A stretch of DNA of 64,000 nucleotides from Candidatus Multivoradales bacterium (GTDB lineage: Bacteria; Acidobacteriota; Thermoanaerobaculia; Multivoradales; JAHEKO01). This document shows, piece by piece, positions 1-64,000 of the stretch. Position numbers and translations under genes: made by a program. The stretch lies in assembly GCA_965223855.1 (NCBI GenBank), contig CBDCXM010000009.1, positions 224,001 to 288,000 of the forward strand, in the 5' to 3' direction. The number at the start of each line of letters is the position of its first letter. The stretch's first letter is position 1. The notes below the pieces were generated by a model. The model was given only the letters and a program-made list of their open reading frames with translations, had not been told where the DNA came from and made no database searches.

Positions 1-2
1 CC

Positions 3-962
3 ATCCTTCGCGGCCAGGGCGTGGAAGACGTCCGGCTGCTGAGTTGCTCTCCAGGCACGGCAGGACTGGACCTGAGCACGGAGACCCTCTCCGATCGGGA
101 TGTCGTCTTCCTCTGCACCCCCTCCGAGGTCTCTCGTCGCTGGGCGCCCCGAGCTCTCGCTGCGGGGGCGCTGGTCGTCGACAACTCGTCCGCCTTCCGG
201 CTCGACCCGGCGGTGCCGCTCGTCATCCCGGAGGTGAATCCGGAGGCGCTGTCCGACTCGCGCCTGATCGCGAATCCCAACTGCTCGACCATTCTGCTCC
301 TGCTGGTGCTGGCGCCGCTCCATCGCGTCTTCGGCGTCCGGAGGGTCTCCGTAGCCACCTATCAAGCGGTCTCCGGTGCCGGAGCTCTCGCGATCGCCGA
401 GCTGCGCGAGGCGACCGCAGCCGCCCTCGACGGTCGGCCCTTCGAACCGACCGTGTTCAGCGAGCCGGTGGCGTTCAACTGTTTCAGTCACGACTCGGTG
501 GTCGACCCTGCGACCGGTTCCAACGGGGAGGAGGAGAAGATCGTCGCCGAAAGCCGGCGGATTCTCGCCGCCTCCGGCGGCGAACCGCCTCTCCTGACAG
601 CCACCTGCATCCGCGTCCCCGTCATCCGCTCGCACTGCGAGGCGGTCGATGTGACGCTCGCGCGGCCTGCCTCCCTGGCTGCCCTCAGGCGCGTGCTCGG
701 TGCAGCCCCCGCCGTTTGCCTCGTCGACGACCGACGGAGGAACCGCTTCCCGACGAGCCGCTCGGCCGAGGGAGGCGACGAGGTGCTCGTGGGGCGTCTT
801 CGTCTCGATCGCTCGCGACCGATCGAACGGGTCGGCGGCGTACTGCGAGGGCACGGCTGCCAGCTGTTCCTCGCCGGCGACCAGCTCCGTCGTGGAGCCG
901 CTCTCAACGCGGTCGCCATCGCGGCGCAGTGGCTCGCGCGCAGGTCGGGCGCAGCAGGGTAG
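3..962 (+). CDS. asd: Aspartate-semialdehyde dehydrogenase (5' end outside window)
   Basis: Motifs VVDNSSAFR, VPLVIPEVN, IANPNCST (catalytic Cys), TYQAVSGAG, TCIRVPV, GAALNAV; frame open from the window start. Confidence 0.93.
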   Translation: MLRGQGVEDVRLLSCSPGTAGLDLSTETLSDRDVVFLCTPSEVSRRWAPRALAAGALVVDNSSAFRLDPAVPLVIPEVNPEALSDSRLIANPNCSTILLLLVLAPLHRVFGVRRVSVATYQAVSGAGALAIAELREATAAALDGRPFEPTVFSEPVAFNCFSHDSVVDPATGSNGEEEKIVAESRRILAASGGEPPLLTATCIRVPVIRSHCEAVDVTLARPASLAALRRVLGAAPAVCLVDDRRRNRFPTSRSAEGGDEVLVGRLRLDRSRPIERVGGVLRGHGCQLFLAGDQLRRGAALNAVAIAAQWLARRSGAAG

Positions 963-982
963 CCACCCGATGCGCCGCCTCG

Positions 983-988
983 TACAAT
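983..988 (+). promoter_or_regulatory. Putative sigma70 -10 element (TACAAT) for purL
   Basis: TACAAT in a GC-rich intergenic gap ~55 nt upstream of the purL ATG; no clear -35. Confidence 0.4.
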
Positions 989-1042
989 CGCGCCGTCGCC
1001 CTACGGCCGCAGCCGCGCGCCCACCTCCTCCAGACGCCCCGA

Positions 1043-4000
1043 ATGGTCCAACGGATCGAAATCGCCATCCGCCGGGAGTGGACCGACCCGCGCGCCCGGC
1101 ACGCGGCGAAGCGGATCCGCGAGTTCCTTCACCTGCCGGTCGAGGGGGTGCGCACCCGCGACGTCTACCACCTCGATGCCGGGCTCGACGACGCCGAAGC
1201 GGAGGCGGTCGTCCGAGAGTTCCCGGACCCCGTCCTCCAGGTCGCCGCTCGAGACCGGATCGACGACGGAGCGTTCGATGTCGCCGTCGAGGTCAAGTTC
1301 AAACCGGGGGTCGCCGATCCGGTCGGCCGCAGCGCTCTGGTCGCCATCGAGGACATGCTGGGACGTCCGCTCGGCGACGGGGCTGCGGTCTACACCTCGG
1401 TCCTCTACCTGCTCGACGGCGTCGACCTCGACGAGGCGCGCACCATCGCCGAGGGGCTCCTCGCCAACCCGGTGATCCAGACGATCTCGGTGACCGACGA
1501 AGCGACCTGGAACGCGAGCGAGCCCGACCTGTCGATCCCGAAGATCGAGGGTGGCCCGGTACCCGAGGTCCTCACGATCGACCTCTCCGGGAGCGACGGA
1601 GACCTCGAGCGGATCTCGCGCGACGGGCTGCTCGCGCTGTCGCTCCTCGAGATGCAGACGATCCGGGACCACTTCACCGCGCAGGCCGCAAACAACATCA
1701 GGCGTTCCGAACTCGGCCTCGGCGCTGCGCCGACCGACGTCGAGCTCGAGTGCCTCGCCCAGACCTGGAGCGAGCACTGCAAGCACAAGATCTTCAACGC
1801 GACGATCGACTACCACGAGAGCGGCGCGGCGCCGCGGCGAATCGAATCGCTCTTCCGCAGCTACATCCAGCGGGTGACCCGTGAGATCGAGACGGAGCAC
1901 AGGGAAGCCACCGGCAGTTCGTGGTTGGTCTCGGTCTTTCACGACAACGCCGGCGTGATCGCCTTCGACGACGACCTCCACCTCGTCTACAAGGTGGAGA
2001 CGCACAACTCGCCGTCGGCGCTCGACCCGTACGGCGGCGCGATCACCGGCATCGTCGGCGTCAACCGCGACCCGTTCGGCACCGGTCGCGGCGCGAACCT
2101 CCTGTCGAACGTCTGGGGATACTGCTTCGCGACGCCGTTCTGGGATCGGGAGCTGCCGCCGGGCCTGCTGCACCCGAAGCGGATCCGCGACGGCGTGCAC
2201 CGGGGGGTGATCGACGGCGGCAACCAGAGCGGTATCCCCTACGGCCGCGGCTGGGAGATCTTCGACGACCGCTATGTCGGCAAGCCACTGGTCTTCTGCG
2301 GCACCGTCGGCGCACTGCCGGTCGAGATCGACGGCACCCCGGGGGAGGAGAAAACGGCGCTTCCGGGCGACGCGATCGTCATGGTCGGCGGGCGGATCGG
2401 CGCCGACGGTGTCCACGGCGCGACCTTCTCCTCGGCGGCGCTCGACGAGAGCTCGCCCTCACAGGCGGTCCAGATCGGCGATCCGATCACTCAGAGAATG
2501 ACCTTCGACTTCCTGCTCGAAGCGCGCGACCTCGGTCTCTTCAACGCCATCACCGACAACGGCGCCGGCGGCCTCTCGTCGTCCGTCGGCGAGATGGCCG
2601 AAGGCCCGGGCGGCGCGCGGCTCGATCTGTCGAAGGCGCCGCTCAAGTACGCCGGGCTCGCACCGTGGGAGGTTTTCCTCTCGGAAGCCCAGGAGCGGAT
2701 GACCCTCGCCGTGCCGGACGACAAGCTCGACGCCTTCCTCGAGCTCGCCCGACGACGGCGGGTCGAGGCGAGCGTCCTCGGTGCCTTCACCGACGACGGC
2801 TGGCTGCAGGTCACCTGGGGCGACGAGACGGTGGCGCTCCTGTCGATGGACTTCCTCCACGACGGCGACCCGGAGATGCGTCTCACCGCCCGCTGGGAGG
2901 AACCGTCGTTCACGAGCCCCGACCAGCGCCCCGACGATCACCGCCGGACGCTCCTCTCACTGATCGCCCGGCCCAATCTCGCCAGCAACGAGTCGAAGGC
3001 GCGCCACTACGACCACGAGGTCAAGGGGCTGACGGTGGTCAAGCCGTGGATCGGTGTCGAGGCGGACGTGCCGGCGGAGGCGACGGTCTTCCTGGCGCGC
3101 CACGACTCCGTCCGCGGCTACGTCCTTTCCGAAGGGGTCCATCCGCACCTCTCCGACCTCGACACCCGCGCGATGGCCGCCGTCGCCGTCGACGAGGCGG
3201 TGCGGCGGCAGCTCGCCGCCGGCGGCCGTCTCGACCGCATCGCCGCCCTCGACAACTTCTGCTGGCCGGACCCGGTGCAGTCGGCATCGACCCCTGACGG
3301 CGAGTACAAGCTCGCTCAGCTCGTTCGTGCCTGCGAGGGGCTCTACGACGCCTGTCACGCCTACGGAGTGCCGCTGATCTCCGGCAAGGACTCGATGAAG
3401 AACGATGCCGTGATGAGCGGCGTCAAGATCAGTGTGCCGCCGACGCTCCTCGTCTCGGCGATCGGACAGATCGACGACGTGCGCACCGCCGTCACCCTCG
3501 ACTTCAAGCGGCCGGGAGACGCGATCTTCGTCGTCGGCGAGAGCGGCCCGCACACAGGAGGCAGTGAGTACTTCCGGTGGCTGGGTGAGGAGGCCGGGCT
3601 GCGGGCGAGCGGCGGCGGCCCCGCGCCCTACGTCGGAGCTCGCGTTCCGGAGATCGACCTCGACCGCCAACGGCCGCTCTACGAGGCGCTGGCCGGACCT
3701 GTGGCGCGTGGCGTGGTGCGGTCGATCGCCGTACCCGGTCGGGGCGGGCTGGCGCTGGCCGCCGCGCGCGCCGCCATGGCCGGGCTGCTGGGCGCGCGAA
3801 TCGACCTCCGACCTCTGCCGACCGTGGAGGAGACGGCGATCGACGAGTTGCTGTTCGCCGAGTCGGCCGGGCGTCTGCTGGTGACCGTCGCCGCGGAGAA
3901 TGCCGACGCCTTCGCAGCGGCCATGGGCGGACGGCCGTGCGCTCGCGTCGGAACGGTCGTCGAGGATGCGACCCTGACCGTTTCTCACGGCTCGACTCCG

Positions 4001-4063
4001 GTACTCGAGATCGAGATCGAAGCGCTTCGCTCGGCGTTCAAGGGAGGGCTGGCTCATGCCTGA
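1043..4063 (+). CDS. purL: Phosphoribosylformylglycinamidine synthase subunit PurL with N-terminal PurS-like region
   Basis: AQTWSEHCKHKIF, KVETHNSPSALDPYGGA, DNGAGGLSSS, SEAQERM, ISGKDSMKN; start taken as ATG 1043 (MVQRIEI), not the ORF-track start at 44. Confidence 0.95.
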   Translation: MVQRIEIAIRREWTDPRARHAAKRIREFLHLPVEGVRTRDVYHLDAGLDDAEAEAVVREFPDPVLQVAARDRIDDGAFDVAVEVKFKPGVADPVGRSALVAIEDMLGRPLGDGAAVYTSVLYLLDGVDLDEARTIAEGLLANPVIQTISVTDEATWNASEPDLSIPKIEGGPVPEVLTIDLSGSDGDLERISRDGLLALSLLEMQTIRDHFTAQAANNIRRSELGLGAAPTDVELECLAQTWSEHCKHKIFNATIDYHESGAAPRRIESLFRSYIQRVTREIETEHREATGSSWLVSVFHDNAGVIAFDDDLHLVYKVETHNSPSALDPYGGAITGIVGVNRDPFGTGRGANLLSNVWGYCFATPFWDRELPPGLLHPKRIRDGVHRGVIDGGNQSGIPYGRGWEIFDDRYVGKPLVFCGTVGALPVEIDGTPGEEKTALPGDAIVMVGGRIGADGVHGATFSSAALDESSPSQAVQIGDPITQRMTFDFLLEARDLGLFNAITDNGAGGLSSSVGEMAEGPGGARLDLSKAPLKYAGLAPWEVFLSEAQERMTLAVPDDKLDAFLELARRRRVEASVLGAFTDDGWLQVTWGDETVALLSMDFLHDGDPEMRLTARWEEPSFTSPDQRPDDHRRTLLSLIARPNLASNESKARHYDHEVKGLTVVKPWIGVEADVPAEATVFLARHDSVRGYVLSEGVHPHLSDLDTRAMAAVAVDEAVRRQLAAGGRLDRIAALDNFCWPDPVQSASTPDGEYKLAQLVRACEGLYDACHAYGVPLISGKDSMKNDAVMSGVKISVPPTLLVSAIGQIDDVRTAVTLDFKRPGDAIFVVGESGPHTGGSEYFRWLGEEAGLRASGGGPAPYVGARVPEIDLDRQRPLYEALAGPVARGVVRSIAVPGRGGLALAAARAAMAGLLGARIDLRPLPTVEETAIDELLFAESAGRLLVTVAAENADAFAAAMGGRPCARVGTVVEDATLTVSHGSTPVLEIEIEALRSAFKGGLAHA

Positions 4064-4943
4064 GACGCTCGTGCCGGAGACGCCGAAGCGTGACTCGGAG
4101 ACTGCCAGGGTGTCGGACGTTCGAGTGCTCGTGCTGACCGGCCTCGGCCTCAACTGCGAAGAGGAGACGGCCGAGGGCTTCCGCCGCGCCGGAGCGACCC
4201 CCGAGCTGGTGCCGCTGGTCGATCATCTCGACGGGACCGCTCCACGGCCGCTTTCGGACTACTCGATCGTCGCGTTCGCCGGCGGTTTCGCTTTCGGCGA
4301 TCACCTAGGTGCCGGCTTCGTCTATGCCAACAAGATCCGATGGCGGCTCTACGACCAGATGCTCGAGTTCATCGACCGTGGCGGACTGGCGCTCGGGATC
4401 TGCAACGGCTTCCAGATGATGGCGCGACTCGGCATGCTTCCCGGATTCGACGGCGACTACCGGACGCCGCTGGCGACACTGGCGCCGAACGACCGGCTCG
4501 GCTACTGGGACGACTGGGTCGAGCTGGCCGCCGATCCGCGTTCACCCTGCGTCTGGACACGCGGCATCGACACCCTGGAGCTCCCCACCCGGCACGGTGA
4601 AGGGAAGTTCCTCACCGCCACGCCCGAGATTCTCGAGCGCATGGAGGACGGTCACCAGATTGCCCTGCGCTACGTCGACGCCGAGGGTCGGGTGACCGAG
4701 TCGTGGCCGGAGAATCCGAACGGCTCGCCCGGCGGCGTCGCCGGCGTCTGTGACCCGAGCGGGCGGCTGTTCGGGCTGATGCCTCATCCGGATGCCTTTC
4801 TGCACGACTTTCAGCATCCGCAGTGGTTCAGGCAGGAGAACCGGAGGGCCGCCGCTGCCGGAGAATCGAGCGACGGCGACGGGCTGGCGATCTTCCGCAA
4901 CGGCGTGGAAGCCGCCATGGCGCAACTCGCCGGCGGCGTGTAA
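4056..4943 (+). CDS. purQ: FGAM synthase glutaminase subunit PurQ
   Basis: GLNCEEE, GGFAFGDHLGAG, LGICNGFQ (catalytic Cys), HGEG, NPNGS, GLMPHPD; overlaps the purL stop. Confidence 0.95.
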   Translation: MPETLVPETPKRDSETARVSDVRVLVLTGLGLNCEEETAEGFRRAGATPELVPLVDHLDGTAPRPLSDYSIVAFAGGFAFGDHLGAGFVYANKIRWRLYDQMLEFIDRGGLALGICNGFQMMARLGMLPGFDGDYRTPLATLAPNDRLGYWDDWVELAADPRSPCVWTRGIDTLELPTRHGEGKFLTATPEILERMEDGHQIALRYVDAEGRVTESWPENPNGSPGGVAGVCDPSGRLFGLMPHPDAFLHDFQHPQWFRQENRRAAAAGESSDGDGLAIFRNGVEAAMAQLAGGV

Positions 4944-4976
4944 CGCTTCCCGCAGTCTTTCGCCTGAGAGTCCGAT

Positions 4977-5009
4977 CCGGTGGTCTCGACCGCCGACTCC
5001 GAACCACCG
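4977..5009 (+). repeat. Left arm of a 33-bp imperfect inverted repeat flanking the DUF1326 gene
   Basis: ccggtggtctcgaccgccgactccgaaccaccg matches the reverse complement of 5780-5812 at 28/33 positions. Confidence 0.5.
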
Positions 5010-5056
5010 CGCCCGGGGTGCACGCTCGTGCGCCCCATCCCTCGAGGAGACCCGAC

Positions 5057-5767
5057 ATGCTTCCATCGCCCTTCCTGTCCCGCATCGCCGCCGGCGCCCT
5101 CGCCCTCGGCCTGATTCTGGTTCCCGCCGTGGCCGAGACCGGCTCCGGCTGGGCGATCCGTGGCTACCTCTCGGACGCCTGCCAGTGCACCGTGTTCTGT
5201 GCCTGCGAGTTCGCCGAGAAGCCGACCTTCGGACACTGCAACGACACCGCGATCCTCCACGTCGATGAGGGTCATTGGGGTGAGGTCGACCTCTCCGGTC
5301 ATCGGATCGTCATCGTCTCCAAGAGCCCTGACGGCGAGCGGCTCGTCGATACGGTCGGCCATCTCGACTTCGCGCACATGTACGTGCCCGAGCAGGCGAC
5401 CGAGGTGCAGGCCGCGGCGCTCGCCGACCTCGCGCGTCAGGTCTTCGGCACCTGGGTCGAGGGGAAGACCACGCAGATCTCGGACCACGAGACGGTCGAG
5501 CGAGTCCCGATGGAGGTGTCGATCGAGCCGCGCCGCCACGTCGTCAGGATCCCCGGCATCCTCGAGCTCGACATCGAGGCACTCACCGGATGGGACGGCG
5601 AGGATCCTGTGACGCTCGTCAACGGGCCGGCTGCCGCGGAAGGGATGGAGCCGATCCTCGTCGCGCGTTCCAACGCCTACCGCTATACAGACCACGGTAT
5701 CGACTGGGACTACGGCGGTCGCAGCGCCTCGATCCGGCCGCTCGATCTGTCGGGCGACGTCGAGTAG
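5057..5767 (+). CDS. DUF1326-family Cys-rich protein with predicted signal peptide
   Basis: GAGGAG RBS before ATG 5057; hydrophobic N-terminus ending PAVA-E; WAIRG..DACQCTVFCAC..PTFGHC..IHVDEG-like..VDLSG pattern. Confidence 0.75.
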   Translation: MLPSPFLSRIAAGALALGLILVPAVAETGSGWAIRGYLSDACQCTVFCACEFAEKPTFGHCNDTAILHVDEGHWGEVDLSGHRIVIVSKSPDGERLVDTVGHLDFAHMYVPEQATEVQAAALADLARQVFGTWVEGKTTQISDHETVERVPMEVSIEPRRHVVRIPGILELDIEALTGWDGEDPVTLVNGPAAAEGMEPILVARSNAYRYTDHGIDWDYGGRSASIRPLDLSGDVE

Positions 5768-5779
5768 CGCCGCCGTTCA

Positions 5780-5812
5780 CGGTGGTTCTCAGCCGGCGGT
5801 CGAGGCCGCCGG
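5780..5812 (-). repeat. Right arm of the 33-bp imperfect inverted repeat
   Basis: Pairs with 4977-5009; overlaps the last codons of the MBL gene. Confidence 0.5.
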
Positions 5813-6655
5813 CCGCTCGTCGGGCTCGACACCGGGCTCGACGACACCCACCGCTTCGATCGCCAGCCACGGCGTCGGCACGCTCTGCTCGCTGACGCAG
5901 ACGCTGGCGGGGGAGTCGCACTCCGAGAGCACCCGACGGATCGCATCGGCGGCGAGCGCCGGGTCGTTGTTGACCTCCGAAAGGTGGAACAACACCACCC
6001 ACTGAAGACGCTCGCTGACGAGCTCCGCGAGGCCCTCGGCCGCCTCGCGGTTGGAGAGATGCCCGTAGCGGCTCGCGACCCGCTGCTTCAGGTGCCACGG
6101 ATAGGGTCCGTTGCGCAGCATTTCAAGGTCGTGGTTGGTCTCGACCACGAGGCCGTCGAGATCCCGCAGGTGCGCCCACGCGAGGCGGCTCGCCGTTCCG
6201 ATGTCGCTCACGAAGCCGACCCGCCGACCGGAACCGTCTTCGAGGGCGAGCCCGATCGGGTCCTCGGCGTCATGAGGGATCCGGAACGGCTGGGCCACGA
6301 AACCTCCCACCCTTTCCTGGCGGCTCGACACGAGCTCCCTCGTCGTTACGCGGTCGCCCAGACGGCTCTTTTCCAGGGTCGCAGCGGTCCCGAGGACCGT
6401 CGCGCCGTAGCGCCTGGCGAAGACGGCAGCCCCACGGACATGATCGCCATGCTCGTGGGAGAGCACGATGTTCCCCACCGTCGAGGGCTCGACGCCGACC
6501 GCGCGCAAGCGCTTCTCGATCTGCTTGCACGAGAAGCCGGCATCGATCAGCAGGCGGTCGCTGCCCGACTCGACCACGACACTGTTCCCGGCGCTGCCGG
6601 AGCCGAGCACGCACAGGCGCAGGGGGGCCGGAGCCAGACCGAGCGGGAGTTGCAC
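5789..6655 (-). CDS. MBL-fold metallo-hydrolase (YycJ/WalJ-like)
   Basis: VLGSGSAGN, LIDAG, SHEHGDH, PHDA, ETNHD, YPWHLKQRV..GHLSN, HLSEVNN. Confidence 0.88.
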   Translation of the reverse strand: MQLPLGLAPAPLRLCVLGSGSAGNSVVVESGSDRLLIDAGFSCKQIEKRLRAVGVEPSTVGNIVLSHEHGDHVRGAAVFARRYGATVLGTAATLEKSRLGDRVTTRELVSSRQERVGGFVAQPFRIPHDAEDPIGLALEDGSGRRVGFVSDIGTASRLAWAHLRDLDGLVVETNHDLEMLRNGPYPWHLKQRVASRYGHLSNREAAEGLAELVSERLQWVVLFHLSEVNNDPALAADAIRRVLSECDSPASVCVSEQSVPTPWLAIEAVGVVEPGVEPDERPAASTAG

Positions 6656-6711
6656 CGCGGCAAGCTATCACGCGCCCGCGGGGCCGAAATCGGGCCCCTC
6701 TGCGCCCGAAG

Positions 6712-7473
6712 TCAGAATTCGTACGTCTTGCCCTGCTCGATGAACGAAACGTCCGGGTGCCCCATTTCCTCCACCTCGGCGCGGATCTTCTCGAGATAGG
6801 GCGGCTTCAAGTGATGGAGGATGATCGGCACCCTGCGCTCGAGCTTGCGCAGCTCGCGGAACATCGTCGACGGGGTCAGATGCTGGCTCTGATCCGCCAC
6901 CGTCTGCAGGCTCGAGTCGAAGCTCGTCTCGAGGAAGATCGCCGAGAGGTTCGGCACCAGGTTGGCGATCTCCCAAAGCCGCCGGGTCGGCCCCGTGTCA
7001 CTCGACCACAGCACCGCCGCGCCCGCCTTCTCGATCAGGAAGCCGTGGGTGTGGACCACGTGGTGGGTCGGGATCGGCGTGAACTTGATCCCTTCGAGCA
7101 CGATCGGCTCCTCGTCGGCGAGCTCGTTGAAGCGCAGCGCCGGCAGCAGATGATTCGGCAGCCGGGCGAAGTCGGGCCAGAAGGTGTTGTTGAAGAGGTG
7201 GCGGCGGACCGCGTAGATCGTGTCCGGCGAGGAGAAGATGTTCACGCGGCACTCTCCGTCGCCGTAGACGTTGTCGATGAAGAACGGCAGGGCGTTGGTG
7301 TGGTCGATGTGCGAGTGCGTCAGCAGGATCGACCGGATCCGTCGCTGGTGCTCGACGGAGAGCGCTTGTGCCAGGCAGCCGGCGTCGAGGGCGATCGAGT
7401 CCTCGATCAGCAGACAGGTCATCTGACAATCCTGACTCTGCCCGCCGTAGCCGCCGAGGACCTTGATCTTCAT
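6712..7473 (-). CDS. MBL-fold hydrolase, class II 3',5'-cyclic-nucleotide phosphodiesterase-like
   Basis: MKIKVLGGYGG, LDAG, THSHIDH, HLFNNTFWPDF, SDTGPT, HLTP, HHLKP. Confidence 0.82.
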   Translation of the reverse strand: MKIKVLGGYGGQSQDCQMTCLLIEDSIALDAGCLAQALSVEHQRRIRSILLTHSHIDHTNALPFFIDNVYGDGECRVNIFSSPDTIYAVRRHLFNNTFWPDFARLPNHLLPALRFNELADEEPIVLEGIKFTPIPTHHVVHTHGFLIEKAGAAVLWSSDTGPTRRLWEIANLVPNLSAIFLETSFDSSLQTVADQSQHLTPSTMFRELRKLERRVPIILHHLKPPYLEKIRAEVEEMGHPDVSFIEQGKTYEF

Positions 7474-7507
7474 AGGCTCAGTCTAGCCGCTGACGGCCCA
7501 TCCCCGG

Positions 7508-9139
7508 TCAGGGCCGGGCGCCACCTGCGCCCCGATCGGGGAGCACGTAGACGACGCCCGGTTCGAGAGCCGTCAGTCGCCGCCGGAAGCCGGTGACGGA
7601 GACGACCTCGGCGTCGACGCGGTCACTGGTCGCCAGGCCGAAGTGGACACGCGGGTCGGACGCCGACAGATAGCTGGAGTCGCTCCGCGCTCGGGATGCC
7701 CTGCCGGCGACGCGAAAGGCGGCACCGGTTGCGGGGCCGACACCCGAACGCACCGAGAAGGTGATCGAGCTCCCCTTCTTCTGCGACTCGTTCCGAAGCA
7801 GCTCGGCCCGCGCGTCGCGATGCACGACGACGATGTCGATGTCGCCGTCATGGTCGAAGTCCGCGCCGGCAGCACCGCGACTGGTCCGGACGCGGGCCGG
7901 CTCGAGCGCGGTCGGCAGTGCCGCTAGGCGCCCGTCGGCACCCATCGTGTAGAGGCTGTCCGGCTCGGAGTACGGGTCGTCCCCGTCTGCCGGAGAGTGG
8001 AGGGCGACGCGCCCGTTGGCGACGAAGAGCTCGACCGCCCCGTCATGGTTCAGATCGGCGGTGACGAGCCCGAACCGCGTGAAGACGCTGCTGTCGGCAG
8101 CCAGCCCCGTTCTCGCGGTGCCGTCGGCAAAGTGCCCCCCGAGGTTGAAGAACAGGGAGTCCGACTCGCCTCGAAGATTGCCGACGACGAGGTCTGGATC
8201 TCCATCGCCTTCGAGGTCGACCACCGAGACCCCCATGCCCGCCTTGGCCGCTCCGGAGAAGTCCACCGCCACACCGCGGATCAGAGCTTCATCACGGAAG
8301 GTCCCGGTGCGGCGGTTCATCCACAGGCGATCGGGCATGCCATCGTTGGCGACGAAGACGTCGAGCCAGCCGTCACCGTCGAAGTCCTCGGCGACCACCC
8401 CGAGGCCGGTGCCCGGTTTCGCCAGCAGACCGCTCCTCGCGCTCACCTCCTCGAAGGTTCCGTCCCCGTTACCGCGATAGAGCAGGTCGGGCACCGGAGC
8501 CTCGTAGCTCTGCGGGCTGCAGTAGTCCCTGAGCCCCGCCACGGTCGAGCACTCGACCTCCGACTCGGCCGCCCAGTGGAGGTAGCGGGTGACGAAGAGG
8601 TCGAGGGCTCCGTCGCGGTCGAAGTCGAGAAACGATGCGCTGGCGCTCCAGCCAGGATCGCCGACCCCCGCCTGAGCGGCAACGTCCCGGAAGCGGCCGT
8701 CACCGAGGTTTCTCAGAAGCGCGTCCGGCCCGACTCCCGAGACGAAGAGATCGGCGAGCCCGTCGCCGTCGTAGTCGCCGACCGCGACACCCATCCCGTA
8801 GGCGCCACTCGGTGCGGGACCGTCGCGCCATTCGACCGGCTCGAAGCCTCGCCCTTCGAGATTCCTGAAGAGCCGATGATCCGAGGCCGCGCCCGCCGCG
8901 CCACCGATCTCGTGTCCCTGAACGAAGAACAGGTCCAGCCATCCGTCGTTGTCGTAGTCGATCCAGGCGACGCCGCCACCCATGATCTCCGGCATCAGGA
9001 ACGCCTGAGACGCACCCGAGTCGTATTGGAACGCCACTCCCAGTTCTTCCGCCCGGTCCACCAACCATGGCGCGTCCGCCCGCGACTGGCCGGCGAGCAG
9101 GGCGAGGAGAGCGAACAGCATCCTACTCGTCGGTCGCAT
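7508..9139 (-). CDS. Secreted FG-GAP/ASPIC-UnbV (CRTAC1-like) protein
   Basis: Signal peptide; repeated DYDNDGWLDL, DYDGDGLADL, DFDRDGALDL, DFDGDGWLDV; C-terminal SYLSASDPRVHFGL. Confidence 0.9.
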   Translation of the reverse strand: MRPTSRMLFALLALLAGQSRADAPWLVDRAEELGVAFQYDSGASQAFLMPEIMGGGVAWIDYDNDGWLDLFFVQGHEIGGAAGAASDHRLFRNLEGRGFEPVEWRDGPAPSGAYGMGVAVGDYDGDGLADLFVSGVGPDALLRNLGDGRFRDVAAQAGVGDPGWSASASFLDFDRDGALDLFVTRYLHWAAESEVECSTVAGLRDYCSPQSYEAPVPDLLYRGNGDGTFEEVSARSGLLAKPGTGLGVVAEDFDGDGWLDVFVANDGMPDRLWMNRRTGTFRDEALIRGVAVDFSGAAKAGMGVSVVDLEGDGDPDLVVGNLRGESDSLFFNLGGHFADGTARTGLAADSSVFTRFGLVTADLNHDGAVELFVANGRVALHSPADGDDPYSEPDSLYTMGADGRLAALPTALEPARVRTSRGAAGADFDHDGDIDIVVVHRDARAELLRNESQKKGSSITFSVRSGVGPATGAAFRVAGRASRARSDSSYLSASDPRVHFGLATSDRVDAEVVSVTGFRRRLTALEPGVVYVLPDRGAGGARP

Positions 9140-10541
9140 CGGGACCCTCCGTCTTCACCCCGAGACGACGCGCCAGCTCGTCGAAGCGTGGATCGTCGGC
9201 CGCACCGAGCTGGCGAGCCCGCTCGAACGCCTGGACTGCCCGCGCCGTCTCACCCGCTTCGAGCTCGGCTCGCGCCAGCGCCAGCCAGGCACCCCGTCTC
9301 CCGCCGGCGAGCCGGATCAACCGGCGATAGGTCACCGCCGCGCGCGACCACTCTCCCAGCTGTTCCTGAAGCGCGGCGAGCCTCTGCAGACGGTGCTGCT
9401 GACCGGGGTCGAAGCGATCCGCCTCGACGAGCGCCTCCATCGCCTCGCGCGGCCTGCCGAGCTGCGCCAGGACGTCTCCGAGCAGATCGAGAGGCTCCGT
9501 CCGGTACGGATTGAGCTCCAACGCCTCGCGTGCCACCGACTCCGCCTCGACCAGGCGTCCCTGCGCCGCTCGAGCGGCGGCGAGGTTCACCGTCAGGCTG
9601 ACGAGCCCGGGGTGCTTCCCGAGGGCAGCTTCGAGCCGGGTCTCGGCCTCTGACGGCCGCCCGAGCGAGATGAGGGCACTCGCGAGGTTCGACTGCACCG
9701 ATGCGTCATCGGGGTCCAGCCGCTCCAGCTCGAGCAGCAGCTCCAACGCACGCTCGAAGTCGCCTCTCCTCAGGAGGCCGACCGCCACTTCCTTCCCTGC
9801 GCTCAGACTCATGGAGTAGCGGGAGACTTCCTGATCCCAGGGGCTAGTCCACGCCGGCTGCACCCCGTCGCTCTTGAGCAGCATCTGACGCGCGGCGACC
9901 AGGTCTCCGTTGAGCCGCAGCGCCGTGCCGCGCAGGAAGTTCGAGTAGGGGTCCGGCCAGCGATCCAGCAGGCGCTGCGATTCCTCCAGCGCTCTTTCGA
10001 CGTCCCCCGACTCCAGCGCGAGCCTCGTCAGGCCGGCCGTAGCTTCCGGAGCGTCGGCTGCCAGCTCCCGGGCCTTCTCGAACGCCCCCTCAGCCTCGTC
10101 CATGCGGCCGAGAGCGAGGGCTGCGAAGCCGGCTCGCCACCACGACCACGGGATCGAGCCGTCCAGCGCGAGGCTCTGCTCGAAGAAAGCCGACGCCCCG
10201 GCCGGATCGCCGGCCAGATCGCGGAGGCGTCCGAGCCGATACGACGGGCGCGGGTCTGCCGGCGACAGCGTTGCCCACCACCGATAGACGGAGGCGGCAT
10301 CCTCGAAGAGCTCGCTCGCCTCGAGTGCGAGTCCGAGCGCCTTCCACGCTTCGCTGTCGCGGGGTCGTTCCTGCGCCGCGCGAAGGAGGTCGTCGAGCGC
10401 CGCGGCGAGAGTCCTGTCCTCGGAACCGAGCGCCTCGAGTGAGAGTTCGGGGGGGGCGTCCGTGGCGACGGCCCCGGCAGTAGCCGCGAGCGAAAGCGCG
10501 ATCGCCATGCAGCCGGTTCGCACGAGCCGCTCGAACCTCAC
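9123..10541 (-). CDS. Exported tetratricopeptide-repeat protein
   Basis: Signal peptide; many helical TPR-like units (AWKALGLAL, SNLASALISLGRPSEA, LLGDVLAQLGRPREA); overlaps both neighbours. Confidence 0.82.
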   Translation of the reverse strand: MRFERLVRTGCMAIALSLAATAGAVATDAPPELSLEALGSEDRTLAAALDDLLRAAQERPRDSEAWKALGLALEASELFEDAASVYRWWATLSPADPRPSYRLGRLRDLAGDPAGASAFFEQSLALDGSIPWSWWRAGFAALALGRMDEAEGAFEKARELAADAPEATAGLTRLALESGDVERALEESQRLLDRWPDPYSNFLRGTALRLNGDLVAARQMLLKSDGVQPAWTSPWDQEVSRYSMSLSAGKEVAVGLLRRGDFERALELLLELERLDPDDASVQSNLASALISLGRPSEAETRLEAALGKHPGLVSLTVNLAAARAAQGRLVEAESVAREALELNPYRTEPLDLLGDVLAQLGRPREAMEALVEADRFDPGQQHRLQRLAALQEQLGEWSRAAVTYRRLIRLAGGRRGAWLALARAELEAGETARAVQAFERARQLGAADDPRFDELARRLGVKTEGPDATDE

Positions 10542-12538
10542 TCCCGGCCGACCTTGTCTCTCAAGCGCGCTAGATTCTGCCGAAAGAGCCCGTTCTCCGG
10601 ATCGAGCTCGAGTCCTCTCTCGAGCGCTTGGATCGCGCAGTCGTACCGGCCGGTGAGGTAGCAGAGATTCGAGCGGTAGTGGTAGACGACCGCCTCGTCC
10701 GGCACCAGCGCCTCCAGCTCGTCGATGGCCCGCTCCGCCTCCTCGTAGTCGGTGCGCTCGAGCGCGTCCTTGGCACGCCGCAGCAGAAGGGCTGCCTGAC
10801 GCTCGGTCGGAGTGCTCGCGACTCTGCCGACCCTGGGCGCCCCCAGACGGTCCAGCGCCGCGGACGAGGGACCGTGCTCCGCGTCGTACTGCAGCGCACG
10901 CTGGAACGAGGCGATCGCGCCCTCGCGGTCACCCTCTTCCTCGTGGATCCTGCCGAGAGTGAAGACGGCCCCGGCACTGTCCGGCGCCAGCTCGAGGGCG
11001 GTCTCGACGCTCGTTCGTGCCTGTTCGATCCGGCCGAGACCGATGAGGGCCGAGGCGAGAGCGGTATGGAGCCCCGCGTCCTCCGGCTCCTCCCTGAGCA
11101 GCTGGTGGAACGCCACCGCCGCCTCCCTGTAGCGCCCGGCCCGCAAAGCGAGGGCGCCGTCATTGCGCAGGGTTGCCGATCGGTCCGAGTCCGACCGGTC
11201 GATGTAGCCCAGCGCTTCGAGCTTCTCGAGAACGGCATCGTCGACCGCCGCGTCGCGTGGCCCTCCGGCGGCGGATCTCTCGCCCACGCCCTCGACGGTC
11301 GCGACTCTCGACGGAACGGCGAGCGACGTGAACGCCTCGGTGAGCACCCTTCCCGGCATCTCGTCCGAGGCGGGCAGACCGCCGAGCGCCAGAAGGGTCG
11401 GCGCGAAGTCGAACAGCCCGGCCCCCTCCAGTCGCGCTCCCGGCCGTACCCGATGGCCGAAGAGGTAGAGAACGCCCTCGATCTCGTGGCTTTCGTGCGA
11501 GACCCTCCGCAGATCACGGGCGCGGCTGGGGTCGTCGAGGACCTCGCCGAGCGCGAAGCCGTGGTCCGAGACGACCACGAGGGTCGTCGACTCGTCCATG
11601 GCCGCGACGAACTCGCCGACCACCCGATCGAGGTACTCGTACATCGCCGTGATCGTCCGGCCGAAGCGTTGCTGCTGCTCGAGCAGCTCTCCGGCGAGAT
11701 CGGTGCGACCGTGGAGGTGGCCGAAGAGGTGGGAAACGGTGTCCGCTCCCTCGAAGTACACCATCAGGTTCTCGGGCCGGCGCGTGTTCCAGATCTCGAG
11801 GCCGATCCTCCGGTAGCTGTCGGCGGTGGCGATCGCCCACTTGAGGTGGCTCAGATCGTCGCCGAACCGGAAGTCCCCGGCCGAGGTCTCGCGATCGACG
11901 TCCGCGAAGGCGAGGACTTCTTCGGCGCTCAGATCGTCCGCCTCCCTGAAGAGCGGCATCAGCTCCTCTGCCGCCTCCGGCGGGTAGGCGAGTCCGGGCA
12001 GATCCTCGTCGGTCTCCCCCGTCGCCGCGAGCAGGAAGTGAAATCCGGCGCGGTCGCTCAGGACGAGCCCGCGATCGACCGCCTCGGCGGGCCAGGTCGC
12101 CCACCAGCCGACGACGGCCGACTCCTTCCCGGCCTCCCCCCACAGGTTCCACAGAGCCTTCACCCGCCGCTCCCGGCTGGTGATCGGCAGCTCCCGGCCG
12201 TCCTCTCCGGGAACGGTGAACGCCGTCACACCGTGATCGAGCGGCTCGCGCCCGGTCGCCAGCGTCGTCCACAGGATCGGGCTCAGCAACGGCGGCTGGC
12301 TCTCGAACCGCCCGAAGGCTCCTTCGGCGAGCAGCCGCTCGAAAGTCGGCATCCTCCCTTCGCCGACCAACTGATCGACGACGTCGGGATCGAAGCCGTC
12401 GAGTCCGAGAACGAGCAGCCGCCCCGGCCCCTCCCCGTCATCGGAGTGAACCTCGGCCCGCTCGGGGCCGTCGCAGCCGCCCGCGACCGTCAGGGCCGCG
12501 CAGATCAGCAGATTCCAGAAGCCGTAGGACGTTCGCAA
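10538..12538 (-). CDS. Lipoprotein: alkaline-phosphatase/nucleotide-pyrophosphatase superfamily domain plus C-terminal TPRs
   Basis: Lipobox VAGGC; LVLGLDG, SPILWTTLATG, GWWATWPAE, DTVSH, VVSDHGF, LEKLEALGYI, then TPRs. Confidence 0.85.
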   Translation of the reverse strand: MRTSYGFWNLLICAALTVAGGCDGPERAEVHSDDGEGPGRLLVLGLDGFDPDVVDQLVGEGRMPTFERLLAEGAFGRFESQPPLLSPILWTTLATGREPLDHGVTAFTVPGEDGRELPITSRERRVKALWNLWGEAGKESAVVGWWATWPAEAVDRGLVLSDRAGFHFLLAATGETDEDLPGLAYPPEAAEELMPLFREADDLSAEEVLAFADVDRETSAGDFRFGDDLSHLKWAIATADSYRRIGLEIWNTRRPENLMVYFEGADTVSHLFGHLHGRTDLAGELLEQQQRFGRTITAMYEYLDRVVGEFVAAMDESTTLVVVSDHGFALGEVLDDPSRARDLRRVSHESHEIEGVLYLFGHRVRPGARLEGAGLFDFAPTLLALGGLPASDEMPGRVLTEAFTSLAVPSRVATVEGVGERSAAGGPRDAAVDDAVLEKLEALGYIDRSDSDRSATLRNDGALALRAGRYREAAVAFHQLLREEPEDAGLHTALASALIGLGRIEQARTSVETALELAPDSAGAVFTLGRIHEEEGDREGAIASFQRALQYDAEHGPSSAALDRLGAPRVGRVASTPTERQAALLLRRAKDALERTDYEEAERAIDELEALVPDEAVVYHYRSNLCYLTGRYDCAIQALERGLELDPENGLFRQNLARLRDKVGRE

Positions 12539-12578
12539 CGAGCTCCCCTGCCGGAACGAGCCGGCGTCGACCGTATAG

Positions 12579-12608
12579 AAAAAGAGAGCCGGGACAAGCC
12601 CGGCTCTC
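12579..12608 (-). terminator. Intrinsic terminator after the secreted protein gene
   Basis: Minus strand: GAGAGCCGGG-cttgt-CCCGGCTCTC followed by TTTTT. Confidence 0.85.
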
Positions 12609-12631
12609 CGAAAGACTTCCTCAGGTGAGGG

Positions 12632-13321
12632 TCAGTCGACCTCGAAGGACTGCAGGTCGACCGGAATCATCGCATCCTGGCCGATCAGCTGGAACAGGAA
12701 GTCCGGATTGGTGCCGCCTCCCACGCCGCAAGTGGTCATGCGGTCCCAGTCGGTGCAGGTGGTGCCGAAGCCGCCACCGGGGTTGCGCCACACGGCACCC
12801 GAGTTGCTGGCCGTCGTCCGGTTGCTCCAGAAGTGCTGGCCGTCGGTGCCGAAATTCTGCGACACCTGGATCGCCACCCAGTGGGTGCCCATCGGCAGGA
12901 TGCAGGAGGTCGGCAGCACGATGTTCAGCGAGCCGCCGGCGTCGTTGGCCACGATCCCCGTGTAGGAGCAGGTCGCCGCCGCATCTGGAAAACCGGCGTT
13001 GTCGGGATAGAAGTTCACCGCGACCGAGTCGCTGCCGCCGCCGGAGGTGCCGACGGTGTTGACTTCCTCGATCTCCCAACCCGTCGGGCTGGTCACGACG
13101 AAGTCGTCCGCACCCTCGGAGTCGTAGGCGTCGTAGGCGGCCTCGAAGTCCTGATCCGGCGCGCCGTTGCCCGAGGCGTTGTCGGTCTGATCGTAGAGCA
13201 CGCCGGGGCCGACTGCGGGCACGATACCGGTCGCGCCGGCTTCGACGCTCGGCTGCGCCTGCGCGGCGGCGGCGATCATCACGAGGCCGAAGACGGCCAG
13301 TGCTGCGATGCGAAACTTCAT
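12632..13321 (-). CDS. Secreted beta-rich protein ending in IPVDLQSFEVD
   Basis: GGAGGG RBS; signal peptide ending AQA; LYDQTDN..DFE..YD..ADDFVV domain with 4 Cys; short terminal tag. Confidence 0.85.
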   Translation of the reverse strand: MKFRIAALAVFGLVMIAAAAQAQPSVEAGATGIVPAVGPGVLYDQTDNASGNGAPDQDFEAAYDAYDSEGADDFVVTSPTGWEIEEVNTVGTSGGGSDSVAVNFYPDNAGFPDAAATCSYTGIVANDAGGSLNIVLPTSCILPMGTHWVAIQVSQNFGTDGQHFWSNRTTASNSGAVWRNPGGGFGTTCTDWDRMTTCGVGGGTNPDFLFQLIGQDAMIPVDLQSFEVD

Positions 13322-13457
13322 TGAGTTCCCTCCGTTTTCTCCAGGATCGGCGACTGGCGAAGCGCCAGCACCGGTTGACTCTCTTCTACGTCCGAACTCT
13401 TAGCCTAGAGGGCGGTACCTTTCGGCGTCAAGTCGGAGGGATCGCCCCCTCAGCCCC

Positions 13458-16400
13458 TCAGAAGCGAGTGCCGATCCAGAACGAGGACTCGAAGGCGCCG
13501 TCTGACGTCTCGAAGTCGGTCCGCTTCGCGAAGTCGAAGTTCAGATCGACTCCGAGGAATCTGACCGTCAGGCCGTAGCCGTAGGAGGCGACGCCGTCTT
13601 CGAGCCGGTCCAGATCCTCGTTCCAGAAGTTGAAGCTGCCGAGGTCGTCGAACCACGCCCCGCCGATATCGACGAAGAAGACTCCGCGCACGCCGCCGAA
13701 GTTGACGAGCGGTGTCGAGAACTGGTCGAACAGCGGGAAGCGCAGCTCGATGTTGGCGAAGAAGCCCTGATCGCCGACCAGCGAGCGGAAGTCGAACCCG
13801 CGCACGGTGTCTAGGCCGCCGAAGTAGACCGGGTTGGGGACGTCGCCCTCGTTGAACGAGCCGAGGAGGCGTATCGCGAAGTTCGAGCGCGGCGTCAACC
13901 TCAGGTACTGCCGGTAGTCGAGCGAGAGGTTGGTGAAGAGCGTTCCGGTCTCCCCCTCCTGCTGGTCGAGGTTGGGCGCGTGGCTCAGAGAGAGACGCCA
14001 GCGCTTCCCTGATACGGCGCCCCAGGGCATGAAAACGGCCGTGTCGCCGACCAGCGCGGCCCGCGCGATCGGATAGTCGTCGGTCCGCGGCTCCAGAGTC
14101 GGCACGGCGATGCCGAACGGAAAGAACTCGTCGAGGACCATCGCGAGCTCGTCCGGGGGCAGGTCTTCAAGGCCCAGACCCTGAAGCCCCGGCTCGAGCT
14201 CGAGAATCTGCTCGAGCGAGAACTGAGCCGGATCGACCCGCGCGAAGCTCTGAAAGTTGAGCTCACGCCGGACGTAGCCGCCCCCGATCTCGAATCGGTG
14301 CGTCGGATTGAACGGGAAGATCAGTCCGGCCTCGAGACCGGTCTGGCGAAACGCGGTGGCTCCCCGATCGAGGAACCCGCGGAAGTCGCGCCCGATGAAG
14401 AACGTCTCGTCGTCGTAGAGGTTGAGCGTCCACTGCTGGCGCTTCGAGAAGTCGGCGTAGATGAAGTCGAACTCCTGGAAGCTCTCGATCCCCTGGAAGG
14501 CGGCGATGATCCGCCGGTCCCCGAGGTAGTCCGTCCAGCGGATGATCGTCTGCCCGATGACCGTCTGATCGTCCGAGATGCCGAAGTAGGCGTCGACGTC
14601 CTCGAGGAAGAACTGGAACTTCGGGTAGTCGTCCTTGTTGGCGTCGTCGATCGACACCTCGATGCTCGGCTCGAAGGCGGGCAGCTCGGGATCGACTTCG
14701 GTGCTCGCGTCGCGCGCCTCCTCGATCACGATCGGCTCGGTGATCGGATCGTTGAGGTCCTGAACGTAGATGTCGTTGCGCTGCTTCCAGAACGCGCTGT
14801 AGACGAGGCGCTCCTTGCCGTCGGGAGACGCCAGGATCGCCGGCTGCCAGCAGGTGGTCACCGTGTTGGTGTGCTGAAGCAGCTCGCCGGTCTCGAGGTT
14901 GAGACCGTAGATGTCGTCGGAGCCGGAGCGGTCGGAGGTGAAGTAGAGGCGCCGGCCGTCGGGCGAGAACGCCGCGTCGGTGTCGTTCGAGTCGCCGAAA
15001 GTGAGCTGCTCGCGCTCTGTCGGATTGTCGAGATCGATGCGATAGAGCTTGCCGTAGCCGCCGGCCACCGAGGTCATGACCATCGACTCGCCGTCGGGCG
15101 AGTAGACCGGAGCGCCGTCGAAGACGTCGTCGTTGGTGACCGCGCGCGTCTCGCCCGACGAGACGTCGGTCGCGAAGACGTCGAACCGCCCGTCGCGATA
15201 GCCGGCGAAAGCGACGTTGCGACCGTCGGGGCTCCAGGCGGGACCGGTCGGCTGGGAGACGCCCAGTTCGATCACTCTACGAACCTTGCCGCGCAGCACG
15301 TCGAGCAGAACCAGCTTGCGCCCTGCTCCCTGGCGGGCGAAGAAGGCGATCGTGTTGCCGTCCGGGGAGAACGCCAGGTCGCGACCCATCTTGCGGCCGA
15401 GGGTCAGCTCCTGGGCGACGTAGTACTCGAAATCGTCCTTCAATCCCTTCGTCAGGTTGCGGATGATCTCGCGGCTCCGGGTGTCGATCAACACCACGTC
15501 GACGTCGCCCTTGTGGGTCGAGAACGCGGCCACCAGGTCGCCGGACGGCGACGGGCTGGGAGACGTCATGATCCCGGAAAAGATCGTCTGCTCGCGGCGG
15601 AACACCCGGCCGTAGTCGGAAGGCTCACCGGTATCGACGAGTTCCGGCAAGTACTTCCTGCGCAACCAGCGGCGGAAGTCGGCGTCGAGATCCTCGGGGC
15701 GGATCTGGAACGCCCGCTCGAACGCCCGGCCGGGACGACCGCTCAGGTTGGTGCGGACCTCGGCCAGCAGATCGCGGACACCGTCCTCTCCCCACCGCTC
15801 CTCGACGTAGTCGAACACCGCGTGTCCGAAGCGGTAGGCGAAGAAACCGCCGACATTGCCCTGCGTCACCGAAGGAATCCGGTCGTTCACCACCGCGTCG
15901 CGAAGGTACCCCTTGTCGCGCGCCGTCTCGTCCTTCGCGTAGTAGCTCGCCATCCCCTCCATGAACCACTGCGGCAGCGAGCCGCCCAGCCCCTTCGCCG
16001 CCCGCCCTTCGTAGATCATCGAGAACTGAAAGACGTGGGTCAGCTCGTGGAGGACCAGTGCCATCAGCTCCGGATCGGGCATGTCGACCGGCAGCACCAT
16101 CCGGTTGCGGGTCGGCACGGCGAAGGCACCCACACCCTCGGGGATGAAGTTGAGGATGATGTTGTTCTGCTCGAACTCCGCGTGAGTCGCGTAGTAGATG
16201 AGCGGCACCGCGTCCTTGATCTGGTGGTCGAACCGCCGCGAAAGCTCGTCGTAGGCGCTCTCGGCATAGGACACCACCTTCTGCAGGTGCCCTTCGGCCT
16301 CCGGGTAGTAGTGCACGTCGAAGTGCGGCGAGTGGTAGACCTTCCAGTCGAACTCGCTGTACTGAACCTTGTTCTTGCCGAAGTACTGAGCGGAGGCGGC

Positions 16401-16469
16401 GCCCGCCCCCAGCAGCAGGGCGGCGATCACGAGAGTAGGGACGACGGTGTGCGTGCGGGGTCGAGTCAA
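13458..16469 (-). CDS. Omp85-family outer membrane protein with N-terminal HEXXH zinc-peptidase-like domain and PD40 (TolB-like) propeller
   Basis: Signal peptide then QYFGKNKVQY; LHELTH...WFMEGMASY; repeated (F/W/Y)SPDG; GGLDTVRGF (Omp85 VRGF motif); NIELRFP; C-terminal FWIGTRF. Confidence 0.88.
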   Translation of the reverse strand: MTRPRTHTVVPTLVIAALLLGAGAASAQYFGKNKVQYSEFDWKVYHSPHFDVHYYPEAEGHLQKVVSYAESAYDELSRRFDHQIKDAVPLIYYATHAEFEQNNIILNFIPEGVGAFAVPTRNRMVLPVDMPDPELMALVLHELTHVFQFSMIYEGRAAKGLGGSLPQWFMEGMASYYAKDETARDKGYLRDAVVNDRIPSVTQGNVGGFFAYRFGHAVFDYVEERWGEDGVRDLLAEVRTNLSGRPGRAFERAFQIRPEDLDADFRRWLRRKYLPELVDTGEPSDYGRVFRREQTIFSGIMTSPSPSPSGDLVAAFSTHKGDVDVVLIDTRSREIIRNLTKGLKDDFEYYVAQELTLGRKMGRDLAFSPDGNTIAFFARQGAGRKLVLLDVLRGKVRRVIELGVSQPTGPAWSPDGRNVAFAGYRDGRFDVFATDVSSGETRAVTNDDVFDGAPVYSPDGESMVMTSVAGGYGKLYRIDLDNPTEREQLTFGDSNDTDAAFSPDGRRLYFTSDRSGSDDIYGLNLETGELLQHTNTVTTCWQPAILASPDGKERLVYSAFWKQRNDIYVQDLNDPITEPIVIEEARDASTEVDPELPAFEPSIEVSIDDANKDDYPKFQFFLEDVDAYFGISDDQTVIGQTIIRWTDYLGDRRIIAAFQGIESFQEFDFIYADFSKRQQWTLNLYDDETFFIGRDFRGFLDRGATAFRQTGLEAGLIFPFNPTHRFEIGGGYVRRELNFQSFARVDPAQFSLEQILELEPGLQGLGLEDLPPDELAMVLDEFFPFGIAVPTLEPRTDDYPIARAALVGDTAVFMPWGAVSGKRWRLSLSHAPNLDQQEGETGTLFTNLSLDYRQYLRLTPRSNFAIRLLGSFNEGDVPNPVYFGGLDTVRGFDFRSLVGDQGFFANIELRFPLFDQFSTPLVNFGGVRGVFFVDIGGAWFDDLGSFNFWNEDLDRLEDGVASYGYGLTVRFLGVDLNFDFAKRTDFETSDGAFESSFWIGTRF

Positions 16470-16534
16470 ATCGCTCTCCTTGATGTCGGGCCGTCACTCC
16501 CGGAGGTCCGACCTCCGCGACCGGCCCGAGCGAC

Positions 16535-17233
16535 TCAGTCGGTGAAGAGAATGCGGGAAGTTCTCACCCGCTTCTGGGCGAAGACGCCGGCGATGCGATC
16601 CTCGAGCGCGTAGAGGTTCTCGAACATCCCGGCGAGCGGGTCGGCGCTGGCGCCTTCAAATTCCTTGAAGTCCTTGAAGTTGTCCGAGTGGAGCTGCTCC
16701 CCGGTGCGACCGTCGTAGACCTGCATGACGATGTCGTACTCGAAGCCGCTGCGCTCGACGAGCACCTGACGGAAGTAGGTGCGGCCGTCGTAGGGGTGGA
16801 CGTACTCCTCGGTCCGGTAGCCGCTGCGATCCTGAATGTCGAAATCGAGGCTGCCGGTCAGGAGCAGGTCGGCGCGGCTACGTTCCCCGATCACCCGCCA
16901 GAAGTCCTGATTCGTGGCGAGATCGTCGAGGTCGCGACTCGGGTACTCCACGCCTCGTGCCGGGACGATCTTGAGCTGAGCGCGGCGCCGCAGGATGCGT
17001 CGCATGTAGCGCTCAAACTCCTCCTGGACGTTGACGCCTCGCCGTTCGAGCGGCGCCTCACCCTCCTCGAGCGGCACGAGGAACGGTGCGATAGCGACCG
17101 TCTCGTAGCCGCGCAGGTCGATCTCGGACGGCACCGGCACCTCGAACTGCACCTCGATGTCGCCGGCCATCGTCGACACGGCGACGAGCGCTCCGGCAAC
17201 CGTCAGCAACGCTGCACTCCAGTGGCGATTCAT
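16535..17233 (-). CDS. Exported conserved hypothetical protein (possibly CsgG/TolB-N-like alpha/beta fold)
   Basis: Signal peptide; TVAIAPF...ADLLLTGSL...MQVYDGRTGE pattern typical of that fold; fold call is inference. Confidence 0.65.
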   Translation of the reverse strand: MNRHWSAALLTVAGALVAVSTMAGDIEVQFEVPVPSEIDLRGYETVAIAPFLVPLEEGEAPLERRGVNVQEEFERYMRRILRRRAQLKIVPARGVEYPSRDLDDLATNQDFWRVIGERSRADLLLTGSLDFDIQDRSGYRTEEYVHPYDGRTYFRQVLVERSGFEYDIVMQVYDGRTGEQLHSDNFKDFKEFEGASADPLAGMFENLYALEDRIAGVFAQKRVRTSRILFTD

Positions 17234-17715
17234 GTCGATGATCCCCCTTCGGCAGAGGCCGTCTCGTCCTCACCCTCTTCCTCTTGTCCGGCTTCCTCTT
17301 GCCCGGCTTCCTGCTCGGACTCGGCCTGCTCCGCTTCTGCGGGGTCGGCCTCGTCCTTCTCGTAGGCCTGGTAGAACTCCAGGAAGCGGCTGTAGTTCTG
17401 GCGCAACTCACGATTGCCCTGAGACGCCGCCAGCGCCTCTTTGTACGCCTCGAGGGCCTGCTCGAAGAGACCCATCGCCTCGTAGGCAACGGCGATGTTG
17501 TTGAGCACCTCGGCGTTGCGCGGCTCCAGCCTGCTCGCCTGCTGGAAGCGGAACAGAGCCTCGCGCCACAGGCCGCGCTGGGCCATCTTCACCCCGAAGG
17601 CGAGTTGAGAATCCGCCTTCGCCGCTTCGAGCCGCGCCGGCGTCGAGCACAGCGCGCCGGCTGCGAGGCCGGCGATCACCACCAGGGTTCTCAGTCGCAT
17701 CGCTTTCTGCTCCAT
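17230..17715 (-). CDS. Small exported TPR protein with acidic tail (start may be ATG 17700)
   Basis: FGVKMAQRGLWREALFRF, VLNNIAVAYEAMG..ALEAYKEAL; TATACT -10 at 17740-17745; ATGA overlap with the next gene. Confidence 0.8.
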   Translation of the reverse strand: MEQKAMRLRTLVVIAGLAAGALCSTPARLEAAKADSQLAFGVKMAQRGLWREALFRFQQASRLEPRNAEVLNNIAVAYEAMGLFEQALEAYKEALAASQGNRELRQNYSRFLEFYQAYEKDEADPAEAEQAESEQEAGQEEAGQEEEGEDETASAEGGSST

Positions 17716-17893
17716 CCGTCGTTGAATACGGCTGGAGGCAGTATATCGGTCTGCCGTGCGCGCCCTCGGGCGGTTTCTTCGGTGTCGGACGCTGTGCGAT
17801 TCATCCCGCTCCCTCCGTCTGGTGAGTTCGTAACCCCCTGCTCGATCGGTTTATGCCCGAGGCGAGCCGAGGGTCCCGAAAAGGAGCGATCCC

Positions 17894-19051
17894 CTGGCAC
17901 GAACCCGCCGTTCACGTCCGAGCCCCCGTCCGAACCCCGGTCTGAGTAGAGAGCAGCTCGTCGCTCTCAACGCCGACCTCGAGCTGCCCCGCGGGGCGGT
18001 GTGTGCCCTCGCTCGCAGCGAGATCTCCTGGTGGAGGGAAGCGAAGGCCACGGACGCACTCGCTGCCGGGGTCGGCGTCTCCCGGTCGAACCTGAAGCGA
18101 GGCCTCGCGAGCCTGAAGCTCTCGGCCGAAACGTATCGGCGCGAGTCGGAGCTCGCCGCCGAGGCCGATTCGGCCATCGTGACCGCGTGCGACGACGACT
18201 ACCCCGAGCGGCTGCGCGAGCTCGCCCTGCCACCCCCGGTCCTCTATGTCGCCGGGCACCTGCCTGAGCGCCCCGCACTCGCCGTCGTCGGCTCGCGTCT
18301 CGCCTCCGCCTATGCACGCGACGTCACGACCGGCCTCGCCGGCGAGCTCGCCGGTCGCGGTCTCGTCATCGTTTCCGGGTTCGCCCGCGGTGTCGATACC
18401 GCGGCCCACCGCGCCGCCGCCGAGGCGCCGGAAGGGATGACGGTCGCCTTTCTCGGTTGCGGCATCGACGTCGAGTACCCGCGCGGACGACGGCGCCTCA
18501 CCGAGGCGATCGTGCGACGGGGAGCGGTGGCGAGCGAGTTCCCGTGCGGCACCCAGCCGCTGCCGCGGAACTTCCCCGTTCGCAATCGCCTGATCTCCGC
18601 CTTCGGCGACTGCGGCACCCTCGTGGTCGAGGCGACCGCCCGCTCCGGCTCCCTGATCACCGCCAGGCTGGCGCTCGAACTCGGCCGCAACGTGTTCGCC
18701 GTCCCCGGCCGGATCTTCGACGACAAGGCGCGCGGCCCCAACACGCTGATCCGCGACGGCGCGTTCCCGGTCCAGCATCCCGGGGACGTCCTCATCACAC
18801 TGAACCAGGGGCAACGCGAGGCTCTCGGCGAGGAGCAAGAGGGTGCCGCCGGACCGGCGCCTCGACTGCCACCCGACCTCGAGGCCGTCTGGGAGCGGAT
18901 CGCCCCGGGAGAGCGCGTCGGCATGGAGACCCTGTTGGAGGAAAGCGGGCTTTCCGCGGCCGAGGTGAACAGTGCCTTGCTCGAGCTAGAGCTCGGCGGC
19001 TGGGTGCGAAGGCACCCCGGGCCTGCCTACAGCCGTTCGGAGATCTGGTGA
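17894..19051 (+). CDS. dprA: DNA-processing protein DprA (probable CTG start at 17894; first standard start GTG 17999)
   Basis: DYPERLREL..PPPVLY, AVVGSR, IVSGFARGVDTAAH, FPVRNRLI, VVEATARSGSLITA, FAVPG; AAGGAG 7 nt before CTG 17894, in frame. Confidence 0.92.
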   Translation: MARTRRSRPSPRPNPGLSREQLVALNADLELPRGAVCALARSEISWWREAKATDALAAGVGVSRSNLKRGLASLKLSAETYRRESELAAEADSAIVTACDDDYPERLRELALPPPVLYVAGHLPERPALAVVGSRLASAYARDVTTGLAGELAGRGLVIVSGFARGVDTAAHRAAAEAPEGMTVAFLGCGIDVEYPRGRRRLTEAIVRRGAVASEFPCGTQPLPRNFPVRNRLISAFGDCGTLVVEATARSGSLITARLALELGRNVFAVPGRIFDDKARGPNTLIRDGAFPVQHPGDVLITLNQGQREALGEEQEGAAGPAPRLPPDLEAVWERIAPGERVGMETLLEESGLSAAEVNSALLELELGGWVRRHPGPAYSRSEIW

Positions 19052-19158
19052 GAGACGCTTTCCGCCCTGTGGTAACGTCCCCGCCCGCTGCGGCGCCCGA
19101 GATGCCGGGCGCAGCAGATTTCCGGCATTTCTGAACGGTTTTCGCGGAGTTCCGACAA

Positions 19159-21768
19159 GTGGGTAAGAGCCTCGTCATCGTCGAGTCGCCGGCCAAGGCC
19201 AAGACTCTCTCGCGCATCCTCGGCAGCGACTACGTCGTCGAGGCGAGCTACGGCCACGTGCGCGATCTGCCGGGTGGCGCCGACCAGATTCCGGCCAAGT
19301 TCAAGAAGGAGAAGTGGGCTCGGCTCGGGGTCAACGTCGACAAGGACTTCGAGCCGCTCTACATCGTCTCCTCGGACAAGAAGCGCCAGATCTCGACGCT
19401 CAAGAAGGCGCTGAAGGAGGCCGACGAGGTCCTGCTCGCGACCGATGAAGATCGCGAAGGGGAGAGCATCTCGTGGCACGTGCTCGAGGTGCTCAAACCG
19501 AAGGTTCCGGTGCGCCGCATCGCCTTCCACGAGATCACCGACGAGGCGATTCACGCCGCCCTCGAAAGCCCGCGAGACATCGACGAGAACCTCGTCCGGG
19601 CGCAGGAGAGCCGGCGGATTCTCGATCGGCTGTTCGGCTACGAGCTGTCGCCGGTGCTGTGGAAGAAGGTCCGCACCGGGCTGTCGGCGGGACGGGTGCA
19701 GAGCGTCGCCGTGCGGCTATGCGTGCTTCGCGAGCGGGCGCGGCGACGCTTCCGGCGCGCTTCGTACTGGGATGTCGAGGCGACCTTCGAGAAGGACGGC
19801 ACGCAGTTCACCGCGCGGCTCGCGCGCATCGGCGATCAGGCGGTCGCGGCGGGCAAGGACTTCGACGCCGACACCGGCGCACTGTCGGACAAGTCGAAGG
19901 CACTGTGGATCGAGAGCGAAGCGGACGCCGAGCGGCTGCTCGCCGGCTGGCAGACGCCGTGGACCGTCGCCTCGGTCACCGAGAAGCCGTTCCAGCGCAA
20001 GGCGGCGCCACCCTTCACCACCTCTTCCCTGCAGCAGGAGGCGAATCGCAAGTTCCGCTTCTCGGCGCGGCACACGATGAGTGTGGCGCAGCGGCTCTAC
20101 GAGGGGATCGAGCTCGGTGGCGACCGCGTCGGCCTCATCACGTACATGCGTACCGATTCGCTGGCGCTGTCCAACAAGGCGCTCGCCGACGCTCAGTCGG
20201 TGATCCTCGAGCGCTACGGCAAGGACTACACCGAGGGCCCGAAGGTCTACAAGACGAAGTCCAAGGGTGCCCAGGAGGCTCACGAGGCGATCCGCCCGAC
20301 AGAGATCGCGCGCACGCCGCGGGAGATGCGCAAGTACCTCACCGAGGACGAGGCGAAGATCTACGACCTCATCTGGAAGCGCACCATCGCCAGCCAGATG
20401 ACCCGCGCGAGGCTCAAGCGGACTTCGATCGAGATTGCCGCCGAGGGTACGGGCAACGGTAGCGAGGTGCCACGGGGCATCTTCACCGCCAGCGGCCAGA
20501 CGATCGAGTTCCCCGGTTTCCTGCGTGCCTATGTCGAGGGGACCGACGACCCGAGCGCCGACCTCGCCGATTCCGAGCACCTGTTGCCGAAGCTGGTTGC
20601 CGACGAGCAGGTCACGCCGCTCGACGCCGCCGCCAGCGGGCACGAGACTCAGCCGCCGGCGCGCTACACCGAGGCGAGCCTCATCAAGGAGCTCGAGAAG
20701 GAAGGGATCGGCCGGCCTTCGACCTACGCCTCGATCATCGACACCATCCAGCGACGCGGCTACGTCGAGAAGCAGGGCAACGCGCTCGTGCCGACCTTCA
20801 CCGCACACGCCGTCACCCAACTGCTCGAAAAACACTTCGCCGACTACGTCGATACCCGCTTCACCGCCCGCATGGAGGAACAGCTCGACGACATTGCCGG
20901 CGGAGATCTCGACTGGCTCGAGCACCTGCGCACCTTCTATTTCGGCGCCGGCGAAGAGGCGGGGCTCGAGAGGCGCATCGAGACCGAGCAGCCGAACATC
21001 GACTATCCCGCCATGTCGCTCGGCGACCACCCCGAGACCGGAGCTCCAGTGGTGGTCCGGGTCGGTCGCTATGGCCCCTACCTGCAGCACCGCATCAGCG
21101 AAGACGAGAAGCAGTCGGCCACTCTCCCCGACGGCGTGGCGCCGGCCGACCTGACGCTCGAGCTGGCGGTCGAACTGATCGCCAAGGCGGCCAAGGGCAA
21201 TCAGGAGCTCGGCGCCGACCCCGAGACCGGCGAGACGATCTACCTGTGCCGCGGCCGCTTCGGCCCCTACGTCCAGGTCGGTGAGACGCCGGAACGAGGA
21301 TCGAAGGCGCCGAAGCCGAAGCGCGCTTCGGTGCCCAAGGGGATGACGGAGGAGGAGGTCAACCTCGCACTGGCTCTCAAGTGGCTGTCGCTGCCGCGAA
21401 ACCTCGGTGTCGATCCCGACAGCGGCGAGGAGATCGTGGCGATGTCGGGACGCTACGGGCCCTACATCAAGCGCGGCTCGGACACCCGCTCGCTGACCGA
21501 CGAGGACGATGTCTACGAGATCGAGCTGCCGCGAGCTCTCGAGCTGCTCTCGCAACCCAAGGCGCGCGGACGGCGCGGGCCGAAGGTGCTCAAGCAGTTC
21601 AGCGATGGGCTCCAGTTGCTCGACGGGCGCTACGGCCCCTACCTCACCAACGGCGAGCTCAACGCCTCGCTGCCGCGCGACGTCAGCGCCGCCAAGCTCG
21701 AAGAGGCGCAGGCGAAGCAACTGCTCGCCGAGCGGGGCAAGCCGCCGAAGCGCAAACGCAAGGGCTGA
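19159..21768 (+). CDS. topA: DNA topoisomerase I with C-terminal Toprim_C repeats
   Basis: LVIVESPAKAKT, ATDEDREGE, SAGRVQS, ITYMRTDS (catalytic Tyr), QEAHEAIRPT, GIGRPSTY; repeated GRYGPY. Confidence 0.97.
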   Translation: MGKSLVIVESPAKAKTLSRILGSDYVVEASYGHVRDLPGGADQIPAKFKKEKWARLGVNVDKDFEPLYIVSSDKKRQISTLKKALKEADEVLLATDEDREGESISWHVLEVLKPKVPVRRIAFHEITDEAIHAALESPRDIDENLVRAQESRRILDRLFGYELSPVLWKKVRTGLSAGRVQSVAVRLCVLRERARRRFRRASYWDVEATFEKDGTQFTARLARIGDQAVAAGKDFDADTGALSDKSKALWIESEADAERLLAGWQTPWTVASVTEKPFQRKAAPPFTTSSLQQEANRKFRFSARHTMSVAQRLYEGIELGGDRVGLITYMRTDSLALSNKALADAQSVILERYGKDYTEGPKVYKTKSKGAQEAHEAIRPTEIARTPREMRKYLTEDEAKIYDLIWKRTIASQMTRARLKRTSIEIAAEGTGNGSEVPRGIFTASGQTIEFPGFLRAYVEGTDDPSADLADSEHLLPKLVADEQVTPLDAAASGHETQPPARYTEASLIKELEKEGIGRPSTYASIIDTIQRRGYVEKQGNALVPTFTAHAVTQLLEKHFADYVDTRFTARMEEQLDDIAGGDLDWLEHLRTFYFGAGEEAGLERRIETEQPNIDYPAMSLGDHPETGAPVVVRVGRYGPYLQHRISEDEKQSATLPDGVAPADLTLELAVELIAKAAKGNQELGADPETGETIYLCRGRFGPYVQVGETPERGSKAPKPKRASVPKGMTEEEVNLALALKWLSLPRNLGVDPDSGEEIVAMSGRYGPYIKRGSDTRSLTDEDDVYEIELPRALELLSQPKARGRRGPKVLKQFSDGLQLLDGRYGPYLTNGELNASLPRDVSAAKLEEAQAKQLLAERGKPPKRKRKG

Positions 21769-21796
21769 GCACCCCCTTCGACCGGCGTCTCCTTCC

Positions 21797-21802
21797 TATA
21801 AT
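21797..21802 (+). promoter_or_regulatory. TATAAT -10 element 6 nt before the trmFO start (leaderless-type promoter)
   Basis: Consensus TATAAT-ctgccg-GTG, no Shine-Dalgarno. Confidence 0.7.
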
Positions 21803-21808
21803 CTGCCG

Positions 21809-23188
21809 GTGACCGAAGCGATTCACGTCGTCGGCGGAGGGCTCGCCGGTACCGAGTGCGCCTATCAACTGGCCGAGCGCGGCCTCGCGGTGGTCCTCCA
21901 CGAGATGCGGCCGGAGCGCTCGACGCCGGCGCACAAGACCGGCGACCTCGCCGAGCTGGTATGCAGCAACAGCTTGCGCAGCGACGATCCGTTCCACGCC
22001 GCCGGCCTCCTGAAGCGCGAGATGGAGCGCTTCGACTCCCTCGTCATCGCCAGCGCCCGGGCGGCGGCGGTGCCGGCCGGCAGTGCGCTCGCGGTCGATC
22101 GCGAGCGGTTCGCCAGGGCGGTCACGAGCGCGCTCGAGACTCACCCGGCGATCGAGATCCGGCGTGCCGAGGTCATGGAACTGCCGGCCGGCGACGTCGT
22201 CCTCGCCACCGGGCCGCTGACGAGCGAGGCGATGGCCGAGCGCCTCGGCGAGTTGCTGGGTGACGAGTACCTGTACTTCTACGACTCGATCGCTCCGATC
22301 GTCGATGCGACGACCCTCGACATGGAGAGGCTCTACTGGAAGTCGCGCTACGACAAGGGAGACGGCGCCGACTACCTCAACGTGCCGCTCGACGAGGACG
22401 AGTACCTCGCCTTCCATCGCGCGATCACCGAGGCGGAGGTGCTGCCGCTTCACGACTTCGAGGAGGCGCTCTTCTTCGACGGGTGCCTGCCGATCGAGGA
22501 GCTCGCGCGCCGAGGTGTCGACACGCTGCGCTACGGCCCGATGAAGCCGGTCGGCCTGGAGCGACCGGACGGCTCGCGCCCATGGGCGGTCGTGCAGTTG
22601 CGCCGCGAGAGCCTCGCTCACGAGCACATGAACCTCGTCGGCTTCCAGAGTCGCATGAAGTGGGGTGAACAGAAGCGGGTCTTCGGCGCGCTCCCGGGGT
22701 TTGCCGACGCCGAGTTCGTCCGTCTCGGGCAGGTCCATCGCAACACCTTCCTCAACGCACCGACCCATCTGGATCGCTGGTACAGGCTGCACCGTCACCC
22801 GCGCATCCGCATCGCCGGTCAGATCACCGGCGTCGAGGGATATCTCGAATCGGCGGCGACCGGCCTCGCGGTGGCGCTCTACCTCTCGCTCGAGAGCCGC
22901 GACATCGATGCGGCACCGCTGCCGCCCGACACTGCGCTCGGAGCGCTGATGCGCCACCTCGTCGAGTCGAACCCGAAGCGCTTCCAGCCCGCCAACATCA
23001 ACTACGGCCTCTTCCCCGACCTGGAGCGACGGGTCCCGAAACGCGAGAAGCGCGCAGCCCACGCCGAACGGGCGCACCGCTCGCTCGAGCGCTGGGCACG
23101 GCTCCACACGATCGAGTTGGCGGCGACCGCCGAGGCGGGGCCGCCCGCCCCCGACACCCGGACCCCGCCCGTGCCGGCAGCCGGCTGA
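21809..23188 (+). CDS. trmFO: Folate/FAD-dependent tRNA (uracil-54) methyltransferase TrmFO
   Basis: VVGGGLAG, AELVCSNS, ATGPLTS, FFDGCLPIE, GPMKPVGL, HRNTF, AGQITGVEGY; start GTG 21809. Confidence 0.96.
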   Translation: MTEAIHVVGGGLAGTECAYQLAERGLAVVLHEMRPERSTPAHKTGDLAELVCSNSLRSDDPFHAAGLLKREMERFDSLVIASARAAAVPAGSALAVDRERFARAVTSALETHPAIEIRRAEVMELPAGDVVLATGPLTSEAMAERLGELLGDEYLYFYDSIAPIVDATTLDMERLYWKSRYDKGDGADYLNVPLDEDEYLAFHRAITEAEVLPLHDFEEALFFDGCLPIEELARRGVDTLRYGPMKPVGLERPDGSRPWAVVQLRRESLAHEHMNLVGFQSRMKWGEQKRVFGALPGFADAEFVRLGQVHRNTFLNAPTHLDRWYRLHRHPRIRIAGQITGVEGYLESAATGLAVALYLSLESRDIDAAPLPPDTALGALMRHLVESNPKRFQPANINYGLFPDLERRVPKREKRAAHAERAHRSLERWARLHTIELAATAEAGPPAPDTRTPPVPAAG

Positions 23189-23190
23189 CG

Positions 23191-24114
23191 ATGCGCGGCC
23201 TGATCGAGCGGTTTCTCGAACACCTCGAAGCGGATCGGCAGCTCTCGCCGCACACGGTGCGTGCCTACCGCGGCGACACCGAGCGGTTTCTCGCCTTCCT
23301 CGTCGACTACCTAGGGGTCGAAGCCGATCGCGTCTCGCCCGACGACGTCGATGCGGGAGCGGTTCGCGCCTTCCTCGCGGCTCTGACCCACAGTGGCACC
23401 GCACCGAGCAGCCGCGCGAGAGCACTCTCGGCCGTGCGCACACTCCTCGGCCACGCCTGTCGCGAGGGCCGGCTCGAACACAATCCCGCCGCCTCGGTGC
23501 GGGCTCCGAAGCAGGAGAAGCGGCTCCCTCGCCATTTGCGCCCCGGCGAGATCGAGGAGTTGATCGAAGGGGTCGACGGCGACGAGCCGCTCGAGCGCCG
23601 CGATCGCGCGGTCCTCGAGCTGCTCTACGCGTCCGGCCTGCGAGTGGGCGAGCTCGTCGGCCTCGACTGGAGCGATCTCGATCGCAACGGCCGCGTGCTG
23701 CGCGTCCTCGGTAAGGGGGGAAAGGAGCGGATGGTGCCGTTCGGCGCGCCGGCAGCGGAGGCACTCGATCGCTGGCGGCAGTGCTGGAACGACCTGCGCG
23801 AGCCGTCGGAGGCGGCTGGAGACGAGATGCCGGTGTTTCTCAACTATCGCGGAGGTCGGCTCTCCGCCCGCTCGGTGCGGAGGATCCTCGACCGTGCCGT
23901 CGCCGCCGCTGCGGTGGCCACCGGCGTCCACCCTCATACGCTGCGCCACACCTTCGCCACGCACCTGCTCGAAGGGGGCGCCGACCTGCGTTCGATCCAG
24001 GAGCTGCTGGGCCACAGCTCGCTCGCCACCACCCAGCGCTACACCCACGTCGACATCGACCGGCTGCTCGCCGTCTACCGCGAGTCCCACCCCCACGCGC
24101 GGGACGGCGACTGA
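23191..24114 (+). CDS. xerC: Tyrosine recombinase XerC
   Basis: SPHTVRAY, LELLYASGLRVGEL, GKGGKER, HPHTLRHTFATHLL, QELLGH...TTQRY; trmFO-xerC-hslVU context. Confidence 0.92.
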   Translation: MRGLIERFLEHLEADRQLSPHTVRAYRGDTERFLAFLVDYLGVEADRVSPDDVDAGAVRAFLAALTHSGTAPSSRARALSAVRTLLGHACREGRLEHNPAASVRAPKQEKRLPRHLRPGEIEELIEGVDGDEPLERRDRAVLELLYASGLRVGELVGLDWSDLDRNGRVLRVLGKGGKERMVPFGAPAAEALDRWRQCWNDLREPSEAAGDEMPVFLNYRGGRLSARSVRRILDRAVAAAAVATGVHPHTLRHTFATHLLEGGADLRSIQELLGHSSLATTQRYTHVDIDRLLAVYRESHPHARDGD

Positions 24115-24140
24115 CGCCCCGGCTATGGCATCCTCGCGTC

Positions 24141-24665
24141 GTGCCTAACGTCGAGTCAGCGCAACGTTTCGACTGTTCCGTCGCCGGAGAGATCGCCAGG
24201 GGCCGCCGGACTCTGGCGGGGCTGCTGCTCGGCCTGAGCCTCGCGATGGTCGCGCTGGCGGTTCCGGTGTGGATGGCCGAGCGTCGGATGCCGGCGCTGC
24301 TGTGCGTGGGGGTCGCGTTCGTCCTGTGGACCGCGTGGCGGATGAGCGGCGATCTCGACCTGTTCTGGATCGAGCTCGATCGCGACCGGCTGGCCCTTCA
24401 GATGCGGCGGCAGCGGCTCGACCTCCCGCTGCTGGCGCCGCGCGGCCGACGGCTCGACGAGGAGGAACGCGCCCACGTCGCGCGCCTCGCGTCGCGCGGC
24501 ATGGTGGTCGCCGGCACGGGCGGGTTCGACTCCCATCGGCTCGGCGAGTTCAACCTCTACGCCTCCGACCTCTCGCACGCCGTGCTGCTCGACACCGGCG
24601 ACAGCCGACTCGTCGTGACCCCCGACGATCCGGACGGCTTCCTGGCTGCGCTCGAGAGCCTCTGA
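24141..24665 (+). CDS. Hypothetical membrane protein (2 TM helices plus possible bacterial PH-like domain)
   Basis: Two hydrophobic segments, then GGFDSHRLGEFNLYASD...LVVTPDDPDGFL; GTG 24141. Confidence 0.7.
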   Translation: MPNVESAQRFDCSVAGEIARGRRTLAGLLLGLSLAMVALAVPVWMAERRMPALLCVGVAFVLWTAWRMSGDLDLFWIELDRDRLALQMRRQRLDLPLLAPRGRRLDEEERAHVARLASRGMVVAGTGGFDSHRLGEFNLYASDLSHAVLLDTGDSRLVVTPDDPDGFLAALESL

Positions 24666-24777
24666 CTCGCCGCTCGCGCCGCCGTCCGACCGCCCGGAAT
24701 GCCGGTGTATCCTGCGCCGTAGCTCAGCGGACGGCTCCCCCCAACCCGGGCCGGACTCGAGCCGCAGGAGACATCCC

Positions 24778-25312
24778 TTGAAGACCAAAGCGACAACCGT
24801 ACTGATGGTTCGCCGTGACGGCGGCACCTGCATGGTGAGTGACGGCCAGGTGACCCTCGGAGAGACCGTCCTCAAGGCCGGTGCCGCCAAGGTGCAAGCG
24901 CGTCGGCGACGGCAAGGTGCTGGTCGGGTTTGCGGGTGGCGCGGCCGACGGGCTCGCGTTGCTCTCGCGCTTCGAGGCCAAGCTCGAGCAGTACTCGGGC
25001 AACCTCGAGCGCGCCGTCGTCGAACTGGCCAAGGACTGGCGCACCGATCGGGTGCTGCGCCAGCTGCAGGCGCAGATGATCGTCGCAGACGCCGAGCGCT
25101 CCTATCTCGTCTCTGGCAACGGTGATCTGTTGCAACCGGACGACGACGGCCTGATCGCCATCGGCTCCGGCTCGAACTACGCCCTGGCCGCCGCCCGCGC
25201 CCTGTTCCGCCACACCTCGATGTCGGCGACCCAGATCGCTCGCGAAGCGATGCTCGTCGCCGCCGAGATCTGCATCTACACCAACGACCACCTGACCCTC
25301 GAGGAAGTGTGA
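24778..25312 (+). CDS. hslV: ATP-dependent protease subunit HslV, split by a +1 frameshift near 24894 (probably an assembly error)
   Basis: AGGAG RBS; [16 protein letters not shown] in one frame and [29 protein letters not shown] in the next; aag gtg c aag cgc has one extra base. Confidence 0.92.
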
Positions 25313-26706
25313 GCCTGTTCACCAGCCGTCCCCCCGATCTCGACGACCTGCCGCCGCGCCAGATCGTCGCCGAGCTCGACAAGTACATCGTCGGTCAGCA
25401 CGACGCCAAGCGCGCCGTGGCCATCGCCCTGCGCAACCGCTGGCGGCGGCGCCAGCTCGAGCCGGAGCTGGCGGAAGAGGTGCTGCCGAAGAACATCCTG
25501 ATGATCGGCCCCACCGGCGTCGGCAAGACCGAGATCGCACGCCGCCTCGCGCGACTCGCGAGAGCTCCGTTCTCGAAGGTCGAGGCGAGCAAGTTCACCG
25601 AGGTCGGGTACGTCGGCCGCGACGTCGAGTCGATGATCCGCGACCTCGTCGAGACGGCGGTCGGGATGGTCCGCAAGGAGCGCCGTGAGGAGGTGCGCGA
25701 GGCCGCCGAGCGCCACGCCGAGGACCGGTTGCTCGAGCTCCTCGTGCCGGTCCAGAAGCCGAAGCCGGTCCAGCCGGTCGCCGACGACGACCCGGGCCCG
25801 GAGGCCGCACCCGCCCCCGTGGACGACCTGGCCGCCACGCGCGAGAAGTTCCGCGACAGGCTGCGACGCGGCGCGCTCGACGAACGGGAGATCGAGGTCG
25901 AGGTGCAGGACTCGGGCTCCCAGCGGCTGGAGATGTTCACCCCTCAGGGGATCGAGGAGGTCGGCATCAACCTCAAGGAGATGATGCCGGGGCTCTTCTC
26001 GCGCACCCAGAAGCGCAAGATGACGGTCGCCGAGGCGCGCAGCGTTCTCGTCGAGCAGGAGTCGGACAAGCTGCTGGACGAGCACAAGATCACCCAGGAC
26101 GCGCGACGCCGGGTGGAGCAGGACGGCATCCTCTTCCTCGACGAGATCGACAAGGTCGCCGGCCGCGAGTCGAGCCACGGCCCCGACGTGTCGCGGGAGG
26201 GCGTGCAACGTGACCTGCTGCCGATCGTCGAGGGATGCACCGTGGCGACGAAGTACGGCCCTGTCAAGACGGACCACATCCTCTTCCTCGCCGCCGGCGC
26301 CTTCCACGTCAGCAAGCCCGCCGACCTGATCCCGGAGCTGCAGGGACGCTTCCCGATCCGGGTCGAGCTGCAGGCGCTGACGGAGGAGGACCTCGCCAGG
26401 ATCCTCACCGAGCCCGACAACGCGCTCACCCGGCAGTACGCCGCACTGCTCGGAGCCGAGGGAGTCCGGGTCGATTTCACTCCCGACGCGATCGAAGAGA
26501 TCGCCCGGCTCGCGGTCGAAGTCAACGCCAGCACGGAGAACATCGGCGCCCGGCGGCTCGCAACCCTGTTGGAGAAGCTGCTGGAAGATGTATCGTTCGA
26601 GGCTCCGGACATGGAGGGGGTGAAGGTCAAGGTCGATCGGGCCTACGTCCAGCGCGCTCTTCAGGACATCGTCGAGAATCGTGACCTGAGCCGCTATGTT
26701 CTCTGA
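25309..26706 (+). CDS. hslU: ATP-dependent protease ATPase subunit HslU
   Basis: [65 protein letters not shown]. Confidence 0.97.
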
Positions 26707-28376
26707 TCGCAGCCGGGGACTCCCCGTGCCCCTCGCCCTGCTGTTGGTGTCGCTCGCCGGCCTCGCGGTCGGCTGCGGCCACAAGAAGCCGCCCATCCCT
26801 CCGCCGCTCAAGCAGCCTCAGGCGGGCACGATCGTCCTGGAGCAGAGGGGCAGCGAAGCGTTCGTCACCTTCGCCTATCCGACGCTCACGGTCAGTGGCA
26901 CCGCGCTCTCGGGCGTCGAGCGCATCGAACTGTGGCGGCTGCAACAGGAGGTACCGGCCTTCGCCCTCGACATCATGGCCCGCGAGTCTCTGGCTCGCGA
27001 ACGGGCCGAGGCGCTGTTGCTGGAGAACGGCCTCGGACCGACCGGCCTGCCGCTCGTCCCGATCGACCCCGAGACCGGCCTGCCGATCACAAGCCCGATC
27101 GACCCCCTGACGGGCGAGCCGGCGGCCGCAGACTCCATGGCCGCCGAACCCGCACCCGGTGAGCCCACCGCGACCGCCGATCCCGCGAGCGCCAGGACTG
27201 GCGAGGCCACCACCGAGGCGGGCGGAGAGGATGCCGAGGGAGAGGGCGCCGAGACTGAGGAGGAGGAGCTCGACGAGGAGCTCCAGGCCGACATCGACGC
27301 CGCGGTGACGCTGTTGCGCAGTCCGGAGCGGTCGATCGAGGAGTTCCTGTCGGCGACCCCCGACGACTTCCGGGCGGAGGCGGAGATGATCGCCGAGATC
27401 GAAAGTGAGGCGATCTCCGCCGCCGTCGTCGGGGAGTCGATCGTGCTGAGAACCGACGTGCCCCTGCCGGAGAGATCGATGGACGAGCTCGTCGCCGAGC
27501 TGGCAGAGGAGCTGGCAGCGGAAGAGCAGGCGGCAGAGCAGGCGGCCCGGGAGGCGGCGGCGCTCGAGGAGAGCGCGGAGGAGGGCGCGGAGGAGAACGA
27601 AGAGCCGACGGACCCGGCCGCCTCCGACGAGGACTCCGGAGAGCTCTTCTCCCATCGACGAACCGATGGATGAAGACGAGCCGATGGACGAGGAGCCGGA
27701 GGTGGACCCGCTCTACGGGTTCCTCTACTCGATCCGCATCTTCCCCACCGACGGTCGACCTTCCGACTTCGCCCCGCTCGTGGGCCTCTTCCCGCTGCGC
27801 CCCCCGCCACCGCCGAGTGACGTCGAGGTCGAAGCGGCCGCGGCCGCGATCGAAGTGACGTGGGAGTCCGAAGAGGATCCGAAGAACGGCTTCCGGGTCT
27901 ATCGCCGCGAAGCCAAGTCGCGGCTCTACGGCCCGGCGGTCGGGACCCTTCCCGGCTCGTCGCGCAGCTACCGGGACGCCTCCGCGATCTACGGCGCCCG
28001 CTACATCTACGGGGTGACGGCCGTCGGTCGCGCTAATCCACTGATCGAGAGCGAGATCCCGTCGGAGCACGAGGTCGACTACCAGGATCGCTTCGGCCCG
28101 GAGAAGCCGGGCAATCTGGTCGCGTTCCCCGAGGCCAGCAGGATCCGACTGCTGTGGGACGCCTCGAACGCCGCCGACTTCGCCGGCTATCGGATCTATC
28201 GGCGCGCGGAAGGCAGCGAAGAGGAGATCCTGGTCACCGAGGAGCTCGTGACCCGCAGCCAGTACGTCGACGAAAGCGTGCTGTCCGGGCAGGTGTGGTT
28301 CTACAGCGTGACCTCCGTGGACGCCCTGGGCAACACCAGCGACCCGGCGAAGGAGATCCGGGTCCAGGTCCCCTGA
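26696..28376 (+). CDS. Lipoprotein with acidic low-complexity insert and C-terminal fibronectin-III-like domains, split by a +1 frameshift near 27652
   Basis: Lipobox LAVGC then GHKKPPIPP; removing one C from ttc tcc cat joins [13 protein letters not shown]; Fn3 cues [43 protein letters not shown]. Confidence 0.75.
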
Positions 28377-28377
28377 C

Positions 28378-29238
28378 GTGCCGGCCTCCGTCCCGGCCTT
28401 CCTTTTGAGCGGCGGGGGTAACGACTTCCTCGCCCTCGTCGAGCCCGAACGGGTTCCGGAGGCGGCCACCATCCGCGCCTGGTGCACGCGCGGGCTGTCG
28501 GTCGGGGCCGACGGGCTCTTCGTGCTGCGACGCGAAGCCGGCGGCGCGGTGCGCATGGACCATTTCAACGCCGACGGCGGTGCCGCGGAGCTCTGTCTCA
28601 ACGGCAGCCGTTGCGCCGCCGTGCTCTCCCGCAGGCTCGGCTGGGCGGACCGGCAGGTCGAGCTCCAGACCGCAGCCGGCCAGGTCTCGGCGACTCTCGT
28701 CGGCGAGCATCGGGTCCGCCTCAGCCTCGACCCGCCGGCCGCGGCTCCGGTCGAGAAGCACCTCGACCTCGAGCCGGGGGCCGCAGGCGAGACGGGGATC
28801 ACAGGCTGGTTCGTCACCGTCGGGGTGCCCCAGTTCGTCGTCGCCCGGCCCGAGAGTCTCGCCGACACACCGGTCGCCGAGCTCGGTCGCCGCCTGCGCC
28901 ACCATCCCGCGTTCGGCGACGCCGGGACCAACGTCATGTTCGTCCGCTTCGCCTCCGCACGTCTCGAGATGCGCAGTTTCGAGCGCGGCGTCGAAGCCGA
29001 GACGCTCGCCTGTGGAACGGGAGCGCTGGCGGCGGCGGCGGTTGCAGTCGCACATCGCGGTCTCTCCGTGCCGCTCGAGATCCTCACCGGCGGCGGCACC
29101 GTGCTGCGGGTGGACGGCACCGTTGACGACGGCCGCTTCGAAGATTGGAGCCTGGAGGGCGACGCCCGCTGTCTCGCGCGTCTCGACCTGCTGGCCGGTT
29201 CGATCGACCTCCCCGCTGCGCCGCGCTGGTCCCCCTGA
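28378..29238 (+). CDS. dapF: Diaminopimelate epimerase
   Basis: GGGNDF, GADG, FNADGGAAELCLNGSRC, GTNVMF, FERGVEAETLACGTGA. Confidence 0.93.
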   Translation: MPASVPAFLLSGGGNDFLALVEPERVPEAATIRAWCTRGLSVGADGLFVLRREAGGAVRMDHFNADGGAAELCLNGSRCAAVLSRRLGWADRQVELQTAAGQVSATLVGEHRVRLSLDPPAAAPVEKHLDLEPGAAGETGITGWFVTVGVPQFVVARPESLADTPVAELGRRLRHHPAFGDAGTNVMFVRFASARLEMRSFERGVEAETLACGTGALAAAAVAVAHRGLSVPLEILTGGGTVLRVDGTVDDGRFEDWSLEGDARCLARLDLLAGSIDLPAAPRWSP

Positions 29239-29264
29239 CCCCTCCTCGTGGTAGAACTCCGCCG

Positions 29265-30491
29265 ATGAGCGAGACGCCGTTCCCAGCCGTCGCCGAGCAG
29301 CTCGCCGTGCTCCGGCGCGGCTTGGTCGACCTCGTCGACGAGGAACAGCTCGCCGCCAAACTCGAGGCGTCGCGAACAAGCGGACGACCACTGACGGTCA
29401 AGACCGGGTTCGACGCCTCGGCGCCGGATCTTCACCTCGGCCACTGCGTGCTGCTCGAGAAGATGCGCCAGTTCCAGCAACTGGGACATCGGGTGGTCTT
29501 CCTGATCGGCGACTTCACCGCCATGATCGGCGACCCTACGGGCAAGAAACTGACCCGGCCTCAGCTCAGCCGCGAGGAGGTTCTCGAGAACTCCGCGACC
29601 TACGAGCGCCAGGTCTGGAAGGTGCTCGATCGCGAGCACACGGTCGTCGACTACAACAGCAAGTGGCTCGACCCGCTCGGTTCCCAGGGGCTCATCCGAC
29701 TCGCCGGCAAGTATCCGCTCGCGCGCATGATGGAGCGCGACGACTTCCGCTCGCGCTGGGAGGCGCACCAGACGATCAGCCTTCACGAGCTCCTCTATCC
29801 GCTCGTCCAGGGGTACGACTCGGTCGCATTGGAGGCCGACGTCGAGCTCGGCGGTCACGATCAGATCTTCAACCTGCTCGTCGGGCGCACTCTGATGAAG
29901 GAGCACGGGCTCGATCCCCAGGTGGTGCTGACCGTGCCGCTGCTCGTCGGCATCGACGGCAGCGACAAGATGTCGAAGAGCCTCGGCAACGCCATCGGCG
30001 TCGAAGACCCACCCGGGGAGATGTACGGCCGCACGCTGTCGATCCCCGACGATCTGATGTGGGCCTGGTGGCTGCTTTTGACCGACCTCGGCGAAGGCGA
30101 GATCGATCGCCGCAGGTCGGAGGTAGCGGCCGGCGAGCTTCACCCCAAGTCGGTCAAACAGGAACTGGCCCGCCGCCTCGTGACGAGGTTCCACGACCGC
30201 GCCGCCGCCGAGGCCGCCGAACGCGAGTTCGAGGCCGTGTTTACTGCCGGCGGCGAGCCGGACGAGGTCGAGGAGCACTCGTTCGAAGGATCGACGCGCC
30301 TGCTGACAATCCTCACGGATACCGGACTCGCTTCCAGCAACGCAGAGGGGAAGCGACTGCTCAAGCAGGGGGCCGTATCGATCGACGGGACGAAGGTAAC
30401 CGACCCCGAGGCGCTCCATCTGGAGCTCGCCCCCGGCAGCTACCTGCTCAAGGTCGGAAAACGGCGCTTCGCCCGCGCCCTGGTGACGTGA
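29265..30491 (+). CDS. tyrS: Tyrosine--tRNA ligase
   Basis: GFDASAPDLHLGH, IGDPTGK, YPLVQGYDS, ELGGHDQIFN, KMSKS, C-terminal S4 domain. Confidence 0.97.
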   Translation: MSETPFPAVAEQLAVLRRGLVDLVDEEQLAAKLEASRTSGRPLTVKTGFDASAPDLHLGHCVLLEKMRQFQQLGHRVVFLIGDFTAMIGDPTGKKLTRPQLSREEVLENSATYERQVWKVLDREHTVVDYNSKWLDPLGSQGLIRLAGKYPLARMMERDDFRSRWEAHQTISLHELLYPLVQGYDSVALEADVELGGHDQIFNLLVGRTLMKEHGLDPQVVLTVPLLVGIDGSDKMSKSLGNAIGVEDPPGEMYGRTLSIPDDLMWAWWLLLTDLGEGEIDRRRSEVAAGELHPKSVKQELARRLVTRFHDRAAAEAAEREFEAVFTAGGEPDEVEEHSFEGSTRLLTILTDTGLASSNAEGKRLLKQGAVSIDGTKVTDPEALHLELAPGSYLLKVGKRRFARALVT

Positions 30492-31321
30492 CGGGCGAGA
30501 GGGCAGAGCGCTCTCACACCCAGGGCCGTCCCCTGCCCGACGAAGTCGGCTCCCTCCCGGCGGACGAGGCGATCCCCGCGCTCTTCGCGGAGCACGGCGG
30601 GCGGCTCTTCGGCCTCGGCCTGCGACTGTGCGGATCTCCCGAGGACGCCGAGGAGCTGGTGCAGGACATCTTCCTGACCGCCTTCAGAAGTTGGGATCAG
30701 TTCGAGGGTCGATCGAAGCCGACGACCTGGCTCTACACCATCGCCACCCGAGCCTGCATGCGCAAGCACCGCAAGCGGGCGGGCGAACCGGACACCCTCC
30801 AGTCCCTGGATGCGCTGGTTCCGCACGACGAGTCGACGGTCCCGGCGCTCGATGAGGCCGACCCGTTCGAACGACGGGTGCGCAGCGAGATTCAGGAGCG
30901 GATCGAGACGGCGTTGACGAGCGTGCCGCCGGACTTCCGCATGGCGCTGGTTCTCAAGGACATCGCCGAGCTCAGCGTCGCCGAGGTGGCGACCGTGCTC
31001 GGCATCAAGGAGGCGACGGTCAAGACACGGGTCTACCGGGCTCGGCTTGCGCTCAGAAAGGCACTGGCCGAGTCGCTCCCGCAGCGGCCGGTAGTCGACC
31101 CGGACGCGCCACCGATCTGTCGAGACCTCCTGCTGGCCAAGCTCGATGCACTCGACCGCGGGGTCGACTTCCCTCTCGCGAAGGAGCTGCTCTCCGACCG
31201 CTGCGGCTCGTTCTTCCGGACCCTCGACCTGACGCGCGAGGCGTGCAGGCGCATCGGCGAGGGGACGATCCCCTCGAAGATCCGCGAACGGCTCGGGACG
31301 GCGATCAGAGAGCCGGCCTGA
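30488..31321 (+). CDS. ECF RNA polymerase sigma factor with ~80-aa Cys-containing C-terminal extension
   Basis: Region 2 DAEELVQDIFL..FEGRSKPTTWLYTIA; region 4 LVLKDIAELSVAEVATVLGIKEATVKTRVYRARLALR; tail PICRDLL...SDRCGSF...EACRRI; GTGA overlap with tyrS. Confidence 0.9.
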   Translation: MTGERAERSHTQGRPLPDEVGSLPADEAIPALFAEHGGRLFGLGLRLCGSPEDAEELVQDIFLTAFRSWDQFEGRSKPTTWLYTIATRACMRKHRKRAGEPDTLQSLDALVPHDESTVPALDEADPFERRVRSEIQERIETALTSVPPDFRMALVLKDIAELSVAEVATVLGIKEATVKTRVYRARLALRKALAESLPQRPVVDPDAPPICRDLLLAKLDALDRGVDFPLAKELLSDRCGSFFRTLDLTREACRRIGEGTIPSKIRERLGTAIREPA

Positions 31322-31354
31322 ACGGCGCGGGCGCGACCGGCGCCTGCCGGCGGC

Positions 31355-32758
31355 TCAGGAAGCCTCCTCGTAGCGCGCGAAGGCGTCGTCGACGTAGCGC
31401 ACTTCGATCCCCTCGCGCGCCAGCAGGGCGGCTGCCGCCGCGGCTCGGGCGCCGCTCTTGCAGTGCACCAGCCAGGTGGCTTCGCGGTCCACCTCGTCGA
31501 CCCGGTCGAGCAAACGGGTGTGGGCGATGTTGGCGGCCCCGGGCACGTGGCCGGCGGCGTACTCCGACGCCCCTCGAACGTCGAGGACCCGATGCCGATC
31601 GTCTCCACGCAACCGCTCGACCGCCTCGAAGTCGATCACCGGCGTCGAGGTCAGGTCCGGCGCTCCGACGAGATCTTCGGGCGGCAGGAAACCGACGACC
31701 CGATCCAGGCCGATCCTCACGAGATCCCGCACCGCCTCCTCGAGGCGCCTTTCGTCGAGAACCAGGTAGATCTCCTCCTCCGGCCGCACATAGGAGCCCG
31801 CGACCGTCGGAAACGACTTGTTGAACGGAGCGTAGAGGGAGCCTGGAAGGTGTCCCTCCATGAACGCCGCGCGATCTCCGCGAGTGTCGAGCACGACAGC
31901 TCCTCTTTCGAGGGCGGCCGTCACCTCTGCGAGCGAGGTTCGGACCGGCGCCGGGAGTCCTCCGAGGAGCGGCGGCCCCTCCTTGTTGAGCTTCTTCATC
32001 CGCGCGAAGTAGAGCGGGGGCTCGGGCTGGCCCTCGAGGATCGACGCGACGAACGACTCCCGGCCCCTTCGCGCCGCGTCGATGGCCGCATTGGACCTGG
32101 TCTCGTAGCCGACGGTCGACATCGGAACCGCACCGAGCGCCTTGCCACAGGCACTCCCTGCGCCATGCGCGGGCCACACCTGCAGGAACTCGGGCAGCTC
32201 GAGGAAGAGCGACAGGGAGTCGAAGAGCCGCTCGGCCGACGGCTCCATCGCGCCCGCGACGCCGGCGGCCGATTCGAGCAGGTCGGGCCGTCCGAGGTCG
32301 CCCACGAACACGAAATCACCGGTCGCGATGCCGATCGGCTCGCTCATTCCCGATCCGTGATCGGTGACGGTGAAACTCAGATGCTCAGGGGTGTGCCCCG
32401 GTGTATGGACCGCCTGGATCTCGATGTTCCCGACACGGAACACGTCACCGTGATGCAGAAGGGTGACGTCGTAGTCGCTCCCCTTCGCCCACTCGTACTT
32501 CCAGTCGGCGTCTCCCTCGTCGGAGAGATAGAGGTGCGCGCCGGTCTGCTCTGCGAGCTCGCGGGCTCCGGAGAGGAAATCTGCATGGATGTGAGTCTCC
32601 GTCACCGCCGTGAGCGTGAGGCCTTCGGCGCGGACGATCTCGAGGTAACGGTCGCTGTCTCGCTCGGGATCGATCAGCAGCGCCTCCCCGGTCCGCTGGC
32701 AGCCGACGAGGTAGGCGTATTGCGCGAGCTTCGGGTCGTAGATCTGTCGAAAAAGCAT
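31355..32758 (-). CDS. Persulfide dioxygenase-rhodanese fusion (CstB/Blh-like MBL plus two rhodanese domains)
   Basis: ETHIHADFLSG, HTPGHTPEH, GDFVFVGDLGRPDL, PAHGAGSACGK, GHLPGS, GHVPGA, HCKSGAR. Confidence 0.88.
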   Translation of the reverse strand: MLFRQIYDPKLAQYAYLVGCQRTGEALLIDPERDSDRYLEIVRAEGLTLTAVTETHIHADFLSGARELAEQTGAHLYLSDEGDADWKYEWAKGSDYDVTLLHHGDVFRVGNIEIQAVHTPGHTPEHLSFTVTDHGSGMSEPIGIATGDFVFVGDLGRPDLLESAAGVAGAMEPSAERLFDSLSLFLELPEFLQVWPAHGAGSACGKALGAVPMSTVGYETRSNAAIDAARRGRESFVASILEGQPEPPLYFARMKKLNKEGPPLLGGLPAPVRTSLAEVTAALERGAVVLDTRGDRAAFMEGHLPGSLYAPFNKSFPTVAGSYVRPEEEIYLVLDERRLEEAVRDLVRIGLDRVVGFLPPEDLVGAPDLTSTPVIDFEAVERLRGDDRHRVLDVRGASEYAAGHVPGAANIAHTRLLDRVDEVDREATWLVHCKSGARAAAAAALLAREGIEVRYVDDAFARYEEAS

Positions 32759-32839
32759 GTGGAGTCTCCGTGGGTCTTGTTGGGATCGTTCAGAAGCAGG
32801 TCGTTGTCGGGAGTTGGAAGGGGTCGTCGGGTCGTGAGA

Positions 32840-33280
32840 TCAATGAGGCAGCGACGGGCGAAGCAGAGCGTAGACCCAGGTTCCAGCCAGCGCGCTGACG
32901 AGCAGGACCCCCGCGCCCGCCACACCGTTGCCGAGCAGCGCGAAGATCGGGCCGGGGCAGGCGCCCGCCAGGCCCCATCCGAGGCCGAAGAGGCTGCCGC
33001 CGACGGCGTAACGGATGCCACGGCCCAGGACCTTGGGCGGCACCTCGATCGGATCGCCCGCGAGATCGGTGCCGACTCTCCTCTTGACGAGGGCGACGCC
33101 GACGGAGGCCACAGCGACGGCCGAAACGATCACCCCGTACATGTGGAAACTGTGAAAGCGGAACATCTCCTGGATCCGGTACCAGGAGATGATCTGCGAC
33201 TGCGTCGCCGTGACTCCGAACAGCACTCCCAGCAACAGGTACGGCACGAGGTTCGTCACCGTCGGTAGCTGCCGGTTCAT
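32840..33280 (-). CDS. YeeE/YedE (DUF6691-like) sulfur transport membrane protein
   Basis: SWYRIQEMFRFHSFHMYG, GGSLFGLGWGLAGACPGP. Confidence 0.88.
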   Translation of the reverse strand: MNRQLPTVTNLVPYLLLGVLFGVTATQSQIISWYRIQEMFRFHSFHMYGVIVSAVAVASVGVALVKRRVGTDLAGDPIEVPPKVLGRGIRYAVGGSLFGLGWGLAGACPGPIFALLGNGVAGAGVLLVSALAGTWVYALLRPSLPH

Positions 33281-33837
33281 CGCAGCACCCACGGCAGCAG
33301 GACATGGGTCGCCACGAGCCCGCCGGCGAAGAAGCCGAGCACTGCCAGCAGCGAGGCGGGTTGGCGATCGGCGAGTCCGGAGATCGCGTGGCCGGACGTG
33401 CAACCTCCGGCGTAGCGGGCGCCGAAGCCGACGAGGAACCCTCCGCCCACCAGCAGTACGAGACTCGGGCCTGTCCCGAGAGAGCCCGCTCCGAAGATTT
33501 CCGCCGGCACGAGACCCGTCGGGGCGCCCAGCCCCAGCTCGGTCAGCGCGCTCGTCGTGCGCGCATCCAACGCGACCTCCGCCGGCCCGAGCCAGGTCGC
33601 CGCGACCCAACCGCCGGCAACGATGCCGAGTGCGAATACGAGATTCCACCCTCCGCTGCCCCACCAGTCATAGCGCAGAAACGACGGCTTCCTCGGAATC
33701 ACGGCCGCGCACAGATGACGCAGGTTCGACGAGATCCCGAACTGGCGACCGCCGACGATGAGCAGCATCGGCACCAGAGCACCGATGATCGGTCCGGCCA
33801 CGTACCACGGCCAGGGTTCTTTGAGCGTTTCGATCAT
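33277..33837 (-). CDS. YeeE/YedE thiosulfate-transporter-family membrane protein
   Basis: PWPWYVAGP, FGISSNLRHLCA, GGFLVGFGARYAGGCTSGHAISGL. Confidence 0.9.
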   Translation of the reverse strand: MIETLKEPWPWYVAGPIIGALVPMLLIVGGRQFGISSNLRHLCAAVIPRKPSFLRYDWWGSGGWNLVFALGIVAGGWVAATWLGPAEVALDARTTSALTELGLGAPTGLVPAEIFGAGSLGTGPSLVLLVGGGFLVGFGARYAGGCTSGHAISGLADRQPASLLAVLGFFAGGLVATHVLLPWVLR

Positions 33838-35609
33838 GAAGTTCCTCCCTGAGCTCTGAGAGAGCCCGGTCGCTGCTTCGCAACCAGGGTATCGACCGCC
33901 TCCTGGGTGCTGAGAAAAATCCGTCCTGGTGTCATCGACTCGACGAAGGAAACCCGCTGAAGCCGGTCCATGACCGGACCCTTGACCTCCGCGAGATGAA
34001 ACGTGACTCCCGCACTGTCGAGCTCGACCCTCAAGGTCTCCAGAGTCTCGAGGGCGCTGCCGTCGATGAAGTTGACCGCACTGGCGATCAATACGAAGTC
34101 GCGCAGGCGCGGGCGCTCCGCAACTGCCCGTAGAACCTCGTCTTCGAGATTCCGCGCGTTGGCGAAGTAGAGGCTCTCGTCGACCCTCACCAGCAGCAGC
34201 TCGGGCCAGGTCTCCACCTGATGTCGAAGGACGTTGCGATAGTGCTCGCTGCCGGCGACGCGACCCACCACCGCCATGTGAGGCTGCGTCGTTCTCCAGA
34301 CGTGGAGCGCCACCGCCACCACCGCGCCGATCACGATCCCGGCTTCGACGCCGAGCACGAGCACGGCTGCGAACGTCGTCGTGAAAGCCGCGCCGTCCGC
34401 TCGGCTGTACTTCCAGGCGCGCACCGCCGCTCGCCAGTCGACGAGTTGGGCGACCGCAACGACGATGATCGCCGCCAGTGCGGCCTTCGGCAGATGGTGG
34501 AAGGCTGGAGTCATCCAAATCACCGCCACCGCGACGAGCGCAGCCGTGACCAGCGCCGCCAGGCCCGACCGGGCGCCGGCGGTGAAGTTCACCATCGAGC
34601 GGCTGAAGCCGCCGGTCACGGGATAGCCGCCGGTGAACGCAGCACCGAGGTTGGCCACGCCGAGCGCCAGCAGCTCCTGGTTCGCCCGCACCCGCTCGCG
34701 GCGCTTCGCGGCCAGCACCCTCGCAATGGCAAAGCTCTCGAGGAAGCCGATGAAGCAGATCGCGACCGCCGTCGGCAGCAGCACTCGAAGCGCCGCCGCG
34801 TCGAGCGGCGGTCGGCCGACGGCGGGAAGCCCCTGGGGGATGACGCCGACGACCGCCACGGAGGCTCTCTCATCGAGCGACATGGCAGCGGTCAGTGCCG
34901 CGGTCACGCCAACTGCGACGAAAGGTCCCGTCTTCGCCAGCGGTGCGGCCCAACTCTCGCTCGCGCCCGCACGCACCAGCAATGGGCCCAGCCGGCTGCG
35001 GAAGAAGAGGAGGATCGACAACGCCGTGAGCGTCAGCAGCACGGTGGTCGGGTTGACCTGTCCGAGACGCTCGACCACCGCTTGCACGGTCTCGAGGAAT
35101 CCCTCGGGCCGCCCGATCTCGAGGCCGAACAGGTGCCTCAGCTGGCTGCCGGCGATCACCAGTGCCGCAGCGGAGGTGAAACCGGCAAGAACGGCATGAC
35201 TGAGGAAGTTGACGAGGAAACCCATGCGGGCCAGACCCATCGCCGCCTGAAGCAAGCCGACCATCAGCGCGAGAGTCAGGGCGTATCCGACGAACGCCTC
35301 GGTCCCCGGTTCGGCGAGCTCCGACACGCCGGTCGCCACCAGCAGAGAGACGATCGCCACCGGCCCGACAGCGAGCGACGTGCTGGTGCCGAAGATCGCG
35401 TAGAGCGCAACCGGGACGATGCTGGCGTAGAGCCCCACCTGGGCCGGCAGCCCGGCCAGCAACGCATAGGCCATCGCCTGCGGCACCAGCATGATCGCCA
35501 CCACGAGCCCGGCAACCAGGTCGCTGGGCAGATCGCCACGGCGATAGGAGGGCAGCCACGAAGCGGCGGGCAGCCAGCGTGCGAGACCGGTGCTCGAAGG
35601 GGTCGCCAA
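33834..35609 (-). CDS. sulP: SulP family anion transporter with STAS domain
   Basis: DLVAGLVVAIMLVPQAMAYALLAGLP..GLY, NQELLALG, GGYPVTGGFSRS, RVDESLYFANA, VNFIDGSA. Confidence 0.93.
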   Translation of the reverse strand: MATPSSTGLARWLPAASWLPSYRRGDLPSDLVAGLVVAIMLVPQAMAYALLAGLPAQVGLYASIVPVALYAIFGTSTSLAVGPVAIVSLLVATGVSELAEPGTEAFVGYALTLALMVGLLQAAMGLARMGFLVNFLSHAVLAGFTSAAALVIAGSQLRHLFGLEIGRPEGFLETVQAVVERLGQVNPTTVLLTLTALSILLFFRSRLGPLLVRAGASESWAAPLAKTGPFVAVGVTAALTAAMSLDERASVAVVGVIPQGLPAVGRPPLDAAALRVLLPTAVAICFIGFLESFAIARVLAAKRRERVRANQELLALGVANLGAAFTGGYPVTGGFSRSMVNFTAGARSGLAALVTAALVAVAVIWMTPAFHHLPKAALAAIIVVAVAQLVDWRAAVRAWKYSRADGAAFTTTFAAVLVLGVEAGIVIGAVVAVALHVWRTTQPHMAVVGRVAGSEHYRNVLRHQVETWPELLLVRVDESLYFANARNLEDEVLRAVAERPRLRDFVLIASAVNFIDGSALETLETLRVELDSAGVTFHLAEVKGPVMDRLQRVSFVESMTPGRIFLSTQEAVDTLVAKQRPGSLRAQGGTS

Positions 35610-35611
35610 GC

Positions 35612-35719
35612 TCAGTCAACCCCCGAAGGGCAAAGACTCGGCTCAGCGGTGAAATGGCCTCCGGGCATCGGGACTCCAGGCAGAGTAGAGGCCGGGTGGC
35701 TGTTCGTCGCGATGCTCAT
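35612..35719 (-). CDS. Putative 35-aa small ORF upstream of sulP
   Basis: ATG just downstream of the leftward ECF-type promoter; stop 2 nt before the sulP TTG; no family recognised. Confidence 0.35.
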   Translation of the reverse strand: MSIATNSHPASTLPGVPMPGGHFTAEPSLCPSGVD

Positions 35720-35738
35720 CGTGTCGCCTGCTAACGGA

Positions 35739-35769
35739 TGAGAGACACGGGCCGCCCTCGAGGTTCCCG
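35739..35769 (-). promoter_or_regulatory. ECF-type promoter (GGAACC-N15-GTCTCT) facing sulP-yeeE-yeeE-pdo
   Basis: Minus strand CGGGAACCTCG-agggcggc-CCGTGTCTCTCA, same arms and spacing as the plus-strand copy. Confidence 0.75.
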
Positions 35770-35777
35770 CCGATACC

Positions 35778-35808
35778 CGGGAACCTCGGACGGCTTCCGT
35801 GTCTCTCA
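35778..35808 (+). promoter_or_regulatory. ECF-type promoter (GGAACC-N15-GTCTCT) facing sqr
   Basis: CGGGAACCTCG-gacggctt-CCGTGTCTCTCA, 57 nt upstream of the sqr ATG. Confidence 0.75.
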
Positions 35809-35865
35809 CCTTCGAGACGCCATGACAGCAGCCGCTGTTCTCGCCAATCGAAGGAGACACGTCAC

Positions 35866-37068
35866 ATGAGCACTCACCATCACAGGATCGTCATCGTCGG
35901 CGGGGGCAACGCCGGCCTCTCGGTGGCCGCCCAACTGCTGCGCAAGGACCGCTCGCTCGACATCGCGATCCTCGATCCCGCCGAGCAGCACTACTACCAG
36001 CCGGCCTGGACTCTGGTCGGCGGGGGCGACTTCGACGTACGTGACACGGTCCGCCCCCAGAAGGACGTGATGCCGGAAGGGGTCACCTGGATTCGAGAGG
36101 CGGTGGAGACCTTCCAGCCGGAGGAGAAGACCGTGACCACCACCTCGGGCTCGTCGGTCGGCTACGACCTGCTGGTGGCCTGCCCCGGCATCCAGCTCAA
36201 CTGGGACGCGATTCCGGGACTCACCGACACCCTCGGACGCAACGGCGTCTGCAGCAACTACGGATTCGACCTCGCCCCCTACACTCATGAGTGCATCCGG
36301 AAGTTCGAAGGGGGCACCGCTCTCTTCACCCAGCCGGGAACTCCCATCAAGTGCGGTGGCGCGCCGCAGAAGATCATGTACCTCGCCGCCGACAACTTCC
36401 GGCGGCGTTCGCTCGGTGACGCCGCATCCATCGAGTTCTGCACCGCCGGCGGTGTCATCTTCGGCGTCGAGAAGTACGCCAGGCGCCTGCTCGAGGTCTG
36501 CGAACGCTACGGCATCGAGCTTCGCTTCCTTCACAACCTGGTCGCGATCGACGGCCCCGGCAAGACGGCCACCTTCGAAGTCACCGACACTGCGACCGGC
36601 GAGAAGACCGGGGTGACGAAGTCCTTCGACATGATCCACGTCTGCCCGCCACAGTCGGCTCCCGACTTCGTGCGCGAGAGCCCGCTCGCGGGCGAGGCAG
36701 GCTGGATCGATGTCGACAAAGCGACGTTGCAGCACAGCCGTTTCCCCGACGTCTTCGCGCTGGGCGACGCCACGAACACGCCGAACGCCAAGACCGGAGC
36801 CGCCATCCGCAAGCAGGCGCCGGTGCTGGTCGCCAACCTGCTGAGCCACCTGAGGTCGGAGCCGTTGACGGCGACCTACGGGGGCTACGGCTCCTGCCCT
36901 CTCGTCACCGGCTACGGCAGGCTCATCCTGGCCGAGTTCGACTACGCGAACGAGCCGGCCGAGACCTTCCCGTTCGATCAGAGCAAGGAGCGCTGGTCGA
37001 TGTACCAGCTCAAGAAGCGAGTGCTCCCGTGGCTCTACTGGAACAAGATTCTGAAGGGGACCGCCTGA
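35866..37068 (+). CDS. sqr: Sulfide:quinone oxidoreductase (type II-like)
   Basis: AAGGAG RBS; IVGGGNAG, HYYQPAWTLVGGG, PIKCGGAPQK, FALGD, AKTGAAIRKQAP, YGSCPLVTG, ETFPFDQSKER. Confidence 0.9.
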   Translation: MSTHHHRIVIVGGGNAGLSVAAQLLRKDRSLDIAILDPAEQHYYQPAWTLVGGGDFDVRDTVRPQKDVMPEGVTWIREAVETFQPEEKTVTTTSGSSVGYDLLVACPGIQLNWDAIPGLTDTLGRNGVCSNYGFDLAPYTHECIRKFEGGTALFTQPGTPIKCGGAPQKIMYLAADNFRRRSLGDAASIEFCTAGGVIFGVEKYARRLLEVCERYGIELRFLHNLVAIDGPGKTATFEVTDTATGEKTGVTKSFDMIHVCPPQSAPDFVRESPLAGEAGWIDVDKATLQHSRFPDVFALGDATNTPNAKTGAAIRKQAPVLVANLLSHLRSEPLTATYGGYGSCPLVTGYGRLILAEFDYANEPAETFPFDQSKERWSMYQLKKRVLPWLYWNKILKGTA

Positions 37069-37077
37069 CCACGCCCG

Positions 37078-37779
37078 TCAGGGCACAGTCGCCGACCAGG
37101 CACCGGTGTCGCCGGACTCGAAGCCGTCGTCGAACACCTCGCACGGGGCGTTCGCGGTCCCCTGCGTCGGCGGCATGCTCTGGAAGTCGCGACCCAGGGT
37201 AAGGAGACCTCCCCCACCCTCGGCGCCACAGTAGGCGAGGCTCTCGCCCATCGCCGCCGGCTCCGTGAAGTCGTACTGCGGAGGAGGACCGACTGCAGTC
37301 TCAGTCCAGATCCCCTTGTCGGCGGCGACGTCGGAGCGGCCGACGTCGTCGGCGGTGTTGTATTGCAGGAAGTCGACCATCGCCGTGCTCGATCCGAAGG
37401 TGCTGACCGTGTAGAGACCCACATCGGCGGCCACGTCGTCGAGGTCGTTGAGATCGCCTGCTCCGGGAGCATCGATCTGCAGCACCACCCTCTCCCCCGG
37501 AGAGAGAACCGTGTCGCCGACCAGCACCGTGAGCTCCGAGATCTGCCCGTAGTCGAAGCGCGAGCACAGCCACCAGCCACCGACATCGACGTCGCCGGTG
37601 TCGCCCAGGTTGGCGATCTCGATCCAGTCCTCGTTCAGGCCACCGAGGTAGAAGACCTCGGTGATGAAGATGTCCTCGGGCGTACCACCCAGCGTCGCCG
37701 ACGACGACGGCGTCGCCGGCAGGAAGAGGATCAGCAAAGCGAGCGGAGCGACACGGCGGACAACGGGTCGGCATCTCAT
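37078..37779 (-). CDS. Secreted lamin-tail-domain-like protein ending VFDDGFESGDTGAWSATVP
   Basis: Signal peptide; IFITEVFY...DWIEIANLG...DVGGWWL, VLSPGE, PTQG.AN; terminal DGFESGD tag; ATG 37779. Confidence 0.78.
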   Translation of the reverse strand: MRCRPVVRRVAPLALLILFLPATPSSSATLGGTPEDIFITEVFYLGGLNEDWIEIANLGDTGDVDVGGWWLCSRFDYGQISELTVLVGDTVLSPGERVVLQIDAPGAGDLNDLDDVAADVGLYTVSTFGSSTAMVDFLQYNTADDVGRSDVAADKGIWTETAVGPPPQYDFTEPAAMGESLAYCGAEGGGGLLTLGRDFQSMPPTQGTANAPCEVFDDGFESGDTGAWSATVP

Positions 37780-37792
37780 GGCGCGAATCCTC

Positions 37793-38821
37793 TCACGCGC
37801 CGGGAAACACGCGATAGAGCCTCTCGCGCAGCTCCACCTCGACTCGCGAGCCGACGGGAAGGGTGTCGCCGGTGAGTACCCGCGCCCGGACCGTTTCGCC
37901 GCTCGACAGGACGACTCGATCGAGAGCGTCGTGGCCGAAGAACTCGCGCCCCTCGAGCACTCCCGCCACCGCGTGCCCCGAGCCCGCCAGGCGCAGACGC
38001 ACATCCTCCGGCCTGAGGAGCAGGCGGCCGGCTCCGTCGGGTGCGTCGCAGCGCCCCCTGCCGAGGGCGCTCTCGAACTCTCCACCCGCCACCATGCAGT
38101 CGAAGAGCTCGCCCGACCGCAGGAACTCGGCGACCGCCTCGCTCGCGGGGCGGGCGTAGATCGTCTCCGGGCTGGCGACCTGCAGCACTCTGCCCTCGAC
38201 CATCACCGCTACCGCGCCGGCGACGGCGAGCGCCTCCTCCCGGTCATGGGTGACGAGCACAGCGTTGGTGCCGGTGCGGCGCAGCACCTCCCTGACCTCG
38301 AGGCGCAGGTCCTCTCGCAGACCGGGGTCGAGACCGGCGAACGGCTCGTCGAAGAGCACAAGTCTCGGTTCGGGAGCCAGGGCCCGTGCCAGCGCCACCC
38401 TCTGCTGCTGGCCCCCGGAAAGCTGATCGGGGAACCGCTCCCGGGTATCCGCGAGCCTGACGAGGTCGAGAAGCTCCGCCGCCCGTGCCTCGCCGGCTCG
38501 CGATCCGCGCACACCGTAGCGGACGTTCTCCCACACCGTGAGATGCGGGAAGAGCGCCCCCTGCTGAAACACCATGCCGACGTCGCGCTTCTCAGGAGGG
38601 ACGAAGGCTCCCTCGCCCACCACGGTCCGGCCGGCGATCCGCACCGTGCCCCGGCGCGGCGTCTCGAAGCCGGCGATCGTTCGCAGCAAAGTCGTCTTGC
38701 CGCATCCGCTCTCTCCGACCAGGGCCAGCAGCCCGCTGTCGAAGACCATGTCGACGTCGCGGACAGCCACCGCTTCGCCGTAGGAGACCGTCAGCCCCTC
38801 GATCTCCAGAACGACGCTCAT
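37793..38821 (-). CDS. fbpC: Fe3+ ABC transporter ATP-binding protein (FbpC-like)
   Basis: GESGCGKTT, LSGGQQQRVALARAL, DEPF, C-terminal TOBE-like region; ATGA overlap. Confidence 0.85.
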   Translation of the reverse strand: MSVVLEIEGLTVSYGEAVAVRDVDMVFDSGLLALVGESGCGKTTLLRTIAGFETPRRGTVRIAGRTVVGEGAFVPPEKRDVGMVFQQGALFPHLTVWENVRYGVRGSRAGEARAAELLDLVRLADTRERFPDQLSGGQQQRVALARALAPEPRLVLFDEPFAGLDPGLREDLRLEVREVLRRTGTNAVLVTHDREEALAVAGAVAVMVEGRVLQVASPETIYARPASEAVAEFLRSGELFDCMVAGGEFESALGRGRCDAPDGAGRLLLRPEDVRLRLAGSGHAVAGVLEGREFFGHDALDRVVLSSGETVRARVLTGDTLPVGSRVEVELRERLYRVFPGA

Positions 38822-40395
38822 CGCGACTCCCCGTCGACCCCGAGTACGGGGCGGATCATGAGGAAGTAGACCGGCACGATCGAAGCCAGAAGGAGGCACA
38901 GCGCAGGGAGCGCCGCCTGAGAGTAGATGCCCTCCGCGGTCGCGCTCCAGACCCTCGTCGCCAGCGTCTCGAAGCCGGTCGGGCGCAAGATCAAGGTTGC
39001 CGGGAGTTCCTTCATGGTCGTCAGGAAGACCAGGCCGGCTCCGGCGGCGAGTCCCGGCCCGATGAGAGGCAGCGTCACCGTGCGAAACACCCGCCGCCGG
39101 CCGGCGCCGAGACTGCGCGCCGCCTCCTCGAAGGCCGGAGCCACCGAGGCGAGAGCGCTGCGGGCGGCGCCGAGCGCCTGCGGCAGGAAACGGCAGACGT
39201 AGGCGGCGATCAGGAGGACGACCGTCTGGTAGAGCGGCTCGGCGTGCCGGGTGGCGAAGAAGACGAGGCTCAGCGAGATCACCATCCCCGGGAGGGCATA
39301 CCCCGACTGCGCGAGCCGTTCGACCGCTCTCGCCCGACGCCCCGGATAGCGAACCGACCAGACGGCGAGCGGCAGCGCCAGCGCTGTGGCCGCAAGAGCT
39401 GCCAGGCCGGCGACGCCGAGCGAGTTCGCGATCGACTCTCCGACCCGGCCGAGCGGATTGCCGGTCACCAGGGCGCGCACCGCCCAGTGGGCGACCACGC
39501 CGAGGGGAACGGCGAGCGTCACAAGATTGAGCAACGTCAGAGCTCCGAGGACCGGCCACTTCCAGCGCCCGAGCGCCACCCTGTGGGTCGCGCGGAACGG
39601 CCGGCTGCGGGTCGCCGGCAGGCGGCGCATCCAGCGCGCCTGGACTGCCATCACGAGCAGCGTCAGCGCCACCAGCACGAGTGCCAGCGAGGCGGCGGCC
39701 GTGCGATCGAAGAGGCCGCGGTAGGCGTTGTAGATCGACAGAGTGAAGGTGTTGAATCGGGCGATCGACACCGCCCCGAAGTCGGACAGCACGTAGAGCG
39801 CCACCAGCAACCCTCCGGCCGCGAGCGGCCCCCTGAGCTGAGGGAGGACGGCGCGCCGGAACGCTCCCCACGGGCCGCTGCCGAGAGACCGCGCGCTCTC
39901 CTCGACCGCCGGGTCGAGCTGGCGGAGCCCCGCCACCAGCAGCAGGAAGAGGTAGGGGTAGGTGAAGAGGGCGAGCGCCGCGAGGGCTCCCCCGTAGCCG
40001 TAGACCACCGCCGGTAGCCGTTCGACCCCGAGCAGGCTCTGCAGATGGCCGCGGGGACCGAAGAACACGACCAGGGCGAACGCTGCGACGTAGGACGGGA
40101 ACACCAGCGGCAGCGCGCCGGCGAGCGCCCACCAGCGCCGGCCGGGCAGATCGGTGCGCACCACGAGCCAGGCATAGGGCAGGGCGATCGCCATCGTCGT
40201 CACCACGACGCCGGCGATGAGCGCCAGCGTCCGCGCCGCCAGCTCGACGGTCCGCGGCGTGGCGACGACCGCCGTGAAACCCTGCCAGCCGCCGCCCAAG
40301 GCCCGGAGTACCAGGTAGACGAGCGGCAGCGCCATCGCCATGCCGATCAGGCTGGCGACGGCGATCAGCAGCGGAGGAGCCGACCGCCCTGCCAA
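38818..40395 (-). CDS. fbpB: Fe3+ ABC transporter permease (FbpB-like)
   Basis: Two EAA loops (EESARSLG, EEAARSLG), LSDFGAV, MKELPATLIL. Confidence 0.87.
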   Translation of the reverse strand: MAGRSAPPLLIAVASLIGMAMALPLVYLVLRALGGGWQGFTAVVATPRTVELAARTLALIAGVVVTTMAIALPYAWLVVRTDLPGRRWWALAGALPLVFPSYVAAFALVVFFGPRGHLQSLLGVERLPAVVYGYGGALAALALFTYPYLFLLLVAGLRQLDPAVEESARSLGSGPWGAFRRAVLPQLRGPLAAGGLLVALYVLSDFGAVSIARFNTFTLSIYNAYRGLFDRTAAASLALVLVALTLLVMAVQARWMRRLPATRSRPFRATHRVALGRWKWPVLGALTLLNLVTLAVPLGVVAHWAVRALVTGNPLGRVGESIANSLGVAGLAALAATALALPLAVWSVRYPGRRARAVERLAQSGYALPGMVISLSLVFFATRHAEPLYQTVVLLIAAYVCRFLPQALGAARSALASVAPAFEEAARSLGAGRRRVFRTVTLPLIGPGLAAGAGLVFLTTMKELPATLILRPTGFETLATRVWSATAEGIYSQAALPALCLLLASIVPVYFLMIRPVLGVDGESR

Positions 40396-40399
40396 ACCG

Positions 40400-41431
40400 T
40401 CACTCGACGAGGCCGCTGGCGGTCAGCACCGCAAGCGTCGGCTCGAGAAGACCGGCTGCGGTCGCGAAATCGACGTCCGGCGTCGGCACCGTGTCGATCG
40501 GCACGAGCCCGACGCTCGGCGCCACGCCCGCAGCGATCGGATACTCCATCGTCTCGTTGCCGAAGTAGGTCTGCGCCTCCTCCGAAACGAGGAAGCCGAG
40601 GAGCTGCTGTGCCTCGGCCCGGTCGCTCAGGACCGCTCCGCCGGCCAGGTTGACGTAGTTCGAGGCCGCCCCTTCCGGCATGTAGAAGATCCCCAGCGGC
40701 GCTTCGGGGTCCTCGGCCAGCGCACGGGCCACGTAGTAGTGGTTCACCAGTCCGAACTCGACCTCGCCGTCGGCCACCGCCTGCACGATGGCGCTGTTCT
40801 TCGGGTAGCGCTGCGCGTCGTTGGCCACCATCCCGGCCAGCAGCGCGTCGAGCGCCTCGGCTCCTTCGACGGCGTGGTAGACCGCCATGTGCGCCTGGAA
40901 CGAGCCGTTGGTGGGCGGCACGCCATAGCGCCCGGAGAAACGCTCGTCGACAATCTCCTCGAGGCGCTGCGGCAGCTCGTCGGTGGTCATCGATTCGGTG
41001 TTGTAGACCACCGCGCGCGCCCGTCCCGAGAGGCCGATCCAGCGATTCCCGGCATCGCGGAACGCCGCCGGCACCTGAGAAGCGATCTCTGCGCCGATCG
41101 GTTGCAGCAGTCCGGCCTGGGCCAGCGCTCCGAGCGCCGCCGCGTCCTGCGACAGGAAGACGTCGGCCGGTGTACGCTCACCCTCCTCGAGCAGCGTCGC
41201 GGTCATCTCCGAGGTCTCGCCGTAGCGCACCTCGACTTCGATGCCCGAGCTCGCGATGAAGCGCTCGAGCAACGGACCGATCAGCGATTCGTTGCGACCG
41301 GAGTAGACGACCAGCGGCTCCGCCTCGCCGGCGGCCGGCGGCTCCGGATCGGGGCTGCCGCCGCAGGCGGCGGTCAGCAGCAGGACGGCGGCGAGTGTCG
41401 CTCGACCCGTGTTCGAGAGTGAAACGTTCAT
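40400..41431 (-). CDS. fbpA: Fe3+ ABC transporter substrate-binding lipoprotein (FbpA/FutA-like)
   Basis: Lipobox LTAAC; VVYSGR, PTNGSFQ, GLVNHYY (tandem Tyr iron ligands), EYP. Confidence 0.88.
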   Translation of the reverse strand: MNVSLSNTGRATLAAVLLLTAACGGSPDPEPPAAGEAEPLVVYSGRNESLIGPLLERFIASSGIEVEVRYGETSEMTATLLEEGERTPADVFLSQDAAALGALAQAGLLQPIGAEIASQVPAAFRDAGNRWIGLSGRARAVVYNTESMTTDELPQRLEEIVDERFSGRYGVPPTNGSFQAHMAVYHAVEGAEALDALLAGMVANDAQRYPKNSAIVQAVADGEVEFGLVNHYYVARALAEDPEAPLGIFYMPEGAASNYVNLAGGAVLSDRAEAQQLLGFLVSEEAQTYFGNETMEYPIAAGVAPSVGLVPIDTVPTPDVDFATAAGLLEPTLAVLTASGLVE

Positions 41432-43659
41432 CTGGCGTTGCCTCCGAAATCGACGGAAAGGCCGACGATCACGCTGCGAGGCAGGCCCGGCCGCAAGCCG
41501 GCCGGCCGCCGCGCCGCCACGTAGACCTCGTCGGTCGCGTTGAGGAGCTGGGTGAAGACCTCCCAGCGATCGAACAGTGTCTTCTCGAGTCGAAGATCGA
41601 CGAGGGTGCGAGCCTCCAGCCGCTCCCCTGGCGGGATCGCGCCGCTCCCGGCGCGGGTTCGCACGTCGGAGGTGTGATCGACATCGACGAAGAGGCCGAA
41701 GCCCGAGCGCTCGTAGCCGAAGCGCGCGTGGAGTCGATGCTCCGGCAGATAGGGCAGCTCGTCCCCGGCCTCCACCAGCGGCGCCCAGTCGGCAAAGTCG
41801 GACTCGAACGTCGAGTCGAACTCGCCGCGGGTGAAGGTGTAGGTGACGTCGAGCGGCATCACGGCCTGGGCCGAGCGCAACCGCGTGCCGAATCCGGCCT
41901 CGAGACCGAAGATCGTGGCGGCACCGCCGTTGAACTGATCTCCCGTGCCGCCGCCACCGCCCGAGGTGGTGTCGGTTCCCAGCAGATTCTCGTAGTCGCT
42001 GAAGAAGGCGGTCAGCTCCCCGCGGCTGCGGTCGCCCGCGGCCCGGTAGCCGAGCTCGAAGTTCACGCTCTCCTCGGCGTCCACCTCCTCGGTCGAACTC
42101 GGGCCGGGCGGCGAGAACCCGCGATGAACGCCGACGAACACCTGCCGCTCGTCGTCGATCGCGTAGCTGACGCCCATCCCGGGCAGCACCTCGGTGAGCG
42201 AGTTGGTGCGCGTCGCGAGCGCGAAGCCGGAGCGAGTCGGGTCCTCGCGGCCGTAGTCGAGCCGCTCGAGATCGATCGACTCGACCCGCACGCCGGGGGT
42301 CAGCGTCCAGGAGCCGATCCGGATGGTGTCCTGCACGAACGCCGCCATCGCTTCGGCGCCGGCGACCCGGTTCGCATGGCTTCCCGGCGCACCGGCGCTC
42401 GTGAAGATCCGCTCGCGCCCGAGCATCCGGTAGCTGTCCTCTTCCTGAAAGCGATCCTCCTCGTCCTCGTGAAGCCGGAGGCCGAACTCGAGCTCGTGCG
42501 CCGAGCGCCCACGTTCCAGGTCGACGCCGAAGACCGCCTGCACCCCGGTCGAGTAGTAGTCGCGCCGGTTGTTGCGCACGGCGAGGGCTTCTGCTCCGCT
42601 GTCCCGCTCGCCGCGAAGGACCGCGAGCTCGTCCGCATAGAGCCCGGGAGAGGCGAGCACAGCAGCCACGCCGACACCGTCCACCTTCTCGAGCTTGTGC
42701 CAGTTGCGGAAGAAGTCGTTGCGGTAGGCGGTCACGGTGAGGCGGTGTCGATCGCTCGGCCGCAGCTCGTAGCTGAGCTGGAACTGTTCGTGCTCGGCCC
42801 GGATCTCGTCGCCCGCCGACGAGGCGTAGCGGCGGTAGGGATCCGCCAGGAAGTCCCCGACCGTCAATCCGAGATAGGTCTCGTCGCCGTCCTGCTCGGT
42901 CCGCCCCACCTTGATCTCGAGCGCCTGGTACCGGCGAGCCTCGGGATCGGTGGTCACACGGAACTTCCCGAGATAGTCGGAGAGCTGGTAGCCGGTCGGC
43001 CCGCCGCCATCGAGCCGCTTGAAGCCGTCGTGGCGCTGATCGAGGGCCTCGACCAGCCAGCCGAAGCGCTCCCCTCCCTCACCGGCTCGCGCCCGCACGA
43101 GCTGATGGCCGTCGCTCCCGCCCGTCAGTTCAAGCCGTCCCTCGCGCGCCGCCGGAATCGAGGTCGACAGGTAGTTGATCGAGCCGCCGTTGGTGTAGGG
43201 CCCCTGGCGGATGGCGCTCGACCCCTTGAGGATCTCGAACCCCTCCATCCGGCCGGCGGTCGGCGAGTAGTAGGCCGACGGCGCGGCGTAGGGGGCCGGC
43301 GCGATGAGCACCCCGTCCTCGAGCATCGTGATCTTCGAGCTGCGCTCGACTCCGGTGCCGCGAATCCCGATGTTCGGCCGCAGGCCGAAGCCGTCCTCCT
43401 CCTGAACGCTGATACCCGGGACCTGCTGGAGGATCCGATGCACGTCCTGGTAGCCCTGCCGCTCCAGTGTCTCGGCGTCGATGACGTGGGCCGAACCGGG
43501 CAGCTCGTCGAGCTCGGTCACGGCGGCGACGATCGACAGCTCCTCGAACAGCCGGTATCCGCTGCCACCCTTGTCGGATGGTGCCTCGGTCTCGCTCGCG
43601 CCGGCGATCGCCGGCAGCAGGCAGGTGAGCGCCCACAGGCGCACGGTTCGAACGTTCAT
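41428..43659 (-). CDS. TonB-dependent receptor (FecA-like)
   Basis: AAGGAG RBS; EEDGFGLRPNIGIRG, EDGVLIAPAPY, EILKGSSAIRQGP, RPGLPRS; C-terminal LSVDF. Confidence 0.9.
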   Translation of the reverse strand: MNVRTVRLWALTCLLPAIAGASETEAPSDKGGSGYRLFEELSIVAAVTELDELPGSAHVIDAETLERQGYQDVHRILQQVPGISVQEEDGFGLRPNIGIRGTGVERSSKITMLEDGVLIAPAPYAAPSAYYSPTAGRMEGFEILKGSSAIRQGPYTNGGSINYLSTSIPAAREGRLELTGGSDGHQLVRARAGEGGERFGWLVEALDQRHDGFKRLDGGGPTGYQLSDYLGKFRVTTDPEARRYQALEIKVGRTEQDGDETYLGLTVGDFLADPYRRYASSAGDEIRAEHEQFQLSYELRPSDRHRLTVTAYRNDFFRNWHKLEKVDGVGVAAVLASPGLYADELAVLRGERDSGAEALAVRNNRRDYYSTGVQAVFGVDLERGRSAHELEFGLRLHEDEEDRFQEEDSYRMLGRERIFTSAGAPGSHANRVAGAEAMAAFVQDTIRIGSWTLTPGVRVESIDLERLDYGREDPTRSGFALATRTNSLTEVLPGMGVSYAIDDERQVFVGVHRGFSPPGPSSTEEVDAEESVNFELGYRAAGDRSRGELTAFFSDYENLLGTDTTSGGGGGTGDQFNGGAATIFGLEAGFGTRLRSAQAVMPLDVTYTFTRGEFDSTFESDFADWAPLVEAGDELPYLPEHRLHARFGYERSGFGLFVDVDHTSDVRTRAGSGAIPPGERLEARTLVDLRLEKTLFDRWEVFTQLLNATDEVYVAARRPAGLRPGLPRSVIVGLSVDFGGNAR

Positions 43660-43673
43660 CGAGGCGTTCTCCT

Positions 43674-44138
43674 TCAACTCGGCGCCGGCGGGGCCTCTCG
43701 AGCCTCCCGCGCCCGACGGCAGGTCAGGCACCGCCCGACGACCTGCACCGAAAGATCTTCAGGGTCGAATCCGTGCGCGGCGCAGAGTTCCCGCAGCGAG
43801 TCACGCACCTCGCGATGGAGGTACTCGACCAGCCGGCCGCACTCGCGGCACACCATGTGGTCGTGGTCCATCCCCTCGTGGAGATGCTCGTAGAGCACTC
43901 TGTGATTGCCGAGGCGCACCTTGCGCACCAGGCCGCAGTCCGCCAGCAGATCGAGATTGCGATAGACCGAAGCTCTCGAGACCCGCAGCCCGTTGCGACC
44001 GATCGCCTCGTGCAGACGATCGGCGTCGATGTGCTCGTGGTGGAGGAAGATCTCCTCGAACACCGCCCGACGGGTCGGCGTCATCCGCAACCCGTGGTCG
44101 CGGACGTAGCTCTCGAACTGTTGCCGTTCCTGTTGCAA
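43674..44138 (-). CDS. fur: Fur family transcriptional regulator
   Basis: GLRMTPTRRAV, HIDAD, VSRASVYRNL, HDHMVCRECG, GRCLTC. Confidence 0.9.
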   Translation of the reverse strand: MQQERQQFESYVRDHGLRMTPTRRAVFEEIFLHHEHIDADRLHEAIGRNGLRVSRASVYRNLDLLADCGLVRKVRLGNHRVLYEHLHEGMDHDHMVCRECGRLVEYLHREVRDSLRELCAAHGFDPEDLSVQVVGRCLTCRRAREAREAPPAPS

Positions 44139-44155
44139 GTCGCTGGATTCTCTTA

Positions 44156-44172
44156 TTGAGACGGCGTCTCAA
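44156..44172. promoter_or_regulatory. Putative Fur-type operator, perfect 8-1-8 palindrome
   Basis: TTGAGACG-G-CGTCTCAA 17 nt upstream of the fur start, followed by a degenerate copy TGAGACTTCATTCTG. Confidence 0.65.
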
Positions 44173-44290
44173 AACATGAGACTTCATTCTGAAGCGGCCC
44201 CGCCGCGAAGTCAATGCCGTCGTCGACTCGAGCGGCCGGGAACCCGGAGCGCCGTGATACGTTCCCCTTCCCCGGGGGACGATTCGAACC

Positions 44291-44711
44291 ATGGCTGCAC
44301 CCGGACAGGACCCGCAAGACGAACGGGCCACCAGCCCGCCCCCGCGACACCGGGGACTCCCTGCGCGAGACGGACGAGTCCGCGCGCCGGCTCCCGCCGC
44401 TCCCCTTCTTCGCCCGCATCGGCGTCCTGCTGGTCGGCTGGATCCTGCTGCTCATCGGGATCGCCGGGCTCGCGCTGCCGGGGATCCAGGGGTGCCTGAC
44501 GATCGCGCTGGGCGCGGCGCTACTGTCGCTTGCCAGCGAGATGATCTACCGCTGGCTCAAGAAGGGGCTGCGGCGTTGGCCGAAGGTGTGGGCACGCGTC
44601 GAGCGGATGCGCGCCTGGACCCACGCCAAGCTGACCGGCTCCCGGCCGGGCGTGCCGCCGGGCCCTGCAGCCGCGAACGCCGCTCCCGAGGACGCCGGCG
44701 AAGAGGAGTAG
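44291..44711 (+). CDS. Small membrane protein (PGPGW-like), probably with a +1 frameshift near 44341
   Basis: IGVLLVGWILLLIGIAGLALPGIQG..LLSLASE; GGGGGA-N10-ATG 44291 joins the conserved frame if one C of 44339-44343 is removed; alternative start 44214. Confidence 0.65.
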
Positions 44712-44715
44712 GCCG

Positions 44716-45990
44716 CTACCGCTCGTCGCGCGGCACGAACGGCCGGGCGTTCTCGCCTGTGTAGATCTGCCGCGGCCGGTGGATGCGCGTCTTGGCGTCC
44801 TCGCGCATCTCCTTCCAGTGCGCGATCCAGCCGGGCAACCGCCCGAGAGCGAACATGACCGTGAACATCTCGGTCGGAATGCCCATGGCGCGGTAGATGA
44901 TGCCGCTGTAGAAGTCGACGTTCGGGTAGAGGTTGCGCTCGACGAAGTACTCGTCCTCGAGCGCTACCCGCTCGAGCTCGCGGGCGATGTCGAGCAGCGG
45001 ATCGTCGACCCCGAGCTCCTCGAGCACGTCGTCCGCCGCCTTCTTGAGCAGCTTCGCCCGCGGGTCGTAGTTCTTGTAGACCCGGTGGCCGAAGCCCATC
45101 AGGCGGAACGGGTCTTCCTTGTCCTTCGCCTTGGCGACGTACTTCTCGTAGTCGCTGCCGTCCTCGCGAATCCGCGAGAGCATCTCGATCACGGCCTGAT
45201 TGGCGCCGCCGTGGAGCGGCCCCCACAGCGCGTTGATCCCCGCGGAGATGGCGACGAAGAGATTCGCCTCGCTCGAGCCGACCATACGCACCGTCGAAGT
45301 CGAGCAGTTCTGCTCGTGGTCGGCATGGAGAATGAGAAGCATGTTGAGCGCCTCGTCGAGCACCGGCGGCACGTCGTACTCCTCCACCGGCAGGGCGAAC
45401 ATCATGTGCAGGAAGTTCTGGGTGTAGGAGAGGTCATTGCGCGGATAGACGATCGGATGGCCCATCGACTTCTTGTAGGAGAAGGCGGCGATCGTCTTCG
45501 CCTTCGCCAGCAAGCGCACGATGTTGAGATCGATGTCGTGATCGTCGGCGCTGTCGGGGTAGTAGGCCGAGAGCGACGCCACCATCGACGAGAGGATCGC
45601 CATCGGATGCGCCGTCGGCGAGTACCCCTCGAAGAACTTCTTCATGTCCTCGTGGATCAGGGTGTGACGGGTGAGACGGTCGCTGAACTCGGCGTACTGA
45701 GCCGCGTCGGGAAGCTCTCCGTAGATCAGCAGATAGCAGACCTCGACGAAGCGCGCCTTCTCCGCCAGCTCCTCGATCGAGTAGCCGCGGTAGCGCAGGA
45801 TCCCCTTCTCACCGTTGATGAAGGTGATCGCACTCTTGCACGACCCCGTGTTGCCGTAGCCGGGGTCATAGGTGATCGCGCCGGTCGATTTGCGCAGCGC
45901 GCGCACATCGATCCCGACCTCTCCCTCGCTCCCCTCGAGGAGGGCGAGGTCGTAGTCGTTGCCGTCGTAGGTGAGTTTTGCCGAGCCCAT
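44716..45990 (-). CDS. gltA: Citrate synthase
   Basis: YDPGYGNT, GILRYRGY, HADHEQNCST, LWGPLHGGAN, LMGFGHRVYK, YPNVDFYSG. Confidence 0.97.
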   Translation of the reverse strand: MGSAKLTYDGNDYDLALLEGSEGEVGIDVRALRKSTGAITYDPGYGNTGSCKSAITFINGEKGILRYRGYSIEELAEKARFVEVCYLLIYGELPDAAQYAEFSDRLTRHTLIHEDMKKFFEGYSPTAHPMAILSSMVASLSAYYPDSADDHDIDLNIVRLLAKAKTIAAFSYKKSMGHPIVYPRNDLSYTQNFLHMMFALPVEEYDVPPVLDEALNMLLILHADHEQNCSTSTVRMVGSSEANLFVAISAGINALWGPLHGGANQAVIEMLSRIREDGSDYEKYVAKAKDKEDPFRLMGFGHRVYKNYDPRAKLLKKAADDVLEELGVDDPLLDIARELERVALEDEYFVERNLYPNVDFYSGIIYRAMGIPTEMFTVMFALGRLPGWIAHWKEMREDAKTRIHRPRQIYTGENARPFVPRDER

Positions 45991-46089
45991 GAAATCCACT
46001 CCCGCCGCCGCGCGGCGCGCCATTGCACTTGCCGCGAGCTTACCGTAACCGGAGTGGCGTCCCTGTGACGGCTAGGACGCCGTCGGGCA

Positions 46090-46794
46090 CTACACGCCGC
46101 GTGTTTCGGCACCCCACAGCAACTTGTGCAGCTGTGTCTGCACCCGCACCGTGAGCCGGTCTTCGAGCACCCGCTCGGCAAGTCGTTCCAGCGGCCATCC
46201 GTCGTGGACCACGGAGAAGAGCACCGGCACGTTCCGGTCGAGCCGGTACCGCTGGACCACCTCCTTCGCCCACTCATAGTCGGCGTCGTCGGCGATCACG
46301 AACTTCACCTCGTCGCCACTCTCGAGGAGCTCCAGGTTCTCCCACCGATTGTTGTCCGCTTCGCCGCTGGCCGGGCACTTGACGTCGACGATCCGCCCGA
46401 CCCGAGGATCGACGGCCCCGATGTCGAGCCCGCCTCCGGTCTCCAGCAGCACCTCGAAGCCGTCGTCGCACAACCGCTTCATCAGGGTATGCACCCCGGG
46501 CTGGAGCAGCGGCTCTCCGCCGGTCACCTCGACCAGCCGGCAGCCGAAAGCGCGCACCTCCTCGATGACATCGTCGATCGACGTCCACTCCCCCTCGTAG
46601 AAGCTGTACTCGCTGTCGCACCAGACACAGCGCATCTGACAGCCGGTCAGGCGGACGAGCACGCACGGCCGGCCGGCATGAGTCGACTCGCCCTGCAGGG
46701 AGTAGAAGATCTCGTTGATCTTGAGCCGCTCGGCGGCCGGCAACCTGCGGACCGACGATGCGTCCGCGTCCGCCACCGACGCGTCCCTCGTCAC
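46090..46794 (-). CDS. queE: 7-carboxy-7-deazaguanine synthase (radical SAM)
   Basis: EIFYSLQGE, RLTGCQMRCVWCD, TGGEPL, QLHK; GTGA overlap with queD. Confidence 0.93.
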   Translation of the reverse strand: MTRDASVADADASSVRRLPAAERLKINEIFYSLQGESTHAGRPCVLVRLTGCQMRCVWCDSEYSFYEGEWTSIDDVIEEVRAFGCRLVEVTGGEPLLQPGVHTLMKRLCDDGFEVLLETGGGLDIGAVDPRVGRIVDVKCPASGEADNNRWENLELLESGDEVKFVIADDADYEWAKEVVQRYRLDRNVPVLFSVVHDGWPLERLAERVLEDRLTVRVQTQLHKLLWGAETRGV

Positions 46795-47165
46795 CCGCCC
46801 GCCTCGAACCAGGCGCAGGACGACTCGTTCTCCCACACCTCGACCCGTGTCACCCGCACCCGGTCGTCGTCGATTCGCCTCGCCGCCTCGCGGTAGAAGT
46901 ATTCGCTCAGCAGCTCCGCCGTCGTGTTGCGCTCGTCGAACGGCGGAATGTCGTTGACCACCGCGTGATCGAACGGGCCGGCGATCTCCTCCATCACCGC
47001 CTTGAGATCGGCGAAGTCGAGCACCATGCCGAGCGCGTCGAGCTCGCCGGCAGCCACCTCGACACGCACCCGGTAGTTGTGACCGTGGAGGTTCTCGCAG
47101 CCGCCGGTGTGGCCGCGAATGAAGTGCGCGGCCGAGAAGCGGAAGTCCTTGGCGATCCGGTACAT
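46791..47165 (-). CDS. queD: 6-carboxytetrahydropterin synthase
   Basis: FSAAH, CENLHGHNY, GMVLDF, FDH, TAE, VWE. Confidence 0.93.
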   Translation of the reverse strand: MYRIAKDFRFSAAHFIRGHTGGCENLHGHNYRVRVEVAAGELDALGMVLDFADLKAVMEEIAGPFDHAVVNDIPPFDERNTTAELLSEYFYREAARRIDDDRVRVTRVEVWENESSCAWFEAGG

Positions 47166-47177
47166 GGGGCGCCCGGG

Positions 47178-47206
47178 ATCGTCTCGCGCGCGGGGCATAG
47201 CGTCAA
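47178..47206 (-). promoter_or_regulatory. Putative sigma70 promoter of queD-queE
   Basis: Minus strand TTGACG-N17-GACGAT, 12 nt before ATG 47165. Confidence 0.5.
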
Positions 47207-47284
47207 GGCCGGCCGGAAGGAGGGCTCCACGGATCGGGCCGCGCAGCCAAACTCCGACCGGAAAAGAGGACTTCCGGGTGAACG

Positions 47285-47311
47285 GGAAACATTCCTCGCC
47301 CGTACAACGTT
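47285..47311 (+). promoter_or_regulatory. Putative ECF-type promoter (GGAAAC-N17-CGTT) for the orphan sRNA
   Basis: GGAAAC 47285-90 and CGTT 47308-11; TACAAC 47303-08 is an alternative -10. Confidence 0.45.
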
Positions 47312-47316
47312 AGTAG

Positions 47317-47431
47317 AGAAACAGCGGGCCTCGGGAGTTGTGCCCGCGCCGGAGTTCGACTCCGCCAAAACCCTTCAACTCCCTCTCCTCCCCCCCGTGT
47401 CGGATCCCTCCCCGGCACGGGGCTTTTTCTT
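47317..47431 (+). ncRNA. Candidate structured small RNA with C/U-rich anti-Shine-Dalgarno-like tracts
   Basis: Plus-strand terminator with no credible plus-strand CDS upstream; two hairpins, an 8-bp loop-downstream complement and a CUCCUCCC tract; 5' end estimated. Confidence 0.6.
47393..47431 (+). terminator. Intrinsic terminator
   Basis: CCCCGTGTCGG-atccctcc-CCGGCACGGGG followed by CTTTTTCTT. Confidence 0.85.
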
Positions 47432-47469
47432 GCGCCGGTTCCTGCACCGGCGCTCCGGGAGGACGCCGG

Positions 47470-50233
<2,764 letters not shown>

Positions 50234-50304
50234 GGCAGCCTCCGGTGAGGGTGAAACATACCGCATGACCTTGCGGCCTGCAGCCAGCCACCTCTCGAAG
50301 GAAC

Positions 50305-51570
50305 CTAGCTCGGTGCGTCCGGAATCACCACCGGCTCGACCTCACTCTCGAGCGTCTCCTCCCGCACCACCGCCGCAAAGAAGAACGCCAGCACCATCAA
50401 CCCCGCACCGATCCAGAACGGGCTGCGGATGCCTAGGTGCTGGAAGACGAAGCCGGCCCACAGGGGGCCGCTCATGCGGGCGACGCCGCCAACCGACTGC
50501 TGCGCGCCGAGCACGGTTCCGGTCTCCTCCTCCGGTGCGCGCTTGGAGACGAGCGACGTACCGGTCGGGAAGAGGAAGGCGGTGCCGACCGGAACGAAAA
50601 GGGAAGCAACCGCGAGATGCCAGATCTCGGAAGCGAGTGGCAGCAGGACCATGCCGGCGGCGACGAACAGGGTGCCGATCCTGAGGAGGCGGATCTCGCC
50701 GAATCTCGCCACTGCCGGACCGAGGACGAGGCTTCGCATCAGCAGCGACACGCCGCCGACATAGACGTAGAACCAGCCAATCGTCGTCTTGTCCGCGCCG
50801 AAGCTACGGCCGAGATAGAGAGCGAGAATGCCGCTCATCGCCGTGAACGCCATCATGCCGACGGCGTAAATCCAGATCAGCGAGCTGATCGGCCCGGTCG
50901 GATGGCGGACGACGCCCCACAACACCGGCCAAGTGCCCCCGCGCGATTGCGGCTCCTTGTCGCTATCCTTCTCCCGCTCGGCGCGCTCACGCGGTTCCGG
51001 CAGGAAGCGCCACGCCGAGAGCAGATTGAGGACACAGATGCCAGCCGCGAGGTGACCGGGCCCGACAGTGCCGATCGAAGCGGCGAGCGACGCCAGCGCC
51101 GGGCCGATCATCACGCCGGCGCTCGCGGCCGCGGTCAGCCAGCCGAGAGCCTGAGCGCGACGCTCCGGCGGCACCGAGTCGCTCAGATACGCCTGGACCA
51201 CACCGTTGGTCCCCGCACCAACTCCCTGGACGACACGCGAGAAGAACAGCAGCCAGACCGTCGTCGCCCCTTCGAACAGCAGGTACGACACCGCAGAGAT
51301 CGCCAGCCCGGCGATGATCATTGGTCGTCGGCCGTAGCGGTCGGAGAGCTTTCCCCACACCGGTGACATCACTAGCTGTGCGACAGCGAAGACCGACACA
51401 AGAGCGCCCACCAGGACGCCGATCCTCTCTGGGTCCTCGACGAGCTCCCCCGCGTAGAACGGCAGCAGCGGCAGGACGATGAGGAACCCCATCATGTCGA
51501 CGAACACCGTCAACATGAGGACCCACAGGCGGCCCAGGTAGTCGCGCGATTCGAGCTTGGCGTCAGACAC
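50305..51570 (-). CDS. MFS transporter (TetA/DHA1-like)
   Basis: [11 protein letters not shown] motif A, SRVVQG, GVMIGP; about 12 hydrophobic segments. Confidence 0.88.
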
Positions 51571-53212
51571 TGTCCTGCCGTCCCCAGAGGAGGAAGATCG
51601 TGGCGCTCAGCACCATCAGGAAGACGCCGTAGACCGCCGCCACACCGGTGTCCTGCAGGCGGAGGCTCGACAGGATCTCCACCGATACCGGACGGGTGTC
51701 ATACGTGTAGAGGACGATCGAGGTTACGAAGTCGCCGAGCGCGGTGATGAAGGCGAGCGCCGCTCCCGCCAGCAGCGCCGGCTTGAGCAGCGGCAGCGTC
51801 ACCCGTCGCCAGGTGTAGAGCTTCCCCGCCCCGAGCGAAGCCGCCGCCTCCTCGAGTCGCCGATCGAACTGGCGCATCCCCGCCAGCGCGCTCCGCCCGG
51901 TGACCGGCAGGCTGCGCACCAGATACGCCAGCGGCAGGATCCACAACGTGCCGACGAGGACGAAGCGGCCGACGATGAGCGCGCGAACGCTGAAGGTCAG
52001 CGCCAGCGCCACGGCGAAGACGGTGCCCGGGATCGCCCACGGCACCGCGAGGAGAAGCTCGAGCGCGCGGCCGGTGCGCCCGCGCAGCGTGAGCGCCAGG
52101 CGGGCGGCCACCGCTCCGACGACGAGCGCGGCACCAGTCGCGGCAACCGCCATCCACAGCGAGTTGAGGATCGGTCGCAACCGCTCACTCTCGGCCAGGA
52201 GAGTGCGGTAGTTGCTCGTGTCGAGCACCGGCGGCAGCCACTCGGTGGTCCAGGTCGCTGGCGGGACGAACGAGATCAGGAGCAGCGTCAGGTGCGGCAG
52301 CAGCAGGAAGAGCGCCAGGCTCCAGCCGGCAACACCGGCGGCGACGCGTGCCGCCCGGCGGCGGATCGCCGCGCGTGCCGGGGCGACACCGCGCACTCCA
52401 CCGCCCGCTACCTGACGCTCGGCGTCGAGCTTGCGCACCAGCCACAGGCCGAGGAAGGCGACGGCCGCCAGCATCACCGTCTCGACCCGCGCCATCTCGA
52501 GCTGGCCGTTGAGCTTCGAGGCGACGATCTGAGTCGGCAACACCCGGAAGCCGCCGCCGAAAAGATACGGCGCCGAGAACGAACCGAGGGCCGTCATGAA
52601 AGTCAGCAACCCCGCGCCGACGAGCGCCGGCACCAGCAGCGGCAGGGTGACCCGGGTGAGGGTTCGCCAGCGGCCGGCGCCGAGCGATGCCGCTGCTTCC
52701 AACACCGAGGCATCGAACCGCGCCAGCGCGGCGCGGGTGAAGAGATAGAAGAAGACGTACATCGAGTACGCATGGACCAGCAGGATCGCGCCGGGCCCGT
52801 TGAGGCGCCAAGGCGCCGCCTCGAGGCGGAGCACGGTCTGGACGCTCCTGGTGAGGAAGCCGGTCTCGCCGTAGAGGAAGAGGAACGCGATCACGCCGAC
52901 CAGCGGCGGCAGCGCCACCGGCAGCACGATCAGCGATCCGAGCAGGCGTCGTCCGGGGAACTGGTTGCGGCCGAAGAGCAGCCCGAGCGGCACGCCGATC
53001 GCCGCCGCCAGCGCCACCGAGGCCGCCGAGATCCACAGGCTCTGCCACAGCGCCTTCCACTCGTCGGGGCGCTGGGCGAACTCCTTCCACGCCGCCAGAT
53101 CGAAGCCCTGCGGCAGGCCGAACGCCTCCGCCACCGTGATCAGGAGCGGATAGCCGACCAGCCACGCGAGCGCGACGGCGACGGCGACTCCCGCCCAGCG
53201 GGCTCTCGTCAC
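51563..53212 (-). CDS. ABC transporter permease (FbpB/ThiP family)
   Basis: LEAAASLGA and EEAAASLGA EAA loops; many TM segments. Confidence 0.87.
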   Translation of the reverse strand: MTRARWAGVAVAVALAWLVGYPLLITVAEAFGLPQGFDLAAWKEFAQRPDEWKALWQSLWISAASVALAAAIGVPLGLLFGRNQFPGRRLLGSLIVLPVALPPLVGVIAFLFLYGETGFLTRSVQTVLRLEAAPWRLNGPGAILLVHAYSMYVFFYLFTRAALARFDASVLEAAASLGAGRWRTLTRVTLPLLVPALVGAGLLTFMTALGSFSAPYLFGGGFRVLPTQIVASKLNGQLEMARVETVMLAAVAFLGLWLVRKLDAERQVAGGGVRGVAPARAAIRRRAARVAAGVAGWSLALFLLLPHLTLLLISFVPPATWTTEWLPPVLDTSNYRTLLAESERLRPILNSLWMAVAATGAALVVGAVAARLALTLRGRTGRALELLLAVPWAIPGTVFAVALALTFSVRALIVGRFVLVGTLWILPLAYLVRSLPVTGRSALAGMRQFDRRLEEAAASLGAGKLYTWRRVTLPLLKPALLAGAALAFITALGDFVTSIVLYTYDTRPVSVEILSSLRLQDTGVAAVYGVFLMVLSATIFLLWGRQDSV

Positions 53213-54282
53213 GGCGACGCCTCAGTGGATGTCTCAGCCGCCGGATAGGCGCGCGGTGTCGGGCGCCCCGGACGCGGTGCGACGGCGACCCGCTCACCCC
53301 GACCGGGAGCCTCGCCCTCGACCCTCACCGTCAGGGTCCCCTCCTCGACCGCCAGGCGGACGAAGGTGCCGTCTCCGGCGAAGCGCTCGGCGACCACCTC
53401 GCCCGTCAGAGCTCCTTCCACTGCCGTCGTCAGCTCGAGATCCTCCGGACGCAGCAGCAGCCGCGCCGGCCGGCCGGCCTCGAGCGGCGCGGCGAAGATC
53501 GCCGGCCACTCGAGGCCCGTCGCCAGTCTCACGCGCCCGCTCGTCTCGCCGTCCTCGCACGCTTCGGCTTCGAGCCAGCTCGAGTGGCCGACGAAATCGG
53601 CGACGAACGGCGACGCCGGCTGCTCGTAGAGCTCGCGGGAACTGCCGAGTTGCTGCAACCGTCCGCCGTCGAGCAGAGCGATCCGGTCGCCGACATCGAA
53701 CGCCTCCTGCTGCTCGTGAGTCACCCAGACGGCGGTCATGCGGACCCGCTGCAGCAGCTCCCGCAACTGCCGGCGGGTGCGCTCGCGCAGTGCCGGATCG
53801 AGGTTCGACAGCGGCTCGTCGAGGAGCAGCAGCCTCGGATTCGGCGCCAGCGCCCGGGCCAGCGCGACCCGCTGCTGCTGGCCGCCGGAGATCTCGTGGA
53901 TCTGGCGTGCGCCGAGACCGCCGAGCTCGACCAGATCGAGCAGCTCTCGCACTCGCGTCTCACTCGACCCGCCACGCGCTTCGAGCCCGAAGGCGACGTT
54001 CTCCGCCACCGTCAGGTGGGGGAAGAGCGCGTAATGCTGGAACACCATCCCGAAGTTGCGCCTGACGGCCGGGACCTGCGTCACCTCTTCGCCGCCGACG
54101 CGCACCGCCCCCTGCTCGGGAGTCTCGAAGCCCGCCAGCACCCTCAGGAGCGTCGTCTTGCCGCTCCCCGAGGGGCCCAGCAGCACCAGCGTCTCCCCCT
54201 CTCCGACCGCGGCGCTCACCTCCTCGAGCACCCGCACGTCGCCGAAGCTCTTGCCGATGCGCTCGAGCTCGAGGAAGCTCAT
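53209..54282 (-). CDS. ABC transporter ATP-binding protein (PotA/FbpC family)
   Basis: GPSGSGKTT, VFQHYALFPH, ISGGQQQRVALARAL, LLDEPLSNLD; ATG 54282. Confidence 0.88.
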   Translation of the reverse strand: MSFLELERIGKSFGDVRVLEEVSAAVGEGETLVLLGPSGSGKTTLLRVLAGFETPEQGAVRVGGEEVTQVPAVRRNFGMVFQHYALFPHLTVAENVAFGLEARGGSSETRVRELLDLVELGGLGARQIHEISGGQQQRVALARALAPNPRLLLLDEPLSNLDPALRERTRRQLRELLQRVRMTAVWVTHEQQEAFDVGDRIALLDGGRLQQLGSSRELYEQPASPFVADFVGHSSWLEAEACEDGETSGRVRLATGLEWPAIFAAPLEAGRPARLLLRPEDLELTTAVEGALTGEVVAERFAGDGTFVRLAVEEGTLTVRVEGEAPGRGERVAVAPRPGRPTPRAYPAAETSTEASP

Positions 54283-55301
54283 TCGCCGCCCTTGCCGCGC
54301 ACCTCGCGATCCCAGCGCGCCATCCAGTCGGTGCCGCGCTCGGCGATCAGCTCCCAGTCGACCTCGGCGGTGACGATCTCGTCGAGTGCCTCGCGCGCCC
54401 ACTCGGGCAGCGCGTCGCGCGGCAGGTCTTCCCGTGCCGGCAGTCGGAACGCCTGCTCGGCCGCCAGCAGCAACGCCTCTTCCGAGCCGACCCAGTCGAT
54501 GAAGGCGCGCGCCGCCTCCGGGTGCGGCGCTCCGGCCACCAGCCCGATCGCGTCGTTGATCACCGGCGAGCCGCTCGCCGGAAAGTGGTAGCCGAAGGGG
54601 GCGCCCCGCTGCTGCTGGAAGAGCATGTCGGTCAGCTCCCAGATCGACACCCACCCCTCCTGGCGGACGATCTTCTCGAACAGGAGCGCCGGGTTGACCG
54701 CGTACTCGCGGGTCTGGGCGTCGAGCGCGAGCAGCCACTCGAAGCCGGCCGCCTCGTCTCCGGTGTCGCGCACCGAGTCGGCCAGCACCTTGCCGAAGGC
54801 GGTGCGCATCGTGCCGCTGGCGAGCGGGTCGCGGATGACGATGCGGTCGGCCCAGCGGGGGTCGAGCAGATCGTCCCAGTCGCGCGGCGCCTCTTCCTCG
54901 GCCACCGCCTCGGAGTTGTAGATCAGGAGCGGAACCGCCCGGTAGAGCCCGAAGTAGCGCCCCCCCGCATCGGCGCTCGCCGCCGGCACCGAGTCCGCCC
55001 ACACCGGCCGATGCGGTTCGAGCAGGCCGTCGGCGGCGCCGCGGGCGAAGATCGTGTCCGGGCCCCCGAACCAGACGTCGGCCTGCGGGTTCGCCTTCTC
55101 CGAGCGCACGCGGTCGTAGACCTCCTGAGACCCCATATCGAGCCAGCGCACGTCGACCGTCGGGTTGGCCGCCTCGTAGCTCGTCTCGAGCAACTGCAGG
55201 AGGTCGCGGCCGTGGGGCGAGTAGAGAACGACGACCTCCCGGCCGTCCCCGCAGGAGGGCAGCAGGAGGGCGAGTGAAAGGAGCCAGCATCGACGCATCA
55301 T
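54279..55301 (-). CDS. ABC transporter substrate-binding lipoprotein (AfuA-like family, substrate unknown)
   Basis: Lipobox LLPSC; LYSPHG, EKANPQADVWFGG, PRDWDDLLDP, DPLASGT; no NHYY iron motif. Confidence 0.85.
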   Translation of the reverse strand: MMRRCWLLSLALLLPSCGDGREVVVLYSPHGRDLLQLLETSYEAANPTVDVRWLDMGSQEVYDRVRSEKANPQADVWFGGPDTIFARGAADGLLEPHRPVWADSVPAASADAGGRYFGLYRAVPLLIYNSEAVAEEEAPRDWDDLLDPRWADRIVIRDPLASGTMRTAFGKVLADSVRDTGDEAAGFEWLLALDAQTREYAVNPALLFEKIVRQEGWVSIWELTDMLFQQQRGAPFGYHFPASGSPVINDAIGLVAGAPHPEAARAFIDWVGSEEALLLAAEQAFRLPAREDLPRDALPEWAREALDEIVTAEVDWELIAERGTDWMARWDREVRGKGGE

Positions 55302-57934
55302 GGGGAATCCTCGCCGCGATCGCCGTAGGCGATCAGGTTGACCAGCAGGCGGATCGCGCCCGGGACGCCGGCCGGGATCTCGCGAAAGAAGGAGAGGCCG
55401 GTGTAGACGTAGCTGCCGGCACCGAGGTCGGCAACCAGCAGCGCGCCGAGCTTCTCCTCTTCACCGGGATCCGCCAGCGCCAGCAGCGGCGTGAACTCCT
55501 CGCCCCAGCTGCCGCCGAAGTAGAGGCCACGCTCCTGCACCCAGCGATCCCAGTCGGCCGGGCCGATCGGGTTGGGGTATCGGAAGACCGGGTGCCCCGG
55601 ATCGAGCTGTCGAACCGGGGAAGTCTCGTCGGTCACCCGGTCGTGGGGCCGCGAGATCTCGAACGGATAGGGGGCGAAGCCGGAGCGGGAGAACTGGTAC
55701 TGCTGGTAGAGCACCAGCAGGTGACCGCCCTCCCGGGCGTAGTCGAGGAGCTTGCCGTTCACGGCCCCGAGAGCCGCGTCGGTCTCGTAGGCTCGGCTGC
55801 CGACGACGACCGTGTCGAAGCGCGCGAGATCGACGCTCGCCGCCTCGGCGGCGCTCATCGTCTCGATCTCGAGGCCGAGGCGCTCGAGCGCTGTCGGAAC
55901 GACATCCGAGACACCGACGATCCAGCCGACCCTCGTCGCCGGCAGCTCGAGATCGAGCACCTCGACGGCGAACGCCGCCTCCAGCGGTCGAGGGCGCGAC
56001 CTGACATGGTCGTAGTCCGTCACCTCGATCGACGTTTCGTAGCGCTCGCCGGCGACGACCGCCACGACGGGAAGATCGTAGCGCCCGGGCTCCGCCTCCT
56101 CCGGGAACTCGATCGCCAGATCCACGACTGCGCTGCCATAGGCATCGGCGATCGTGAACGGCTCTCGCGACGGAGCGGACCACCCTGAGGGCGCCGCGAT
56201 CTCGACGTAGCCCTCCGCCGACTCTGCGAGGTGGGAACGCACCGTGATCGACCCGACCGGAGGGGCCGCGGAGTCGCGTGGCAGGAGGGTCAGAGCCGGG
56301 TCGGCCGTCACCTCGATCGCCGGCACACGTCGCAGCGGCCGGCGCACCTCTCCGCGCGCCTGATCCGCGAACACGTGGACGACCTCCCTCAGGATCGACA
56401 GCTCCCGGCCCGCGACGGTCAGATCGAAACGCACGCCAAGGGGTGGATCTCCGAACGGCTCTCCCCAGGCACGCGGGGCCACTCCGCTCCAGTCGTAGAG
56501 GTCGCCGACGCGGGGTTGCTCGAGGAAGTACGGCAGTGTCGGCCCCTCCGAGGTGGGCCCCTCCGAAGAAGGCACTGCCGCGGTCCACTCTCCGAGCGAC
56601 CTGGGGAGCACCGTCTCGAGCTGGTTCGAGAGCGCGTCGGAGGCCTCGCCGTCGCGAACGGCCGTCAGCGAGCGCAGCTCGATCGGCTGGCCGGAGGTGT
56701 TCCAGAGCGACGCCGTCACCTCGACCGACGTGCCGGGAGCCCACCGCTCGCGGTCGGCGCGCGCGTCGATCACGACTCCGGCAGCGGCCAGCACCGCACG
56801 ATCGACCCACTCGCCCTTCTCGGCGATCAGATCGGCAGCAGCCTCCGCCCCGGCTGCCGCCGCGCCGTCGCGCGCCCGGTCGAGATGACGCCCGATCTCG
56901 ACCAGGTCCGGTGCCAGCTCCGGGAGCGCCGACGGCGACAGCCGCAGGCTCGCGTCTTCGGCCAGCACCTGCGCCCGGGCCAGAAGATCGGCCACCTCGT
57001 CCCGGCCCGGCCCGGCCGGGATCTGCTCAGCGATCGCCGCCAGATCGGTGTCGATGCCGGCGAACGGCGAGGCGCTCGCGGCTCCGTTGCCACCCGCCAC
57101 CCAGACCAGCCGGCTGCCGCCGTCCCCGAGCGACTCGAGCCTCCCCATGTCCTGCGAGCGATGGCGACTGCGGCTTGCCGCCGCGACCTGGCGCCAGGAG
57201 CGCCCGCTCACCGGATCGAGCGTCGTCAGCGGCACGTCGATCGTCGGCTCCTCTTCTCCGCGCCACCAGGCGCGTCGGTAGAGCGCCTCCGCCGACCACG
57301 GCGGCAGGCCGGCGTCGGCGTCGAAGTCCGGATCGGCGGCCAGCCGGAAAACCTCGTGGGCGACGACGCCCGCCGCCTGGTGCTGCCCGTGGGTCGCGCT
57401 CTCGCCGTCGCGGAAGATCGACACGATCACCTGCGGCCGGAACCTGCGGACGACCCGCACGGCATCTTTCAGCAGCACCTCGCGCGGCCACCGTTCGAGC
57501 GCCTCCGCGAGCGTCTTCGTGTAGCCGAAATCGTAGGCACGGGTGAAGAACTGCCGGTTGCCCTCGAGCCGGCGGGCGGCGAGCAGCTCCTCCGAGCGCA
57601 CCAGGCCGAGTCCGACTCCCAGCTCCGGGCCGATCAGATTCTGGCCCCCTTCGCCGCGCGACAGCGACAGGTACGCCCCCTCGCCTCCGCGCGACGCGAT
57701 CCACGAAAGGAGCGAGGTGTCCTCGTCGTCGGGATGCGCCCCGATCACCAGCAGCCGGCTGTGAGTCGCGAGTCGCAGCAGCGCCCGATCGACCAGCTCG
57801 AGGCCTCCTCCGCTGGCCGGCTGCAGCGGGTCGAGCGGGTCCGCGCGACCGGCAAGCGCACCGGAGAGCGAGAGCAGAAGGAGCGCAGCAATGGCGCCGC
57901 CCGGGCGACGAAGGAAGCGCAGGACGGCGGGCAT
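55298..57934 (-). CDS. Exported PIG-L/LmbE family deacetylase with C-terminal Ig-like and GATase-like regions
   Basis: Signal peptide; GAHPDDED, RGEGGQN, ELLAARR, DFGYTK, HGQHQ, SRHRSQ, WVQERGLYF. Confidence 0.88.
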   Translation of the reverse strand: MPAVLRFLRRPGGAIAALLLLSLSGALAGRADPLDPLQPASGGGLELVDRALLRLATHSRLLVIGAHPDDEDTSLLSWIASRGGEGAYLSLSRGEGGQNLIGPELGVGLGLVRSEELLAARRLEGNRQFFTRAYDFGYTKTLAEALERWPREVLLKDAVRVVRRFRPQVIVSIFRDGESATHGQHQAAGVVAHEVFRLAADPDFDADAGLPPWSAEALYRRAWWRGEEEPTIDVPLTTLDPVSGRSWRQVAAASRSRHRSQDMGRLESLGDGGSRLVWVAGGNGAASASPFAGIDTDLAAIAEQIPAGPGRDEVADLLARAQVLAEDASLRLSPSALPELAPDLVEIGRHLDRARDGAAAAGAEAAADLIAEKGEWVDRAVLAAAGVVIDARADRERWAPGTSVEVTASLWNTSGQPIELRSLTAVRDGEASDALSNQLETVLPRSLGEWTAAVPSSEGPTSEGPTLPYFLEQPRVGDLYDWSGVAPRAWGEPFGDPPLGVRFDLTVAGRELSILREVVHVFADQARGEVRRPLRRVPAIEVTADPALTLLPRDSAAPPVGSITVRSHLAESAEGYVEIAAPSGWSAPSREPFTIADAYGSAVVDLAIEFPEEAEPGRYDLPVVAVVAGERYETSIEVTDYDHVRSRPRPLEAAFAVEVLDLELPATRVGWIVGVSDVVPTALERLGLEIETMSAAEAASVDLARFDTVVVGSRAYETDAALGAVNGKLLDYAREGGHLLVLYQQYQFSRSGFAPYPFEISRPHDRVTDETSPVRQLDPGHPVFRYPNPIGPADWDRWVQERGLYFGGSWGEEFTPLLALADPGEEEKLGALLVADLGAGSYVYTGLSFFREIPAGVPGAIRLLVNLIAYGDRGEDSP

Positions 57935-57940
57935 CGGGAG

Positions 57941-58005
57941 ATTCTATCCATCGCCTTCGGGCGCTCTGCGAGCGCCACGAACTCGGCGTCCCGCTGGGCT
58001 ATGCT
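57941..58005. promoter_or_regulatory. Divergent leaderless-type promoters for PIG-L (-) and sucA (+)
   Basis: Minus strand TAGAAT (57941-46) 6 nt before ATG 57934; plus strand TATGCT (58000-05) 8 nt before ATG 58014. Confidence 0.6.
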
Positions 58006-58013
58006 GGGCTCCG

Positions 58014-60449
58014 ATGAGCGAGCGCGACCGCATCCTCGACGCCTACCGCCGCTGGGGCTATCTGGCGGCCGACCTCGACTGGCTCGGTCGCCTCGAGCCG
58101 GCCGAGCATCCGGAGCTCGTGACCGAGGGCGAAGGGGTCGAAGAGGCACGCGCCGCCTACTGCGGCACGCTGGCGGTCGAGTTCCAGCACATGCCCGACC
58201 CGGCGCGGCGCGCCTGGATCCAGGAGCGGATGGAGGGCGAGCCGCCGGAGGTCGATCGTCGCTCCGTCACCGAGCAGCTGATGCGGGCGGCACTCTTCGA
58301 GCAACTCCTCCAGACCGGCTACCTCGGCAACAAGCGCTTTTCGATCGAGGGGATCGAGACCCTCGTCCCGGTGCTGACGACGATGCTCGACTCGCTCGCC
58401 GGGCACGACGCCGAGCAGGCGGTGCTGGCGATGAGCCACCGCGGGCGCCTCAACGTCATGGCGCATGTGGTCGGCAACGATCTGGCGGAGCTGCTGACCG
58501 GCTTCGAGGACGTCGACCCGAGGAGCATCATGGGAGCCGGCGACGTCAAGTACCACCGCGGCGCCACCGGCATGCACGAAGCGCCCGACGGCCGCTCGAT
58601 CCGCATGCACCTGGTGTCGAACCCGAGCCACCTCGAGGCGGTCAACCCGGTGATGATGGGCCGCACCCGTGCCAAGCAAGACCGTCTCGGCGGCGAGGAC
58701 GCCTGGAAGAAGGTGGTGCCGATCCTCATGCACGGCGATGCCGCGTTCGCCGGCCAGGGAATCACCGCCGAGACGCTCAACCTCGCCGAGATCGACGGCT
58801 TCGGAGTCGGCGGCACGATTCACGTGATCGTCAACAACCTGATCGGCTTCACCGCCGAGCCGCCGGCGCTGCACTCGTCGCGCTTCGCCTCGGACGTCGC
58901 CAGAAGGCTGCCGATCCCGATCTTTCACGTCAACGCCGAAGACCCGGAGGCGGCGGTGCGGGGCGCCCGATGGGCCGCCGACTACCGCTCCGAGTTCGCG
59001 AGCGACGTCGTGCTCGACCTGATCGGCTACCGGCGCCACGGCCACAGCGAGATCGACGACCCGACCCTCACGCAGCCGACCCTCTACTCACGGATCCGCG
59101 AGCGCAAGCCGATCTGGGAGACCTATGTCGAAACGCTCGAGGTCGGGCGCGACAAGGTCGAGGAACTCGCCGAGGAGGTGCGCGAGACCCTGCGCGCCGC
59201 CAAGGACCGCGCGGCGACACACACCGAGATCCCTGCCTTGCGGGAGCTTCCCGGTTACTGGGATGACTTCGTCGGCGGCGACCACCGGCCCGACCTCGAA
59301 GTCGACACCGGGATCGAGGCCGGGGAGATCAGCGGGCTCGGGGACGTGCTGACCCGGATCCCCGACTCGGTGAGCGTCCACCCGAAGGCGCAGAAACTAC
59401 TCGAGCAGCGCGTCGAGATGGCCCGCGGCGAGCGGCCGATCGATTTCGGCATGGCCGAGTTCCTGGCCTACGGCTCGCTCGTCCAGGGAGGGGTCCCGGT
59501 GCGAATCTCGGGGCAGGACAGCCGTCGTGGCACGTTCAGCCACCGTCACTCGGCGCTCCTCGATACCGAGAGCGGCGAGAGCTTCGTGCCGCTCCACTAC
59601 GTCGCCGACGGCCAGGCACGGTTCGAGATCTACGACTCGGCGCTGTCGGAGGCGGCGGTTCTCGGCTACGAGTACGGCTACAGCCGCGACTACCCGGAGG
59701 CGCTGGTGGCGTGGGAGGCGCAGTTCGGCGACTTCGCCAACGGCGCGCAGGTGATCTTCGATCAGTTCGTCACCGCCGGCGAGGACAAGTGGGGACTGCT
59801 CTCAGGCGTCGTCGTCCTCCTGCCTCACGGCTTCGAAGGCCAGGGGCCGGAGCACTCGAGCGCCCGCATCGAGCGCTTCCTCCAGCTCGCCGCCGAGGAC
59901 GCGATCCAGGTGGCCCAGCCAACGACCGCCGCGCAGCATTTCCATCTGCTGCGCCGCCAGGCGCTGCGTAAGTGGCGCAAGCCGCTGATCGTCTTCACTC
60001 CCAAGAGTCTGCTGCGCCATCCCGCCGCGGCGTCGAGCGTCGCCGACTTCGAGGCCCCGCGGTTCCAGAACGTGCTGCCGGACACCGAAGTCGAGAACGC
60101 GAAGAGAGTGCTCCTGTGCTCAGGCAAGATCGCGCACGAGCTCCGGACCGAGAGGCAGAAGCGCGAAGAAGGCTCGATCGCGGTCGTCGCCGTCGAGCAG
60201 CTCTACCCGTTCCCGCGCGCAGAACTGGCTGCCGAACTCGACCGCCACCCCGACGCGAGTCTCGTCTGGGTGCAGGAGGAGCCGGCCAACATGGGCCCGC
60301 TCTTCTTCGTCGCTCCCCGGATCGAGACGATCACCCGCGGGCGGCACCTGCGGACGGTCAAGCGCTCGGCCTCGGCGAGCCCCGCAACCGGCTCTGCCAA
60401 GGCTCACGCCATCGAGCAGAGCACTCTGATCGAGCTGGCGTTCAACTGA
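58014..60449 (+). CDS. sucA: 2-oxoglutarate dehydrogenase E1 component (short N-terminus)
   Basis: AYRRWGY, KRFSIEG, MSHRGRLN, GDVKYH, NPSHLE, HGDAAFAGQG, GYRRHGH, WEAQFGDFANGAQ, GPEHSSAR. Confidence 0.93.
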   Translation: MSERDRILDAYRRWGYLAADLDWLGRLEPAEHPELVTEGEGVEEARAAYCGTLAVEFQHMPDPARRAWIQERMEGEPPEVDRRSVTEQLMRAALFEQLLQTGYLGNKRFSIEGIETLVPVLTTMLDSLAGHDAEQAVLAMSHRGRLNVMAHVVGNDLAELLTGFEDVDPRSIMGAGDVKYHRGATGMHEAPDGRSIRMHLVSNPSHLEAVNPVMMGRTRAKQDRLGGEDAWKKVVPILMHGDAAFAGQGITAETLNLAEIDGFGVGGTIHVIVNNLIGFTAEPPALHSSRFASDVARRLPIPIFHVNAEDPEAAVRGARWAADYRSEFASDVVLDLIGYRRHGHSEIDDPTLTQPTLYSRIRERKPIWETYVETLEVGRDKVEELAEEVRETLRAAKDRAATHTEIPALRELPGYWDDFVGGDHRPDLEVDTGIEAGEISGLGDVLTRIPDSVSVHPKAQKLLEQRVEMARGERPIDFGMAEFLAYGSLVQGGVPVRISGQDSRRGTFSHRHSALLDTESGESFVPLHYVADGQARFEIYDSALSEAAVLGYEYGYSRDYPEALVAWEAQFGDFANGAQVIFDQFVTAGEDKWGLLSGVVVLLPHGFEGQGPEHSSARIERFLQLAAEDAIQVAQPTTAAQHFHLLRRQALRKWRKPLIVFTPKSLLRHPAAASSVADFEAPRFQNVLPDTEVENAKRVLLCSGKIAHELRTERQKREEGSIAVVAVEQLYPFPRAELAAELDRHPDASLVWVQEEPANMGPLFFVAPRIETITRGRHLRTVKRSASASPATGSAKAHAIEQSTLIELAFN

Positions 60450-60744
60450 ACGCGGCCCGGCTCGACGGGCGGACGGCGAAGACGTCGCGACCGGTCTCCG
60501 CCGACGACTCGACTCTCTCGACCCACACCCCCATCTCGAGCCCCCTGGCCAGCGAGCGGACCTCGGAGGCGACGTCGCCGGAGAGCCCACCGTCGACGAT
60601 CAGGTAGAGCAGGCTGCTGCCCGCCCGCTCGCAGCGCACCCCGGAAGGGCGCTGCTCGACCGACCGGCGCCGGCTCGCGAAGGCGTGGAGAGCGGCCTCG
60701 AGTCGGTCGGAGCCTCGCTGCAGTTCCTGTGAGGGAATCGCCAT
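60442..60744 (-). CDS. Hypothetical protein (100 aa)
   Basis: Fills the gap between the tRNA trailer and sucA; GGTGAG before ATG; no family recognised. Confidence 0.45.
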   Translation of the reverse strand: MAIPSQELQRGSDRLEAALHAFASRRRSVEQRPSGVRCERAGSSLLYLIVDGGLSGDVASEVRSLARGLEMGVWVERVESSAETGRDVFAVRPSSRAAFS

Positions 60745-60819
60745 CTCACCATGTTGGACTGCGTCACAGCGAAGAAGTCACATGCGCCCCGGAGTGAGGT
60801 CGCCCGGGGGCGGGGTTGG

Positions 60820-60926
60820 GGGGCTCCGGCGGCCTTCGGCCGGCTGGCCAGCAAGCTGGCCAGAGCGCCCGTGCTTCTGCTCGCCGGGCTTACCGCCCGG
60901 CGAAGGAGGGTTCGAATCCCTGCTTC
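60820..60926. repeat. Hairpin cluster with an inverted copy of the tRNA-Gln T-arm
   Basis: Hairpins at 60830-42, 60844-63 and 60881-903; GGGTTCGAATCCCTGC (60908-23) is the exact reverse complement of 60993-61008. Confidence 0.65.
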
Positions 60927-60982
60927 GCTCGGTGAACTGTCGGGGGTAGGCGAAGGACTCAGCCGCAGCGAATCAACGTTCT

Positions 60983-61056
60983 TGGTTGGGAGGCAGGGAT
61001 TCGAACCCCGATTCCACGGGTCAGAGCCGTGTGTCCTACCATTGAACGACCTCCCA
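60983..61056 (-). tRNA. tRNA-Gln (anticodon CUG)
   Basis: TGGGAGG acceptor stem, anticodon arm CACGG-CTCTGAC-CCGTG, T-loop GTTCGAAT, encoded CCA; TTGACC-N17-TACCCT promoter upstream. Confidence 0.97.
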
Positions 61057-61136
61057 ACGGACCACGGAGGGTACCAAGGCGGTCGGGGAGGGTCAATTGT
61101 CAGGGGGCTCGGCTCGCGGGCTATGCTCCCCGCATC

Positions 61137-61920
61137 TTGCCGAGCTTCCGAACCCCCGCACTGCGAGCCTCGATCGTCTGGCACGCCGTGTCTCTCGCTG
61201 CCCTAGCAGTCAGACCCGCCTGGTGGCGCGGGTGGCTCGGCCTGCTGGCACTCAACTATGTCGCCGTCGCCGTCGCCTCGCTCGTGCCGCGCGGACGCTG
61301 GCTCGGTCCTCATCTGAGCAGAGTGGTCGGCAACGCCTCTTCCGTCCACCTGACCTTCGACGACGGTCCAGATCCCGGAGGTGACGCCGGCCGTCCTCGA
61401 TCTCCTCGAAGAAGGAAGCGCGCGCGCGACGTTCTTCTGCATCGGCGAGCGGGTGCGTCGCCATCCGGAGATCGCGCTGGAGATCGTCCGTCGCGGACAT
61501 CGAATCGAGAACCACACCGAGCGGCACAGCCCGCTCTTCGCCCTTCTTCTGCCGCCCGCCCTGGGCGCCGAGATCGACGCCGCGCAGCGCTCGATCGAAT
61601 CCGTCGTCGATCGACGCCCGGTCTACCTGCGCGCACCGGCGGGGTTTCGCGGACCGTGGCTCGCCGGCGCGCTCGAGGAGCGCAGACTCACGCTGGTCAG
61701 CTGGACCCGCAGGGCGTTCGACACGACCCGCCGCGACTCGCAGGCCGTCCTCGGCTCCCTGAGCCGCGACCTTGCCGGCGGCGACATCCTGGTGCTTCAC
61801 GACACCGTCGCCGCCGTCGATGAGGAGGGCACGCCGATGGCGCTCGCGGTGCTTCCCGCGCTCCTCGACGAGATCGAGCGCCGCGGCCTCGTCGCCGCTC
61901 CTCTCCCGGAGCCGTCGTGA
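61137..61920 (+). CDS. Membrane-anchored polysaccharide deacetylase (NodB/CE4), split by a +1 frameshift near 61375; start approximate
   Basis: HLTFDDGPDP in one frame, then TPAVLDLL..ATFFCIG..GHRIENHT..LRAPAG..ILVLHD in the next; gat ccc gga ggt has one extra C. Confidence 0.85.
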
Positions 61921-62690
61921 TCGCCCGCCTCCTGTGGCGCCTGTTCAACCCGCTCCAGGTCGTCACCCTGGTGCTCTGGTCGGCCTTGTGCATCGTCATC
62001 GCCATGATGCTTGCGATCGTCACCCGCGGCTCACGACTTTCGATGGCGATGGCCGACCGGATCTGGGCGCCGGTCGCCTGCCGCTTCTTCCTCGCGCGCG
62101 TCGAGCTGCGGGGCGCCGAGCACCTGCCGACCGCAGGCCCGAGGGTGTTCGTCTCCAATCACCGATCGAACTTCGACGTCGTGGCACTCTTCGCCGCGCT
62201 CCGGCAGCCGCTTCGTTTCCTCGCCAAGGAGGAGCTGCGCAAGGTCCCGTTCCTCGGCTGGTACATCGGTGCGATGGGGATGATCTTCGTCGATCGTTCC
62301 AGTCGCGCCAGCGCCCGCGAGAGCCTGCGACGCGGAGCCGAGCTGCTCGGAGAGGGTCATGCGCTCCTCTCGTTCCCGGAGGCGACCCGCAATCAGGGCG
62401 AAGAGCTGCTGCCGTTCAAGCGCGGCATCTTCGGCCTCGCGGCGAGTGCCAACGCGACTCTGGTGCCGGTTGCGATCGACGGCTCGTCGCGCATCTGGCC
62501 TCCAGGCGGCCTGGCATTGCGCCCGGGCACCGTGACGGTCACCCTCGGCGAGCCGATCGTCGACCCGGACGCCTCGAGCGAGGAGCTATCGAATCGCGCT
62601 CGCGAGGCGATCGGGCGGCTACTCCCCGGTTCCGAGCCAGATGAGGAAGCCGGTCAGGAAGCCGCGGGCGCCGGGTTGTCGCGAAGGTAG
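61917..62690 (+). CDS. plsC: 1-acyl-sn-glycerol-3-phosphate acyltransferase
   Basis: NHRSNFD (HX4D), FLAKEEL, FVDR, FPEATR, PFKRG. Confidence 0.88.
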   Translation: MIARLLWRLFNPLQVVTLVLWSALCIVIAMMLAIVTRGSRLSMAMADRIWAPVACRFFLARVELRGAEHLPTAGPRVFVSNHRSNFDVVALFAALRQPLRFLAKEELRKVPFLGWYIGAMGMIFVDRSSRASARESLRRGAELLGEGHALLSFPEATRNQGEELLPFKRGIFGLAASANATLVPVAIDGSSRIWPPGGLALRPGTVTVTLGEPIVDPDASSEELSNRAREAIGRLLPGSEPDEEAGQEAAGAGLSRR

Positions 62691-64000
62691 CGGACGAACT
62701 CCTCCATCCGCCGCGCCGTCGCCTCGCGGCCGACGAGCTCGACGACGTCGAAGAGCGGCGGCCCCGCCTTCCCTCCGGTGAGCGCCATGCGCACTGGATG
62801 GATCAACACCCCCGCCTTGACCTCGACCTCGTCCGCGAGCTCGCGCAACGCCGTCTCGAGGCTTTCGACGTCGAACTCGGGAAGCGCCGTGTATCGCTGT
62901 GCCAGCGTCTCGAGGTAGCCGGGCAGCTCCTCCTGAGCACGGAACTTCGCCGTCAGCTCCTCGTCGTAGCCGAGGGACTCCTCGAAATAGGGCACAGCGA
63001 GCTCGGCCAGCTCGGCCAGCGTCTTGGCGCGGGTGCGCAGCAGATCGGCAACGGCGGCCAGCCTCTCCGGATCGGAGTCGGCGAGCCCGGCGGATTCGAG
63101 GAACGGCCGGCCGTGCGACAGGATCTCGTCGAGCGGCAGTGACGACATGTACTGAGCGTTCATCCAGGCGAGCTTCTCGGGGTCGAATACCGCCGCCGAG
63201 TCGTTGAGCCGCTCGGTGGTGAATGCCTCGATCAGCACCTCGCGTGACATCACCTCACGCTCGTCCCCCGGGTTCCAGCCCAGGAGCGTCAGGTAGTTGT
63301 AGAGCGCCTGCGGCAGAATCCCCTGGCTGCGGAACTCCTCCACCGAGGCCGCTCCGGTGCGCTTCGACAGCCGCTTGCGGTCCTGACCGAGGATCATCGG
63401 CAGATGGCCGAAGGTCGGCACCGCCGCGCCGAGCGCGCGGAACAGGCCTATGTGCTTCGGTGTGTTCGACAGATGGTCCTCGCCCCGGATGACGTGCGTC
63501 ACCTCCATGTCGATGTCGTCGGTGACGACGGACATGTGGTAGGTCGGCGAGCCGTCCGAGCGCAGCAGGATGAAGTCGTCGAACACCTCGGGGGAAAACT
63601 CGACGTCACCGCGGACGAGATCGGTGAACTCGATCGGCTGCGAAGGCATCCGGAAGCGGACCACGAAGGGTGCCCCGGACGCCTCGCGAGCGGCGATCTC
63701 CTCGTCGCTCAGCGGGCTCCTTCCCTCGCGATAGCGGAACGTCTCGCCGTCCTTCTGCAGCCGCTGGCGCTCGACGTCGAGCTCCTCCGGAGTCTCGTAG
63801 GCCTTGTAGGCCCGGCCCTCGTCGAGCAGCTCCTGCGCCCGCTCGGTGTGCCGATCGACGCGGACGCTCTGGAGGTACGGCCCCTCGTGCCACTCCACCC
63901 CGACCCAACGCAGAGCGTCTTCGATCTGGCGAGTCATCGCCTCGTCGGAGCGCTGACGGTCGGTGTCCTCGATCCTGAGGATGTTGACACCACCGAGCTT
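62654..64000 (-). CDS. gltX: Glutamate--tRNA ligase (5' end outside window)
   Basis: LRIEDTD near the window edge, GPYLQS, DDIDMEVTHVIRGEDHLSNT, RLSKR, LLGW. Confidence 0.95.
   Translation of the reverse strand, partial: KLGGVNILRIEDTDRQRSDEAMTRQIEDALRWVGVEWHEGPYLQSVRVDRHTERAQELLDEGRAYKAYETPEELDVERQRLQKDGETFRYREGRSPLSDEEIAAREASGAPFVVRFRMPSQPIEFTDLVRGDVEFSPEVFDDFILLRSDGSPTYHMSVVTDDIDMEVTHVIRGEDHLSNTPKHIGLFRALGAAVPTFGHLPMILGQDRKRLSKRTGAASVEEFRSQGILPQALYNYLTLLGWNPGDEREVMSREVLIEAFTTERLNDSAAVFDPEKLAWMNAQYMSSLPLDEILSHGRPFLESAGLADSDPERLAAVADLLRTRAKTLAELAELAVPYFEESLGYDEELTAKFRAQEELPGYLETLAQRYTALPEFDVESLETALRELADEVEVKAGVLIHPVRMALTGGKAGPPLFDVVELVGREATARRMEEFVRYLRDNPAPAAS

Follow-up and report, generated by a model that had tools for sequence, protein, structure and literature searches.

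The window, by which we mean the whole stretch of 64,000 nucleotides analysed here, carries on its plus strand a gene for an ECF sigma factor that is fused to a C-terminal tail. Beside it lie genes with predicted roles in sulfide oxidation and sulfur transport. The genes and the sigma factor domains are:

29145..30491, plus strand: tyrosyl-tRNA synthetase gene (tyrS), named from its ORF translation
30488..31321, plus strand: gene of the tailed ECF sigma factor (277 aa and a stop codon), GTG start
30581..30781, plus strand: sigma region 2, residues 32-98 (Pfam PF04542, Sigma70_r2, E 5.8e-19)
30896..31054, plus strand: sigma region 4, residues 137-189 (Pfam PF08281, Sigma70_r4_2, E 1.1e-13)
31355..32758, minus strand: persulfide dioxygenase (PDO) with two rhodanese domains, last gene of a predicted target operon (Pfam Lactamase_B; Rhodanese in 2 stretches)
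32840..33843, minus strand: two YeeE/YedE-type sulfur-transport half-genes (Pfam Sulf_transp, DUF6691)
33834..35609, minus strand: SulP-family anion transporter with a STAS domain, at the head of the predicted target operon (Pfam Sulfate_transp E 7e-106, STAS)
35866..37068, plus strand: sulfide:quinone oxidoreductase-like flavoprotein (sqr), predicted target (Pfam Pyr_redox_2)

The GTG start of the sigma factor gene lies inside the end of tyrS (4-base overlap, tyrS stop at 30491), and the next gene on its 3' side is the convergent PDO-rhodanese gene. Constitutive co-transcription of the sigma factor gene from the upstream tyrS is likely; in another family locus (L163) a same-strand gene of 402 aa also lies directly upstream. 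A preliminary description of this DNA quoted residues that are indeed found in the translation of 30488-31321, and it rightly stated that there is no separate anti-sigma gene next to the sigma factor gene, the neighbours being tyrS and the PDO-rhodanese gene. No separate anti-sigma gene was seen beside the fused sigma factor in relatives either. The same description let the sigma factor gene abut the PDO-rhodanese gene. The two are adjacent, but they converge tail to tail and do not form one operon. The yeeE half-genes probably start at about 33843 and 33253, as judged from the sequence. Homologues of sqr in the same context are 67 % (sister genome G001) and 56 % (L155) identical.

The 277-aa protein scores above the cut-off of only one NCBIfam model, that of the sigma70-ECF superfamily (89.1 bits vs 42.9). 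Its Pfam domains are those of an ECF (group 4) sigma factor, with sigma2 and sigma4 present and neither region 1 nor region 3. The -35 element is read by region 4 (residues 137-189). Two cysteines lie within region 2. Cys48 is conserved in 60 of the 61 fused relatives and in 79 of the 84 unfused ones, Cys90 in 59 and 76 of them, respectively; the translated linker (residues 99-136) contains no cysteine.

The tail that follows region 4 and its key residues are:

31079..31318, plus strand: C-terminal tail, residues 198-277, 80 aa, probably a degenerate zf-HC2/ZAS-like anti-sigma domain
31118..31120, plus strand: Cys211 codon, paired with the first zinc-ligand Cys of free ZAS proteins
31193..31195, plus strand: Ser236 codon, where free ZAS proteins have the first Cys of CxxC
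31202..31204, plus strand: Cys239 codon, paired with the second Cys of CxxC
31244..31246, plus strand: Cys253 codon, 13 residues after Cys239, a spacing as in free ZAS proteins

Pfam finds no domain in residues ~198-277, and zf-HC2 is absent there even at E <= 0.1. The homology becomes visible when alignments are compared with each other. We aligned 51 tail sequences and, separately, 34 small zf-HC2 proteins (~100 aa) whose genes immediately follow those of the closest unfused ECF sigma factors; all four of these small proteins that were tested reach the Pfam zf-HC2 cut-off. With hhalign the two alignments match at 92.6 % probability (E 4.6e-7, 78 columns). This result bears out the earlier reading of the tail as zf-HC2-like and supports the view that it is a fused, degenerate ZAS-type anti-sigma domain.

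The zinc site of such domains is a H-x3-C-x2-C motif plus an upstream ligand, and in the tail only Cys211 and Cys239 are left of these four ligands. The histidine falls in a 5-residue gap of the tail in the hhalign alignment, while Cys253 pairs with a further cysteine that is invariant in free anti-sigma proteins. The pairing of tail positions therefore leaves three tail cysteines, Cys211, Cys239 and Cys253, which agrees with the preliminary description, where the histidine and the first CxxC cysteine had been called replaced and three cysteines retained. That description had also named conservation of the three among relatives as a check, and conserved they are: Cys211 is kept in 56/58, Cys239 in 58/58 and Cys253 in 57/57 family loci covering the respective position. 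Position 236 is a cysteine in 54 of 58 loci and serine or threonine in 17 of the 18 closest homologues. Across the family the pattern is Cys4 (C-x24-CxxC-x13-C), and the first CxxC cysteine has been lost only in the subclade of our query. The ZAS remnant of this subclade has lost two of four zinc ligands.

Other searches with the tail added little. The sole match in a sequence search of solved structures was irrelevant (E 1.4), and fold searches with the tail model alone returned nothing significant: the best Foldseek match had E 2.2, with RseA and RsdA only at E 7-9, and the best VIA match (Z 5.5) was among generic helical matches. In a protein atlas the top named look-alike cluster was the zf-HC2 anti-sigma family with a score of 0.80, which a third of shuffled proteins also reach, and we treat this match as a lead only. 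A WhiB-like Fe-S domain was considered because of the C...CxxC...C pattern in the tail, and dropped because it had neither a Pfam match nor a fold match.

The fused sigma factor belongs to a large family (1334 matches) found in Acidobacteriota, Planctomycetota and Gemmatimonadota. It forms one clade apart from the unfused sigma/ZAS pairs (SH-aLRT 100) and occurs in 29 of 61 related genomes, always as one copy. The family offers a series that leads from a free ZAS pair, via fusion with loss of the histidine, to loss of a cysteine, which bears on how zinc sites become redox or sulfur sensors.

Structural models allow us to ask how the tail might relate to the rest of the protein. The full-length AlphaFold2 model has a pLDDT of 82.7 and a pTM of 0.76; pLDDT is above 90 in the tail (90-93 across residues 200-250), for which three helices are predicted (212-224, 237-258 and 263-274). 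The sigma core of the model fits anti-sigma-bound SigW/RsiW best (TMt 0.78-0.82), followed by CnrH/CnrY (TMt 0.76, rmsd 4.0), whereas the fit to RNA-polymerase-bound forms is poor (TMt <= 0.42, rmsd 27-28). AlphaFold2 may favour compact models of ECF sigma factors generally. When core and tail were modelled as two chains, ipSAE was 0.47 vs 0.00 for the best control, in a range (<=0.60) occupied by 7 of 80 solved complexes and by both of the mismatched pairs that passed. The mark applied to two-chain models is reached by 58/80 solved complexes vs 2/110 mismatched pairs. At least 70 % of the contacts agree between the core and tail runs, with a partner pLDDT of at least 60. The two-chain models weakly suggest that the tail may bind the sigma core, as class I anti-sigma domains do between sigma2 and sigma4.

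If the sigma factor controls its neighbours, then we would expect a promoter that it could recognize. ECF promoters generally consist of a GGAAC-like -35 element and a short GC-rich -10 element that contains CGT. Two predicted promoters of this type lie between sulP and sqr:

35739..35768, minus strand: predicted promoter for sulP-yeeE-yeeE-pdo, a mirror image of the one before sqr
35779..35808, plus strand: predicted sqr promoter, GGGAACC-N12-CGTGTCTCTCA, 58 bases ahead of the sqr start codon (ATG, 35866)

The shared sequence GGAACC-N12-CGTGTCTCTCA thus forms a divergent twin whose -10 elements make an inverted repeat, and the same arrangement is kept in the sister genome G001. With at most one mismatch, the motif is found within about 450 bases of the sigma factor gene in 17/61 family loci (exact in 8), and in none of 127 control ECF loci. 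At other loci it is single and in a fixed orientation, with 46-262 bases between the end of its 23-base core and the called start of the gene downstream. It fits a promoter and not a palindromic operator because it is single and its orientation and distance range are fixed. The extended -10 element CGTGTCTCTCA is common to sites before pdo, yeeE, sqr and DUF302 genes in Acidobacteriota genomes and metagenome contigs, and the motif stands before such genes beside the sigma factor gene in several phyla. Hence the twin promoters of the preliminary description turn out to be a conserved predicted promoter of ECF type that adjoins the genes of the family and stands before exactly these sulfur genes.

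Exact GGAACC-N12-CGTGT occurs at only 3 sites in the 4.52-Mb genome, two of which are the twin; by base composition one would expect some 3 such sites. The third (C9:1200295) was put down to chance and rejected as a target because it has no TCTCA extension and sits ahead of or inside a TonB-receptor-like fragment. Over the 61 relatives the motif pattern gave 17 matches vs 2 for a reversed control, and the motif is present in 10/29 genomes with the sigma factor vs 4/32 without. At PDO genes of sigma-less relatives it was found in 0/8 cases (0/7 if G005, an unpublished genome, is left out). In PDO-less relatives it lies before a thioredoxin gene (G028, G035) or a gene for a small YgaP-like membrane protein (G003, G051). 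No motif was found in G002 at up to two mismatches, yet the sigma factor gene there is divergent from yeeE-pdo. Autoregulation was considered and rejected: upstream of the sigma factor gene in the window there is no own-strand motif (<=1 mismatch), and only one of 61 loci has one (L010, 379 bases).

Gene linkage across the family points in the same direction as the promoter. A PDO-rhodanese gene lies within 10 kb of the sigma factor gene in 10/61 family loci, window excluded (L008, L011, L082, L108, L112, L125, L155, L157, L166, L170). Sulfur-related neighbours of other kinds occur in six further loci, namely a rhodanese, DUF302 or DUF442 gene after the sigma factor gene (L009, L093, L129, L165), or weak SQR- or PDO-like matches (25-31 % identity) within 10 kb (L114, L128). 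A close PDO homologue was found in 0/127 control ECF loci, where the single match had only 31 % identity. Among 77 downstream neighbours, Rhodanese is the commonest Pfam family (8 genes; Lactamase_B 5). Co-localisation with pdo, sqr, yeeE and rhodanese genes, which had been proposed as a check, is therefore far above chance and extends to at least two phyla. The linkage is far from universal. No sulfur gene is present in the available stretch of 45/61 loci, many of these on contigs under 4 kb. Among the 61 relatives, PDO is only weakly associated with the sigma factor (11/29 genomes with it vs 8/32 without), and in the 11 genomes that have both, the two are linked in only 5.

No CsoR-type, ArsR-type or sigma54-activator gene is present in the window, as the preliminary description had said of CstR-, SqrR/BigR- and FisR-type regulators; the genome outside the window holds 1 CsoR-type, 7 ArsR-type and 20 sigma54-activator matches. 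Beside PDO genes of sigma-less relatives, the only other regulator candidates are a two-component pair and BrxC in G049, and no recognisable regulator was seen in G020 and G022. The same is true beside PDO in G012, where the sigma factor is present and unlinked to the PDO gene.

Judging from these comparisons, the fused sigma factor is most likely able to turn on the adjacent genes for sulfide detoxification without a partner. We lean, with modest confidence, towards a sigma/anti-sigma switch in one polypeptide, in which an ECF sigma factor is fused to its own small cytoplasmic ZAS-type domain and controls sulfur genes. Such a switch could work as follows. The sigma factor would be made constitutively, its start overlapping tyrS and no promoter of its own type lying upstream. 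At rest, the three-helix tail would keep sigma2 and sigma4 compact and prevent binding to RNA polymerase. Thiol-reactive sulfur, presumably persulfides and polysulfides from sulfide oxidation, would then modify Cys211, Cys239 and Cys253, either as persulfides or by di- to tetrasulfide bridges. The modified tail would release the sigma factor, which could take RNA polymerase to the divergent twin and so to sqr in one direction and to sulP-yeeE-yeeE-pdo/rhodanese in the opposite one. Our computation shows that the proteins are fused, that the tail is homologous to ZAS domains, that its cysteines and the predicted promoter are conserved and that the genes are linked; we infer that the tail is autoinhibitory, what the chemical signal is and that release follows.

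One could go further and propose that the switch is free of zinc in this subclade and senses sulfane sulfur: in the manner of the dithiol sensors CstR and SqrR, tri- or tetrasulfides would bridge Cys211 and Cys239, Cys253 taking part as a third cysteine, and this would free the sigma factor for its orthogonal 29-base promoter. This is a tentative proposal that falls somewhat short of being probable. If it were true, direct sensing of reactive sulfur would be seen in a sigma factor for the first time. The protein would then be the principal regulator of sulfide genes in many Acidobacteriota and Planctomycetota, and its one gene could serve as a ready-made part for a sulfide biosensor.

The architecture and targets could also be the same but the signal broader than sulfane sulfur, namely thiol oxidation in general or stress by electrophiles (disulfide stress in the case of SigR-RsrA), with the sulfide genes as a lineage-specific part of a thiol-stress regulon. 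We consider this unlikely, though well worth keeping in mind. It is a live rival because of the thioredoxin motif, the RND and housekeeping neighbours (several family sigma factor genes are located after dnaG-rpoD, and many beside RND efflux or housekeeping genes) and the weak association between sigma factor and PDO. A motif before thioredoxin fits a thiol-stress regulon as well as a sulfur one. In L162 the sigma factor gene is followed directly by a peroxiredoxin gene, and in L009 the second gene after it is of the AhpD-like CMD type. The tail is derived from ZAS proteins and keeps equivalents of the ZAS site cysteines, and the best-known ZAS member senses disulfide stress. However, the only two full motif sites in the genome lie before sqr and the pdo operon, the motif patterns used revealed no thioredoxin target in this genome, and sulfur-transfer genes are the commonest neighbours across the family.

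It is improbable that the tail is no sensor at all. It would then be a structural or positive extension, or a tag for proteolytic degradation, and the sulfide genes would be controlled via transcription of the sigma factor, a protease or another, palindrome-binding regulator. Such roles have precedents in the available part of a review, in which fused members of the ZAS-regulated group ECF270 are tabled under 'proteolysis' and the extensions of ECF42 and CorE are required for activity (PMC8999054). The inverted repeat of the -10 elements in the window could also bind a dimeric repressor. The promoter-like layout of the single motif elsewhere speaks against such an operator, and the almost invariant tail cysteines and the lack of another regulator gene in the window do not favour a passive tail.

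A very improbable alternative is that the tail binds a thiophilic metal (Zn, Cd or Cu), as in the metal-sensing sigma factor CorE, and that sulfide genes are co-regulated because sulfide and such metals interact. The family-wide Cys4 pattern would suit a metal site, CorE and CorE2 are precedents in the available part of the same review (PMC8999054), and RND efflux genes lie near the sigma factor gene in 11/39 loci, 2 of the 5 tested being of CusA/CzcA type (1135 and 731 bits vs a cut-off of 701). But one of the four cysteines is lost in the subclade of our query and the histidine in the whole family, there is no metal gene beside the sigma factor gene of the window or its two motif-bearing target operons, and a search upstream of the RND genes in L001, L112 and L128 showed no motif. 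Lastly, mere chance adjacency is disfavoured to the point of being hardly credible: the sigma factor gene converges on pdo and runs in the direction of tyrS, and most family loci lack a sulfur gene, but the linkage recurs in different arrangements and phyla, the predicted promoter is shared, and this promoter is absent at PDO genes of sigma-less relatives.

The one-component sigma factor is real and uncharacterised. Our literature search found no ECF sigma factor as a sulfide- or persulfide-sensing regulator, and no co-mention of 'extracytoplasmic function' with SqrR or CstR. Control of a sulfide pathway by a fused sigma factor is not described so far in the available part of the sources, although the ECF group supplement to PMC7826278 may already cover the fused group. 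Such a regulator would fill a gap in poorly studied phyla, in which the sqr/pdo clusters of the loci examined come without an identified regulator. Since the sigma factor, the predicted sensor cysteines, the 29-base predicted promoter and the predicted target operons are all defined, the proposed switch is directly testable.

How does the fused sigma factor compare to known systems? It resembles ECF/ZAS pairs (zf-HC2, PF13490), to whose domains its tail aligns, such as SigR-RsrA of Streptomyces coelicolor, where the sigma factor is held by a small helical cytoplasmic anti-sigma factor that also has a cysteine close to where helix 1 begins, followed at some distance by a CxxC. The SigR regulon includes a thioredoxin gene, and thioredoxin is a predicted target in some relatives of our sigma factor. 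Unlike in SigR-RsrA, the anti-sigma domain is fused to the sigma factor in one polypeptide, the histidine of HxxxCxxC is deleted, the first CxxC cysteine is a serine in the subclade of our query, and in this genome we predict genes for sulfide oxidation as targets.

ECF270 (Casas-Pastor 2021) has soluble ZAS anti-sigma factors, an example from Acidobacteria and some members with a fused regulatory extension (PMC8999054). It resembles our sigma factor in the ZAS link and in the fused members, a likeness that comes from the review table only; the available part of the review is silent on which genes ECF270 targets, on its promoter and on its signal (PMC8999054).

CorE/CorE2 (ECF238) and OrbS are one-component ECF sigma factors as well: they have no anti-sigma gene, and cysteines in a C-terminal extension sense the signal, as far as the available parts of the sources go (PMC8999054, PMC7826278, PMC9023288). 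Their extensions are short (about 20 aa in ECF238; PMC7826278), metal-binding and act positively, whereas our tail is 80 aa long, helical, homologous to anti-sigma factors and linked to sulfur genes. The CxC that CorE-like sigma factors carry in the linker is absent from our protein.

Finally, CstR (CsoR family), SqrR/BigR (ArsR family), FisR (a sigma54 activator) and PerR (Zn-Cys4 site) sense by cysteine persulfidation or polysulfide bridges, according to the available parts of the literature (10.1101/2021.07.25.453692, PMC9995734, PMC9952342). They control sqr, pdo, rhodanese and yeeE-type genes, the role that we predict for the fused sigma factor. The window encodes no regulator from these families. 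All of them are repressors or enhancer-binding activators and none is a sigma factor. Hence, the fused sigma factor would be a regulator of a different kind from the named sulfide and persulfide sensors.

Our results bear out the preliminary description of the gene as an ECF sigma factor with an anti-sigma-like tail: the translation, the Pfam domains and the gene map all agree with it. The gene and its neighbors are arranged as follows.

30488–31321, plus strand: fused ECF sigma gene, an open frame of 277 codons
31355–32758, minus strand: persulfide dioxygenase (PDO) fused to two rhodanese domains (pdo), the next gene, convergent with the sigma gene
32840–33843, minus strand: two adjacent half-size YeeE/YedE-type transporter genes (Sulf_transp and DUF6691)
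33834–35609, minus strand: sulP, head of a minus-strand row of sulP, the two yeeE half-genes and, last, pdo
35866–37068, plus strand: sqr, divergent from sulP across a 256-base gap

The GTG start of the sigma gene shares four bases with the TGA of the tyrosyl-tRNA synthetase gene on its 5' side. Pfam places sigma-70 region 2 at residues 32–98 and region 4 at residues 137–189, and the ECF superfamily is the sole NCBIfam model over its cut-off. The last 80 residues have no Pfam match, and zf-HC2 is absent there even at E ≤ 0.1. The sigma gene had also been said to adjoin pdo, which it does, but it does not belong to the same operon, since the two genes stand tail to tail. CsoR-, ArsR- and sigma54-activator-type genes are absent from the window, as had been stated, though the genome has 1, 7 and 20 of them elsewhere. 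In six relatives (G001, G002, G020, G029, G036 and G041) a homologue of the yeeE half-gene nearest pdo is likewise found immediately before pdo. The window also contains very long antisense frames opposite real genes (e.g., 27087–30419, minus strand, 1110 aa opposite dapF and tyrS). These are spurious, not genes, and typical of 69% GC DNA.

Judged by homology, the tail (residues 198–277) is a fused, degenerate anti-sigma domain of the zf-HC2 type (ZAS). A profile of 51 tails matches a profile of 34 free anti-sigma proteins of ~100 aa with 92.6% probability (E 4.6e-7) over 78 columns, the whole tail, which upholds the proposed likeness to zf-HC2 even though our tail lacks the zinc motif H-x3-C-x2-C of ZAS domains. 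In the alignment of the profiles, C211 lies opposite the first Cys of the zf-HC2 model, the His falls in a five-residue gap of the tail, S236 and C239 lie opposite CxxC, and C253 lies opposite a Cys 13 residues further on, likewise invariant among the free proteins though outside the classic ZAS motif. The nearest tail-less ECFs are mostly from Nitrospirota, with ~40% identity over residues 32–194. Among 127 control loci of ECFs without a fused tail, 106 encode, directly 3' of the ECF, an H-x3-C-x2-C protein of ~100 aa, and all four of these proteins tested reached the Pfam zf-HC2 cut-off. These free proteins are basic and rich in His at the N-terminus and share five conserved Cys; soluble ones follow the closest unfused ECFs, again mostly of Nitrospirota (loci L014–L036 and L172–L232, e.g., L016:2790–3089). 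Next to fused sigma genes, the 25 Pfam families that recur most often in 77 downstream genes and in 65 neighbors upstream or further away include no separate anti-sigma family. In the tree of sigma sequences, the fused members (61) make up a single clade, apart from 11 unfused sigmas (SH-aLRT 100), a split that the included tail columns may help.

In a word-indexed search 1334 proteins match the fused sigma factor at E ≤ 0.001. The best 120 of these, its own record (100%) excepted, have 87–100% query coverage, 50–75% identity and lengths of 254–322 aa; an exhaustive search of representatives gives 83 clusters at E ≤ 1e-30. Positions invariant in 43 aligned members include C211, L214, L215, K218, D223, R238, C239, F243, D247, C253 and P262 of the tail, and likewise C48 and C90 of sigma2. 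The three cysteines said to be retained are a family trait: over the 61 family loci, and counting those that cover each position, 56 of 58 keep C211, 58 of 58 keep C239 and 57 of 57 keep C253. A fourth Cys, at position 236, occurs in most members (54 of 58), so that their pattern is C-x24-CxxC-x13-C; a His or Tyr is also frequent five residues N-terminal to C211. In the subclade of our factor Ser or Thr stands at 236 in 17 of the 18 closest sequences, "AP(P)" replaces the His segment and Asp237 is invariant; a homologous protein with 58% identity (P0019) still has the Cys and His. Cys48 and Cys90 are kept in 60 and 59 of 61 fused and in 79 and 76 of 84 unfused relatives, and they may take part in a redox switch or in contact with the anti-sigma domain.

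The AlphaFold2 model, built on a 43-row alignment, has a mean pLDDT of 82.7 and a pTM of 0.76, with 90–93 in the tail over residues 200–250. The tail forms helices at 212–224, 237–258 and 263–274; the only strands are short ones at 199–201 (tail) and 117–119 (sigma2–sigma4 linker), which we infer to pair. The sigma core superposes best on anti-sigma-bound crystal forms (SigW/RsiW, TMt 0.78–0.82; CnrH/CnrY, TMt 0.76, rmsd 4.0 Å; RpoE/NepR, TMt 0.67) and poorly on RNA-polymerase-bound ECFs (TMt 0.32–0.42, rmsd 27–28 Å). The compact model fits a closed, autoinhibited state, although such models may be biased to compactness. Modeled as two chains, core and tail reach an ipSAE of 0.47, and the best of three controls has 0.00, which is rated weak support: the ipSAE mark is reached by 58 of 80 solved complexes and by 2 of 110 mismatches, and at 0.60 or under there are only 7 of those 80 complexes, plus both passing mismatches. 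Contacts agree between the two-chain runs to at least 70%, with partner pLDDT of at least 60. By itself the tail (pLDDT 85.0) finds no significant match in fold searches, and a sequence search of solved structures gives no relative of it. Among solved sigmas, SigE of M. tuberculosis and SigW of B. subtilis come closest in sequence, matching only as far as residue ~197.

What might such a sigma factor read? The gap between sulP and sqr contains GGGAACCTCG-N8-CCGTGTCTCTCA twice, as mirror images, one copy toward each operon.

35739–35768, minus strand: motif copy facing the sulP operon, the mirror twin
35779–35808, plus strand: motif copy facing sqr

The twin promoters proposed earlier correspond to a conserved motif pair, still a predicted one. 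In the sister genome G001 this pair recurs between sqr and sulP, where it has the extended −10 CGTGTCTCTCA. With this extension the motif also lies between the sigma gene and pdo (L011, L125), before yeeE (L157, G041), before pdo (L155, L166, G057, G051) and before DUF302 (L093). Outside the twins it is single and fixed in orientation, its 23-base core ending 46–262 bases before the called downstream start, which argues for a promoter over a palindromic operator. GGAACC-N12-CGTGT has exactly three sites in the 4.52-Mb genome, about the number expected from base composition, and two of the three are the sulP/sqr twin; the full motif occurs in this genome only at the sulfide-oxidation operons. 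Up to a distance of about 450 bases from the sigma gene, sites with no more than one mismatch are present in 17 of 61 family loci (8 exact) and in 0 of 127 control loci. The PDO genes of eight sigma-less relatives have no site (0/8, or 0/7 without the unpublished G005), and the two distant one-mismatch matches in sigma-less relatives are both without the extension. Where the sigma gene is unlinked, two of six relatives have a site at the PDO operon. GGAAC-N13-CGTGTCTC has 17 matches in 14 of 61 relatives versus 2 for the reversed control; it is present in 10 of 29 sigma-bearing versus 4 of 32 sigma-less genomes, a contrast overstated because kin are not independent. The sigma gene has no motif site on its own 5' side, so it is probably not autoregulated and its activity would have to be set post-translationally. 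A fused sigma of another subclade from the same genus (L244, G002:C68:1–12000; 47% identical, tail end ...CRWV) is divergent from yeeE-pdo; the sigma/yeeE intergenic region there has no recognizable GGAACC-N12-CGTGT, and sigmas of this subclade may recognize another promoter.

The link to sulfur genes holds beyond the window. The 61 further family loci come from 14 named genome contigs, 28 relatives' genomes and 19 metagenome contigs, many shorter than 4 kb, and 10 of them have a PDO-rhodanese homologue (40–67% identity) within 10 kb of the sigma gene; the sole PDO-like match in the 127 control loci is 31% identical.

L008 (Phycisphaerae), L011 (Thermoanaerobaculia), L125, L166: pdo directly downstream of sigma, same strand
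L157: sigma-yeeE-pdo-sulP
L170: pdo-sulP-sigma
L082: pdo convergent with sigma, as in the window
L108: yeeE-pdo divergent from sigma
L155, L112: pdo 3.6–6 kb from sigma

Six more loci have another sulfur-related neighbor: a YgaP-type rhodanese (L009), a DUF302 gene (L129 and L093, the former also with an SQR-like flavoprotein), a DUF442/BLH domain gene (L165), or weak SQR- or PDO-like matches (25–31% identity) within 10 kb (L128, L114). The commonest Pfam families in the 77 downstream genes are Rhodanese (8), Pterin_4a (6, a syntenic group), Lactamase_B (5), OEP (3) and HlyD (3). Sulfur-linked loci are scattered through the family tree, the basal Planctomycetota pair included. A strict tie to sulfur is made less likely by other contexts, namely RND efflux genes near sigma in 11 of 39 loci (CusA/CzcA-type in two of five tested) and a place after dnaG-rpoD in five to seven loci, and by the partial co-occurrence: among 61 relatives the sigma factor is found in 29 (30 matches, one tail-less) and PDO in 19, both in 11 (linked in 5) and PDO alone in 8, including G005. 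In one family of relatives (L113, L116, L117, L119, L123, L171) the fused ECF directly follows mutS2-dnaG-rpoD and precedes a pterin-4a-carbinolamine dehydratase gene, a housekeeping context without a sulfur gene. In a sigma-less genome (L237, G049:C29, about 4495–6676) a histidine kinase, an OmpR-type response regulator and a BrxC-like monothiol redoxin precede PDO-rhodanese; this two-component pair may be a different regulator of the same pathway.

In two sigma-bearing, PDO-less relatives the motif precedes a 110-aa thioredoxin gene (G028, C5:455179–455204, L263; G035, C224:5540–5565, L262), and in G003 and G051 it precedes a small YgaP-like membrane protein gene, followed in G051 by an efflux gene. 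Given these predicted thioredoxin and YgaP-like targets, the family regulon looks like a thiol or sulfur-stress set. Cys211 and Cys239 are presumably the counterparts of the trigger-disulfide pair of RsrA. The loss of the His in the family and of Cys236 in our subclade suggests a site no longer tight for zinc, a dithiol or trithiol. A precedent for sulfane-sulfur sensing by a Zn-Cys4 site is PerR (PMC9952342). We consider the architecture and the regulon quite probable. For sulfane sulfur as the specific signal the chances seem evenly balanced, and the explanation as a whole, a sigma factor that senses sulfur within one polypeptide, is slightly favored.

Our literature search found no ECF sigma that controls sqr and pdo, although the supplements of PMC7826278, with descriptions of all ECF groups, lay outside the search and may mention the context of this group. 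Among the papers listed it also found no extracytoplasmic-function sigma in connection with SqrR or CstR, and no relevant link of an ECF sigma or anti-sigma with persulfide, sulfane sulfur or persulfide dioxygenase. Neither sigma/anti-sigma fusions among ECFs nor ZAS redox sensors are new in kind. The group ECF270, which is ZAS-regulated with some fused members (PMC8999054), is among the known systems closest to our factor. Relative to these known fused ECFs and ZAS sensors, control of sqr and pdo by an ECF sigma factor would, if true, be the new aspect.

Follow-up and report, generated by a model that had tools for sequence, protein, structure and literature searches.

Organization of the locus

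The window, by which we mean the whole 64,000-nt stretch of DNA analysed, contains a group of sulfur genes that diverge from a short intergenic region holding a twin sequence element (Table 1). To the right lies sqr, the product of which finds its best NCBIfam match in the type III SQR model (8.5e-66, 222.5 bits, under the model cut-off of 525). To the left runs an operon that opens with sulP, the product of which scores 466 bits against NCBIfam TIGR00815, over the cut-off, and which starts with a TTG codon at 35609. Two half-size YeeE/YedE-type genes follow, the ATG of the first overlapping the sulP stop and the ATG of the second overlapping the stop of the first. The final gene of the operon encodes a fusion of a persulfide dioxygenase (PDO)-like domain with a rhodanese domain, and its NCBIfam matches, GloB and Blh, stay under their cut-offs. 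This gene is convergent with the gene for an ECF sigma factor, which lies 4.4 kb from the twin element and has a GTG start overlapping the stop of tyrS. Among the 15 open reading frames (ORFs) across 29145-43731, no other regulator gene and no anti-sigma gene was found.

Table 1. Coordinates of the genes and predicted promoters of the sulfur island (window positions)
Feature	Position	Strand	Details
ECF sigma factor, 277 aa	30488..31321	+	Pfam Sigma70_r2 5.8e-19, Sigma70_r4_2 1.1e-13
Persulfide dioxygenase-like metallo-beta-lactamase fold + rhodanese fusion, 467 aa	31355..32758	-	Pfam Lactamase_B 5.5e-15, Rhodanese 1.2e-19
YeeE/YedE-type (DUF6691), second half-size gene, 146 aa	32840..33280	-	Pfam DUF6691 2.4e-10, Sulf_transp 6.5e-8
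YeeE/YedE-type sulfur transport, first half-size gene, 186 aa	33277..33837	-	Pfam Sulf_transp 1.8e-12
sulP, SulP-family anion permease + STAS, 591 aa, operon gene 1	33834..35609	-	Pfam Sulfate_transp 7e-106, STAS 2.5e-16
Predicted promoter of the sulP-yeeE-yedE-pdo/rhodanese operon	35739..35769	-	Same two blocks as the sqr promoter
Gap between arms	35770..35777		CCGATACC, 8 nt; 10 nt if measured between GGGAACC boxes
Predicted sqr promoter	35778..35808	+	-35 block CGGGAACCTCG 35778-35788; -10 block CCGTGTCTCTCA 35797-35808
sqr, FAD-dependent sulfide:quinone oxidoreductase-like, 400 aa	35866..37068	+	Pfam Pyr_redox_2 4.2e-13

Sequence of the twin element and its rarity in the genome

The element consists of two copies of one bipartite sequence, placed back to back. 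On the forward strand, 35778-35808 reads CGGGAACCTCG GACGGCTT CCGTGTCTCTCA, and the reverse complement of 35739-35769 reads CGGGAACCTCG AGGGCGGC CCGTGTCTCTCA; the 11-nt and 12-nt blocks are identical in both copies, and the spacers, 8 nt each, differ in their letters. Inspection of the sequence and a script check thus bear out the preliminary description, which had reported boxes on both strands with equal blocks and spacing, 8 nt apart.

A chance origin of the twin element is not credible. The pattern GGAACC-N14-16-GTCTC matches the window twice; 100 shuffles averaged 0.25 matches, and a single one of them reached two. When the whole genome (9 contigs, 4,520,844 bases) was scanned for the full two-block motif with at most two mismatches per block, it returned the twin and one poor hit that spends all four allowed mismatches. 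A weight matrix built from 14 sites gave both window sites 34.6 bits, the maximum possible, and the next genome site 17.8 bits, scores within the boxes being biased upward because the training sites had been picked by pattern. The three weak genome sites that were inspected, at 17.8, 16.8 and 16.3 bits, lie inside long open frames of high GC3. A third instance of GGAACC-N12-CGTGTCTC, at 1200292-1200317 (-) of contig C9, falls in the 3' part of a TonB-receptor-like frame and is therefore taken as chance. The whole-genome weight-matrix scan revealed no further regulon members in this genome, where sqr and the sulP operon appear to make up the whole regulon of the sigma factor. No sigma70-like promoter was found in 31000-37300.

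Conservation of the motif in relatives

Alignment of 86 unique sites gives the consensus cGGGAACCt-N11-CGTG(T/C)CTCTCA, with a spacer of 11 nt in 72 sites and 10 nt in 14. Within GGGAACC, the two A and the first C show little or no variation, and the information content of the spacer columns is zero. The consensus equals GGAAC-N16-GTC, a common layout of ECF promoters, and the boxes of the window show the same spacing. In the unscored flank of 72 sites, a purine occupies position +7 in 66 and a pyrimidine position +6 in 48. From this pyrimidine-purine signal the sqr transcript is predicted to start at about 35812-35815 and the operon transcript at about 35732-35735, which would give sulP a leader of about 125 nt; the ATG of sqr and the TTG of sulP lie 57 nt and 129 nt downstream of the motif.

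Most copies of the motif in relatives are solitary and face a gene. Nearly every site, in relatives as well as in other phyla, faces an ORF that starts about 0-130 nt downstream, the individual distances being approximate because a simple rule was used to choose the start of each ORF. Eight back-to-back pairs were found, with gaps between the boxes of 9, 10, 24, 25, 28, 41, 61 and 85 nt, the value of 10 belonging to the window. One other locus, with its 9-nt gap, is also tightly packed, and tight packing is otherwise not conserved. That the two promoters might fire in a mutually exclusive manner is pure conjecture. In a genome of the same genus, both promoters are kept, 25 nt apart, between a SulP-like gene and an sqr gene that is 67% identical; the site upstream of sqr aligns with the sqr promoter of the window, the copy facing the SulP-like gene is weaker (20.1 bits), and the remaining intergenic DNA has diverged.

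The two-box layout, the fixed spacer and the orientation of the sites in other genomes support the earlier proposal of two divergent ECF-type promoters. Pairing kept while sequence and spacing are lost had been named beforehand as the adverse outcome, and the opposite was found: the boxes and their inner spacing are kept, and the gap of the pair varies.

Association of the motif with the sigma factor gene

The motif travels with the sigma gene. In 61 related genomes, GGAACC-N13-15-TGYCTCNCA produced 60 matches, compared with 5 for a reversed control. Genomes were counted as sigma-positive when they held an ortholog covering the C-terminal extension (best E 5.2e-70 or lower), as did 29 of the 61. 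These 29 account for 54 of the 60 matches, and the remaining six fall in five of the 32 sigma-negative genomes, two of which (61% and 88% complete) hold convincing sites. At least one strict match is carried by 23 of the 29 sigma-positive genomes, and six carry none. In an even sample of the phylum (151 genomes), two genomes have the ortholog; the other 149 gave 14 pattern matches and 10 control matches, which is chance level. Per genome, the motif is about twenty-fold enriched where an ortholog is present (54 in 29 vs 14 in 149), related genomes being non-independent samples in these co-occurrence counts.

The same association extends across phyla. Among 80 sigma-centred loci, which by record title belong to Acidobacteriota/Thermoanaerobaculia, Planctomycetota/Phycisphaerales, Gemmatimonadota and others, 24 hold a total of 28 sites of at least 18 bits, and reversed sequences hold none. 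According to the locus listing, 17 of these 28 sites begin 22-147 nt past the sigma match on the same strand. As the genome has many ECF-like candidates (49 at a first look), it is only adjacency and co-occurrence that pair this sigma with these promoters.

On this evidence, the twin element probably represents two divergent promoters of the sigma factor encoded at 30488-31321. Co-occurrence with the ortholog and frequent placement just past its stop codon favour what the preliminary description had suggested, namely that the element is the recognition sequence of the adjacent Cys-tailed sigma. Its further suggestion that the motif could serve to find the regulon holds across relatives and phyla, where sites were recovered, but the motif added no further member in this genome.

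The sigma factor and its cysteine-bearing extension

The protein consists of sigma2, sigma4 and, at about 31070-31318, a C-terminal extension of some 80 aa that carries Cys211, Cys239 and Cys253. The sigma core resembles SigW, AlgU, SigE and RpoE in sequence and fold, and of the NCBIfam models PRK11922 matches best, with 122 bits, under the cut-off of 204. In 24 orthologs, the three cysteines of the extension are invariant together with Cys48 and Cys90, the two in sigma2. Arg238-Cys239 is likewise invariant, and the residue that follows varies. Where the orthologs have a near-invariant Cys236, the sigma of the window has Ser; the orthologs present C-x2-C without the His and the window protein S-x2-C, the motif of the zinc-binding anti-sigma domain (ZAS, Pfam zf-HC2) being H-x3-C-x2-C.

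The extension matches no Pfam family even at E = 10. It is not detectably a ZAS domain: a zf-HC2 scan of the whole genome pointed to six other places and missed the extension, and hhalign against four ZAS domains of the same genome gave a probability of 3%. The best Atlas feature match (0.80) is a zf-HC2 cluster, a weak lead. Compared by sequence with solved structures, the extension gave a single, irrelevant match (E = 0.37), and Foldseek with the model of the extension returned nothing at E ≤0.001. In a wide VIA-align search the highest Z, 5.2, went to generic helical structures, and the anti-sigma chain 4nqw_B came only at rank 40 (Z 3.9, rmsd 10.6). A word-based search of short proteins, which can miss distant forms, detected just two fragments of a stand-alone form, on contigs of 510 and 569 nt.

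Structure prediction renders the extension as three helices with a pLDDT of 85-91 (87 when modelled alone). In the full model, the pTM of which is only 0.36, the sigma core lies 7.7-11 Å rmsd from ECF structures bound to an anti-sigma and about 22 Å from those bound to polymerase. When core and extension were predicted as a complex, the score was 0.48 and that of the best control 0.00, which is graded 'weak support': of 157 solved complexes 116 attained that mark, as did 2 of 215 mismatched pairs, and scores of up to 0.60 comprise 18 of the 157 and both mismatches. Contacts agreed by at least 81% between the core-extension runs, and the partner pLDDT was at least 62. The models thus weakly suggest that the sigma may be autoinhibited by its extension.

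Proposed mechanism and signal

In the mechanism that we propose, polymerase carrying the ECF sigma would read GGGAACCT as the -35 element and G(T/C)CTCTCA, 16 nt past AAC, as the -10 element. Transcription would begin a few bases downstream in each direction, the rightward transcript comprising sqr and the leftward one sulP, the two YeeE/YedE half-genes and the PDO-rhodanese fusion. No anti-sigma partner gene lies next to the sigma gene. The extension would keep the sigma inactive in cis until thiol modification by sulfide-derived reactive sulfur species (RSS), or a related thiol stress, frees it. The freed sigma would then switch on the oxidation of sulfide and the transport of S-oxyanions; in relatives, genes for thioredoxin and efflux would be switched on too. 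Cysteine-based sensing of sulfide or RSS by the sigma is a tentative proposal that falls a little short of being probable.

The genes under the motif bear on the nature of the signal. For 60 pattern sites, the first downstream gene encodes thioredoxin (12), an RND outer-membrane efflux protein (10), a YgaP-like membrane protein (5), cytochrome c/peroxidase/cytochrome bd (4), a PDO-rhodanese (2), an SQR-like protein (2), or DUF302, a DUF442-type protein and SulP (1 each); other Pfam families account for 7 sites, and 15 have none. For 27 annotated cross-phylum sites, the tally is PDO-rhodanese 7, YeeE/YedE 4, DUF442-type 2, thioredoxin 2, and DUF302, TauE, rhodanese-YgaP, YgaP, peroxiredoxin, efflux and FtrD 1 each, with none in 5.

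It is conceivable, if rather unlikely, that the same promoters and the same sigma answer to another signal, such as general disulfide, oxidative or electrophile stress or a metal, as in SigR-RsrA and CorE, a reading that overlaps with the one we prefer. The thioredoxin and efflux targets would suit general thiol stress as well as sulfide, and peroxiredoxin and cytochrome c peroxidase also stand under the motif in relatives; moreover, the studied Cys-rich ECF extensions, those of CorE and CorE2, sense metals (available parts of PMC7826278 and PMC8999054). The commonest sigma-adjacent targets across phyla (the 27 sites) are, however, sulfide and persulfide genes, and the regulon in this genome appears to comprise only sqr and the sulfur transport/PDO operon. 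Such gene classes fall under dedicated RSS sensors elsewhere, as far as the accessible portion of PMC13467558 covers them.

Members of the sigma family adjoin sulfur genes in Acidobacteriota, Planctomycetota and Gemmatimonadota. A bolder idea, which we advance with marked reserve, is that the family, widespread in these phyla, may represent a one-component, Cys-based RSS sensor. It would thereby form a new class of dedicated transcription regulator alongside those of the CsoR, ArsR and Fis types, in which the sensor would for the first time be the promoter-recognition subunit itself.

Alternative readings of the element

Three further readings concern the element itself. The sites may be ECF promoters that are read by a different ECF sigma, which would make the Cys-tailed neighbour a bystander. 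Boxes of the GGAAC/GTC type are common to many ECF groups, and this genome has dozens of ECF-like candidates. Also consistent with a bystander is that the sigma is not autoregulated through the motif: no copy lies upstream of its own gene, and no site of at least 9 bits occurs in 29000-35700 besides the twin. Set against these points are the roughly twenty-fold enrichment described above and the occurrence of the motif directly past the sigma stop in several phyla; the nearest paralog within the genome is 35% identical. In our judgement, recognition by another sigma is improbable.

An operator is less plausible still. The two copies could be taken as a single long inverted repeat, bound by a dimeric or tetrameric repressor or activator, such as a persulfide sensor of the CstR, SqrR/BigR or FisR type, that controls both divergent units, and an inverted-repeat search did return arms of 31 nt, 77% complementary and 8 nt apart. 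Known persulfide sensors control sqr/pdo operons of like content, often from divergent intergenic regions (PMC13467558, available sections). Copies in relatives are nonetheless mainly solitary and directional, and the dyad is not conserved, given that the gap in the eight back-to-back pairs spans 9-85 nt. Each arm consists of two boxes around a free 11-nt spacer, an architecture that typifies promoters and not half-sites. Furthermore, no regulator of the CsoR, ArsR or Fis type is encoded among the 15 ORFs spanning 29145-43731, and the element tracks an ECF sigma gene. We consider the operator reading very improbable, and the variable gaps and solitary copies equally weaken the single long hairpin or operator that the preliminary description had offered as its alternative.

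A purely structural element, whether a DNA cruciform or an RNA hairpin acting as a bidirectional terminator or repeat element, is scarcely credible: single-stranded DNA of the region does fold at -31 kcal/mol (z = -7.5 vs shuffles), and Rfam on 35400-36000 gave two miRNA-precursor matches that lie far under the gathering score and merely reflect the hairpin, but the element is placed between genes that start divergently, where a terminator would serve no purpose, promoters firing outward would leave neither transcript with both arms, and it is the sequence that is conserved in relatives and not the pairing, with no repeat elsewhere in the genome. Terminator-like hits in 31000-37300 number three, the shuffle expectation, with none between pdo and the sigma gene, and the RNA fold of the sqr leader (35812-35880) is no better than shuffles (z = -0.59). 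The interpretation as two divergent promoters of the Cys-tailed sigma is the one that we retain.

Significance

A sharp promoter motif ties an uncharacterised, multi-phylum sigma family to genes for the detoxification of sulfide and persulfide. The regulators of such detoxification described in the available part of PMC13467558 belong to three protein superfamilies, with no sigma factor among them, and a literature search that combined ECF with persulfide or sulfane sulfur brought up nothing relevant. The motif allows regulons to be predicted in little-studied phyla, for instance Acidobacteriota and Planctomycetota. It also leads to a testable hypothesis on what a Cys-bearing ECF extension senses, suggests a possible function for orphan ECF29-like sigmas, and offers a compact orthogonal sigma/promoter pair that is naturally bidirectional. 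If the RSS-sensing reading is true, the twin would be a minimal complete regulon, in which a single sigma acts through two consensus promoters on the oxidation of sulfide, the removal of persulfide and the transport of S-oxyanions. Should that reading prove wrong, an ordinary but well-documented ECF regulon remains.

Comparison with known systems

Among described groups, ECF29, which is uncharacterised and exemplified by RpoE8 of Sinorhizobium meliloti, comes closest. Its predicted -35 element is the same octamer, GGGAACCT (PMC7826278 supplement, in the part available); its -10 element differs, being (G)CATCCAA(T), CATCCAAT, compared with CGTG(T/C)CTCTCA here (PMC7826278, same part). ECF29 has no anti-sigma gene, and none was found next to the sigma here. 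Both carry an extension with Arg-Cys (RCE/D in ECF29, Arg238-Cys239 followed by a variable residue here), but the extension of ECF29 measures about 30 aa, whereas here it is about 80 aa long with up to four Cys. ECF29 is reported from Proteobacteria and Bacteroidetes, with autoregulation and with no conserved neighbourhood; the present family adjoins sulfur genes in other phyla, and in this genome it shows no autoregulation. The 77-nt gap right past the rpoE8 stop of S. meliloti contains a perfect motif, and 126-fold overexpression of RpoE8 activated nothing, as the accessible portion of PMC6180224 reports. The former is the layout of many loci here, and the latter would fit an autoinhibited sigma. 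No member of ECF29 is known to have been characterised. The terms 'rhodanese', 'sulfide' and 'DUF302' are absent from the available supplementary text of PMC7826278, and a described group with such context could still exist.

As proposed for the present sigma, CorE/CorE2 (ECF238, former ECF44), ECF41 and ECF42 are one-component systems in which a fused C-terminal domain modulates the sigma and no anti-sigma takes part. In CorE the fused domain is rich in Cys, and Cys is present in the core as well (PMC7826278 and PMC8999054, in excerpt). The CorE extension, however, is about 20-38 aa long, responds to Cu, Cd or Zn, and regulates metal genes. SnoaL or TPR domains are found in ECF41 and ECF42, in contrast to the extension described here, which has no Pfam family and no sequence match among solved structures.

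The thiol-oxidative stress system SigR-RsrA/SigH-RshA (ECF12) has an ECF sigma with thioredoxin among its targets, as here, and this sigma is gated by cysteines, as is proposed here (PMC7826278, part available). There the sensor is a separate zinc-binding anti-sigma, whereas here the Cys domain is fused and not detectably zf-HC2, and the main targets are enzymes acting on sulfide and persulfide. The promoter consensus of that system, GGAAT-N18-GTT, is also unlike the motif here.

Promoters of the Escherichia coli sigmaE type follow GGAACTT-N16-TCAAA/TCTGA. The present motif, GGAACCT-N17-TCTCA, resembles them in being bipartite, in the AAC of the -35 element and in a TC-containing -10 core; it differs in that its -10 block is 11 nt long and G/C-rich, and regulon and control mechanism are unrelated.

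In gene content, the nearest parallels are CstR (CsoR family), SqrR/BigR (ArsR family) and FisR (a sigma54 activator), which govern the same set of SQR, PDO, sulfurtransferases, TauE and YeeE/YedE. Persulfide sensors usually sense through a pair of cysteines, and a 2026 review draws its RSS sensors from the CsoR, ArsR and Fis superfamilies only (PMC13467558, in the sections available). Those regulators are repressors or an enhancer-binding protein acting on operators, whereas here the regulator would be the promoter-recognition subunit.

The Twin Element and Its Gene Context

The two arms of the twin element are separated by 8 nt, CCGATACC, and both the window sequence and a repeat search, in which the 31-nt arms are 77% complementary, bear out the preliminary description of identical blocks at this distance. 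The pattern GGAACC-N14-16-GTCTC was matched twice in the window; 100 shuffles averaged 0.25 matches, and one of them attained two. In the whole genome (4.52 Mb, 68% G+C, 9 contigs, with the window at C9:224001–288000), a search for the two-block motif with up to 2 mismatches per block returned the twin only, besides one poor match. A weight matrix derived from 14 sites gave both arms 34.6 bits, the matrix maximum, and the genome's runner-up 17.8 bits; this runner-up and two further weak sites sit inside long open frames of high GC3. The twin sequence is confirmed and lies far beyond chance.

Features of the twin element and its surroundings in the window
Feature	Coordinates	Strand	Remarks
Plus arm	35778–35808	+	CGGGAACCTCG-GACGGCTT-CCGTGTCTCTCA
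Minus arm	35739–35769	−	CGGGAACCTCG-AGGGCGGC-CCGTGTCTCTCA
ECF sigma gene	30488–31321	+	Sigma70_r2 and r4_2; GTG start overlaps tyrS stop
Metallo-beta-lactamase-fold/rhodanese fusion	32758 to 31355	−	Persulfide dioxygenase (PDO) type
YeeE/YedE-type sulfur transport gene, second	33280 to 32840	−	Half-size; ATG overlaps preceding stop
YeeE/YedE-type sulfur transport gene, first	33837 to 33277	−	Half-size; ATG overlaps preceding stop
SulP/STAS permease	35609 to 33834	−	
35-codon ORF, predicted sulP leader	35612–35719	−	ATG at 35719; stops 2 nt before sulP TTG
Inverted repeat, sqr leader	35806–35857		24-nt arms, 71% complementary
sqr, FAD oxidoreductase	35866–37068	+	400 aa; best NCBIfam match type III sulfide:quinone reductase
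Genes right of sqr	37078–43731		Lamin-tail-domain ORF, ABC transporter permease and binding protein, TonB-dependent receptor

Left of the twin lie four tightly packed minus-strand genes, the last of which, pdo/rhodanese, converges on the sigma gene with 33 nt between stops and no predicted terminator-like site. No sigma70-like promoter was predicted in 31000–37300, and neither an anti-sigma gene nor a regulator of the CsoR, ArsR or Fis type is seen in the 15 ORFs that span 29145–43731. None of the genes right of sqr carries the motif, so they apparently fall outside the sulfur island. The same convergent layout is seen in L031 and L106 (gap about 11 nt in the latter), two loci around sigma orthologs, and in two others (L044:9584–9613 and L055:2263–2291) the sigma gene has a motif copy aimed into its 3′ end. 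Negative feedback could arise if the sigma factor drove antisense transcription through its own gene.

At 30488–30491, the sigma start and the tyrS stop share GTGA, which suggests that sigma is co-transcribed and coupled with this housekeeping tRNA synthetase gene. By tblastn, tyrS is absent from all 28 sigma-ortholog loci, and the linkage therefore appears peculiar to the source genome. The 35-codon ORF in the predicted sulP leader contains one Cys, has a GC3 of about 0.69, below that of real genes here, and has no counterpart in the leader of the same-genus genome G001; it is probably not coding. The 3′ arm of the inverted repeat in the sqr leader spans GAAGGAGA, the ribosome-binding region of sqr, and the leader RNA, from its predicted start, folds no better than shuffles (z = −0.59).

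Divergent Promoters or a Palindrome

The twin is likely to be a pair of divergent ECF-type promoters belonging to the neighbouring sigma factor, as the preliminary description had proposed, and the conservation of boxes and within-promoter spacing in relatives upholds this reading. From 86 unique sites of at least 20 bits, the consensus cGGGAACCt-N11-CGTG(T/C)CTCTCA was obtained, with a spacer that carries no information and measures 11 nt in 72 sites and 10 nt in 14. Columns within the matrix are biased by site selection, whereas those outside are unbiased; among the latter, C directly precedes GGGAACC in 53/72 sites, and after the final A a pyrimidine occupies +6 in 48/72 and a purine +7 in 66/72. 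This +6/+7 dinucleotide looks like a start-site signal. A purine-rich run extends from +3 to +10 after the final A, and this flank may mark the transcription start or the initial transcribed region. From the +6/+7 signal, starts would be predicted near 35814–35815 (+) and 35732 (−), a few bases from those guessed in the preliminary description.

The alternative of one long hairpin draws on the fold of the twin as DNA, which is strong (−31 kcal/mol, z = −7.5). Pairing without conserved sequence and spacing, the pattern among relatives that would speak against promoters, turned out reversed: sequence and within-promoter spacing are conserved and pairing is not, and the hairpin is very unlikely to be a functional unit. 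Its strength arises incidentally from two consensus promoters pointing outward, and a perfect match of each to the cross-phylum consensus accounts for the identity of the window copies. Back-to-back pairs were found in eight loci, with gaps from GGGAACC to GGGAACC of 9, 10 (the window), 24, 25, 28, 41, 61 and 85 nt. The 25-nt pair lies in the orthologous sqr/SulP intergenic region of G001 (sqr 67% identical), which keeps both promoters (24.3 and 20.1 bits) while its remainder has diverged. Mutually exclusive firing of the two promoters is conjectural; the tight gap of the window recurs once and is not general. This second tight twin, at L127:2904–2970 in a sequence titled Acidobacteriota, has a gap of 9 nt and identical spacers, TTTCCCCGCGGC, and is flanked by an FtrD-like gene and a 68-aa ORF without family.

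Distribution of the Motif and the Sigma Factor

Of 61 related genomes, 29 have a sigma ortholog that includes the extension (E 5.2e-70 or lower, 47–66% identity), with a clear break before the next matches (E 4.5e-32 and above). Within 28 stretches, none longer than 20 kb, surrounding these orthologs the motif recurs as single directional copies, for example immediately ahead of PDO-rhodanese genes in L033 and L050, or just past the sigma stop. Across the 61 genomes, GGAACC-N13-15-TGYCTCNCA has 60 matches against 5 for the backward pattern; 54 of them fall in sigma-positive genomes, 23 of the 29 having at least one, and six in 5/32 sigma-negative genomes. Sites are convincing in two of these five, G021 (61% complete) and G024 (88% complete), whose sigma gene may be unassembled. 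The unpublished genomes G005 and G082 contribute a row apiece to these tallies and to no other claim, and counts are given without a test statistic since related genomes are not independent. As background, 151 genomes of 90% completeness or more, sampled evenly across the phylum, were searched: among the 16 candidates scored per genome, a sigma ortholog at E 1e-45 or lower appeared only in G000 and G019, and the other 149 genomes gave 14 pattern matches and 10 control matches, the chance level.

A search with the ortholog alignment, in which 572 stretches encode a relative, supplied 80 cross-phylum loci, titled Acidobacteriota/Thermoanaerobaculia, Planctomycetota/Phycisphaerales, Gemmatimonadota, Eiseniibacteriota and others; they overlap with the genomes compared, and some may be identical genomes. 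The weight matrix found 28 sites of at least 18 bits in 24 of these loci and none in reversed sequences, and 17 of the 28, on the strand of the sigma gene, start 22–147 nt past the point where the sigma match ends (coordinates read by hand). The co-occurrence of motif and sigma ortholog, often just past the sigma stop, supports the earlier claim that the twin is the recognition sequence of the adjacent sigma. The further claim that the motif defines a regulon stands across relatives, where the set is rich and coherent, and shrinks to a trivially small one in the source genome.

Genes Downstream of the Motif

The target of each site was taken as the first plausible ORF starting within 400 nt, the highest GC3 being preferred, and was scanned against Pfam. 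Among cross-phylum sites 27/28 were annotated, the one left out being the same 30 nt as the sigma-adjacent L054 site.

First gene after the motif, by number of sites
First gene	60 pattern sites	27 cross-phylum sites
Thioredoxin	12	2
Outer-membrane efflux protein of RND systems	10	
Efflux		1
YgaP-like membrane protein	5	
YgaP		1
Rhodanese-YgaP		1
Cytochrome c/di-haem peroxidase/cytochrome bd	4	
PDO-rhodanese	2	7
SQR-like	2	
YeeE/YedE		4
DUF442-type (BLH_phosphatase in the pattern set)	1	2
DUF302	1	1
SulP	1	
TauE		1
Peroxiredoxin		1
FtrD-like		1
Other Pfam families	7	
No family or no ORF	15	
None		5

In relatives, at the loci L067 (1592–1621, +), L076, L069 and L094, the motif also precedes genes for cytochrome bd subunit I, di-haem cytochrome c peroxidase and c-type cytochromes. 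Cytochrome bd is a sulfide-resistant oxidase, and its placement under the motif would fit a sulfide response. Detoxification of sulfide and persulfide is probably regulated by the sigma family as a one-component, Cys-based system.

The C-Terminal Extension and Control of the Sigma Factor

The C terminus of the sigma factor is extended by about 80 residues, three of which are cysteines. Cys48 and Cys90 in sigma2 and Cys211, Cys239 and Cys253 in the extension are invariant in 24 orthologs, and Cys236 is nearly so, being Ser in the window protein, that of G001 and one other. In these three proteins the ‘DH’ found before Cys211 in most orthologs is also missing, and they may represent a variant sensor chemistry within the family.

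By eye the extension resembles a zinc anti-sigma domain (C...C-x2-C), a likeness that no test supports. Pfam gave no family for it; a genome-wide zf-HC2 scan found six other domains and not the extension; hhalign against four of those six returned a probability of 3%; and solved structures offered neither a sequence match nor a clear match in fold. A weak Atlas lead, 0.80 to a zf-HC2 cluster, is all that speaks for the likeness. Among short proteins, no stand-alone form was found.

AlphaFold predicts three helices for the extension with good confidence. In the full sigma model the core fits anti-sigma-bound ECF structures (7.7–11 Å rmsd) better than polymerase-bound ones (about 22 Å), a weak sign at a pTM of 0.36. 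A predicted complex of core (20–197) and extension (203–277) scored 0.48 (best control 0.00), rated ‘weak support’, with at least 81% of contacts agreeing between runs and a partner pLDDT of at least 62. The mark for such scores was attained by 116/157 solved complexes and 2/215 mismatched pairs; at scores of 0.60 or under, it was attained by only 18/157 solved complexes and both mismatches. We tentatively propose, rather than claim, with slightly less than even confidence, that the extension would autoinhibit sigma in cis and that thiol modification would relieve this.

Comparison With Known Systems

Dedicated reactive-sulfur sensors elsewhere control SQR, PDO, sulfurtransferases, TauE and YeeE/YedE, according to one account (PMC13467558), and the motif targets comprise this gene set plus thiol-redox and efflux functions. 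The literature searched on ECF factors with persulfide or sulfane sulfur, in its accessible portions, held no sigma-type sulfide sensor, and the ECF reviews mention none there. A one-component Cys-based sigma regulator is not described in this literature, and it is the sigma family that gives the twin its broader interest.

Among described groups ECF29 comes nearest, compared here by description only, and a numbered group for the present family may already exist. In the published classification, ECF29 has no anti-sigma, no characterised member and a predicted promoter with −35 GGGAACCT and −10 CATCCAAT (Casas-Pastor et al., 2021; PMC7826278). For its member RpoE8 of S. meliloti, one study gives −35/−10 elements GGGAAC/GCATCCAA and a perfect motif in the gap of 77 nt that directly follows the sigma gene, and 126-fold overexpression drew no response from any target (Lang et al., 2018; PMC6180224). 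The −35 octamer is common to both families, as are a layout in which the promoter sits between the sigma gene and the next gene, an invariant Arg-Cys and the absence of an anti-sigma. The window's family differs from ECF29 in its −10 block, in how long its extension is and how many cysteines it contains, in its phyla and in its conserved sulfur-gene context.
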